Assembly (NCBI GenBank): GCA_900234795.1
Contig: LT962688.1
Span: forward strand, 1,200,001 to 1,232,000
Length of the DNA: 32,000 nucleotides
Source of the DNA: Methylorubrum extorquens
Lineage (GTDB): Bacteria > Pseudomonadota > Alphaproteobacteria > Rhizobiales > Beijerinckiaceae
Reading direction: 5' to 3'
The notes under the pieces were generated by a model. It saw only the letters and a list, made by a program, of their open reading frames with translations. It searched no databases and was not told the DNA's origin. The position numbers and the translations under genes are program-made. This document shows positions 1-32,000 of this stretch, in pieces. How positions within the stretch are numbered: the first letter of the stretch is position 1; every line of letters starts with the position of its first letter.

Positions 1-161
1 CGGTCCGCGCCACCTCATGTCCCTCTCCGCAGACCCTCGTCCCGCGCGCCGCCGACGTCGCGCAGGCGATCGTCGGCACGGGGAGATGCGCCAAGGGCAG
101 GTCTCAGCCGAAAAAGCCCGGCGCCAAGATTTCATAAGAATAAGCCAGAGGAAACGAACCT

Positions 162-1064
162 ATGTCGCTCGTGAACGGACGGCGCCGTACAGCCGCATCG
201 GTCGTCGCTCTGACCGCTGCCCTGACCGCCTTCGCCGCCCTGTGCGCACCCGCCCAGGCGCAGGACACGAAAGCCACCTCGAAAGCCGCCGAGGCCGCGA
301 AACCCGATGCCGGGACCTTGCGCGTCTGCGCCGCCGAGCAGCCGCCACTCTCGATGAAGGACGGCTCGGGGCTGGAAAACCGCATCGCGACGACGGTGGC
401 CGAGGCCATGGGCCGCAAGGCCCAGTTCGTATGGCTCGGAAAGCCCGCGATCTACCTCGTGCGCGACGGGCTGGAGAAGAAGACCTGCGACGTGGTGATC
501 GGGCTCGATGCCGACGACGCCCGCGTGCTGACCAGCAAGCCCTATTACCGCTCGGGCTACGTCTTCCTCACCCGCGCCGACAAGGATCTCGACATCAAGT
601 CCTGGTCCGATCCGCGCCTGAAGGACGTCAGCCACATGGTGGTCGGCTTCGGCACGCCCGGCGAGGCGATGCTCAAGGATATCGGCCGCTACGAGGAGGA
701 CATGGCCTACCTCTACTCGCTGGTGAACTTTCGCGCGCCGCGAAATCAATACACGCAGATCGATCCGGCCCGAATGGTGAGCGAGGTCGCCACCGGCAAG
801 GCCGAGGTCGGCGTGGCCTTCGGGCCCGACGTCGCCCGCTACGTGCGCGACTCCTCGACCAAGCTGCGCATGACCCCCGTGCCCGACGACACGCAGGCCA
901 GCGACGGACGGAAGATGCCGCAGAGCTTCGACCAGGCGATGGGCGTGCGCAAGGACGACACCGCCCTGAAGGCGGAGATCGACGCCGCCCTGGAGAAGGC
1001 CAAGCCGAAGATCGAGGCGATCCTGAAGGAGGAGGGCGTGCCCGTGCTGCCCGTCTCCAACTGA
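162..1064 (+). CDS. mxaJ: MxaJ, periplasmic binding-protein-like accessory protein of methanol dehydrogenase
   Basis: 300-aa ORF. The ATG has AGAGGA about 9 nt upstream. N-terminal signal peptide (..FAALCAPAQAQD). Sits directly upstream of the cytochrome cL and MDH small-subunit genes, as in the canonical mxaFJGI order. Confidence 0.9.
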   Translation: MSLVNGRRRTAASVVALTAALTAFAALCAPAQAQDTKATSKAAEAAKPDAGTLRVCAAEQPPLSMKDGSGLENRIATTVAEAMGRKAQFVWLGKPAIYLVRDGLEKKTCDVVIGLDADDARVLTSKPYYRSGYVFLTRADKDLDIKSWSDPRLKDVSHMVVGFGTPGEAMLKDIGRYEEDMAYLYSLVNFRAPRNQYTQIDPARMVSEVATGKAEVGVAFGPDVARYVRDSSTKLRMTPVPDDTQASDGRKMPQSFDQAMGVRKDDTALKAEIDAALEKAKPKIEAILKEEGVPVLPVSN

Positions 1065-1206
1065 TCCCGACCGAGAGCCGTATCCGACCTGATGGCATCA
1101 GGCCGGCGCCTCTAAATCTTTGTTTTAACACGCTTTCTTTCGCAGAACCGGCGCCCACTTCGTCGGAAAGCGTCCTAAACGTGTGCTGAGGACCAAGAAC
1201 AAGACG

Positions 1207-1800
1207 ATGATGAACCGCGTAAAGATCGGAACCGCCCTTCTCGGCCTCGCGCTCGCCGGCATTGCCCTGCCCGCGCTCGCCCAGCCGCAATCCGGGCCGC
1301 AGACCGGCGTCGTGTTCCGCAACACCGTGACCGGCGAGGCGCTCGACGTGTCGCAAGGCAAGGAGGGCGGCCGCGACACGCCCGCCGTGAAGAAGTTCCT
1401 CGAGACCGGCGAGAACCTCTACATCGACGACAAGTCCTGCCTGCGGAATGGCGAGAGTCTGTTCGCGACCTCCTGCTCGGGCTGCCACGGCCACCTCGCC
1501 GAGGGCAAGCTCGGGCCGGGTCTGAACGACAATTACTGGACCTACCCGTCCAACACCACGGATGTGGGCCTGTTCGCCACGATCTTCGGCGGCGCCAACG
1601 GCATGATGGGCCCGCACAACGAGAATCTGACGCCCGACGAGATGCTTCAGACCATCGCCTGGATTCGCCACCTCTATACGGGGCCGAAGCAGGACGCCGT
1701 CTGGCTCAACGACGAGCAGAAGAAGGCCTACACGCCCTACAAGCAGGGCGAAGTCATCCCGAAGGACGCCAAGGGCCAGTGCAAGCCGCTGGACGAGTGA
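1207..1800 (+). CDS. mxaG: Cytochrome c-L (MxaG), electron acceptor of methanol dehydrogenase
   Basis: Single haem-c motif CSGCH. Signal peptide ending ALPALAQP. Position between mxaJ and mxaI. ATG 1207 (MMNRVKIG) is preferred over the upstream in-frame GTG 1183 given in the ORF track. Confidence 0.9.
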
Positions 1801-1905
1801 TCCTTCGGGGTTTCGGGCCGGGCTCGAACCGGCGCGATCGAGGGGGCGGGATCGCCGCTCGCGACAAGTCCCAAGAAGAGCAAGTCCCATAAAGTGGAGG
1901 AAACC

Positions 1906-2196
1906 ATGAAGACCACTCTCATCGCCGCCGCCATCGTCGCCCTGTCCGGCCTCGCCGCCCCGGCGCTCGCCTATGACGGCACCAAGTGCAAGGCCGCGGG
2001 CAATTGCTGGGAGCCGAAGCCCGGCTTCCCCGAGAAGATCGCCGGCTCCAAGTACGATCCCAAGCACGATCCCAAGGAGCTGAACAAGCAGGCCGATTCC
2101 ATCAAGCAGATGGAAGAGCGCAACAAGAAGCGCGTCGAGAACTTCAAGAAGACCGGCAAGTTCGAATACGACGTCGCCAAGATCTCGGCGAACTGA
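1906..2196 (+). CDS. mxaI: Methanol dehydrogenase small (beta) subunit MxaI
   Basis: 96 aa. GGAGGA lies 6 nt upstream of ATG 1906. Signal peptide ..AAPALA, then mature Lys-rich YDGTKCKAAGNCWEPKPGFPEKIAGSKYDPKHDPKELNKQ..., which matches the MDH beta subunit of M. extorquens as I remember it. Confidence 0.95.
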   Translation: MKTTLIAAAIVALSGLAAPALAYDGTKCKAAGNCWEPKPGFPEKIAGSKYDPKHDPKELNKQADSIKQMEERNKKRVENFKKTGKFEYDVAKISAN

Positions 2197-2206
2197 TCCG
2201 CTGAGG

Positions 2207-2298
2207 GTCCGCCTCTCCCCTTCGGATCTCGGACCTGTCCGGGATCCGTCCTGACCTGCCGGATCGGGCAGGCCCGACCCGGAGCGGGAGGGGCGGAC
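2207..2298 (+). promoter_or_regulatory. Structured intercistronic RNA element after mxaI (possible attenuator, partial terminator or mRNA-stabilising stem-loops)
   Basis: Outer 13-bp stem GTCCGCCTCTCCC (2207-2219) pairs with GGGAGGGGCGGAC (2286-2298) with one G-U pair. It encloses two inner hairpins: GGATCTCGGAC/GTCCGGGATCC around 2224-2247, and CCTGCC-GGATCG-GGCAGG at 2256-2273. Starts 11 nt after the mxaI stop codon. Confidence 0.3.
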
Positions 2299-2344
2299 AC
2301 CGCGTGAGGGCGCTCCCAACGACAAGAAAAAGGCCAGCCGCCGA

Positions 2345-3376
2345 ATGAACACCTTGCGCCCCGGCGACGCCATGCTCACCGACTGGCGGGACGCGGCCGC
2401 GCGTTTCGAGCGCGAGATCGCCAAGGCCGTGGTCGGCCAGGACCGGGCGATCCGCCTGCTGACGATCGCGATCTTCGCCCGCGGCCACGTCATGCTCGAA
2501 GGCGATGTCGGCGTCGGCAAGACCACGCTTCTGCGCGCGGTCGCCCGCGGGCTCGGCGGCGCCTACGAGCGCGTCGAGGGCACGGTCGACATGATGCCCA
2601 CCGACCTGATCTACCACACCTATCTCGGCGAGGACGGCCGCCCGCGGGTCGAGCCCGGCCCGGTGCTGCGGCGCGCCGAAGACCTGTCGGTGTTCTTCTT
2701 CAACGAGATCAACCGCGCCCGGCCCCAGGTCCACGCGCTGCTGCTGCGCATCATGGCCGAGCGCAGCGTCAGCGCCTTCAATCGCGAGTACCGCTTCCCC
2801 AACCTCCAGGTCTTCGCCGATCGCAACCGGGTCGAGCGCGAGGAGACCTTCGAGCTGCCGGCCGCCGCCCGCGACCGCTTCCTCATGGAGATCGGCATGG
2901 AGGCGCCGCGCGACGCGCAGGCCCGCCGCGACCTCGTGTTCGATCCCCGCTTCCACGACACCGACCGGCTCACCGAGGAGGTCGAGGCCGGCGTGCTCGA
3001 CTTCGAGCGCATCGGCACCATCGCCAGCGCGATCCAGCACACGATCTCGGCCGAGCCGGCGATCGAGGCCTACGTCGTCGGCCTGTGGGAGGCGCTGGTG
3101 CGCCCCGGCCCCGCCGGCATCCGCTTGCCCGGCATCGACATGGACCGCCTCGTCCAGGGTGGCGCCTCGCCCCGCGGCGTCGCCTTCCTCGTGCGCGCCG
3201 CCCGCGTCCGCGCTTGGCTGGAAGGCCGGGACTGGCTGGTGCCGGAGGATATCCGCGCCGTCTTCCCCGAGGTGATGGCCCACCGCGTCTTCCTCGAACC
3301 CGTCTACGAGATGCGGCGCACGCAGATCGTGCCCGACCTGATCCGCGCGGTGTTCGAGACGGTGCCCGCCCCGTGA
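2345..3376 (+). CDS. mxaR: MxaR, MoxR-family AAA+ ATPase
   Basis: 343 aa. Walker A GDVGVGKTT, Walker B-like SVFFFNEINRA, and conserved GASPRG near the C-terminus, typical of MoxR ATPases. First gene of the MoxR-DUF58-vWA accessory block. Confidence 0.9.
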   Translation: MNTLRPGDAMLTDWRDAAARFEREIAKAVVGQDRAIRLLTIAIFARGHVMLEGDVGVGKTTLLRAVARGLGGAYERVEGTVDMMPTDLIYHTYLGEDGRPRVEPGPVLRRAEDLSVFFFNEINRARPQVHALLLRIMAERSVSAFNREYRFPNLQVFADRNRVEREETFELPAAARDRFLMEIGMEAPRDAQARRDLVFDPRFHDTDRLTEEVEAGVLDFERIGTIASAIQHTISAEPAIEAYVVGLWEALVRPGPAGIRLPGIDMDRLVQGGASPRGVAFLVRAARVRAWLEGRDWLVPEDIRAVFPEVMAHRVFLEPVYEMRRTQIVPDLIRAVFETVPAP

Positions 3377-4248
3377 GCGGTCCGGAGGACGGGGTCAACG
3401 ACGGGGCCGACATCATCTACCTCCCGCGCTGGCGGCCGGGCGGGCACAGGGTCGGCGCCCATCGCGGGCGCGATGCCGGCGGCCTCGGCACGTTTCGCGA
3501 TCAGGTCAGCTTCCTCAGCCTGCCGGATGCGCGGCGCATCGATGTGCGCGCGTCGCTGCGCGACCCGTTCGAGGGCGTATTCGTGCGCCGCTTCGAGGCG
3601 CGCAGCCCGGTCGAGACCTACGCGCTGGTCGATCTCTCCGCCTCGATGCGCTTCCGCGGCCGGGCCGACCGGCGCGAACTGGCGGCCGGGTTCTGCACCA
3701 CGCTCGCCCGCTCGGCGACGCGGATCGGCGACGGCTTCGGCCTGATCGCCTGCGACGACACCCTGCGCGACGATCTCACCCTCCCCGCGACCCGCCACCG
3801 CGCCGCCGCCCAGGCCGCCGCCGCGCGCCTCGGCGAGGCGGCCTGCGGCGGACGCGGCGCCGGGGGATTGCTGGAGGCCGCGCGCCGTCTCGCCGGGCGC
3901 CCGAAGCTGATCTTCCTCGTCTCCGATTTCCGCTGGCCGGAGGCGCTGATCGAGGCGGTCTTCTCGGCGCTGGCGCTGGCGCTGCACGACGTGACCCCGG
4001 TGCTGCTCGCCGATTCCGCCGAGGCCGAAGACCTGCCGGCCTGGGGCCTCGTGGAACTCGACGATCTGGAGGGCGCCGGGCGCCGCCTCGTCTTCCTGCG
4101 CCCGTCCTTGCGCCGCCGCTGGATCGCCCGCGAAGCGGAGCGCGTCGAAGCCTTGCGCCGGATCTGCGCCCCCTTCGCCCGTCCGCCCTTCCAGCTCGCC
4201 GACCGCTTCGATGCCGAGGCGCTGAGCCGCCACCTGATGACGACGTGA
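3373..4248 (+). CDS. mxaS: MxaS, DUF58-family protein (MoxR-associated)
   Basis: The ORF-track frame is open from 3085, but its N-terminal part overlaps mxaR and is Arg-rich nonsense. GTG 3373 overlaps the mxaR stop (GTGA). DUF58-like core ..ALVDLSASMRF.. and LIFLVSDF. Confidence 0.8.
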   Translation: MSGPEDGVNDGADIIYLPRWRPGGHRVGAHRGRDAGGLGTFRDQVSFLSLPDARRIDVRASLRDPFEGVFVRRFEARSPVETYALVDLSASMRFRGRADRRELAAGFCTTLARSATRIGDGFGLIACDDTLRDDLTLPATRHRAAAQAAAARLGEAACGGRGAGGLLEAARRLAGRPKLIFLVSDFRWPEALIEAVFSALALALHDVTPVLLADSAEAEDLPAWGLVELDDLEGAGRRLVFLRPSLRRRWIAREAERVEALRRICAPFARPPFQLADRFDAEALSRHLMTT

Positions 4249-5177
4249 GAGCGATGCGCGCGCTGCCCCTCGCCCTCCTCCTTGCGCAGGTGTCACTGCC
4301 GGCCGCCGCCCAGGTGCGCGGCGTCGAGCTGCGCACGCCCCGCGCCTTCGGCTACTTCCAGGGCGACCTCGTGCAGGTCCAGGCCGAGATCCGCACCGAT
4401 CCCGGCTTCACCCTGCAGCGATCCTCCCTGCCGAAGCCCGGCCCGGTCACCTACTGGCTCGATCTGCGCGACGTGCGCACGGAGGAGAGCCGGGGCGCGG
4501 ACGGCGCCCATGTGATCCGGCTGCGCCTGACCTATCAGGACTTCTACGTCGCGCTCGATGCCCGGACCCTCGAAGTGCCGGGCTTTCCCGTCACCGTCGA
4601 GAATGCCGGCACGAACGGCTCGACCACGGCGGTGGCGCAGCTGCCCGCCTGGAAGATCGGCGTCTCGCCCTTACGCGAGGTGCAGCCCGAGCGGCGCGAC
4701 GACCCGGCCGAGTACCTGCGGCCCGACGGGCGCGTCCCGCGCCTCGATCCGCAGCCGGCGCTCGCCTCGGCGGCCGGCTTCCTCGCGCTCGCCGTTCTGG
4801 CGCTGCTGCTGCTCGCCTACGACCGGGCGTGGTGGATTTTTCGGAAGCGCCGTGGCCGGCCGTTCGCGCAGGCGCTGAAAGCCCTCCGCCGGGCGAAGCG
4901 GCGCTCGCAGGGCGAAGCCCTGTACCGCGAGGCGCTGCTCGCCCTTCATCGCGGCCTCGACGCCACCGACGGACGCCGGGTGCTCGCCGACGACCTGCCC
5001 GACTTCCTCGGCCGCCATCCCGCCCTCCGGGGACAGGCGAGCGGCCTCGAACGATTCTTCTCGGCCTCGCGGCTGGCCTTCTTCGGCCGCGACACCGCCG
5101 GGGCCGGGACGACGCTGCCCCTGCCCGAGGCCGAGGCGCTGCTGCGCCGGCTCGGCGCGGTCGAGCGGAGCGCGTGA
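4245..5177 (+). CDS. mxaA: MxaA, MDH maturation (Ca2+ insertion) protein
   Basis: GTG 4245 overlaps the mxaS stop (GTGA); an alternative start is ATG 4254. Signal peptide ..LPAAAQV. One C-terminal TM segment followed by a basic stretch (WWIFRKRRGRP). Position matches mxaA. Confidence 0.8.
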   Translation: MRAMRALPLALLLAQVSLPAAAQVRGVELRTPRAFGYFQGDLVQVQAEIRTDPGFTLQRSSLPKPGPVTYWLDLRDVRTEESRGADGAHVIRLRLTYQDFYVALDARTLEVPGFPVTVENAGTNGSTTAVAQLPAWKIGVSPLREVQPERRDDPAEYLRPDGRVPRLDPQPALASAAGFLALAVLALLLLAYDRAWWIFRKRRGRPFAQALKALRRAKRRSQGEALYREALLALHRGLDATDGRRVLADDLPDFLGRHPALRGQASGLERFFSASRLAFFGRDTAGAGTTLPLPEAEALLRRLGAVERSA

Positions 5178-5181
5178 CCCG

Positions 5182-6249
5182 GTGACGACGCTCCTCCCCT
5201 CCCTCGGCCTGGCCACGCCCTGGCTGCTCTGGCTCCTGCCGCTGGCGCTTCTGCCGCTGCTGCTGTCCGTCACCCGGCACAGCGCGGTCTCCTCGGTCGC
5301 GGCCGCACCCGAAGATCCCCTCTCCGCGGGTCTCCAGATTGTCCTGACCGCTGCCGGTATGCTGGCCATCGGCGGCCTCGTCCTGGCGCTGGCCGGGCCG
5401 TACCGCGCCGGCGAGCGGGTGACCCGCACCGGCATCGGCGCCCAGATCTCGATGCTGATCGACCGTTCGGGAAGCATGAACGAGACCTTTGCCGGCCGGC
5501 AGCCCTCGGGGGCGGAGGAGTCGAAGGCCGCCGCCTCCCGGCGCATCCTGCGCGACTTCGTCGGCGAGCGCGCTCACGACCAGTTCGCGGTGACCGCCTT
5601 CTCTACCGCCCCGATGCTGGTCGTGCCGATGACCGACCGGCACGACGCCGTGCGCGCGGCCATCGCCGCCATCGACCGGCCAGGCCTCGATTACACCAAC
5701 GTCGCCCGCGGCCTCGGCATGGCGCTGTCGCAGTTCGGTGCGGGCGCTCCGGGGGTGTCGCGGGCGCTGCTGCTGGTCTCGGACGGGGCGGCGGTGATCG
5801 ATCCGCGCATCCAGGCGCAGTTGCGCGCCGAGTTCACCAAGGTGCAGCCGAACCTCTACTGGCTGTTTCTGCGCACCAAGGGCTCGCCCTCGATCACCGA
5901 CAAGCCCGCGGGCGAGGACACGCCCCAGGCCGCGCCCGAGCGCCATCTCGACCTGTTCTTCAAGAGCCTCGGCGTGCCCTATCGCGCCTTCGAGGCGGAG
6001 GGCGCCGAGGCCGTGGCCAACGCCGTGCGCCAGATCGAGGCGCTGGAGCGCGATCCGATCCCCTATACCGAGGAGCGCCCCCGCCGCGACCTCGCCGGCT
6101 GGGCCTACGCCCTCGCCGCCTTCGGCCTGCTCCTCCTCGTCCTCGCCAAGCTGGCCGAGACCGACTTTTTGCGCGCGCCCGTCCGTGAGCGGAGTGCCGC
6201 TGCGGCCGGCCCCGCGCCCGCCGCTGCGCCGAGAAGGGCCGCCGCCTGA
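5182..6249 (+). CDS. mxaC: MxaC, von Willebrand factor A domain membrane protein
   Basis: GTG start 4 nt after the mxaA stop. N-terminal TM helices. vWA MIDAS-type motif MLIDRSGSM and LLVSDG. C-terminal TM segment. Confidence 0.85.
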   Translation: MTTLLPSLGLATPWLLWLLPLALLPLLLSVTRHSAVSSVAAAPEDPLSAGLQIVLTAAGMLAIGGLVLALAGPYRAGERVTRTGIGAQISMLIDRSGSMNETFAGRQPSGAEESKAAASRRILRDFVGERAHDQFAVTAFSTAPMLVVPMTDRHDAVRAAIAAIDRPGLDYTNVARGLGMALSQFGAGAPGVSRALLLVSDGAAVIDPRIQAQLRAEFTKVQPNLYWLFLRTKGSPSITDKPAGEDTPQAAPERHLDLFFKSLGVPYRAFEAEGAEAVANAVRQIEALERDPIPYTEERPRRDLAGWAYALAAFGLLLLVLAKLAETDFLRAPVRERSAAAAGPAPAAAPRRAAA

Positions 6250-6875
6250 TGCCCTCCGCCCTCACCCACGCACCCTCCCCGTCCCTGCGCACCCGGCTCG
6301 GCGCGGGCTTGGGCCAGGGCTGGCGCAGCCTCCGCCCCACCCTGCTCGTGCTGCTGCCGATCCTGCTGCTCGGAACCGCCGCCGCCCTTGCGCTCTCGGC
6401 CTGGCGGGACGCGCGCACCAACGCGGCCATCGCCGAGTTGGAAGCGGGGCGCGACATCGCCGTCCCGCCGGACGCCCCCGACGCGTTCCTCGTCGCGCGG
6501 ACAAAATTCCTGGCTTTTCGCGATCGCCTCGGCGAGGCGGAGCCGCTGCTGGAAACCCTCGACCATCGGCGGTCCGCCGACGCCGCGGCCCGCGCCCGCT
6601 ACATCGTCGCCAATGCCCGCATCCGCGAAGCCTTCCGGCTGATCGAGCGCAGCGAACTCGACAAGGCCGGCCCGCAGGTCACCCTCGCGCGCCAGGATTA
6701 CCGCCGGGCGCTCCAGGCCCGGCCAAACTTCTGGGACGCGAAGTTCAACTTCGACGTCGCCTCGCGCCTGATCCGCGACTTCCCCGAATTCGACCGCAAG
6801 TTCGGCGACGAGCTGAAGGCCGAGCCCAAGCAGATCTGGACCGACATTCCCGGCCAGCCAAGAGGCGGGCCATGA
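6249..6875 (+). CDS. mxaK: MxaK accessory protein
   Basis: 208 aa. The ATG overlaps the mxaC stop (TGATG). One N-terminal TM segment, then a helical, TPR-like region. Assignment is by position between the two vWA genes. Confidence 0.75.
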   Translation: MPSALTHAPSPSLRTRLGAGLGQGWRSLRPTLLVLLPILLLGTAAALALSAWRDARTNAAIAELEAGRDIAVPPDAPDAFLVARTKFLAFRDRLGEAEPLLETLDHRRSADAAARARYIVANARIREAFRLIERSELDKAGPQVTLARQDYRRALQARPNFWDAKFNFDVASRLIRDFPEFDRKFGDELKAEPKQIWTDIPGQPRGGP

Positions 6876-7867
6876 GCGTGTGGGCCGCGCTTCCCTTCGC
6901 GAGAAACCTGCGCGACCGCCGCTTCCAGGCGCTTGCCGCCGCGCTTCTGCTCGCAGGTCTGGCGATCGTCGTGCCGCCGCTGCCGCTGACCCGCTCAGGG
7001 GTTTCGGTGCTGGCGGTGGTCGACATCACCGGCAGCATGAACGTGCGCGACTATACCAGCGACGGGCGCCCGGCGAGCCGGCTCGACATCGCCAAGGCGG
7101 CCCTGCGCGACCTCATCCCCGAACTGCCCTGCGGCTCGCGCCTCGCGCTCGCCCTGTTCACCGAGCGGCGCCCCTTCCTGCTGTTTGCGCCGATCGAGGT
7201 CTGCGCCGATTTCGCGCCGCTGGACGGAGCGATCGCGGCGCTCGACTGGCGCATGGCCTGGGAGGGCGACAGCCGCATCGCTTCGGGCCTGCATCGCGCC
7301 CTCACCATGGCCGGCGAACTCGACACCGACCTCCTGTTCATCACCGACGGCCAGGAGACGCCGCCGCTGCCGGCCAACGGCATCCCGCCCTTCGAGGGCA
7401 AGGCGGGCGCGGTGCGCGGCCTGATCGTCGGGGCAGGGGGCTATGCGCTCGCGCCGATCCCGAAATTCAACGATCGCGGCCGCGAGACCGGCTTCTATGC
7501 CGAGACCGACGTGCAGCAGGAGAACCGCTTCGGCCCGCCCCCGGCCGACGCGGAATCGCGCGAGGGCTACAACCCGCGCAACGCGCCCTTCGGCGGCGCG
7601 GCGGCGCGCGGCGAGGAGCATCTCTCCTCCGTGCGCGAGCCGCATCTGAAAGCGCTCGCCGCCCAGACCGGCCTCGCCTACGCCCATCTCGACGGGCCGG
7701 ACCTGCGCGCGCCCCTTCTCGCGGCCGCCACGCCGCGCCCCCTTCCGAGCCGGCTCGACCCCCGGCCCTTCCTCGGCGCGGCGGCTCTGGCCCTCGTGCT
7801 CGCCGTCTTCCTCGCGGGCGCGCTCCGCGCCCGCCTCACACCCTTCACCCCCAGCAGGATGTCATAA
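6872..7867 (+). CDS. mxaL: MxaL, von Willebrand factor A domain protein
   Basis: ATG 6872 overlaps the mxaK stop (ATGA). The long upstream extension in the ORF track (from 6185) is Arg/Pro-rich nonsense. vWA motif LAVVDITGSMN and LLFITDGQE. N- and C-terminal TM segments. Confidence 0.85.
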   Translation: MSVWAALPFARNLRDRRFQALAAALLLAGLAIVVPPLPLTRSGVSVLAVVDITGSMNVRDYTSDGRPASRLDIAKAALRDLIPELPCGSRLALALFTERRPFLLFAPIEVCADFAPLDGAIAALDWRMAWEGDSRIASGLHRALTMAGELDTDLLFITDGQETPPLPANGIPPFEGKAGAVRGLIVGAGGYALAPIPKFNDRGRETGFYAETDVQQENRFGPPPADAESREGYNPRNAPFGGAAARGEEHLSSVREPHLKALAAQTGLAYAHLDGPDLRAPLLAAATPRPLPSRLDPRPFLGAAALALVLAVFLAGALRARLTPFTPSRMS

Positions 7868-8397
7868 TGCGTCTGTCCCTTCTCGTTCTTCCGCTCGCGC
7901 TCGCCGCGACCGCTGCCCTCGCCCACGGCCCGACCCCCCAAAAGGTCTCCCAGTCGATCACGATCAAGGCGAGCCCGGATGCGGTGTGGAAGGTGGCGGG
8001 CGACTTCGCCGGCATCGGAAAGTGGCACCCGGCGATCGGGAAGGCCGAGGGCAGCGGCTCGAAGGATGGCGGCACCCGCACGCTGACCTTCAAGAACGGC
8101 GGAAAACTCGAAGAGAGCCTCGACGAGTACAAGCCGGAGGGTCGCACCTATTCCTACCGGATGGGCGAGCCGAACCTGACGGCGCTGCCGGTCTCGTCCT
8201 ACTCGGCGACCTTCACCGTGAGCCCGGAGGGCGACGGCTCCAAGGTCGAGTGGATGGGCCGCTTCTATCGCGGCGATACCGGCAACGAGCCGCCGGAGAA
8301 CCTCAGCGATGAGGCCGGCAAGGCGGCGATGAACACGTATTTCTCGGAAGGGCTGAAGGGCCTGAAGGCGGTCGTGGAGGGCGGCAAGGGCAAATGA
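7867..8397 (+). CDS. mxaD: MxaD, SRPBCC-fold periplasmic protein that stimulates the MDH-cytochrome cL interaction
   Basis: ATG 7867 overlaps the mxaL stop (TAATG). 176 aa. Signal peptide ..TAALAHG. Polyketide-cyclase/SRPBCC-like sequence (ASPDAVWKVAGDFAGIGKWHP). Confidence 0.85.
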   Translation: MRLSLLVLPLALAATAALAHGPTPQKVSQSITIKASPDAVWKVAGDFAGIGKWHPAIGKAEGSGSKDGGTRTLTFKNGGKLEESLDEYKPEGRTYSYRMGEPNLTALPVSSYSATFTVSPEGDGSKVEWMGRFYRGDTGNEPPENLSDEAGKAAMNTYFSEGLKGLKAVVEGGKGK

Positions 8398-8421
8398 GCC
8401 GGTGCAGTTGAGGCACGCGCC

Positions 8422-9363
8422 ATGATCCGCCCCGCCCTCGTCGCACTGTTGCTTGCTCCCGCGCTCGCCGGCCTGCCGGTGCGGGCCGCGACGGTCTACG
8501 TCGCGAGCCAGCAGGGGGCTCAGGTGACGCGCCTCGAGGCGGGAACGGTCGCGGGCCACGCGACCGTAGCGGGAGCGCCCGCCACGGTCGCGACGGGCGG
8601 CGGGTCCGTGTTCCTCAGCCATCCGGACGGGCACGCGATCACCGTGGCGGACGCCACGGGCGCGGTGCTGCGCCGCCTCCCCTACAAGGGCCAGGGCTTC
8701 GGCCTCGCCGCCTCGGCGGACGGCCGGACCCTGTTCGTCGCCGACTGGTCGGGCAACCGCGTCGACCGGCTCTCGGCCGCCGACAGCACGGTCGAGGCCT
8801 CCGCCGAGACCGGTCGCGACCCGGCGCATATCGTCCTCGACCGCGCCGGCCGGCTCTATGTCGCCGACCGGGAAAGCCATCAGGTCAGTGTGTTCGACGG
8901 GGCGCGGATGACCCGGCTCGCGACGATTCCCGTCGGCACCGCCCCCTTCGCCCTCGCGCTCAGCCCGGACGAGCGCCGCCTCTATGTCGGCAACGTGCGC
9001 AGCAACGACCTCACCGTGATCGACACGGAGGCGCTCAAAGCCCTCGCCACCGTGCCGGCCGGTGCCATGCCCTACGGCGTCAGTGTGAGCCCGGACGGGG
9101 CGCGGGTCTTCGTCACCAACCAGCATGCCGGCACGGTCACCGTGCTCGATGCGGGCACGCTCGCAAATGCGGCGACGATCGGCGTCGGCCGCTACCCGGA
9201 GGGCATCGTGATCGAAGGGGGAAAGGCCTACGTGGCGAACTGGTTTTCCGACACCGTGTCCGTCATCGATCTCGCCACGCTGAAGGAGATCACCCAAGTG
9301 CCGGTCGCCGAGGGCCCGCGCAGCCTCGCGATCGCCGCGCCGGCAAAGGGAGCCCTGCGATGA
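8422..9363 (+). CDS. mxaE: YVTN-type beta-propeller repeat protein, at the mxaE position
   Basis: 313 aa. Signal peptide. Repeated ~40-aa units with the patterns ..LYVAD/LFVADW/LYVGN/VFVTN/AYVANW.. and P.G.A.SPDG, typical of YVTN/40-residue propeller repeats. The symbol is assigned only from the published gene order mxa..DEHB. Confidence 0.65.
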   Translation: MIRPALVALLLAPALAGLPVRAATVYVASQQGAQVTRLEAGTVAGHATVAGAPATVATGGGSVFLSHPDGHAITVADATGAVLRRLPYKGQGFGLAASADGRTLFVADWSGNRVDRLSAADSTVEASAETGRDPAHIVLDRAGRLYVADRESHQVSVFDGARMTRLATIPVGTAPFALALSPDERRLYVGNVRSNDLTVIDTEALKALATVPAGAMPYGVSVSPDGARVFVTNQHAGTVTVLDAGTLANAATIGVGRYPEGIVIEGGKAYVANWFSDTVSVIDLATLKEITQVPVAEGPRSLAIAAPAKGALR

Positions 9364-9947
9364 GGGCGCTCATGGCCGGTCTCGCCGCCCTGCTGCTCCT
9401 CTCCGCCTGCGACCGCGGTGAAACCTCCGGCGAGACGTCGAACCCGGCGCCCGACCGCGGCGATGACGGGGCCATCGTCGCCTCGACCTCGGAAGACCAC
9501 CTGCCCGACTGGCTCTCGCCCACCGATGGAACCGACCCGGCGCGCTGGCTCGCGGGCCGCGAGGCGGGACACCCCTTGCCCGGCGACGCCGCGGCGGTCA
9601 GGGAACTGCGCGAATCCCTCGACCGGGCGCGCAGCGCCTTCGTGGAAGACAAGCGCATGATCGCCAACCGCACGGTGCAGCTCGGACAGATGCTGTCCGA
9701 GATCGGCAAGACGGAATCCTATCGCGGCCTGATCGACGGCCTCGGCGGGATTGCGTCGGTGCGGGGGCGCAACAAGAGTCTCTACGGCGAGATGTGCCAG
9801 CACTATTACAACACCCGCGCCCAGGGCGCCGACCACGACACCGCGCTCACCCGCCTCGAAGCCCGCGAGCGGCCGGATATCGCCGCGCCGAAGATGCCGC
9901 CCGATCCGCCCCGGGAATCGGAAAAACAGCCGGGAGGGCAGCCGTGA
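9360..9947 (+). CDS. mxaH: Small lipoprotein, at the mxaH position
   Basis: The ATG overlaps the preceding stop (ATGA). Lipobox LLLSAC. 195 aa. I recognise no enzymatic motif. The symbol is by position only. Confidence 0.6.
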   Translation: MRALMAGLAALLLLSACDRGETSGETSNPAPDRGDDGAIVASTSEDHLPDWLSPTDGTDPARWLAGREAGHPLPGDAAAVRELRESLDRARSAFVEDKRMIANRTVQLGQMLSEIGKTESYRGLIDGLGGIASVRGRNKSLYGEMCQHYYNTRAQGADHDTALTRLEARERPDIAAPKMPPDPPRESEKQPGGQP

Positions 9948-10621
9948 GCGACGGACGCGCCGCCGCCCGGCCCCTGCCGGCGCGGCCGGAGACGATGCTC
10001 GTCATCGACGACCACCCGATCGTGATGCAGGGGGTGCGCCGGCTGGCGGAAGCCGCGGGCGTGGCCAAAATCTACGAGGCCGCCGACATCGTCTCGGGCT
10101 ACCGCCTGTTCCACCGGCACCGGCCGGCCCTCGTGGTGGCCGATCTGAGCTTTCGCGACGACGGCCTGTCCGGCCTGTCGCTGATCCGCCGCATCCGGGC
10201 GCTCGATCCGGCCGCGCGCATCCTCGTCTTCAGCATGCATGCCGACCCGGTGCTGGTCTCCCGCGCCCTGGAGGGCGGCGCGCTCGGCTTCGCGCTCAAG
10301 GATGCCGGATCGGACGCCTTCCTGGAGGCGCTCGACGCCGTCCATGCCGGGCGGGGCTACCTGCCGCACGCGCTCGCCACCGACGTGGCGATGCTGAACC
10401 GCAGCGCCCGCCCCGCCCCGCTCGCCACCTTGAGCGCGCGCGAATTGCAGATCCTGTCGCTGCTGAGCCAGGGCAAATCCTACGACGCCATCGCCAGCGC
10501 CATGGCGGTGAGCTACCGCACGATCATCAATGCCAGTTCCAGCATGCGCAAGAAGCTCGGCGTCGAGTCGCGCGCCGGGCTGGTCCAGATCGCGGTCAAC
10601 CGGCGCAACGCGCTGCTGTGA
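9944..10621 (+). CDS. mxaB: MxaB, NarL/FixJ-type response regulator (REC plus LuxR HTH)
   Basis: GTG 9944 overlaps the mxaH stop (GTGA) and has GGGAGGG 5-6 nt upstream; an alternative start is ATG 9995 (MLVIDDHP). Receiver motifs LVIDDH, LVVADLSF and FSMH. C-terminal LuxR-type HTH (LSARELQILSLLSQGKSYDAIASAMAVSYRTI). Confidence 0.85.
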   Translation: MSDGRAAARPLPARPETMLVIDDHPIVMQGVRRLAEAAGVAKIYEAADIVSGYRLFHRHRPALVVADLSFRDDGLSGLSLIRRIRALDPAARILVFSMHADPVLVSRALEGGALGFALKDAGSDAFLEALDAVHAGRGYLPHALATDVAMLNRSARPAPLATLSARELQILSLLSQGKSYDAIASAMAVSYRTIINASSSMRKKLGVESRAGLVQIAVNRRNALL

Positions 10622-10657
10622 GCCGGTTCGAAGGCGTGCGGCGGGCAAGCGATCAGA

Positions 10658-10800
10658 GTCATCCCCATCCTCACCCTCATCCTGAGGTGCCCGCGACAGC
10701 GGGCCTTGAAGGATCCTCCAGGAAGCGCGCGATCCCTGGAAGATCCTTCGAGGCCGACGCTGCGCGCCGGCACCTCAGGATGAGGGGGCGGGTTGGATGA
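10658..10800. repeat. Palindromic REP/MITE-like intergenic element, copy A
   Basis: Perfect 18-bp terminal inverted repeat: CCCTCATCCTGAGGTGCC (10674-10691) and GGCACCTCAGGATGAGGG (10769-10786). Internal inverted repeat GGCCTTGAAGGATC / GATCCTTCGAGGCC. Shares CCTGAGGTGC, GAAGGATCCTCC, GATCCTTCGAGG and CCTCAGGATGAGG with the element at 21772-21900. Confidence 0.8.
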
Positions 10801-10814
10801 TTGTCACGCGGCCG

Positions 10815-11204
10815 TCACTTGGCGCCCCGCTCGGGCGCCGATCCGCCGAACGGGGCCCGCGGGCTGGCGTCGCCCGCGGGCGTGGCGAAGGGCAGCGTCA
10901 GCGCCGCCGCCGCGATCACGGCGGTGATCCAGCGCTTCGGCCGGTCGGGCAGGCTCGCGGCACGGCTCGGACCGTTGAGGCGGGGCCGGTGCACCTCCCC
11001 GCCGAGCGGGGTCGGGCGCCGGCCCTCCTCCGGCCCGCGATCCCGGTCCGAGTTGCGGTCGAGATTCCGCTCGACCGCGCCGAGCAGCGCGGCGGCCTCC
11101 CCGTCCAGGCTGTCCCAGTGCCGGGTCAGGGCGCCGTGCTCCGCCGGCTCGGACGCCGCGGCGTCCGGTCCGGTCTCCGTTGTCCGCTCCTCGGGGGCTG
11201 TCAT
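10815..11204 (-). CDS. Hypothetical small membrane-anchored protein (acidic N-terminus, one TM segment)
   Basis: 129-aa ORF starting 9 nt after the manC stop on the same strand. Third codon positions are almost all G/C, as in real genes of this genome. TM-like RWITAVIAAAALTLPFA. No clear SD sequence and no family recognised. Confidence 0.45.
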   Translation of the reverse strand: MTAPEERTTETGPDAAASEPAEHGALTRHWDSLDGEAAALLGAVERNLDRNSDRDRGPEEGRRPTPLGGEVHRPRLNGPSRAASLPDRPKRWITAVIAAAALTLPFATPAGDASPRAPFGGSAPERGAK

Positions 11205-11213
11205 GACGGCTGG

Positions 11214-12625
11214 TCAGGCGCGGTGGTAGGCATCCTCGAGGCGGACGATGTCGTCCTCGCCGAGGTAGCTGCCGAGTTGCACCTCGATCAGTTCGACATC
11301 GTCGTTGCCGGGATTCTCGAGGCGGTGGATGGCGCCGAGCGGGATGAAGATGTGCTCGCTCTCTCGCGGTAATCGGCGACCGTGTCGTCCACGGTGACCC
11401 GGGCGCAGCCGCGCACCACGACCCAGTGCTCGGCCCGGTGGCGGTGCTTCTGCAGTGAGAGCCGGCCGCCGGGCGCCACGGTGATCCGCTTGACCTGGAA
11501 GCCGTCGGAGGCTTCCAGCACCCGGTAGCTGCCCCAGGGGCGGTGCGAGGAGGCGTGCCACTCGGCCTGGGGCCGGCCCTTGCTGCGCAGGATCTCGACC
11601 ATCTTGCGCACGTCGCCGCAGCGGCTGCGGTCGGCCACCAGGATCGCGTCCTTCTCGGCCACCACGACGAGATCCCGCACGCCGACGAGCGAGGTCACCA
11701 TCCCGTCCGAGGAGACGAAGCAGCCCTCGGTGTCGAACAGCTCGGCCGCGCCGCGGCTGACATTGCCGAGATCGTCCCGCTCGCTGATCGCCCAGAGCGC
11801 GTTCCAGTTGCCGACATCCGACCAGCCGCAGCGCATCCGCGCGACCGCGGCGCGGCTCGTCTTCTCCATCACCGCGAAGTCGAGGGAGGTCTTGTGGGTG
11901 CCGGCAAACCCCTCGGCGTCGAGGGCGAGCGCCCCGCCCTCGTCGGCGGCGGCCTCGACCGCCAGGGCGGCGGCGGCGGCCGTGTCGGGATCGAACGCGG
12001 CGTATTCGGCGCACAGGGTGTCCGCCCGCATCAGGAAGTTGCCGGAGTTCCACAGCCAGCGGTCCGAGAGGTAGGTGGCGGCCCGCGCCGCGTCCGGCTT
12101 CTCGGCGAAGGTGTGCACCGCGTGGCAGCGCGCCTCGACGCGGGTGCCCGGCCGGATCCAGCCATATTCGGTGCTGGCGTGATCGGCCTCGATGCCGAAG
12201 GTGACGAGCCGCCCGGCCCGCGCCGCCGGCAGGGCGGAGGCGACGGCCCGCCGGAAGGCGCGCGGCTCGGTGACGATGTGGTCGGAGGGCAGCACGAGCA
12301 CCACCGCCTCGGGATCCTCCCGCGCCACCAGGGTGCAGGCGGCCAGGATCGCCGGGCCGGAATCGCGGCGCTCCGGCTCCAGCAGGAGGGTGACGCCCGC
12401 ATCGATCGCGGCGGCCTGCTTCTCGACGAGGCAGCGGTGATCGCGGTTGGCGACCACGATCGGCCGGGCGAAGAGCGGGCCCTGGAGCCGCAGCAGGGTC
12501 TGCTGGAAGGTCGAGTGCGGCCCGAGCAAAGGCACGAACTGCTTCGGCAATGAGGTGCGGGAGGTGGGCCAGAGCCGCGTTCCCGAGCCGCCGCAAAGGA
12601 TGACGGGCTGGATCCGTGCAGGCAT
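11214..12625 (-). pseudogene. manC: Mannose-1-phosphate guanylyltransferase / mannose-6-phosphate isomerase (ManC/XanB/CpsB type), interrupted by a 1-nt frameshift in the C-terminal cupin domain
   Basis: N-terminus [27 protein letters not shown] (nucleotidyl-transferase signature); AAGGA precedes ATG 12625. The frame read from 12625 gives ..[28 protein letters not shown] and then nonsense. The canonical cupin end [49 protein letters not shown] is in the adjacent frame and ends at 11214. Total length is 1412 nt (3n-1). The shift lies in GCGAGAGAGCGAGC (plus-strand 11355-11369). Confidence 0.85.
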
Positions 12626-12677
12626 CGACGGGCGTCCTTTTGTGCTGGGACTTGGAAGATGGAACTTGGAAGAAAGG

Positions 12678-14045
12678 TCAGCGGGTTTCGATCGAGCTGC
12701 GCAGGGCGGGTGCCGCCTGCGAGACGGGGCCGGGCGCGACCGCTCCGCCACGTGTGGGAGCCGGGGCCGGCGCCTCGCCGGTGCCGGCCTTGGCGGGTGA
12801 GACCTGCACGACGTCGCCCGGCAGCAGCACGGAGGTCAGGCTGGCCCGGAACGTCACCGCCCGGTCGCGCTGGGTCCGCGTCACCTCGACGTTCCAGCCG
12901 GTGGACTCGGTGCCGCCATCGGAGGCGGCGAGCCGCCGGGCACGGCTCTCCAAGAGGTCGCGGGCGATGGGCAGGCTCGCTTCCGTCTCCAGCAATTGCT
13001 GGCGGGTGGCCTGGAGATCGGCCACGACCCGGCGGCGATGGCCGTTCTCGGTGTCGCGCTGGCGCAGGGTCAGTTCGCCGGTCGCGGTGCCGTTGCGGGC
13101 GAGTTCCGCGTCGATCCGGGCGAGTTCCGCCCGGACCCGGGCATTCTCCCGCTGCCGGTCCACCATGATCGTCTGCAGGCCGTGGCCGTTATCGGTCAGT
13201 CGCGCGTAGTTGCGGACCTGGGCCTCGGTCAGCTTGACCTGTTCCTCGATCAGATTCCGCTGCTGGGTCAGCGACGTCCGCTCGGTCTCCAGCCGCTCGA
13301 CCTGCTGGCGCAGCAGGCCGACCTCGCTGCGCTCCGTCTCGCGCTGGAGCGAGAAGATCTCCTGTTCGCCGCGCATCAGCGCCGTCGCCTCCGGGCCGAT
13401 CAGTTCGTCCGAGACGAAGCTCGTCCGTCCGTCGCGCTGGGCCTCCAGCCGGAGCTGCCGGGCGCGCTGGGCGAGCCGGGCGAGTTCCAGGCTCCGCAGA
13501 CGCTCGCGCGCGGTCAGCATCTCGCCCTTGAGTTCGGTGATCGAGCGGTCGCCGACCCGCCCGCCGCCGGCCAGCGCCACCGCGCCGAGCACGGTGAGGC
13601 CGTAGCGGTAGGTGTAGCTGCCGGGCGAGCGCACCTCGCCGAGAACATAGACCGGCTTCATCTCGGAAAGGCGCAGGCTGACGGTGGCCGAGCGCAGGTA
13701 GCCGTCGTTGAGGCGGGTGCGCACCAGGGTCTCGGCCTGCTCGGGCGACAGCCCGGCGACCCGGACACGGCCGACCATCGGCAGGTTCAGGTCGCCCACC
13801 GCATCGACCACGTACTCGCCGGTCAGATCCGTCTGGCCGAAGACGACCATCGTCACCTTGTCGCCACTCGACAGCAGCAGCGCGGTCTCGGCCGAGGGCT
13901 CCGGCAAGGCCTCCGGAGCCTGCGCCTCGGCCGCGAGAGGGGTGCTCGCGAGAAGGAGCACAAGTCCCGAGCCGAGCATCGCGCCGAGCGTGGCGCCGCG
14001 GCGCCCCTCGCCGCTCCAAAACCGAAATGTCCTGAAATCGAGCAT
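12678..14045 (-). CDS. ExoF-like outer-membrane/periplasmic polysaccharide export protein (Poly_export + SLBB with a long coiled-coil insert)
   Basis: Start ATG 14045 (MLDFRTF..), chosen over the Arg-rich upstream extension. Signal peptide ..STPLAAEAQA. Poly_export-like GDKVTMVVFGQTDLTGEYVVDAVGDLNLPMVGRVRVAGLSPEQAE. SLBB-like VYVLGEVRSPGSYTY. About 200 aa of heptad-rich coiled coil. C-terminal LLPGDVVQV. Confidence 0.8.
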   Translation of the reverse strand: MLDFRTFRFWSGEGRRGATLGAMLGSGLVLLLASTPLAAEAQAPEALPEPSAETALLLSSGDKVTMVVFGQTDLTGEYVVDAVGDLNLPMVGRVRVAGLSPEQAETLVRTRLNDGYLRSATVSLRLSEMKPVYVLGEVRSPGSYTYRYGLTVLGAVALAGGGRVGDRSITELKGEMLTARERLRSLELARLAQRARQLRLEAQRDGRTSFVSDELIGPEATALMRGEQEIFSLQRETERSEVGLLRQQVERLETERTSLTQQRNLIEEQVKLTEAQVRNYARLTDNGHGLQTIMVDRQRENARVRAELARIDAELARNGTATGELTLRQRDTENGHRRRVVADLQATRQQLLETEASLPIARDLLESRARRLAASDGGTESTGWNVEVTRTQRDRAVTFRASLTSVLLPGDVVQVSPAKAGTGEAPAPAPTRGGAVAPGPVSQAAPALRSSIETR

Positions 14046-14500
14046 GCCTTCGCCTCTCAGGCCGCTTGCCGGGCGCCGGCCGGCGACGCGGCCGCTCGGG
14101 AGACTGCTCCATTCGGGAGCTCTGCCCGCTCGGCCGGTACCCCGGAGATGCCGGCCCGAAGCCCTCTGTGCTCGAGGGAGCACCGGGGAGAACCGGGAGG
14201 CGGCCGGGCTGCCGTGACGCCTTGTTTGAATGCCAGAGCCCCTTCCCGTTGGCTCTGGCTATTCGGTCACCTCGGGGTTCGCGACCGGGTTAGTCCGACG
14301 GTGCCGGTTGCGGCTCGAAGGCGCGGTTGGGAACCGATTCCGCGCGCGCCGCTTGGCCCACGGCAAGAAAGGGCTCGCACCTCCCGATCGTGGTAAACCG
14401 CCTTCGCACGCAGGACGTCGCGTCTTCCTCGAAACAGCAATGCCGAACCCGATCAAGGTCTCCTAAGCTGGGATCGACCGACAATGGGAGACGTCGAGCG

Positions 14501-15502
14501 ATGAAGAAGCGTATCCTCGTGACGGGTGGGGCCGGTTTTGTCGGCAGCCATCTGTGCGATCGACTGGTGGCGCAGGGACACGACGTGCTCGCGGTCGATA
14601 ATTTCTACACGGGCGACCGGTCGAACCTCGCCCAGCACCTGAGCAATCCGCGCTTCGAGGTCATGCGCCACGACGTGACCTTCCCGCTCTATGTCGAGGT
14701 GGACGAGATCTACAATCTCGCCTGCCCCGCCTCCCCGATCCACTATCAGCGCGACCCGGTGCAGACCACGAAGACGAGCGTGATCGGGGCCATCAACATG
14801 CTCGGGCTTGCCAAGCGGCTCGGCATCCCGATCCTCCAGGCCTCCACCAGCGAGATCTACGGCGATCCGGACGTGCACCCGCAGCCGGAGGATTATCGCG
14901 GCCTCGTCAGCGTCAGCGGCCCGCGCGCCTGCTACGACGAGGGCAAGCGCTGCGCCGAGACCCTGTTCTTCGACTACCAGCGCCGGCACCACGTGCCGAT
15001 CCGCGTGGCGCGCATCTTCAACACCTACGGGCCGCGGATGAACCGCGACGACGGCCGGGTCGTCTCGAACTTCGTCGTGCAGGCGCTGCGGGGCGAGCCG
15101 ATCACCCTCTACGGCGACGGCCGCCAGACCCGCGCCTTCTGCTTCGTCGACGACCTCGTCGAGGGGCTGATGCGCCTGATGAACGTCGAGGGCACGCTCG
15201 ACGGCGCGGTCAATCTCGGCAACCCGACCGAGGTGACCATCGCCGAGATCGCCCATCGGATCATCGCGCTCACCGGCTCGCGCTCGGAGATCGTCTACCG
15301 CCCGCTGCCGCAGGACGACCCGCGCCAGCGCTGCCCCGACATCACCCGGGCGAAGGCGATGCTGCACTGGACCCCGAAGGTCGGGCTCGACGAGGGGCTG
15401 ACGCGGACGATCGCCTATTTCGAGGCGCTGCTCTCGGCCTCCGGCTCGAGCGTGACGCCGTTCGAGCCGGCACTGCCCGAACTCGCGAAGACCGGCTCAT
15501 GA
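14501..15502 (+). CDS. uxs: UDP-glucuronate decarboxylase (UDP-xylose synthase), SDR family
   Basis: ATG 14501 has GGGAG 10 nt upstream. [16 protein letters not shown] Rossmann motif, catalytic [11 protein letters not shown], and the DGRVVSNF and GDGxQTRxFCFVDD motifs typical of UXS enzymes. 333 aa. Confidence 0.85.
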
Positions 15503-16278
15503 GCGCACCCCTTCCCCGCGTTCCGATCCTGGGGGTGCCGGTCAGCGCGATCACGCTGGACGAGGCGGTGATGGCGGTCGAGGACTGGATCCTCGCCCGC
15601 CAGCGCCACTACGTCTGCATCACCGGCGCCCACGGCGTCATCGAGTGCCAGACCGATGGGAGCTTGCGCGCGATCCACGAGCGCGCCGGCCTCGTCACGC
15701 CGGACGGGATGCCGCTGGTCTTCATGGCGCGCCGGCTCGGCTTCCCGCGCACGCAGCGGGTCTACGGACCCGACCTCATGCGCGCGCTGACGGCCCTGTC
15801 GGCCCGCAAGGGCTACCGGCAATACTACTTCGGAGGCGGCTCCGGCCTGCCCGAGCGGCTGGCCGCGCGGATGACGGGGCAGTTCCCGGACCTGCCCATC
15901 GCCGGCACCTTCTCGCCCCCCTTCCGCCCGACCACGCCGGAGGAGGACGAGGCGATCGTCGCGCGCATCAACGCGGCGGCGCCCGACATCCTGTGGGTGG
16001 GCCTCAGCACCCCGAAGCAGGAATACTGGATGGCGCGCCACCGCGACCGGCTCGAGGTGCCGGTCATGGTCGGCGTCGGCGCGGCCTTCGACTTCCTCGC
16101 CGGCACCAAGCGGCAGGCGCCGGCCTGGATGCAGCAGCGCGGGCTCGAATGGGCCTTCCGCCTCGGCACCGAGCCGCGCCGGCTGGCCCGCCGCTACGGG
16201 CGGATCGTGCCCGAATTCATGCTGCGCGCCGCGTTCCAGCTCCTGAACGCGCCGTCGCGACCGCGCCGATCCTTCTAG
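15499..16278 (+). CDS. WecG/TagA/CpsF-family (GT26) glycosyltransferase
   Basis: ATGA overlap with the uxs stop. 259 aa. Family-typical [28 protein letters not shown] and [10 protein letters not shown] motifs. Confidence 0.8.
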
Positions 16279-16330
16279 AGGCCATCCCCAGGCCTCTCGG
16301 AAAAACAGTTCGCATCAATAGCTTGGCACT

Positions 16331-16360
16331 TGTCTCGGGCGGGGAGACCCGCCCGAGACA
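16331..16360 (+). terminator. Perfect GC-rich hairpin downstream of the uxs-GT26 pair (putative intrinsic terminator lacking a U-tract)
   Basis: TGTCTCGGGCGGG (16331-16343), loop GAGA, CCCGCCCGAGACA (16348-16360). A 13-bp perfect stem, 53 nt after the GT26 stop codon. No T-run follows. Confidence 0.45.
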
Positions 16361-16656
16361 GGCGCCTTGGACCCTGATCTGGAGACGTGGCCCGATCCGA
16401 CGCGATCGAGCCACGTCTTCCGTCATGTTCAGCCCAGAGGCTGTCCCGACGCCGAAATCGCGCGGGGCCGGGGCTCTTGCGGGGCACCCGGCACGCGCTC
16501 CGTCATGCTCACTTTCGACGGGCCGGGCCCCTCTTGGCCGCGCAGCGCCCCAAAGGATTACGGTAGCGCGAAAGTATGATCGCCCATCGAGAAGATATGC
16601 TCAGTCGGCCCTCGAAATAAGAATGGAAGCGCCAAAGCAGAAAAGGCGTCACACCC

Positions 16657-17658
16657 ATGTCGAAGAGCGCAGTTGTTACCGGGGCCGGCGGTTTCATTGG
16701 TGGACATCTGGTGACGTACCTGCGTCGCCACGGCTATCACGTCCGCGGCGTCGATATTAAATATCCCGATTTCGGGAACAGTGACGCGGACGAGTTCATG
16801 CTCGCCGACCTTCGGTCCTTCGAGGAGTGCCGCGAGGCGGTGAAGGGCGTTGACGAAGTCTACAATCTCGCCGCCGACATGGGCGGGATCGGCTACATCT
16901 CCGGCGCGCACGCCTCGATCACGTTCAACAACACGATGATCAGCGCGCAGATGCTGAAGGCCGCCTTCGACGCACGGGTCGAGCGGTTCCTGTTCTCCTC
17001 CTCGGCCTGCGTCTACCCGCAGCATCTGCAGGATGTGCCGAGCGTGATCCCGCTGAAGGAGGAGGATGCCTTCCCGGCCGCGCCGGAGGAAGGCTACGGC
17101 CTGGAGAAGCTCTACACGGAGAAGCTCTGCCAGTACTTCACCGAGGATTACGGCTTCCCGACCCGCTCCGTCCGCTTCCACAACGTCTACGGGCCGCTCG
17201 GCACCTATGACGGCGGCAAGGAAAAGGCGCCCGCCGCGATCTGCCGCAAGATCGCGCGCACGCCCGATGGCGGCACGATCGACATCTGGGGCGACGGCCA
17301 GCAGACCCGCTCGTTCATGTACGTCGACGACTGCGTCGAGGGCATCTACCGCATCATGCAGTCGGACCATCACGGGCCGCTCAATCTCGGCACCGACGAA
17401 CTCGTCAGCATCAGCGGCCTCGTCGATCTCGTGGCCGAAGTCTCCGGCAAGACGATCCACAAGGCGTTCGACCTGAGCAAGCCGCAGGGCGTGCGCGGGC
17501 GCAACAGCGACAACACCCGCCTGCGCGAGGTTCTGGGCTGGGAGCCCCTCATCCACCTGCGCGAGGGCCTGCAGCCGACCTACCGCTGGATCAACGAACA
17601 GATCCAGCAGGCACAGGCGGCCCAGGCGGACGCCGCCCCCCGGCAGGCCGCCGAGTAA
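16657..17658 (+). CDS. GDP-mannose 3,5-epimerase homologue (GME family SDR; predicted GDP-L-galactose/GDP-L-gulose forming)
   Basis: 333 aa. Long collinear motif matches to plant GME as I remember it: NLAADMGG(I/M)G(Y/F)I, NNTMIS, SSAC(V/I)YP, YGLEKL, RFHN(V/I)YGP.GT..GG.EKAPAA.CRK, WGDG.QTRSF, GVRGRNSDN, LGW.P. Rossmann motif VTGAGGFIGGHL. Confidence 0.75.
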   Translation: MSKSAVVTGAGGFIGGHLVTYLRRHGYHVRGVDIKYPDFGNSDADEFMLADLRSFEECREAVKGVDEVYNLAADMGGIGYISGAHASITFNNTMISAQMLKAAFDARVERFLFSSSACVYPQHLQDVPSVIPLKEEDAFPAAPEEGYGLEKLYTEKLCQYFTEDYGFPTRSVRFHNVYGPLGTYDGGKEKAPAAICRKIARTPDGGTIDIWGDGQQTRSFMYVDDCVEGIYRIMQSDHHGPLNLGTDELVSISGLVDLVAEVSGKTIHKAFDLSKPQGVRGRNSDNTRLREVLGWEPLIHLREGLQPTYRWINEQIQQAQAAQADAAPRQAAE

Positions 17659-17718
17659 GCGCGGCGATCCCGCGCTTTCCGCCCGCCCTCCCGCCCGTCA
17701 CGCAGCACGAGCGAGCCC

Positions 17719-19242
17719 ATGCCGGACGTCGATGTCGCAAATACCAGTCTCCTGCCGGCCGGCGGAGCCGGCTGGCAGGGACGACTTCGAGAGCGTCTCA
17801 AGGAGCGTCTCGGACCGGTCCGGTCCGGGCGCGCCGAGACGATCGCCGAGGCACGGCGCCGGATCGTCACCGGTGCCCTGCTCGCGGGCGACACCGTCGC
17901 CGTGCTGGTCGCCTGCGGGGGAAGCCTTCTCATGATGGCGGCGGCCGGAGCGGCCACCGGTCTCGCGCCGGCCATGCTGACCGGCTGGTGCGCCCTGCAG
18001 ATCTGCGCACTGGCCCTGTGCGGCCTCTACGAACCGATCGAGGCGGAGCCGATCGAGCGGCTCCGCCGCCGCGGTCTGGCCGCCGCCCTCGCGTTCGCCG
18101 CCGCCATCCTGGTCGGCGGCGGGCCCTGGTCCTGGCCGTGGTCCTGGGCCGCCACCGGGATCGCCGCCCTTCTCTCCATCCCGCTCGGGCATTACGCGGA
18201 GGGGTTCGTGCGTGCGCGTCTCGTCCGGCGGGGCGTGTGGGGGGCGGCGACCATCGTCTACGGCGAAGGTGCCGCCGAGCTGGCCCGCAGCCTCGCCGCG
18301 CGGCCGGAACTCGGGCTCCGACCGATCGGCATCGTCCGCGCGGCCGATCAAGTGGTCGAACCCTTCCGCACCGTCGTGTCGCCGGGGCCAGGAGAGGACA
18401 CCGAGCGGGCGGCCGAGCGCATGGCGAGCCTGCTGGAGGCGGCCGAGGTCGCCATCTGCACGCCCGGCGAACGCGAGCCCACCCGCTTCGCCTGGCTCAC
18501 CCGGCACCCGTTCCGGCAGGTGCTCGTAGCACACCATGCGCCGGAGGTGGAGACCGTGCGCCTCAAGACCCGCTGCCTCGGTCCCGTGGTCGGGCTCGTG
18601 GTGCGCCGGGCGATCTTCCTGCCGCACAACCTGCGCCTCAAGCGGGCGCTCGACCTTGCCGTGACGGTGCCGGGCCTTCTCGTCTGCGGACCGCTGATCG
18701 GTGTGCTGGCGCTCGCGGTGAAGATCGCCGATCCGGGCCCGGCCTTCTACGTCCAGCCCCGCGTCGGGCGGGATGGCCGCACCATCCGCGTGTACAAGCT
18801 GCGCAGCATGTTCCGCGACGCGGAGGCGCGGCTCGCCGAGCATCTGGCCGCCGACGAGGCCGCCCGGCGCGAATGGGACCGGTTCTGCAAGCTGCGCAAC
18901 GATCCGCGCGTCCTGCCCGGCATCGGCGGCTTCATCCGGCGTACCAGCCTCGACGAGCTGCCCCAGCTCCTCAACGTGCTGCGCGGCGACATGAGCGTGG
19001 TCGGGCCCCGCCCCTTCCCCGCCTACCACACCGAGCGGTTCGGCCCGGCCTTCCAGGCGCTGCGGGCGAGCGTGCCGCCGGGCCTGACCGGACTGTGGCA
19101 GATCTCGGCCCGCAGCGACGGCGACCTCGCGGTCCAGGAGCAGCAGGACAGCTTCTACATCCGCAACTGGTCGATCTGGACCGACCTGTACATCCTTCTC
19201 GAGACGGTGCCGGCGGTGCTCAGCGCCAAGGGCGCCCGCTGA
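17719..19242 (+). CDS. Polyprenyl-phosphate sugar-1-phosphate transferase (WbaP/ExoY-type priming glycosyltransferase)
   Basis: 507 aa. N-terminal multi-TM region. C-terminal bacterial sugar-transferase domain: KRALDL..P.FY.Q.RVG..G..I.VYKLRSM, LRNDPRV..IG.FIRRTSLDELPQL.NVLRGDMS.VGPRP. Confidence 0.85.
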   Translation: MPDVDVANTSLLPAGGAGWQGRLRERLKERLGPVRSGRAETIAEARRRIVTGALLAGDTVAVLVACGGSLLMMAAAGAATGLAPAMLTGWCALQICALALCGLYEPIEAEPIERLRRRGLAAALAFAAAILVGGGPWSWPWSWAATGIAALLSIPLGHYAEGFVRARLVRRGVWGAATIVYGEGAAELARSLAARPELGLRPIGIVRAADQVVEPFRTVVSPGPGEDTERAAERMASLLEAAEVAICTPGEREPTRFAWLTRHPFRQVLVAHHAPEVETVRLKTRCLGPVVGLVVRRAIFLPHNLRLKRALDLAVTVPGLLVCGPLIGVLALAVKIADPGPAFYVQPRVGRDGRTIRVYKLRSMFRDAEARLAEHLAADEAARREWDRFCKLRNDPRVLPGIGGFIRRTSLDELPQLLNVLRGDMSVVGPRPFPAYHTERFGPAFQALRASVPPGLTGLWQISARSDGDLAVQEQQDSFYIRNWSIWTDLYILLETVPAVLSAKGAR

Positions 19243-19312
19243 GGAGGAGCCCCGGCGGCCCCTCCTCCCCTCGACGCGCTTCCCTTTTTCGATCCCGACG
19301 CAGGCGTGACCC

Positions 19313-21517
19313 ATGGATCCGTTCCACGAAGCCGACCCGCCCGGCGGCGGGCGATCGCTGACCTCCCATTACGAGGCGGTCACCGGGCACGCCCTCGCGG
19401 TGCTCTGGCGGCGCCGGATCATGATCGCCTCGATCGCCGGGCTGTCGGCGCTGGCGGCGGGGGCGGCCACGCTCGCCCTGCCGCCGAGCTACACCGCCGA
19501 GGTGCTGCTCCAGTTCGATTTCGGCCAGACCCAGGACGTGCGCGGGACGGGCAAGTCCGGCCCGCAGATCGCCCTCGAACCGGCCTCGGTCGTCGAGAGC
19601 GAGGCGCGCATCATCCGCTCCTTTGCCATCGCGCAATCCGTGGCGGGCCGGCTCGAGGACGCCGGGCAAGCCAAGCAGGCGGCCCAGGCGGGGCCTGCCG
19701 CCAAGGAGGCATCCGCGGGATGGGTCGGCTCCCTGAGGCAGGCCCTTGAGAACCGGGTTCAGGCCGCGCTGCCCGCCCTCCCCGGCACCCGTCCGGAAGA
19801 AACCGCGCAGCAGGAGACCGAGCGAGACGCCCAGGCGCAGCGGCTCCTGCGCGGGCTCACCGTCGGCAACGACGCCAAGGCCTATCTGATCACCATCGGC
19901 TACCGCGACCGCGATCCGAAGCGGGCGGCGGAGACCGCCAACACCTTCGCCACCGAGTATCTCGCCCGCAAGATGCAGGCGGCTTCGCTCGCCACCGAGC
20001 GGGCGAGCCGCTGGTACGCCGAGCAGATCCAGGTCTCGCGCGGTGAACTCGCCCGCCTGGACAGCGAGATCGACGCCTTCCGCAAGCGCACGGGCTTCGT
20101 CGAGTCGGTGCGCGAGGGCGTGGACCTGCGCGAGCAACAATTGCGCGACGCCCTCACCGAACTCTCCAGCGCCTCGGCCAAGCGGCTGGCGGAGGAGGCC
20201 CGGCTGCAGCGCGCCGGGGACGTGATGCGCTTCGGCGGCGTGCCGAACGCCTCCGACACGACGATCTCGCCGGTGATCCAGCAGATGCTGGCGGATGACA
20301 GCAAGCTGCGCCAGGAACTGGAGCAGCTCACCGCCGTCTCCGGCGACAACCACCCCAGCGTGCTGCGGCTCAAGGCCTCGATCGCCGCGCTCCAGCAGCG
20401 GCTTCAGCTCCGCATGGCCGAGGTTCTGAAACTGGTCGAGGTCGATCTCGGCGCCGCCCGCGGGCTCGAAGCCTCGGCCGAGGCGCGGGTCGCGACCGTG
20501 CGCCGCTCGCTCATCGAGAGCAAGGCGCTCGAATCGAAGCTCCGCGCACTCCAGGCCGACGCGACCGCCGCCCGCGACCGCCTGCGCGTCCTCGACGAGG
20601 GCTACCAGACCGCCAACGCGCTGAGCGAACTCAAGCCGGTGATGGCGCAGATGCTGGCGCCAGCCAAGGTGCCGACCCTGCCCACCGGGCCCGGCCTTGG
20701 CCTCGTGCTCGGCCTCGGCCTGTTCGCCGGGGCCGGCGCCGGCTCGGTGCTGGCGCTCGGGCTCGACCGCCGCGACCGGGGCTACCGCAGCCAGGGCGAG
20801 ATGGAGGCCGAGACCGGCCTGCCCTGCCTCGCGCTGCTGCCGAACCGGCCGGCGGGTGCGCAATCGGGCGAGCGCCTGGAGCAGGATCTCCTCTTCCGCG
20901 AGGCCGTGCGGGCGGCGGTGGCCGAACTCGTCGCGGTGCGCGAGCCGCTCAAGGTCGTCCTCGTCACCTCGGCGATGCCCGGTGAGGGCAAGTCCGTCGT
21001 CGCCCGCTCGGTGGCGCGCTCGCTCGCCGCGATGGGGCGCCGGGTGCTGATCCTCGACGGCTCGCCCCGCCGCGCGGCGATCGAGGACGGCCGCCACGGC
21101 AATCTCGGACACGAGACGCCGACCGACGACGAGGAGGCGGAGGGCCGCATCTCGACCATCCGCCGCGTCTCCGGCCTCAAGGACGGGCACGACATCTACG
21201 CCGAGCCGACCTTCGGCATGCTCGTGCGGGAGGCGCGCGAGCGCTACGACATCATCCTCGTGGAGGTGCCCCCGGTGCTGCTGCTGGGCGACGTCGCACT
21301 CCTGCGCCAGCACGCCGATGCCGTGGTCCATGTCGTGGCGTGGCACGGCACGCAGAAGGCCGCCGTCACCGCGAGCCTCGCCTATATGCGCCGGCTCGGG
21401 CTGACGGTCGCCGGGCTCGTCCTGAACAAGGTCGATCTGAAGCGCCACGAGGGCCGCGCCGCGGATCGCGGCACGCTCTACCGCGACTTCTCGCACTACT
21501 ACCGGAACAGCGCGTGA
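19313..21517 (+). CDS. Polysaccharide co-polymerase / BY-type tyrosine autokinase (Wzc/ExoP/GumC-like, PCP-2a)
   Basis: 734 aa. N-terminal TM plus Wzz-like region, a long coiled coil, and a second TM (GLGLVLGLGLFAGAG). C-terminal P-loop VLVTSAMPGEGKSVVA and Walker B-like DIILVEVPP. The tail contains Tyr residues (LYRDFSHYYRNSA). Confidence 0.85.
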   Translation: MDPFHEADPPGGGRSLTSHYEAVTGHALAVLWRRRIMIASIAGLSALAAGAATLALPPSYTAEVLLQFDFGQTQDVRGTGKSGPQIALEPASVVESEARIIRSFAIAQSVAGRLEDAGQAKQAAQAGPAAKEASAGWVGSLRQALENRVQAALPALPGTRPEETAQQETERDAQAQRLLRGLTVGNDAKAYLITIGYRDRDPKRAAETANTFATEYLARKMQAASLATERASRWYAEQIQVSRGELARLDSEIDAFRKRTGFVESVREGVDLREQQLRDALTELSSASAKRLAEEARLQRAGDVMRFGGVPNASDTTISPVIQQMLADDSKLRQELEQLTAVSGDNHPSVLRLKASIAALQQRLQLRMAEVLKLVEVDLGAARGLEASAEARVATVRRSLIESKALESKLRALQADATAARDRLRVLDEGYQTANALSELKPVMAQMLAPAKVPTLPTGPGLGLVLGLGLFAGAGAGSVLALGLDRRDRGYRSQGEMEAETGLPCLALLPNRPAGAQSGERLEQDLLFREAVRAAVAELVAVREPLKVVLVTSAMPGEGKSVVARSVARSLAAMGRRVLILDGSPRRAAIEDGRHGNLGHETPTDDEEAEGRISTIRRVSGLKDGHDIYAEPTFGMLVREARERYDIILVEVPPVLLLGDVALLRQHADAVVHVVAWHGTQKAAVTASLAYMRRLGLTVAGLVLNKVDLKRHEGRAADRGTLYRDFSHYYRNSA

Positions 21518-21777
21518 TGGGCGCGCAATCCGCAGCGAGCCCGGGGGTGGCGATCCTCGTGAGCGAATGGACCTTCGCCTGCGCGGCCTGCGGCTCCCCC
21601 GCCGTCACCTGGCCGGCGGACCCGACCGCCGAGGCGGCCATCGCCTGCGGCGGCTGCGCCCGGCCTTTGGGCACCCTCGCCGCCTTCCGGGCCGGGATCG
21701 AGCGGGTCCTGGCCACCCACCGCCCCCACGGGCAGGGCCAGGGCGGCGAGGCTTTCCCACCCACGACCTCGCCCTGA
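21517..21777 (+). CDS. Hypothetical 86-aa protein with a CxxC-N19-CxxC zinc-ribbon-like motif
   Basis: ATG 21517 overlaps the kinase stop (TGATG). GC3 is very high. Motif FACAACGSP...IACGGCARP. Its last codons and TGA stop lie inside REP-like element B. Confidence 0.45.
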   Translation: MGAQSAASPGVAILVSEWTFACAACGSPAVTWPADPTAEAAIACGGCARPLGTLAAFRAGIERVLATHRPHGQGQGGEAFPPTTSP

Positions 21778-21900
21778 GGTGCTGCGCAGCAGCCTCGAAG
21801 GATCCTCCGGATCCCGTGCGGTCCCCGGACGATCCTTCGAGGCTGGACGATCCTTCGAGGGCCGCGGGCACGGCCCCCCTCAGGATGAGGCGGAGGGATG
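21772..21900. repeat. Palindromic REP/MITE-like intergenic element, copy B
   Basis: Shares CCTGAGGTGC, GAAGGATCCTCC, GATCCTTCGAGG and CCTCAGGATGAGG with copy A. Contains an internal tandem duplication of GGACGATCCTTCGAGG (21827-21842 and 21845-21860). Confidence 0.75.
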
Positions 21901-21931
21901 GGTTTTCCGCCTCACCGCGCGGGCGTCGCGC

Positions 21932-23360
21932 TCAGACGAACAGGATATGACCCGCGTTCAACTCGGCCTTCTGGGTGTCGGCGAGCCAGAGCGTGTCCGA
22001 TCCAGAGCCGATCGCGACATCGGTGCCGACATCCTGCGCCGCGGCCAGGACGGCCTCGAACGAGCCGAACATCGACCGGCTGATCTCGATCGCGTCGGGC
22101 GCGGAACCGCCGGTCTCGAAATCCTCGACCCAATCGGTGCCGTTGCCGGCCTTGAACGCGAACCGGTCGGCCCCGGCCCCGCCCCAGAGATGATCGGTGC
22201 CGCTGCCGCCGTCGAGCCGGTCGTTGCCGGCCCCGCCATAGAGCGCATCGTCGCCGGCCAGCCCGTTGAGCGTGTCGTTGCCGTCCATCCCGTCGAGGTC
22301 GTCGGCGGCGTTCGATCCGGTCATCGTCTCGGCCCCGGCGGTGCCGTCGCGGTTGAGGCTGGTGCCGGAGGGTGAGGCGGCGACCGGGGGGCGGTGCCGG
22401 GCTGTCGCCCGTGACGACTCCGACGACGGTTCCGACCGTACCCGCCACCCAATCGAACACGTTGTGGATCGGCGTCATCGGCGTGGCCGAGGGCGCTGCC
22501 GACACGTCCGCGCCGGCCGAGGACGGGCCCCAGGCGATGTTGTTGGCCACAGCCGGGTCCGTGTAGGTCGAGTCGACGATCGACACGCCGTCGCCGGTCG
22601 CGTTCCAGATGACGGCGTTGGACAGGGGATCACCCCGGCCCTGGTCGGCGGCGATGTTGTCGAAGGAGCGGGTGTCGACGAAGGACACGTCGTCCGAATA
22701 GGACGAGAAGCCGCCATTGCCCATGTGGATCACGTCGACGTTCTGGACCTGGCCACCCTGCGAATTGCCCTCGAACATCACTCCGACGCCGCTCGGCGAA
22801 TTGTTGCCGTCGATCACGCCGTTGGTAATCGAGACGTTCTGGCTGTCGATGATCGAGACGTTGTCCTCGACATGCGACCCGTTCGGATCGTTGGTGACGG
22901 CGAAATCCGAGAGGCTGCCGTTCGGTGACTGGTAGAACTGGACGAACTGGCCCGACGGATAGAGCCCGTGGAAGTCGTGGCCCTCAATGTGGGAGAGCGT
23001 CGCGCCGGGCGACTGGCCGAGATAGATGCCGGTGCCGTTGTCCTGCAGCGTCACGTGCGAGGCGGTGAAATCGGGCGCATTGACGACCCGGATGCCCGTG
23101 GCCTCGCCGGCCTGGCCCTGGTTGCCGTTGGGCGGATCGGAATGGACGATCAGGCTGTTCTCGACGGTGACGCCGCTGGAATCCTCGACGACGATGCCGT
23201 TGCCGTCGGCGTGGTGAATGGTGACGTTGCGGATGACGACATTGTCGTGCTCGACGCGGATGGCGTTGCCGTCGGAGACCCAGAGATCCAGATTTTCGAT
23301 GACCTGTCCGTCATGCGTCGTACGGATGGGCGTGGTGCTTGTGGTCAAACCCGTGGGCAT
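21932..23360 (-). pseudogene. Secreted (T1SS-type) parallel beta-helix / RTX calcium-binding protein, paralogue 1. The reading frame is broken by a +1 insertion in a G6 run (or by a sequencing error)
   Basis: ATG 23360 with a GGAG RBS. No Sec signal peptide (MPTGLTTSTTPIRTTHDGQ). PbH1-like repeats (NVVIRNVTIHHADGNGIVVEDSSGVTVENSLIV..). The frame is lost after ..GDSPAPPP at the G-run 22386-22391. The next frame continues VAASPSGTSLNRDGTAGAETMTGSNAADDLDGMDGNDTLNGLAGDDALYGGAGNDRLDGGSGTDHLWGGAGADRF (GGxGxD nonapeptides) and ends ..AELNAGHILFV. Length 1429 nt (3n+1). Confidence 0.8.
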
Positions 23361-23417
23361 ATTTGCTCCATTTGTTAATATTACAACAAAATCAACAACT
23401 ATATGAATAGAATCAGT

Positions 23418-23443
23418 GGATCGACCTAGCAAATCTGCAACGT
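23418..23443 (-). promoter_or_regulatory. Conserved upstream motif TACGTTGCAGATTT-N6-TCGATC (paralogue 1 copy)
   Basis: Plus-strand GATCGA-N6-AAATCTGCAACGTA at 23418-23443, 58-83 nt upstream of start codon 23360. An identical composite motif with identical spacing lies at 25284-25309, upstream of paralogue 2. The flanking sequence has diverged. Confidence 0.35.
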
Positions 23444-23561
23444 AATTAATCTGCGCTAGGCCATGCGGCCTATTCGGCCTGGGAAGTCATTAACCGCAAA
23501 GCTTTTAGCCAAGGCACCGCCGCCCGATATTTTTCGCAGCGCACAACCGATGTGGCCGTGT

Positions 23562-23577
23562 GGCCACGCTTGATCGG
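23562..23577 (-). promoter_or_regulatory. Second conserved upstream island GGCCACGCTTGATCGG (paralogue 1 copy)
   Basis: A 16-nt exact match to 25426-25441. The offsets from the two start codons are 202 and 204 nt. Confidence 0.25.
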
Positions 23578-23733
23578 GTAGAGCGCGATTCGGTGGCGCG
23601 CCGCCGGCCGGGGCCGCGGAGGACCCCGCGACCACGACCGAAAGGCGCTTCAAGCCTGCCCCCGCGCAGCATCCGGCGACCGGCCCGCGTCCCTTCGGAC
23701 GCGACGGTGCACCGGACGCTTCGCGGGAAATGC

Positions 23734-25222
23734 TCAGACGAAGAGGAAGTCGCCGGCCGAGAGCTGCGCCTTGTGAACGTCGGCGAGCCACAGCGTGTCG
23801 GCGCCCGAGGTGATGGCGACATCGGAGCCGACATCATGGGCCGCGGCGAGCAGGGCGTTGAACGAACCGAACATCGCCTTGCTCACTTCGACGACGTCCT
23901 GCGCGGTGCCGCTGAGCTGGAAGTCCTCGACCCAGTCGGTGCCGTTGCCGGCCTTGAACACGAAGTGGTCCGCGCCGGTGCCACCCCAGAGGTGGTCGGT
24001 GCCGCTGCCGCCGTCGAGCCGGTCGTTGCCGGCCCCGCCGTAGAGGCGATCGTCGCCGGCCAGCCCGTTGAGCGTGTCGTTGCCGCCCCGCCCGTCGAGG
24101 TCGTCGGCGAAGCGCGAGCCGGTCATCGTCTCGGAGGACGCCGTGCCGTCGCGGTCGATGCCCGTGCCGGCCGGGGCCGTGGCCGTCGGGGCCGTCGGGG
24201 ACGGCGCCGGGGACGGCGCCGGAGTCGGGGCCGGGGCCGGGGTCGGTGCAGGAGTCGGGGCAGGCGTCGGCACCGGATCCGCAACCGGAGCGCTGCCGGT
24301 CGCCGTCCCGTCGAACACGTTGTGGATCGGCGTCATCGGCGTGGCCGAGGGCGCTGCCGACACGTCCGCGCCGGCCGAGGAGGTTCCCCCAGACGATGTT
24401 GTTGGCGACCCCTGGGTCCGTGTAGGTCGAGTCCTCGATCGTGACGTTGTGGCCGGTCGCGTTCCAGATCAGCCCGTTCGACAGCGACGCGCCGCGGCCC
24501 TGGTCGCCGGCATCGTTGTCGAAGGAGCGGGTGTCGACGAAGGACACGTCGTCCGAGTAGGACGAGAAGCCGCCATTGCTCATGTGGATCACGTCGACGT
24601 TCTGGACGTGGCCACCCTGCGAATTACCCTCGAACATCACGCCGGCACCGCTCGGCGAGTTGTTGCCGTCGATCACGCCGTTGGCGATCGAGACGTTCTG
24701 GCTGTCGATGATCGAGACGTTGTCCTCGACATGCGAGTGGCTCGCATCGTTGGTGACAGCGAAATCCGAGAGGCTGCCGTTCGGCGACTGGTAGAACTGA
24801 ACGAGCTGACCGCCGGGGAACGGCCCGTGGAAGTTGTGGCCCTCGATGTAGGAGAGCTTCGCGTTCGGGGACTGGCCGAGATAGATGCCGGTGCCGCTGT
24901 CCTGCAGGGTCACGTGCGAGGCGGTGAAGCCGGACGCGTTGACGACCCGGATGCCGGTGGTCTCCGCATCGGTCTCGCCCCCGTTGCCCGTGGGCGGATC
25001 GGAATTGACGATGAGGCTGTTCTGGACGGTGACGCCGCTGACGTCCTCGACGACGATACCGTTGCCGTCGGCGTGGTGAATGGTGACGTTGCGGATGACG
25101 ACGTTGTCGTGATCGACGCGGATGGCGTCGCCGTCGGAGACCCAGAGATCCAGATTTTCGATAACCTGTCCGTCGTACGTCGTGCGGATGGGGGTGGTGC
25201 TATAGGTTTGGCCCGCAGGCAT
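23734..25222 (-). pseudogene. Secreted (T1SS-type) parallel beta-helix / RTX calcium-binding protein, paralogue 2. The reading frame is broken by a +1 insertion in a C5/G5 run (or by a sequencing error)
   Basis: ATG 25222 with an AGGAG RBS. No signal peptide. The beta-helix region is collinear with paralogue 1 and highly similar by eye. The frame is lost after ..VANNIVWG at plus-strand C-run 24386-24390. Removing one base restores WGTSSAGADVSAAPSATPMTPIHNVFD, which matches paralogue 1. A Pro/Thr/Ala linker follows, then five GGxGxD repeats and the C-terminus ..AQLSAGDFLFV. Length 1489 nt (3n+1). Confidence 0.8.
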
Positions 25223-25283
25223 GATTGCTCCTTGAGATGCGATGATCGCAACGGAGCGGGGGACTAAAGAATGTTAGCGAGCA

Positions 25284-25309
25284 GATCGATTGCGTAAATC
25301 TGCAACGTA
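25284..25309 (-). promoter_or_regulatory. Conserved upstream motif TACGTTGCAGATTT-N6-TCGATC (paralogue 2 copy)
   Basis: See 23418-23443. Located 62-87 nt upstream of start codon 25222. Confidence 0.35.
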
Positions 25310-25385
25310 CCCCGTGAGGACTACTCCCCACGAGGTATGGGCCGACGAAAACGGTTCAGCTTAATGCTGTTTTCTCGCGGGTCTT

Positions 25386-25404
25386 TGTCAGAAATTTTCT
25401 GACA
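25386..25404. promoter_or_regulatory. Perfect palindrome TGTCAGAAA-T-TTTCTGACA (candidate operator)
   Basis: 9-bp perfect inverted arms around one central base, in a locally AT-rich stretch. Lies 164-182 nt upstream of the paralogue 2 start and about 230 nt downstream of the pmm stop. There is no counterpart upstream of paralogue 1. Confidence 0.3.
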
Positions 25405-25425
25405 GACAACGGCTTGTTGCCGAAC

Positions 25426-25441
25426 GGCCACGCTTGATCGG
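25426..25441 (-). promoter_or_regulatory. Second conserved upstream island GGCCACGCTTGATCGG (paralogue 2 copy)
   Basis: Exact 16-nt match to 23562-23577 at an equivalent distance from the start codon. Confidence 0.25.
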
Positions 25442-25631
25442 CCGGCCTGGGTATCGCCAGGCTGGCTGCCAAAGGCCCTCCTCCCCGAATCATGCCTTCT
25501 TACGGTCTTCGGGTGATGGGTTCGGCGAGCCGGCGCTCCCTCTCCCCGCACGCGGGGCGAGGGGACACGCACCCATCACCGAGGTGATCAGCCGGAACCG
25601 TTATCACGCGCCTCTTCGGCCGGAGGTGTGG

Positions 25632-27155
25632 TCAAATCGTCTGGTTGTAAGCGCCCACCTCCGGGTGCTGGCGCAGCACCCCATCCACCGCCGCGAACAT
25701 CTCGCGAAGCCGCGCTTCGGAGACCGGGCTCTCCACCACCACCACGAGTTCCGGCTTGTTCGAGGAGGCCCGCACCAGCCCCCAGGTGCCGTCGGCGGTG
25801 GTCACGCGCACGCCGTTGACCGTCACGAGACTGGTGATCGGATGGCCGCCCACCGGCTCGCCCGACGCCTCGAGCGCCCGGAACCGCTCGGTCACCGCAT
25901 CGACCACGCCGTACTTCACCTCGTCGGCGCAATGCGGCGACATGGTCGGCGAGCCCCAGGTCTTCGGCAGCGCCCGGTAGAGGTCGGCCATGGTCTGCCC
26001 CGGATTGCGGTCGAGCATCTCGATCACCGCGATCGCCGTGAGCAGGCCGTCGTCGTAGCCGCGGCCGACCGGCGCGTTGAAGAAGAAGTGGCCCGACTTC
26101 TCGAAGCCGGCCAGCGCCGAGAGTTCGTTGACGCGGCGCTTGATGTAGGAATGCCCCGTCTTCCAGTAATCGCTGCGCACGCCGCGGGCCTGCAACTCGG
26201 GATCGGCAGCGTAGAGACCGGTCGATTTCACGTCGACCACGAAGGTCGCGTTCGGGTGAAGCTTCGACAGGTCGCGGGCCAGCATGACGCCGATCTTGTC
26301 GGCAAAGATCTCCTCGCCCTCGTCATCGACCACGCCGCAGCGGTCGCCGTCGCCGTCGAAGCCGAGGCCGACATCGGCACCGGTCTCGCGCACCTTGTCG
26401 GCGATGGCGTGCAGCATCGCCATGTCCTCGGGGTTGGGGTTGTAGCGCGGGAAGCTGTGATCCGGCTCGACATCGAGCGGGATCACCTCGACGCCGAGCC
26501 GCTCCAGAAGCGCGGGCGCGAAGGCGCCGGCCGTGCCGTTGCCGCAGGCCGCCACGACCTTCAGCTTTCGCGAGACGGGTTTGGCGCGCGCCACGAGGTC
26601 GTCGAGATAGACCTGAGCGAAGTCGGAGACGAATTCGTAGGCACCGCCGTCGCGGTACTGGAACGCGCCCGTGGTGACGATCTCCTTGAGGCGGCCCATC
26701 TCGTCGGGGCCGAAGGTCATCGGGCGCTCGGCGCCCATCTTCACGCCGGTCCAGCCGTTGTCGTTATGCGAGGCGGTGACCATGGCCACGCAGGGGCAAT
26801 CGAGGGCGAACTGGCCGAAATAGGCCATCGGCGAGAGCGCGAGCCCGATATCCTTCACCCGCAGCCCCGCCGCCTGCATCCCGGCGATCAGCGCGAGCTT
26901 GATCGAGGCGGAGTAGGCGCGAAAGTCATGGCCGGTGACGATGTCGGGGCGCACGCCGCGCTCATGGATCAGCGTGCCGAGGCCGAGGCCCAGCGCCTGG
27001 ACGCCCATCAGGTTGATCTCCTGCGGGAACAGCCAGCGGGCGTCGTACTCGCGAAAGCCGGTGGGCTTGACCATCGGCAGTTGCTCGAAGGCGAAGGTGT
27101 TCGGCTCAAGCTTCGGAACGGGCGTGGGAAAGGCCTTGGAGGTATCGAAGGACAT
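25632..27155 (-). CDS. Phosphomannomutase / phosphoglucomutase (alpha-D-phosphohexomutase family)
   Basis: Start ATG 27155 (MSFDTSKAF). The ORF-track extension up to 29243 is read-through into the antisense frame of the neighbouring gene. Active-site loop TASHNDNGWTG, metal-binding GFDGDGDRCG and sugar-binding GFEKSGH. 507 aa. Confidence 0.9.
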   Translation of the reverse strand: MSFDTSKAFPTPVPKLEPNTFAFEQLPMVKPTGFREYDARWLFPQEINLMGVQALGLGLGTLIHERGVRPDIVTGHDFRAYSASIKLALIAGMQAAGLRVKDIGLALSPMAYFGQFALDCPCVAMVTASHNDNGWTGVKMGAERPMTFGPDEMGRLKEIVTTGAFQYRDGGAYEFVSDFAQVYLDDLVARAKPVSRKLKVVAACGNGTAGAFAPALLERLGVEVIPLDVEPDHSFPRYNPNPEDMAMLHAIADKVRETGADVGLGFDGDGDRCGVVDDEGEEIFADKIGVMLARDLSKLHPNATFVVDVKSTGLYAADPELQARGVRSDYWKTGHSYIKRRVNELSALAGFEKSGHFFFNAPVGRGYDDGLLTAIAVIEMLDRNPGQTMADLYRALPKTWGSPTMSPHCADEVKYGVVDAVTERFRALEASGEPVGGHPITSLVTVNGVRVTTADGTWGLVRASSNKPELVVVVESPVSEARLREMFAAVDGVLRQHPEVGAYNQTI

Positions 27156-27232
27156 GACAGACCTTTCGCGAGGGCGGCGGCGGACGGGAGGCCGCACGCC
27201 GCCGGAAGAGAAGCTGGAAATCGGTTGAGAGT

Positions 27233-30200
27233 TTAGACCAAGAGGCCGTCCTGAACCGAGGCGGGATTGACCTTCCACACCTCGATCGCCGCCACGGTCG
27301 GATTCTCGGCCGCCCCCTGCCAGAAGGCGAGGTCGAGCGTCCCGTCGGTGACCGAGACCGTCCGCGTCAGGGTCGTCGCGGTCGCGCCCGCCGTTGTCGC
27401 CGCCCAGATGTCGTAGTTGGCGACCGTGGTGCCCTCGATGCCGAGGTTGAACTGACGCTGGCCCGCCCCGCTGAGGCCGCCCGGATCGTCGGGCTGGTTG
27501 TAGATCTCGGCAAAGTGCAGGATCACCTCGTAGGAGCCGGAGGCCAGCGCGCTGCCATCCGCGTTCTTGATCGCGTAGCCGAAGCGTCCGTCGTCGGCAT
27601 CCGTGGTCGAGGCGCTGGCCCAGCCGAAGCGCTGGTTCTGGTAGAGCGCGTCGTCGGTGGTGCCCGCAATCGGATCGCCGTCGGAATAGGTCGCGTTCCC
27701 ATCCTGGCCGGCAACGTAGAAGCGGTGGGGGGCGGCCGCCGTGTCGGCCTCGAACACCGTTCCGTCCGCACGGGTATGGGCCGCCCCGCCGGAATTGATG
27801 GCCATGACGAGGGTGTCGGCACCGGGCGTCACGTCGATGGTGAAGGCGTGCGAGGTGGCGGCGTTGGTGTTGAGGGAAGGGCTCGCATCGGCGACCTCCC
27901 CGGCTTTCACCGTGGCGGTGTACGACCCGTCGGCCCAGCCGCCCGCCGGCGCAGCGACGAGGTAGGTGGCGGTGGCCGAGGTGGCGCTCAACGTCGCCTT
28001 CGATTGCAGGCTGATCGCCCCGACCGCGCCTGCTCCCGTCACCGCGAGATCGCTCGCCCCGATGCTGGCGAGATCGATTCCCGAGGTGTCGTTGTAGACC
28101 ACCGTCACGCTCGCTTGGCCCGCGGCGGAGACGGGCGCCGCGACATCGAAGGAGCCGATGGTCGGCGCCGTCGCGTCGGCGCCGCCGGTCACCTGCCGCA
28201 CGACGATGCCGCTCAGCTTGGCGTTGTCCAGGCCGTTGATGAACTGCAGGTCGAGCGTGCCGTTGGCGCCCGCGATGACCGGGCCCGAGACGAAGGTATA
28301 GGGCGTGTTGAAGTTGCCGGTCTGGGCCAGGATGTCGAGATCGTTGAGGATGGTCTGGCCTTCGAACGTAACGTCGAACACCCGCTGGCCGGGATTGCTC
28401 CACCAGAGTTCGGCGAAGCGCAGCTCGACCGTGTAGGACTGCGTCGTGCTGGCGACGGGGATGGCGTAGCTGAAATTGCCGTAGCGCTCGGTCTGGTAAA
28501 CGGTGCCGCCGAAGGCCGTCTGCAGGCCATTGCCACCCGTGCTGTCGGCGAAGGTGGCGCCGCCGGTGAAGTACTGGTCCGCCGAGAAGCTGATCCCGTC
28601 CTGACTCACCGCGCCTCCGCCCGCGTTGATCGCCGCGACGATCCCGACCGGAACACTCGGTTGGAACGACGAGCCTTGGCCGGAGGCGGCGTTGGTGTTC
28701 CCGGCGGGACTCGCATCGGCGATTTCCCCAGCCTTCACGGTGGTGATGTACTCCCCACCGATCCAACCGCCGGCTGGCGCGGCGACCAGATAAGTGGCGG
28801 TGGCTGAGGTGGCACTCGTGGCCGCCTTCGATTGAAGCGTGATCGCCCCGACCGGACCGGCACCCGTCATCGTGATGTCGCTCGCCCCGATGCTGTCGAG
28901 ATTGATCCCCGAGGCGTCGTTGTAGATCACCGTGACGCTGGCACTCGCGGTCGGGGTCGACGGCCCCTGGATCACGAAGGGGCCGGCCACCGACGGTCCC
29001 GTCGTATCGGCGTTCCCGCCGCCGTTCGCCTGCCGCACGATGATGCCGCTGAGCTTGGCGTTGTCGATGCCGTTGGCAAATTGCAGGTCGAGCGTGCCGT
29101 TGGCACCCGCCGTGATCGGGCCGGAGACGTAGCTGTAGGGCGTATTGAAGCTGCCGGTCTGGGCCAGGATATCGAGGTCGTTGAGGACGGTCTGCCCCTC
29201 CAGCGACACGTCGAAGACGCGCTGGCCCGGGTTGCTCCACCACAATTCGCCGAAGCGCAGCTCGACCGTGTAGGCCTGGCTCGCGCTGGCCACGGGGATC
29301 GCGTAGCTGAAATTGCCGTAGCGTTCGGTCTGGTAGACGGTGTTGGTGAAGACCGATTGCAGGCCGTTGCCGCCGGTGCTGTCGATGAAGGTGGCGCCGC
29401 CGGTGAAGTACTGGTCGGCCGAGAAGCTGATTCCGTCCTGGATCAGCGCCGCGCCGCCGGCATTGATCGCCGCGACGATCCCGCCCGCGCTGCTGGTCTG
29501 GACCGAGAAGAGCTGGGAGGCCGCGAGGTTGGTGTTGGCCGCCGGGCTCGCGTCGGACACCTCGCCGGTCTTGACGGTGGCGGTGTACTGGCCGTTGGTC
29601 CAGCCCCCGGTGGGGGCGGCGACGATGTAGGTGGCGGTGGCCGAGGTCGCGCTGGTGCTCGTCTTGGATTGCAGCGTGATCGCCCCGATCGCGCCGGGGC
29701 CCGTCACCGCGATGTCGGCCGCGGTGATGCTGGCGAGGTTGATGCCCGAAGCGTCGTTATAGACCACCGTGACGCTGGCACTCGCGTCCCCCGCCACGGG
29801 CGCCTGGACCGTGAAGGGCCCGACCGTCGGCTTGGTCATGTCGGTGCCGCCGCCCCCGCTCACTTGGCGTACGACGATGCCGCTGAGCTTGGCGTTGTCG
29901 ATGCCGTTGGCGAATTGCAGGTCGAGCGTGCCGTTGGCGCCCGCCGTGATCGGCCCTGAGACGTAGGTGTAGGGTGTGTTGAAGCTGCCGGTCTGGGCCA
30001 GGATATCGAGGTCATTGAGGATGGTCTGGCCTTCGAGCGTGACGTCGAAGACGCGCTGGCCCGGATTGCTCCACCACAATTCGCCGAAGCGCAGCTCGAC
30101 CGTGTAGGCCTGGCTCGCGCTGGCCACGGGGATCGCGTAGCTGAAATTGCCGTAGCGCTCGGTCTGGTAGACGGTGTTGGTGAAGGCCGATTGCAGGCCG

Positions 30201-32000
30201 TTGCCGCCGGTGCTGTCGATGAAGGTGGCGCCGCCGGTGAAGTACTGGTCGGCCGAGAAGCCGATCCCGTCCTGCGTCAGCGCCCCGCCGCCGGTGTTGA
30301 TCGCCGCAACGACCGGGTTCGTGGTGCCCGATTTGGCGGTGGTGGTGATGGTGACCCCATCGAAATCGGCGGTGAAGGCCTCGCCGTCGTTGGAGGTGGC
30401 GAGCAGGCCCACCGCCATCCCGCTCGCCTTGCCGCCGACGGTGTAGTCGCCCTGGATCGCCTTCAGCAGCGCGCTGCCGCTCGGCACGCTCAGGCTGGTG
30501 CCGGCGGTGAAGGCGGCGTTCGCGTCGGTGGCGGAGGAGACCGCCCCGGTGCCGAAGCGCCAGTACGGCGTCACCGTGTTGGTCTCGAGATTGACCGCGA
30601 GGCGCAGCTGCACCCAGCTCGCGCTCGTCGCACTCAGGAGCGCGTTGTTGGTGACCGCGCTGGTTTGGGCGACGCCGAGATTCTCCATCGAGGTCTCGAA
30701 GATCGCGCTGGTATACTTGCCCCCCGCACTCTCGCCGCGCCCGCCGAGCACCAGCTTGATGAAGTTGTCCTGGTCGCCCGTGCCGATCTGCAGGCCCGCC
30801 GAGGGGAAGCCGCCGTTGCTCGTGGCGTTCGGTATCCAGTTCGCCATCGTCATGGTGACGTTGGCGGTCGCCACGCTGTCATCGAAGGTGACGCCGGCCT
30901 GCAACGCGTCCTTGAGGGTGTTGTTGCCTTCCGTGAAGTCGCCCTCCTGCACGTTCTTCAACTGGATGACGCCGCCCGCGCCGCCCGCGATGATGTTGGC
31001 CGAGGTGTAGAGGCCGCCGTCGAGGAACGGGTCGAGCCCGTTGATCATCGCGCCGGTGAGCCCACTGCCGCCGAACGTGCCGGGAAGCGAGCCGGATTCG
31101 AAGTTGAACACGACCGTTTCGCCGCCGGAGATCACGTCGGTGCCCGCGGTGCCGTTGTCGGGGTCGAGGGCAAAGGGGTCGAGCGTGTTGTTGATCCCGT
31201 CGCCGTCGAGATCGAGGTTCTGCGGGTTGGTGGGGCCCGGGGTCAGCACCTTGATGTTGCCGTCGGCCAGCGTGGTGACCCAGACGGTGCCGGCGAACGG
31301 CTTGCCGTCGCCGACCGCATCGATGCCGAGCGGGGCGCCGCCGCCCATCGGCACGACCTGCTTGTCCGCTGCCACGATCTGGCCCGCGGCGCCGACAGCG
31401 GTGTCGACCCCGCCCGAGGCATTGCGCGGGATGATGTGGAGATAGCCCGCCAGATCCGTGACGAGGATGGCGCCCTTGATGCTCGTGGTGCCGCCGTCGG
31501 CCGTCGCCCAGGTGGTCGAGGCGGTGTATTCGGCCAGCCCGTTGAGCGAGCCCTGGCCGGTATCGAGCGCCCCGTCGCTGATGCCGCCCTCGAAGAACAC
31601 GCTCTCGCGCGGGTCGGCGGTGCCGGCCGGGATCACCGAGTCGAAATCGGCGGGCAGGCCGGCGCTGCCATGGGGCAGGAAGGTCGCCCCTGTCACGCCC
31701 GCCCCCGGCGTCAGCAGCCAGCCGGCTTGGCCGCCTACCGCCCGCACGAGGTTGGGGTGGCCGCCGTAATAGCCCTCCCCCGTGATCTCGTGGAGTTGGT
31801 CGTAGTTGAGCCGCTTGGTGCCGCCGTCCTGGTCGGCCGTGTTGAGCGGGATCTGGTTCTGGTTGGTCACGACGTTGCCGGCGGCATCCGACGGGCGCCC
31901 GCCCCAGCCATTGTTGGCGCCGTTGTCGTAGGTGAACATCTTGCCGTCGGAGGTCAGCAGCACGTCGTAGGCGTTGCGGTAGCCGGGCGAGTAGATCTGC
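27233..32000 (-). CDS. Giant surface/secreted lectin-like protein. The C-terminal 1588 codons are in the window; the N-terminus lies beyond it. Order: beta-propeller-like region, Ca-binding DxDxDG stretch, concanavalin/LamG-like region, 3 x (malectin + Ig-like), terminal malectin
   Basis: The frame stays open to the window edge (..IYSPGYRNAYDVLLTSDGKMF..). Malectin/CBM57-like modules: INAGG..DG..F.AD.YF.GG......YQTERYG.FSY.IP....Y.V.L.F.E......GQRVFDV..EG...L.DLDI. Intervening ~110-aa Ig-like modules (SVTVVYNDASGINL..ATYLVAAPAGGW). DLDGDGINNTLDPFALDPDNG resembles thrombospondin-type-3 Ca-binding motifs. No RTX repeats. Confidence 0.8.
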   Translation of the reverse strand, partial: QIYSPGYRNAYDVLLTSDGKMFTYDNGANNGWGGRPSDAAGNVVTNQNQIPLNTADQDGGTKRLNYDQLHEITGEGYYGGHPNLVRAVGGQAGWLLTPGAGVTGATFLPHGSAGLPADFDSVIPAGTADPRESVFFEGGISDGALDTGQGSLNGLAEYTASTTWATADGGTTSIKGAILVTDLAGYLHIIPRNASGGVDTAVGAAGQIVAADKQVVPMGGGAPLGIDAVGDGKPFAGTVWVTTLADGNIKVLTPGPTNPQNLDLDGDGINNTLDPFALDPDNGTAGTDVISGGETVVFNFESGSLPGTFGGSGLTGAMINGLDPFLDGGLYTSANIIAGGAGGVIQLKNVQEGDFTEGNNTLKDALQAGVTFDDSVATANVTMTMANWIPNATSNGGFPSAGLQIGTGDQDNFIKLVLGGRGESAGGKYTSAIFETSMENLGVAQTSAVTNNALLSATSASWVQLRLAVNLETNTVTPYWRFGTGAVSSATDANAAFTAGTSLSVPSGSALLKAIQGDYTVGGKASGMAVGLLATSNDGEAFTADFDGVTITTTAKSGTTNPVVAAINTGGGALTQDGIGFSADQYFTGGATFIDSTGGNGLQSAFTNTVYQTERYGNFSYAIPVASASQAYTVELRFGELWWSNPGQRVFDVTLEGQTILNDLDILAQTGSFNTPYTYVSGPITAGANGTLDLQFANGIDNAKLSGIVVRQVSGGGGTDMTKPTVGPFTVQAPVAGDASASVTVVYNDASGINLASITAADIAVTGPGAIGAITLQSKTSTSATSATATYIVAAPTGGWTNGQYTATVKTGEVSDASPAANTNLAASQLFSVQTSSAGGIVAAINAGGAALIQDGISFSADQYFTGGATFIDSTGGNGLQSVFTNTVYQTERYGNFSYAIPVASASQAYTVELRFGELWWSNPGQRVFDVSLEGQTVLNDLDILAQTGSFNTPYSYVSGPITAGANGTLDLQFANGIDNAKLSGIIVRQANGGGNADTTGPSVAGPFVIQGPSTPTASASVTVIYNDASGINLDSIGASDITMTGAGPVGAITLQSKAATSATSATATYLVAAPAGGWIGGEYITTVKAGEIADASPAGNTNAASGQGSSFQPSVPVGIVAAINAGGGAVSQDGISFSADQYFTGGATFADSTGGNGLQTAFGGTVYQTERYGNFSYAIPVASTTQSYTVELRFAELWWSNPGQRVFDVTFEGQTILNDLDILAQTGNFNTPYTFVSGPVIAGANGTLDLQFINGLDNAKLSGIVVRQVTGGADATAPTIGSFDVAAPVSAAGQASVTVVYNDTSGIDLASIGASDLAVTGAGAVGAISLQSKATLSATSATATYLVAAPAGGWADGSYTATVKAGEVADASPSLNTNAATSHAFTIDVTPGADTLVMAINSGGAAHTRADGTVFEADTAAAPHRFYVAGQDGNATYSDGDPIAGTTDDALYQNQRFGWASASTTDADDGRFGYAIKNADGSALASGSYEVILHFAEIYNQPDDPGGLSGAGQRQFNLGIEGTTVANYDIWAATTAGATATTLTRTVSVTDGTLDLAFWQGAAENPTVAAIEVWKVNPASVQDGLLV
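27815..30316 (-). repeat. Three in-frame tandem repeats (834, 837 and 831 nt), each encoding one malectin plus one Ig-like module
   Basis: Unit boundaries from hand counting of the translation: 30316-29483, 29482-28646 and 28645-27815. Plus-strand spurious ORFs recur at 834-837 nt offsets (28932 vs 29769; 29340 vs 30174). The malectin halves of units 1 and 2 differ at roughly 10 of 150 residues. Confidence 0.85.

Follow-up and report, generated by a model that had tools for sequence, protein, structure and literature searches.

Which sugar nucleotide does the gene at positions 16657-17658 (+ strand) supply, and into which glycan would its product pass? The gene lies in a 32,000-nucleotide stretch of Methylorubrum extorquens DNA, here called the window, among genes for polysaccharide assembly and export. 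[quoted passage not shown] GC at the three codon positions is 0.64/0.42/0.89, typical for a genuine gene in a window of 70% GC, and an overlapping antisense reading frame has a GC3 of 0.62. An identical protein is encoded on many chromosomes of the M. extorquens group.

The initial annotation had matched this SDR protein to GME motif by motif, and the match holds. The translation contains NLAADMGGIGYI and RFHNVYGPLGTYDGGKEKAPAAICRK as well as NNTMIS, SSACVYP, YGLEKL, WGDGQQTRSF and GVRGRNSDN, and a phmmer search of all PDB chains returns GDP-mannose 3,5-epimerases as the top matches, with E values of 5e-101 to 8e-100 and 338-342 bits across residues 6-326. The seven motifs place the match far beyond chance, and the likeness to solved GMEs is by itself decisive. 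Of these solved enzymes, 2c59 and 8sg0 match best, with a lead of 70 orders of magnitude; UDP-GlcA epimerase and GDP-fucose synthase, which come next, appear at about E 1e-30. The Pfam Epimerase family (PF01370) matches with 170 bits. Identity to Arabidopsis GME is 47-48% over about 320 residues, and identity to Gmd, GalE and RfbB is 25-26%. A homology search and a phylogeny had been proposed as checks on the assignment, and both place the protein with GME and with no other SDR clade. In a neighbor-joining tree it groups with 15 bacterial homologues and Arabidopsis GME in 200 of 200 bootstraps, with GMER as the sister clade.

The active site is conserved in detail. All eight residues described as diagnostic for GM35E (S143, C145, Y174, K178, N203, K217, R243 and R306 in Arabidopsis numbering; PMC8787198) are present. 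The triad for C4 oxidation and reduction is S116/Y147/K151 (Arabidopsis S143, Y174, K178), and the acid/base pair is C118/K190 (C145, K217). R282 corresponds to the cysteine-acidifying R306, N176 to N203, and R216, within WGDGQQTRSF, to the diphosphate contact R243. We scanned a genome collection for GME relatives and examined the neighborhoods of the best 80 loci. Among the best 80 homologues the diagnostic residues are invariant except at the serine position, which is serine in 80 sequences and threonine in one; the tyrosine and lysine of the triad do not vary, and the equivalents of R282, R216 and N176 are the same in 81 sequences. Core fold and length are also shared with the Arabidopsis enzyme, although the window protein is without its N-terminal extension (about 27 residues) and C-terminal tail (about 25). 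The NAD+ motif, GAGGFIGG, is a canonical GxxGxxG, whereas Arabidopsis GME has GxxGxxA; G9, G12 and G15 align with Arabidopsis G34, G37 and A40. The two proteins further differ in physiological role, which is precursor supply for a glycan in an EPS locus in one case and ascorbate biosynthesis in the other.

Membership in the GME family and the identity of the catalytic residues are established by these comparisons, from which we infer the activity and the mixture of products. Judged by its sequence, the protein is almost certainly a GDP-mannose 3,5-epimerase (EC 5.1.3.18) that makes activated L-galactose or L-gulose. If it works as the plant and Methylacidiphilum enzymes do, C4 of GDP-mannose would be oxidized by tightly bound NAD+ with the help of Tyr147, Lys151 and Ser116. 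Acting from opposite faces, Cys118 and Lys190 would next deprotonate C5 and C3 and reprotonate them, and Arg282 would lower the pKa of the catalytic cysteine.

Two rival identities can be weighed against these residues. GMD, which the initial annotation had already set aside together with GDP-fucose synthase, is rejected: the protein reaches 28.6 bits with TIGR01472, whose cutoff is 415, and the dehydratase residues T and E of Gmd are replaced in it by S and C. GDP-L-fucose synthase (GMER/Fcl/WcaG) deserves more attention. NF047922 is the best NCBIfam match of the window protein, the representative of its protein cluster (from Methylorubrum aminovorans, 90% identical) bears this name in its NCBI record, and GMER is the closest clade in the tree. 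GMER enzymes also use a cysteine acid and carry out 3,5-epimerization on a GDP-4-keto sugar (PMC8787198). However, the NF047922 score is 150 bits, far under the cutoff of 500, and identity to E. coli Fcl is 30%, compared with 47% to Arabidopsis GME. GMER enzymes have a histidine base and a lysine that activates the cysteine, as in verified E. coli Fcl, and the window protein has lysine and arginine at these positions. GMER also requires NADPH and the GMD product and yields a 6-deoxy sugar, but the window contains no GMD as a source of GDP-4-keto-6-deoxymannose. The review lists GDP-L-fucose synthase as a common misannotation of GM35E (PMC8787198). With a lysine base, an arginine activator and a score under the cutoff, this identity is effectively refuted, and we regard it as extremely improbable.

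A subtler alternative is that the protein belongs to the GM35E family but has a shifted profile, either epimerizing only C5 to give mainly GDP-L-gulose, as proposed for BlmG, or acting on another GDP-sugar such as a GDP-heptose or GDP-6-deoxyhexose. Both characterized GM35Es yield GDP-L-gulose besides GDP-L-galactose (PMC6678494, PMC8787198), the downstream transferase decides which of the two is used, and the bacterial clade has diverged from plant GMEs by about 52% in sequence. Against this, the acid/base pair and all substrate-contact residues named in the review are invariant, which favors full double epimerization on GDP-mannose. ManC lies within 10 kb of GME in 20 of the best 80 genomes, and the window has no heptose or 6-deoxy pathway genes, GMD included. 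We therefore consider a shifted profile unlikely and retain the assignment as a GDP-mannose 3,5-epimerase.

The surrounding genes indicate where its product may go. Upstream on the same strand is a UDP-glucuronate decarboxylase (UDP-xylose synthase, UXS; 14501-15502, 333 residues, with the start placed by orthologue gene calls within a mechanical ORF that begins at 14327). This gene had been read as UDP-xylose synthase, which its E value of 1e-119 to human UXS1, compared with 5e-42 for the next class, confirms. Its stop codon overlaps by 4 nt the start of a GT26 glycosyltransferase of the WecG/TagA/CpsF family (15499-16278, +, 259 residues; PF03808, 205 bits), which is translationally coupled to it. 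Downstream of GME, after 60 nt, comes a large priming polyprenyl-phosphate hexose-1-phosphate transferase (PGT) of the Bac_transf/WbaP-EPS_sugtrans type (17719-19242, +, 507 residues; Bac_transf 185 bits, TIGR03025 above cutoff), followed by a Wzc-like polysaccharide co-polymerase/BY-kinase with a Wzz domain and a P-loop domain (19313-21517, +, 734 residues). On the opposite strand are a Wza-type outer-membrane polysaccharide export protein with Poly_export and SLBB domains (12678-14183, called as 455 residues in orthologues), manC/cpsB (11214-12625) and an alpha-D-phosphohexomutase of the PMM/PGM family (25632-27155, 507 residues, four PGM_PMM domains). The locus thus combines a priming PGT, a Wza-type OPX exporter and a Wzc-type PCP/BY-kinase.

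GME had been placed at the head of an apparent operon with the priming transferase and Wzc, and the arrangement agrees: the three genes are co-directional with gaps of 60-70 nt and follow a 378-nt spacer that holds a strong hairpin and a conserved leader. In this reading a single transcription unit, GME-PGT-wzc, begins with GME. A scan of positions 14000-22200 found no T-tract terminator between GME, PGT and wzc. The hairpin (16329-16362, +) lies 50 nt past the GT26 stop codon, with a 15-bp GC-rich stem of the form CTTGTCTCGGGCGGG-GAGA-CCCGCCCGAGACAGG; the minimum free energy of its region is -58.2 kcal/mol (z = -3.6). It resembles a terminator but is without a T-tract, and it stands between the uxs-GT26 unit and the GME unit. 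A block of about 110 nt directly 5' of the GME start codon (16546-16656, +) is kept in six Methylorubrum/Methylobacterium species, the remaining spacer being divergent or absent, and presumably serves the GME-PGT-wzc unit as promoter or 5' leader. No Rfam model reaches its gathering threshold anywhere in the window, so this leader does not belong to any known riboswitch or RNA family. A sigma-70 consensus scan of 14000-22200 gave no promoter-like site in the leader, the consensus being uninformative for alphaproteobacterial promoters. The only + strand promoter-like match of that scan falls inside uxs.

The supply of GDP-mannose would come from the nearby ManC, a mannose-1-phosphate guanylyltransferase/mannose-6-phosphate isomerase (PMI/GMP), and the PMM/PGM-family mutase. 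[quoted passage not shown] ManC was correctly recognized (TIGR01479, 471 bits against a cutoff of 373), but its span of 1412 nt is not a multiple of 3. A 2-nt insertion in a GA repeat at about 11359-11365 puts the final ~50 codons, and with them the second cupin motif, out of frame; in orthologues the gene is intact and encodes 469 residues. The lesion is missing from 15 related assemblies and the window's other indels are also located in homopolymer tracts, at 10663, 21874, 22386, 23659 and 24386, for which reasons the frameshift is probably an assembly error. A programmed, conserved frameshift is rejected, all 15 of the 15 related assemblies examined being free of it. The gene named as phosphomannomutase does encode a mutase of the PMM/PGM family, but specificity for mannose does not follow, as its best NCBIfam model is PgmG at 279 bits against a cutoff of 600.

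We propose that a glycosyltransferase draws the L-hexose nucleotide from the epimerase equilibrium into an undecaprenyl-diphosphate-linked repeat unit, which would become a Wza/Wzc-exported exopolysaccharide or capsule. The L-hexose could instead end up in an LPS O-antigen, in a glycan on protein or lipid, or in a small molecule, and the neighborhood of wza, wzc and PGT would then matter only in part. The Methylacidiphilum enzyme is proposed to serve LPS synthesis, and BlmG, like the A201A pathway, supplies antibiotics; in some phyla GME lies beside carbamoyltransferase and GT4 genes without export genes. Moreover, neither the ORFs scanned across the 32-kb window nor the genes called over +/-10 kb in ten conspecific assemblies include a Wzx, a Wzy or a further repeat-unit glycosyltransferase. 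On the other side, the order uxs-GT26-GME-PGT-wzc with divergent wza and manC is strictly kept in the M. extorquens group and in Bosea, and Wzy-dependent EPS/CPS export has as its hallmark a BY-kinase Wzc alongside Wza. A true GM35E with a non-EPS destination is thus, in our estimate, quite unlikely. We favor the whole explanation, a genuine GM35E that feeds an L-hexose into a Wza/Wzc-exported exopolysaccharide or capsule, as likely.

The gene order and its conservation are observed directly, and from them we infer the kind of polymer and the transferase that uses the epimerase product. Wzx, Wzy and the remaining glycosyltransferases must be located elsewhere in the genome, and since none lie nearby, the tie to a particular polymer is indirect and its composition is not readable from the window. 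The earlier prediction of an EPS containing xylose and an L-hexose therefore stands as far as available precursors are concerned, but not as a defined repeat unit. In the searchable literature we found no report of L-galactose or L-gulose in Methylobacterium/Methylorubrum glycans and nothing relevant on a GDP-mannose epimerase in their EPS. The only Methylobacterium EPS structure that we found is an all-D pyruvylated galactan (PMC6801904).

How unusual is such a gene in bacteria? The statement that very few bacterial GMEs have been characterized is accurate. The sole one characterized in vitro is that of Methylacidiphilum fumariolicum (UniProt I0K0X9; PMC6678494), a self-sufficient enzyme which has the same Cys/Lys/Arg set as the window protein, a glycosyltransferase neighbor and a cell-envelope glycan context, but comes from a thermophilic verrucomicrobium. 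BlmG from the bleomycin cluster of Streptomyces verticillus and the A201A GM35E are likewise bacterial GME homologues supplying GDP-L-gulose or GDP-L-galactose to glycosyltransferases. They differ in serving secondary-metabolite glycosylation outside PGT/Wzc/Wza loci, and their activity is inferred, not fully characterized. A paper on plant GME evolution does not mention bacteria (PMC6132023). Calling the gene plant-type and rare nevertheless overstated the case. Close homologues occur in at least 374 species-level bacterial genomes, among them Alphaproteobacteria, Acidobacteriota, Chloroflexota and Actinomycetota, and many of these homologues are already named GDP-D-mannose 3',5'-epimerase in IMG. 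GME genes are widespread in bacteria and already recognized.

The neighborhoods of these relatives are informative. Of the best 80 genomes, 63 have a PGT within 1.5 kb of GME, 52-54 have a GT26 gene next to it, and 71 have one or the other. Where GT26 is absent the neighbors are GT4 transferases, PGT, Wzy or Wzc, so the context of GME is always glycan assembly. GT26 is the most conserved neighbor, and a GT26-GME-priming transferase module is found across four phyla, which makes GT26 a candidate L-hexosyltransferase. GME and the upstream GT26 form a conserved initiation module, with GT26 as the most likely user of the product. The reciprocal test weakens a strict one-to-one pairing: among 34 well-flanked GT26 homologues, GME adjoins only 10. 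In the window itself, the coupling of GT26 to UXS and the hairpin between GT26 and GME also count against GT26 as the partner of GME.

Comparison with the founding members of GT26 bears on this candidate role. TagA/TarA and WecG are second transferases, with a lipid-PP-sugar as acceptor (PMC8784642). The window GT26 matches TagA (7MPK) with E 3e-35 and shares its fold family, the catalytic aspartate (D69, TagA D65), three arginines of the C-terminal tail (R221, R228 and R231; TagA R214, R221 and R224), and K166, Q167 and D191. It departs from TagA and verified E. coli WecG in the donor pocket. Those enzymes have N39, E41 and G136-Y137, the tyrosine stacking on uracil. In the window GT26 these positions read G43, H45 and P140-P141, and FR and a three-residue insertion come next. 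The contacts expected for a UDP-ManNAc(A)-type donor (N39, E41, Y137) are therefore replaced by G43, H45 and P141, and these positions differ from TagA/WecG throughout the GT26 subfamily, with proline in 137 of 138 members at the first position of the pair and 138 of 138 at the second. We considered the P-P-F motif as a marker of GME adjacency and rejected it. It is present in the whole subfamily, including 29 well-flanked copies with no adjoining GME, and is thus unusable as evidence for GDP-L-Gal use.

We tentatively suggest, as a possibility that we hold to be less than even, that GT26 consumes GDP-L-galactose or GDP-L-gulose and attaches the L-hexose, as the second sugar, to the Und-PP-hexose that the neighboring priming transferase makes, with GT26-GME-PGT as an ancient, mobile initiation cassette. 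If so, the cassette would be common to Alphaproteobacteria, Acidobacteriota, Chloroflexota and Actinomycetota, and L-galactose or L-gulose in the reducing-end disaccharide of exopolysaccharides would be common among soil bacteria. The subfamily, marked by the replacements G-Y to P-P and N39/E41 to G/H, would be the first GDP-sugar-dependent GT26 and the first family of bacterial polysaccharide L-galactosyltransferases.

The assignment also has practical consequences. Members of one protein cluster are named, depending on the record, generic epimerase/dehydratase, GDP-L-fucose synthase or GDP-mannose 3,5-epimerase, and a confirmed GM35E in M. extorquens would help to set these names right. Reviews call for more bacterial GM35Es as biocatalysts (PMC8787198). 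[quoted passage not shown] The wide distribution of GT26-GME-PGT suggests that soil and phyllosphere bacteria may make L-hexose-containing exopolysaccharides more often than is reported, as composition analyses are routinely done without absolute configuration.

[quoted passage not shown] Its codon-position GC of 0.64/0.42/0.89 follows the pattern of a real gene (window GC, 69.8%), and the overlapping antisense ORF has a GC3 of 0.62. Pfam assigns only the generic SDR domains Epimerase and GDP_Man_Dehyd. The NCBIfam collection holds no GME/GM35E model; its top match is GDP-L-fucose synthase, at 150 bits against a cutoff of 500, and the gmd model scores 28.6 bits against a cutoff of 415. When all PDB sequences were searched, the top five matches were plant GMEs (8SG0, 2C59, 2C54, 2C5A and 2C5E), with E-values of 5e-101 to 8e-100 across residues 6-326, and the next class of structures starts at about 2e-30.

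The residues that separate GM35E from its frequent misannotations are the triad S143/Y174/K178, the acid/base pair C145/K217, R306, R243 and N203; in the GDP-L-fucose synthase GMER, a histidine replaces K217 and a lysine replaces R306 (PMC8787198). The window protein is 48% identical in pairwise alignment to Arabidopsis GME; the Arabidopsis sequence used is consistent with the PDB-search alignment, with catalytic residue numbers as in the literature. Aligned in this way, the window protein carries S116, C118, Y147, K151, N176, K190, the R243-equivalent arginine and R282, and these diagnostic positions are invariant across 80 bacterial homologues except for one S-to-T change. Verified E. coli K-12 sequences served as controls: in the three columns that discriminate, Fcl has C/H/K and GalE has T/G/Y, and both Gmd and RfbB have E at the Cys column. 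A neighbour-joining tree of 310 columns unites the window protein with Arabidopsis GME and 15 homologues drawn from different phyla; this clade is recovered in all 200 bootstraps, and Fcl is its sister. Because the best PDB matches, the residues and the tree all point to GME rather than to another SDR clade, the window protein is very probably a bona fide GM35E. Family membership and catalytic residues are thus shown directly, as are the gene order and its conservation described below; GM35E activity and the product used are predictions.

The first 10.6 kb of the window (1-10621) is a methanol dehydrogenase accessory cluster, encoding SBP/MxaJ-like, cytochrome c, MDH beta subunit, MoxR ATPase, DUF58, VWA, Polyketide_cyc2, beta-propeller and MoxZ proteins and a LuxR-type response regulator. 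The EPS genes lie immediately next to it, a juxtaposition kept in the Methylorubrum loci compared (L001-L005 and L161-L170). Beside GME, manC and a Wza-type exporter gene lie on the minus strand; the plus strand carries, in order, an SDR gene, a WecG/TagA/CpsF-family glycosyltransferase gene (GT26, 15499-16278), GME, a large priming phosphoglycosyl transferase (PGT) and a Wzc-like co-polymerase/kinase. The SDR had been read as a UDP-xylose synthase, rightly so: it is a UDP-glucuronate decarboxylase (UXS) that matches human UXS1 with an E-value of 1e-119, compared with 5e-42 for matches to the next class. After wzc come two beta-helix proteins on the minus strand, a four-domain phosphohexomutase and a giant malectin-repeat protein. 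The mutase, annotated initially as a phosphomannomutase, is of the PMM/PGM type, but it reaches no equivalog cutoff. Among the called genes of ten conspecific assemblies, no Wzx, Wzy or further glycosyltransferase lies within 10 kb on either side of GME, so the repeat unit is not predictable.

The right-handed beta-helix proteins (21912-25222) are convergent to wzc, and the first has RTX repeats in orthologues. The pair resembles polysaccharide glycanases or C5-epimerases secreted by T1SS, and could modify or cleave the EPS. The secreted-type malectin protein (27233-31963, minus strand, continuing past the window edge) lies directly downstream of the PMM/PGM gene, has at least four malectin domains and is 1853 aa long in orthologues. 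This protein is conserved within the M. extorquens group, but none was found near the GME genes of other genera.

Which genes accompany GME elsewhere was examined in 80 genome loci, the best 80 of at least 374 genomes with a relative. GT26 is directly adjacent to and co-directional with GME in 54 of them (47 upstream, 5 downstream and 2 overlapping), the two genes being typically about 90 nt apart. Of these best 80, 63 have a Bac_transf priming transferase no more than 1.5 kb from GME, and 71 have GT26, PGT or both. Less frequent within 10 kb are UXS (34/80, at 45% identity or more) and ManC (20/80). The GT26-GME pair is kept in Acidobacteriota, Chloroflexota and Actinomycetota without UXS, Wza or Wzc nearby. 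In loci that lack GT26, GME is flanked by GT4 transferases, PGT, Wzy or Wzc; two of them have a carbamoyltransferase. A carbamoyltransferase gene just upstream of GME occurs in an uncultured bacterium (L041:5936-7675, with a GT4 gene after GME) and in a SAR202 Chloroflexota MAG (L060:6988-8706), an arrangement that recalls the bleomycin sugar genes (carbamoyl-mannose and L-gulose).

Support for the pairing is weaker from the GT26 side. A metagenome scan with a 24-sequence GT26 alignment gave 34 homologues flanked on each side by 1.3 kb or more; GME is adjacent in 10 of them and UXS in 6. Three metagenome contigs (L084, L088 and L089) carry a GT26 62-65% identical to that of the window in loci that pair it with UXS and lack GME within 4 kb, so a GT26-UXS link is possible without an adjacent GME; L084 and L088 also have a PGT.

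Mapping the TagA ligand contacts (PMC8784642) onto the GT26 alignment bears on the donor. The catalytic Asp, three tail Arg, K166, Q167 and D191 (TagA numbering) are conserved. TagA and verified E. coli WecG share N39 and E41, which contact the sugar, and the uracil-stacking pair G136-Y137; throughout the GT26 subfamily these positions are G, H and P-P, whether adjacent to GME or not. These substitutions are compatible with a different donor but are no proof of one, so a GDP-L-hexose transferase role for GT26 ranks as the most interesting reading rather than a finding, and a rather doubtful one. Under our proposed mechanism, the GM35E product would supply an L-hexose for a polysaccharide exported by Wza/Wzc, whose assembly would start with the adjoining PGT and GT26; the consuming transferase and the polymer are thus predictions. 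In the searchable literature we found no Methylobacterium glycan reported to contain L-Gal or L-Gul; the one Methylobacterium structure that came up, that of a paper-machine isolate, is an all-D pyruvylated galactan (PMC6801904).

The spacing of the genes supports the earlier proposal that GME heads its own predicted unit with PGT and wzc. The UXS stop and GT26 start codons overlap by 4 nt. Between the end of GT26 at 16278 and GME lies a spacer of 378 nt, which contains a GC-rich hairpin of 15 bp at 16329-16362 (regional MFE -58 kcal/mol, z = -3.6). The subsequent gaps are 60 nt (GME-PGT) and 70 nt (PGT-wzc), and no terminator-like site was seen between these three genes. Across six Methylorubrum/Methylobacterium species, the last ~110 nt before the GME start (16546-16656) are near-invariant and relatively AT-rich, whereas the distal part of the spacer is variable or missing. 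This block, which has neither an Rfam match nor a sigma-70 consensus, may be a regulatory leader or promoter.

A full route from Man-6-P to GDP-L-Gal/GDP-L-Gul had also been predicted. The prediction stands at species level, but not literally in this sequence, where manC is frameshifted. The interval assigned to manC, 11214-12625, is 1412 nt, no multiple of three. Its N-terminal ~460 codons are read in the frame of ORF 11288-12751, and the canonical C-terminus (...AYHRA*) sits in another frame with its stop at 11214. On the minus strand (11355-11370), a 2-nt expansion of a GA repeat, GAGAG to GAGAGAG at about 11359-11365, shifts the frame ~50 codons before the gene end, and the second cupin motif is lost. 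ManC scores 471 bits against the bifunctional GMP/PMI equivalog TIGR01479 (cutoff 373).

Either the source assembly or the strain itself could account for this lesion. In a DNA alignment with five orthologous loci from related species the expansion is unique to the window, and it is absent from all ten assemblies encoding the identical GME, each of which has an intact 469-aa ManC with its cupin domain. A private mutation of the strain could produce this distribution. However, relative to the 99.9%-identical CP021054.1 (L163), the window has six indels, at 10663, 11359-60, 21874, 22386, 23659 and 24386, all in homopolymer or dinucleotide tracts; all save that at 11359-60 are single bases in C or G homopolymers. 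At least one further gene is broken: the indel at 22386 puts the C-terminal RTX portion of the beta-helix protein (ORF 21912-23432) out of frame, and the HemolysinCabind domain present in its orthologues is absent from the window ORF. The indels at 23659 and 24386 fall within or close to the gene that follows, which encodes 495 aa. Because of this tract pattern, indel errors in the source assembly are the simplest reading of the manC lesion and the other indels. Separately, wza is split into 115-aa and 226-aa fragments at L161:6023-7458 (GCA_029504475.1) in an otherwise intact locus, an indication that some strains or assemblies have a disrupted EPS export gene.

The only characterised bacterial GM35E is the Methylacidiphilum fumariolicum enzyme (PMC6678494); for BlmG and the A201A enzyme the role was inferred. 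One 90%-identity protein cluster (database proteins P0001/P0121) mixes the names "GDP-L-fucose synthase", "GDP-mannose 3,5-epimerase", "GDP-D-mannose 3',5'-epimerase", "nucleoside-diphosphate-sugar epimerase" and "NAD-dependent epimerase/dehydratase family protein", exactly the misannotation warned of in PMC8787198. The last is the usual NCBI name of relatives, and IMG calls many "GDP-D-mannose 3',5'-epimerase". The identical protein is encoded on FP103042.2 and CP001298.1, which we take to be M. extorquens DM4 and CM4, on CP019322.1, on CP021054.1 (99.9% identical to the window across 21 kb) and on other chromosomes. Among GTDB species representatives, Methylobacterium sp. Leaf123 comes nearest, with a protein 97% identical. 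A genome scan found relatives in at least 374 species-representative genomes; the best 80, at 62-97% identity, include Methylobacteriaceae, Bosea, Bradyrhizobium, Aurantimonas, Roseomonas, Acidobacteriota, Chloroflexota (with SAR202), Actinomycetota, Gemmatimonadota and Bacteroidota. This wide bacterial spread and the existing IMG names rule out a plant-specific oddity: the gene is a new, uncharacterised representative of an already known enzyme. The GME identification, no surprise to a specialist, is sound and lies in a tractable model organism.

Follow-up and report, generated by a model that had tools for sequence, protein, structure and literature searches.

The AlgE mannuronan C-5 epimerases of Azotobacter vinelandii, which are built from an A-module and RTX R-modules and leave the cell by type I export without a Sec signal, act on the cell's own exopolysaccharide (EPS). 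PlyA and PlyB of Rhizobium leguminosarum, paralogous substrates of PrsDE, are likewise exported by the type I route without a Sec signal and process the cell's own EPS outside the cell (PMC3034196). In the M. extorquens group, orthologues of the two genes analysed here (ARO53135.1/WP_085856259.1 of M. zatmanii CP021054.1, and ABY32496.1 of M. extorquens) have the same length, domain order, tandem layout and neighbours; their names are automatic (‘right-handed parallel beta-helix repeat-containing protein’, ‘calcium-binding protein’ and ‘hemolysin’), and apparently none has been characterised experimentally. The family is widespread, annotated and uncharacterised, and we found no characterisation of beta-helix/RTX proteins of this type in the literature on Methylobacterium.

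Genes A and B lie in a 32,000-nucleotide stretch of Methylorubrum extorquens contig LT962688.1 (the window; Table 1). They are tandem paralogues whose products begin with a right-handed beta-helix, continue through a linker into RTX repeats and finish with a hydrophobic C-terminus, and removal of one base from the G6 run and one from the C5 run (both read on the plus strand) yields products of 475 and 495 aa that can be aligned over their full length. Pfam Beta_helix was detected in repaired A (E = 5e-17) and repaired B (E = 2e-13), as was HemolysinCabind (E = 2.7e-13 and 4.5e-16, respectively). Each protein carries five GxxGxD nonapeptides, of which three of the five are canonical GGxGxD in A and in B, and the C-termini (...GHILFV in A and ...GDFLFV in B) both close with a D or H and then four hydrophobic residues. 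The N-termini (MPTGLTTSTTPIRTT.. and MPAGQTYSTTPIRTT..) are, by inspection only, without the hydrophobic core of a signal peptide; they are polar (MPTGLTTSTTPIRTTHDGQ..), and the first beta-helix strand is already formed at residues 6-8 in the model. The AlphaFold models are confident, with pLDDT values of 90 and 95.7, and the modelled RTX part consists of six short strands with a period of 9 (residues 336-383). A preliminary description of this DNA had proposed the same arrangement of domains, the lack of a Sec signal and the tandem pair in an EPS-cluster setting, all of which are borne out by Pfam, the models, the N-termini and the gene tables; the positions and features that it gave are all present in the sequence, with a refinement as to the place where B breaks.

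Table 1. Genes A and B, their parts, and the insertions private to this assembly (window coordinates)
Feature	Position	Strand	Details and basis
Gene A	21932-23360	minus	ATG at 23360, stop 21932-21934
Gene A, 5' part: beta-helix domain (residues 1-304) and start of disordered linker	22392-23360	minus	Frame of ATG 23360; Pfam, AlphaFold, Foldseek
Gene A, 3' part: remainder of linker, five RTX nonapeptides, C-terminal domain	21932-22385	minus	Frame differs from 5' part; HemolysinCabind, NCBIfam, Foldseek
G6 run (C6 on coding strand) with private extra base breaking A	22386-22391		Relatives one base fewer: G5, or GCGGG in Leaf123
Gene B	23734-25222	minus	ATG at 25222, stop 23734-23736
Gene B, 5' part: beta-helix domain to residue ~278	24391-25222	minus	Frame of ATG 25222; domain limits from models
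Gene B, 3' part: end of beta-helix domain, Pro/Ala/Thr-rich linker, five RTX nonapeptides	23734-24385	minus	HemolysinCabind
C5 run (G5 on coding strand) with private extra base breaking B	24386-24390		All relatives four
Private +1 (C5 vs. C4 in all relatives), A-B intergenic spacer	23659-23663		Alignment with relatives
Private +1 (C6 vs. C5), 55 nt downstream of A, at arm of palindromic dispersed repeat (CTCATCCTGAGG motif)	21874-21879		Alignment with relatives
Private +2 (CT), 3' end of manC-like gene (minus, start 12625)	11359-11360		CT absent in 5/5 relatives
Private +1 (C4 vs. C3), intergenic, at edge of second copy of palindromic repeat	10663-10666		Alignment

Whole-protein Foldseek searches gave low global TM-scores owing to the flexible two-domain model, and the N-domain was therefore remodelled alone. 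Its structural neighbours include the fucoidan lyase FdlA, the K1 capsule lyase, the A-modules of AlgE4 and AlgE6, GH28 and GH87 enzymes and phage depolymerases, so that the profile searches and structure prediction of the repaired proteins, which had been proposed as a check, place this domain among carbohydrate-active beta-helix enzymes, AlgE A-modules included. A PDB sequence match of the N-domain to GH110 (E = 0.015) was weak, confined to a single repeat and uninformative, and was set aside. For the C-terminal part, Foldseek returned RTX block V of CyaA (TM 0.70, 31-33% identity) and also the T1SS lipase PML; tandem calcium-binding GGxGxDxUx nonapeptides folded as a beta-roll, which define RTX proteins, are thus indicated by Pfam, the model and Foldseek alike. 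Over the last ~140 residues, partial NCBIfam matches run to the extreme C-termini of known T1SS substrates (PueAB, positions 482-615 of 616; SMc04171 family, 427-574 of 574), and no NCBIfam equivalog was matched, every match being partial and located in the RTX part.

The pair is preceded by an EPS block (manC-like, Wza, epimerases, WecG, a priming transferase and Wzz/tyrosine kinase) and followed by pmm. As had been reported for T1SS ABC and MFP genes, the gene tables covering positions 1079-32000 of the window contain no ABC, MFP or OMF gene; T1SS genes are often unlinked to the genes of their substrates. Fold, domain order and neighbourhood suggest that A and B are probably polysaccharide-active enzymes of the adjacent EPS cluster that are secreted by a type I system. 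Each would consist of a polysaccharide-active beta-helix domain, a flexible linker, an RTX beta-roll and a C-terminal type I secretion signal, and the two enzymes would trim or modify the exopolysaccharide of this Wzx/Wzy-type cluster after export. Judged from sequence, and independently of the frameshifts, the family offers reasonable candidates for EPS depolymerases or modifying enzymes in a methylotroph exopolysaccharide cluster.

In gene A, a single frame runs from the ATG to about codon 324 and the homologous remainder lies in another frame; in gene B the frame switches after codon 278/279. Both switches were reproduced in a GC3 frame plot, in which the sole other same-strand change without a gene-boundary explanation (at ~11300) corresponds to the break in the manC-like gene; same-strand changes near 7900 and 9900 were considered as frameshifts and rejected, since each marks an ordinary boundary between genes of the mxa cluster. 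The preliminary description was right in assigning to each gene exactly one surplus base within a G/C run. Its further claim that each break separates the catalytic from the secretion module holds for A, in which the break lies inside the disordered linker (residues 306-332, model pLDDT <50), but not strictly for B, in which the break at residue ~278 falls within the beta-helix domain, at a confidently folded and conserved end (residues 278-304, pLDDT 94-97) that carries the family motif ATPMxPIxNxFDW, leaving ~27 residues at the end of this domain on the far side of the break. The frame is lost before the RTX repeats in both genes, and the products as written (462 and 482 aa) are not clean truncations: out-of-frame translation adds tails rich in Arg, 157 and 183 aa long.

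In a comparison with related loci, neither break was seen outside this assembly. The in-frame allele is present in 11 of the 11 related loci that cover either site (including CP021054.1 and metagenome contigs), and both genes are single ORFs in all six orthologous loci (Leaf123, M. rhodesianum, M. thiocyanatum, a M. populi MAG, M. zatmanii LMG 6087 and an ENA contig), where the coding strand reads G4 at the B site in 6/6. The CP021054.1 chromosome matches the window at 99.90% identity across 18-21 kb and encodes intact proteins of 475 and 495 aa. Short alleles also occur in LMNP01, JBSQCZ01 and JGI contig L041, each of which has one base fewer at the A site, and the 4-base allele at the B site was found in 3/3 metagenome contigs. 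Repaired A is exactly a protein (P0122) of an independent JGI metagenome, and repaired B is identical to the 495-aa product of CP021054.1; the difference between the window genes and known intact alleles is essentially the inserted base, and no further decay of A or B was seen in this comparison. An exact look-up of the 462 and 482 aa frameshifted products gave no match among 153 billion gene positions. The comparison of run lengths that had been suggested earlier thus finds every relative shorter or in frame at both sites.

To place the two breaks among all differences private to this assembly, we scanned positions 1079-32000 (~31 kb) and identified six indels and only about five SNPs. All six indels are insertions (sign test p = 0.03) and all six lie in simple repeats, with one event every 5.2 kb; ‘shared’ flags on homopolymer indels were discarded as an artefact of gap placement, all six events being private by inspection. 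Besides the breaks in A and B there are four further insertions, three of them in non-coding DNA. Three genes are broken (manC-like, A and B): the manC-like gene as written encodes 445 aa with an out-of-frame tail, and without the CT it encodes 469 aa and its cupin C-terminus is intact. Since three of the six indels lie in non-coding DNA, the pattern is not one of targeted gene inactivation. The private indel:SNP ratio is ~1:1, and the probability of at least six indels is 1e-5 to 4e-3 given a natural indel:SNP ratio of 0.1-0.3. Four of the five SNPs are transitions (three of these G:C to A:T) and one is a transversion. Because the three coding SNPs are all synonymous third-position changes, the private coding SNPs look selection-filtered and real; the indels, by contrast, break three genes.

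Some features of the scan point away from assembly error. Half of the private indels fall in the ~12% of the sequence that is non-coding, somewhat above the expectation for uniformly distributed errors, and such an excess is what purifying selection on real indels would give. All three frameshifted genes belong to the exopolysaccharide pathway, which could reflect a real loss of EPS functions. The CT dinucleotide insertion is atypical of flow-chemistry error, and dinucleotide insertions also arise by real polymerase slippage.

Four of the six private indels cluster in the A/B region. The A/B paralogue region contains 13% of the G/C runs with a length of 4 or more, yet accounts for four of the five homopolymer events (p = 0.001), and two of the three intergenic insertions are at arms of the palindromic dispersed repeat. 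Three of the six are located within or next to repeats that interrupt short-read assemblies. The run at site B lies on the border of a segment of 75 nt that A and B share without mismatch; repeat D4 spans 22443-22531 and 24301-24389; LMNP01 has N-gaps inside both genes, one of which directly abuts site B; Logan contigs terminate within gene B or at position 10703; short-read contigs stop ~40 nt from the 10663 insertion; and contig L046 is an A/B chimera. The A site (22386) is ~50 nt outside the block shared by A and B, so that ‘error in a repeat’ describes it only approximately. In bacterial assemblies, homopolymer-length errors make up >80% of residual errors, long-read-only assemblies retain about one error per 5 kb, and the errors left after short-read polishing concentrate in repeats (PMC8442456); the indel pattern observed here matches this published behaviour.

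We infer a technical rather than a mutational cause, and assign a probability of about 0.7 to the reading, drawn from sequence comparison, that the extra bases are residual homopolymer errors of this assembly and that the genes are intact in nature. Among the origins listed in the preliminary description, sequencing error is clearly favoured, because the extra bases are private and are accompanied by four more private insertions in simple repeats, and parallel inactivation stays as a minority possibility. The breaks would be homopolymer-length miscalls that survive mainly in repeated DNA: polishing would fail in the tandem paralogues and the dispersed palindromic element because short reads cannot be placed uniquely there, and the miscalls would stay.

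Alternatively, the insertions may be real and very recent products of replication slippage at short G/C runs and the CT repeat, in a lineage that might be mismatch-repair-deficient or laboratory-adapted; we regard this as unlikely, though it is the alternative to be taken most seriously. The shared pathway of the three broken genes argues for it, as do the three intergenic indels, which are expected if selection purged most coding indels, and the strain is truly distinct from its nearest relatives, as seen from SNPs that it has in common with other runs and from its synonymous private SNPs. Mismatch-repair deficiency leaves transitions and homopolymer indels, a spectrum that the transition-rich SNPs and homopolymer indels of the window resemble. 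Real mutation does not, however, predict events in or beside repeats where assemblies fail, and it is further opposed by an indel:SNP ratio far above natural values, by insertions in six of six events, by the lack of secondary decay in A or B, and by the occurrence of neither frameshifted product in any other assembly of the collection. Real insertions would inactivate both secreted enzymes and alter the manC-like gene, amounting to a recent loss or change of exopolysaccharide processing; this full scenario, with loss of both EPS-processing enzymes through short-repeat slippage in a possibly mismatch-repair-deficient lineage, we consider slightly more doubtful again. If true, exopolysaccharide remodelling would have been lost in parallel, in nature or in the laboratory, and the catalytic domains of both enzymes would be cut off from their type I export signal.

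That the frameshifts are functional, either through programmed +1 ribosomal frameshifting or transcriptional slippage that yields the full-length enzyme or through slipped-strand phase variation of secretion, is highly improbable: both breaks do lie in G/C homopolymers, and secreted, surface-related proteins are a class in which phase variation is common (PMC3711429), but conservation is the defining criterion of programmed frameshifting, contingency loci are recognised by tracts of at least 7 nt (PMC3711429), no orthologue or near-identical relative conserves the frameshift site (11/11 loci are in frame), the runs are of 5 and 6 nt with only the in-frame length and no polymorphism in either direction among relatives, and identical +1 events occur nearby in non-coding DNA. 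The on/off switching of secretion raised in the preliminary description is accordingly not upheld.

Taken together, these comparisons are mainly a caution. Read as it stands, the window appears to contain two pseudogenes (three, when the manC-like gene is counted) and might prompt speculation about secretion switching; near-identical genomes, however, normally carry the genes intact, and the lesions resemble assembly errors that concentrate in repeats.

Compared to the described systems, A and B share with the AlgE epimerases the general layout and the lack of a Sec signal, and, as proposed here, action on the cell's own exopolysaccharide. The A-modules of AlgE4 and AlgE6 and an alginate epimerase/lyase are among the neighbours of the N-domain at the level of fold only (12-14% identity, TM 0.43-0.45), and Pfam Pect-lyase_RHGA_epim, which covers epimerase/rhamnogalacturonase beta-helices, stays below its cut-off (18.7 vs. 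27 bits). The AlgE catalytic motif is YG(F/I)DPH(D/E); DPH(D/E) is absent from both A and B, no alg genes are among the neighbours, and the cluster is not of the alginate type. The AlgE-like layout proposed earlier thus holds for architecture and fold class, but an assignment of A and B to the AlgE family is not supported. The literature describes PlyA and PlyB as non-RTX proteins (PMC3034196), in contrast to A and B with their canonical RTX repeats, a comparison made by description only. With regard to ExsH/EglC-type glycanases, the NCBIfam EglC profile matches the RTX segment only (profile positions 107-207 of 459; 49 bits vs. a cut-off of 700). The best structural matches of the N-domain are FdlA, the Klebsiella K1 capsule lyase (TM 0.57-0.59, rmsd 3.0-3.8 Å over ~255 residues), phage tailspike depolymerases, PL6 alginate lyases and V. 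cholerae RbmB (E from 1e-6 to 1e-4, TM up to 0.63, sequence identity <=16%), a likeness of fold with no catalytic residues mapped, which is compatible with lyase, hydrolase or epimerase chemistry. The closest agreement is with the M. extorquens group, in which repaired A is identical to ARO53135.1 at 474 of 475 positions and to ABY32496.1 at 467 of 475, and in which the orthologues are intact where the window copies carry one extra base each.

As written, gene A gives a clean beta-helix reading of ~324 codons followed by an Arg-rich out-of-frame tail of 157 aa, and its tandem paralogue gene B one of ~278 codons followed by such a tail of 183 aa; in both, the RTX-bearing C-terminal part is in a different frame from the 5′ part. 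With one base taken out of each of two runs on the + strand, G6 at 22386-22391 (site A) and C5 at 24386-24390 (site B), the genes encode proteins of 475 and 495 aa (repaired A and repaired B) that align over their whole length, and both frame switches are visible in a GC3 frame plot. The split frames, the result of the repair and the GC3 plot confirm that an extra base in a G/C run breaks each gene. The preliminary description placed both breaks between the catalytic and secretion modules, which holds for gene A, where the break is in the disordered linker, but not for gene B, where it falls at residue ~278, within the folded, conserved end of the catalytic domain. Same-strand frame changes near 7900 and 9900, in the mxa cluster, were rejected as frameshifts, being ordinary gene boundaries.

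In Methylorubrum and Methylobacterium, homologues are as a rule intact and full-length (474-495 aa), and the tandem pair forms single ORFs in 6 of 6 orthologous loci. On the coding strand, all six loci have four G at site B, vs. five in the window; site A reads C5 in M. rhodesianum and CCCGCGG in Leaf123, vs. C6 in the window. Three NCBI assemblies (CP021054.1, JBSQCZ01 and LMNP01) encode an identical copy of a neighbouring 734-aa protein. Both genes are intact in CP021054.1 (M. zatmanii; 475 and 495 aa), which shares 99.90% identity with the window across 18-21 kb, and in JBSQCZ01; LMNP01 has runs of N within both, one of which directly abuts site B. Repaired B matches the CP021054.1 product exactly, as repaired A does the protein of an independent JGI metagenome contig that likewise carries the short alleles. 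When JGI metagenome contigs were scanned for either allele of site B, the three contigs recovered all had the in-frame allele, and exact look-ups among 153 billion gene positions found no record of the frameshifted products. The proposed comparison of run lengths in related loci thus shows the extra bases at sites A and B in the window alone.

Comparing the window with its closest relatives over 1079-32000, we identified six private indel events (present in the window, absent from the relatives; one per 5.2 kb) and only ~5 private SNPs. Without exception, the indels are insertions on the window side (sign test p = 0.03) and lie in simple repeats, whereas the three coding SNPs are all synonymous, at third positions. 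At a natural indel:SNP ratio of 0.1-0.3, the probability of at least six indels is 1 × 10−5 to 4 × 10−3. Because the coding SNPs are synonymous and this indel excess is improbable, the SNPs, unlike the indels, have the look of genuine polymorphism filtered by selection. One insertion, a CT absent from 5 of 5 relatives, breaks the manC-like gene: the product as written (445 aa) has a nonsense tail, 24 out-of-frame residues replacing the last 48, including the cupin motif, and without the CT the product is again 469 aa long and ends in a normal cupin C-terminus.

Coordinates of features in the window and in the model of repaired A
Feature	Position	Strand	Remark
mxa (methanol dehydrogenase) cluster, accessory part	144-10621	plus	
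C3 to C4	10663		intergenic
Palindromic intergenic repeat, two copies	10664-10796; 21790-21925		
manC-like gene (mannose-1-phosphate guanylyltransferase/isomerase)	11214-12625	minus	third frame-broken gene
+CT	11359-11360		manC-like gene
Conserved ORF, 86 aa	21517-21777	plus	called in all related assemblies
C5 to C6	21874		downstream of gene A
Gene A stop (RTX frame)	21932-21934	minus	
Extra base, site A	22386		gene A
A/B shared block (with 75-nt identical stretch)	22443-22531; 24301-24389		
Gene A start, ATG	23360	minus	
C4 to C5	23659		A-B spacer
Gene B stop (RTX frame)	23734-23736	minus	
Extra base, site B	24386		gene B
Gene B start, ATG	25222	minus	
Malectin-domain repeat protein	27233-32000, runs off window	minus	1853 aa in CP021054.1
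Right-handed beta-helix	repaired A residues 1-304		AlphaFold model
Disordered linker	repaired A residues 306-332		AlphaFold model
Beta-roll of period-9 strands and small C-terminal domain	repaired A residues 335-475		AlphaFold model

The A/B region has 13% of the G/C runs of at least 4 but four of the five homopolymer events (p = 0.001). Site B sits on the border of a 75-nt block in which A and B are identical; elsewhere they are ~88% identical, and, judged from sequence, this points to gene conversion between the two tandem genes. Because of this identity, short-read assemblies fragment or become chimeric there (N-gaps in contig L029; contig L046 is an A/B chimera). A palindromic dispersed repeat with CTCATCCTGAGG as its motif has indels 10663 and 21874 at its arms. 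In related strains, short-read contigs stop within the first copy of this repeat, and the element is therefore probably multi-copy and REP/MITE-like in these genomes. Its outer arms contain CTCATCCTGAGG, and its inner palindromes are built around GAAGGATCC. Logan contigs end at 25133, inside gene B, or at ~10703. The indels are located exactly where short-read assemblies fail. Homopolymer-length errors make up >80% of residual errors in bacterial long-read assemblies, with about one error per 5 kb in those lacking short-read polishing; once such polishing has been applied, the errors that persist are concentrated in repeats (PMC8442456). The indel pattern in the window matches this published behaviour.

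We therefore favour, with a probability of roughly 0.7, assembly or sequencing errors as the source of the extra bases, the genes being intact in the organism. Real, very recent slippage mutations are an unlikely source. In their favour are the membership of all three broken genes (manC-like, A and B) in the exopolysaccharide (EPS) pathway and the non-coding position of half of the indels, which is what selection would leave; against them are an indel:SNP ratio of 1:1, the lack of deletions, the lack of further decay in A and B, and an association of the indels with repeat DNA. Programmed frameshifting or phase variation, including the suggested slipped-strand on/off switch, is highly improbable, as no relative shares the frameshift, the runs are 5-6 nt, whereas contingency loci are recognised by runs of at least 7 nt (PMC3711429), and like events occur in non-coding DNA.

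Profile searches and structure prediction bear out the beta-helix, linker and RTX architecture of the repaired proteins: Pfam Beta_helix (E = 5 × 10−17 in A and 2 × 10−13 in B) and HemolysinCabind (3 × 10−13 and 5 × 10−16) match both, and the AlphaFold model of repaired A has a mean pLDDT of 90. Modelled alone, the N-terminal domain (pLDDT 95.7, pTM 0.93) has carbohydrate-active beta-helix enzymes as structural neighbours in every case, at ≤16% identity: fucoidan lyase FdlA, Klebsiella K1 capsule lyase (TM 0.57-0.59, rmsd 3.0-3.8 Å), GH28 polygalacturonases, a GH87 glucanase, the A-modules of AlgE4 and AlgE6, phage tailspike depolymerases and RbmB. No single family stands out among them, and the models support assignment to a carbohydrate-active fold class, with lyase, hydrolase and epimerase as candidate chemistries. 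CyaA RTX block V (TM 0.70, 31-33% identity) and the lipase PML, a type I secreted protein, are structural matches of the C-terminal part, which also aligns with the extreme C-termini of known substrates of type I secretion systems (T1SS; NCBIfam). Inspection of the N-termini of A and B found no signal peptide, as previously described. In other lineages, relatives of the N-terminal domain are fused to serralysin-type RTX ends or carbohydrate-binding modules, and some distant homologues, including one of the myxobacterium Polyangium, have a lipoprotein- or Sec-like N-terminus, consistent with an extracellular enzyme that may use various export routes. The Pro/Ala/Thr-rich linker of gene B (24180-24280) varies in length by in-frame 6- and 12-nt units, as seen against JBSQCZ01 and Leaf123; unlike the frame-breaking single bases, this is real repeat-unit polymorphism.

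The pair lies, as had been noted, between an EPS block (manC-like gene, wza, two epimerase/dehydratase genes, wecG, a priming transferase and a Wzz/tyrosine-kinase gene) and pmm, and gene tables covering 1079-32000 list no T1SS component genes. The 86-aa ORF, which shares an ATGA overlap with the stop of the Wzz/tyrosine-kinase gene, contains two Cys pairs (CAACG...CGGC) and has no Pfam match. Adjoining pmm, the malectin-repeat gene is unbroken despite many G/C runs, and contains internal DNA repeats ~83% identical (27857-29478 vs. 28685-30312). The mxa accessory genes (cytochrome c, MDH small subunit, MoxR ATPase, DUF58, vWA proteins, polyketide-cyclase-like protein, beta-propeller protein, MoxZ and a LuxR-type response regulator) are all intact.

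By analogy, the A/B proteins probably work like type I secreted polysaccharide-modifying enzymes. Pfam and the structure models show the original domain interpretation to be right, and the likeness to AlgE epimerases holds for layout but not for sequence family: the Pfam score falls short of the threshold, the AlgE catalytic motif is absent from both proteins, and the gene context differs. Rhizobial PlyA and PlyB have an analogous role but are described as non-RTX (PMC3034196). Nothing here is new save an uncharacterised enzyme family, itself already catalogued; the nearest known counterparts of A and B are orthologues in the M. extorquens group, which are intact and carry automatic annotations.
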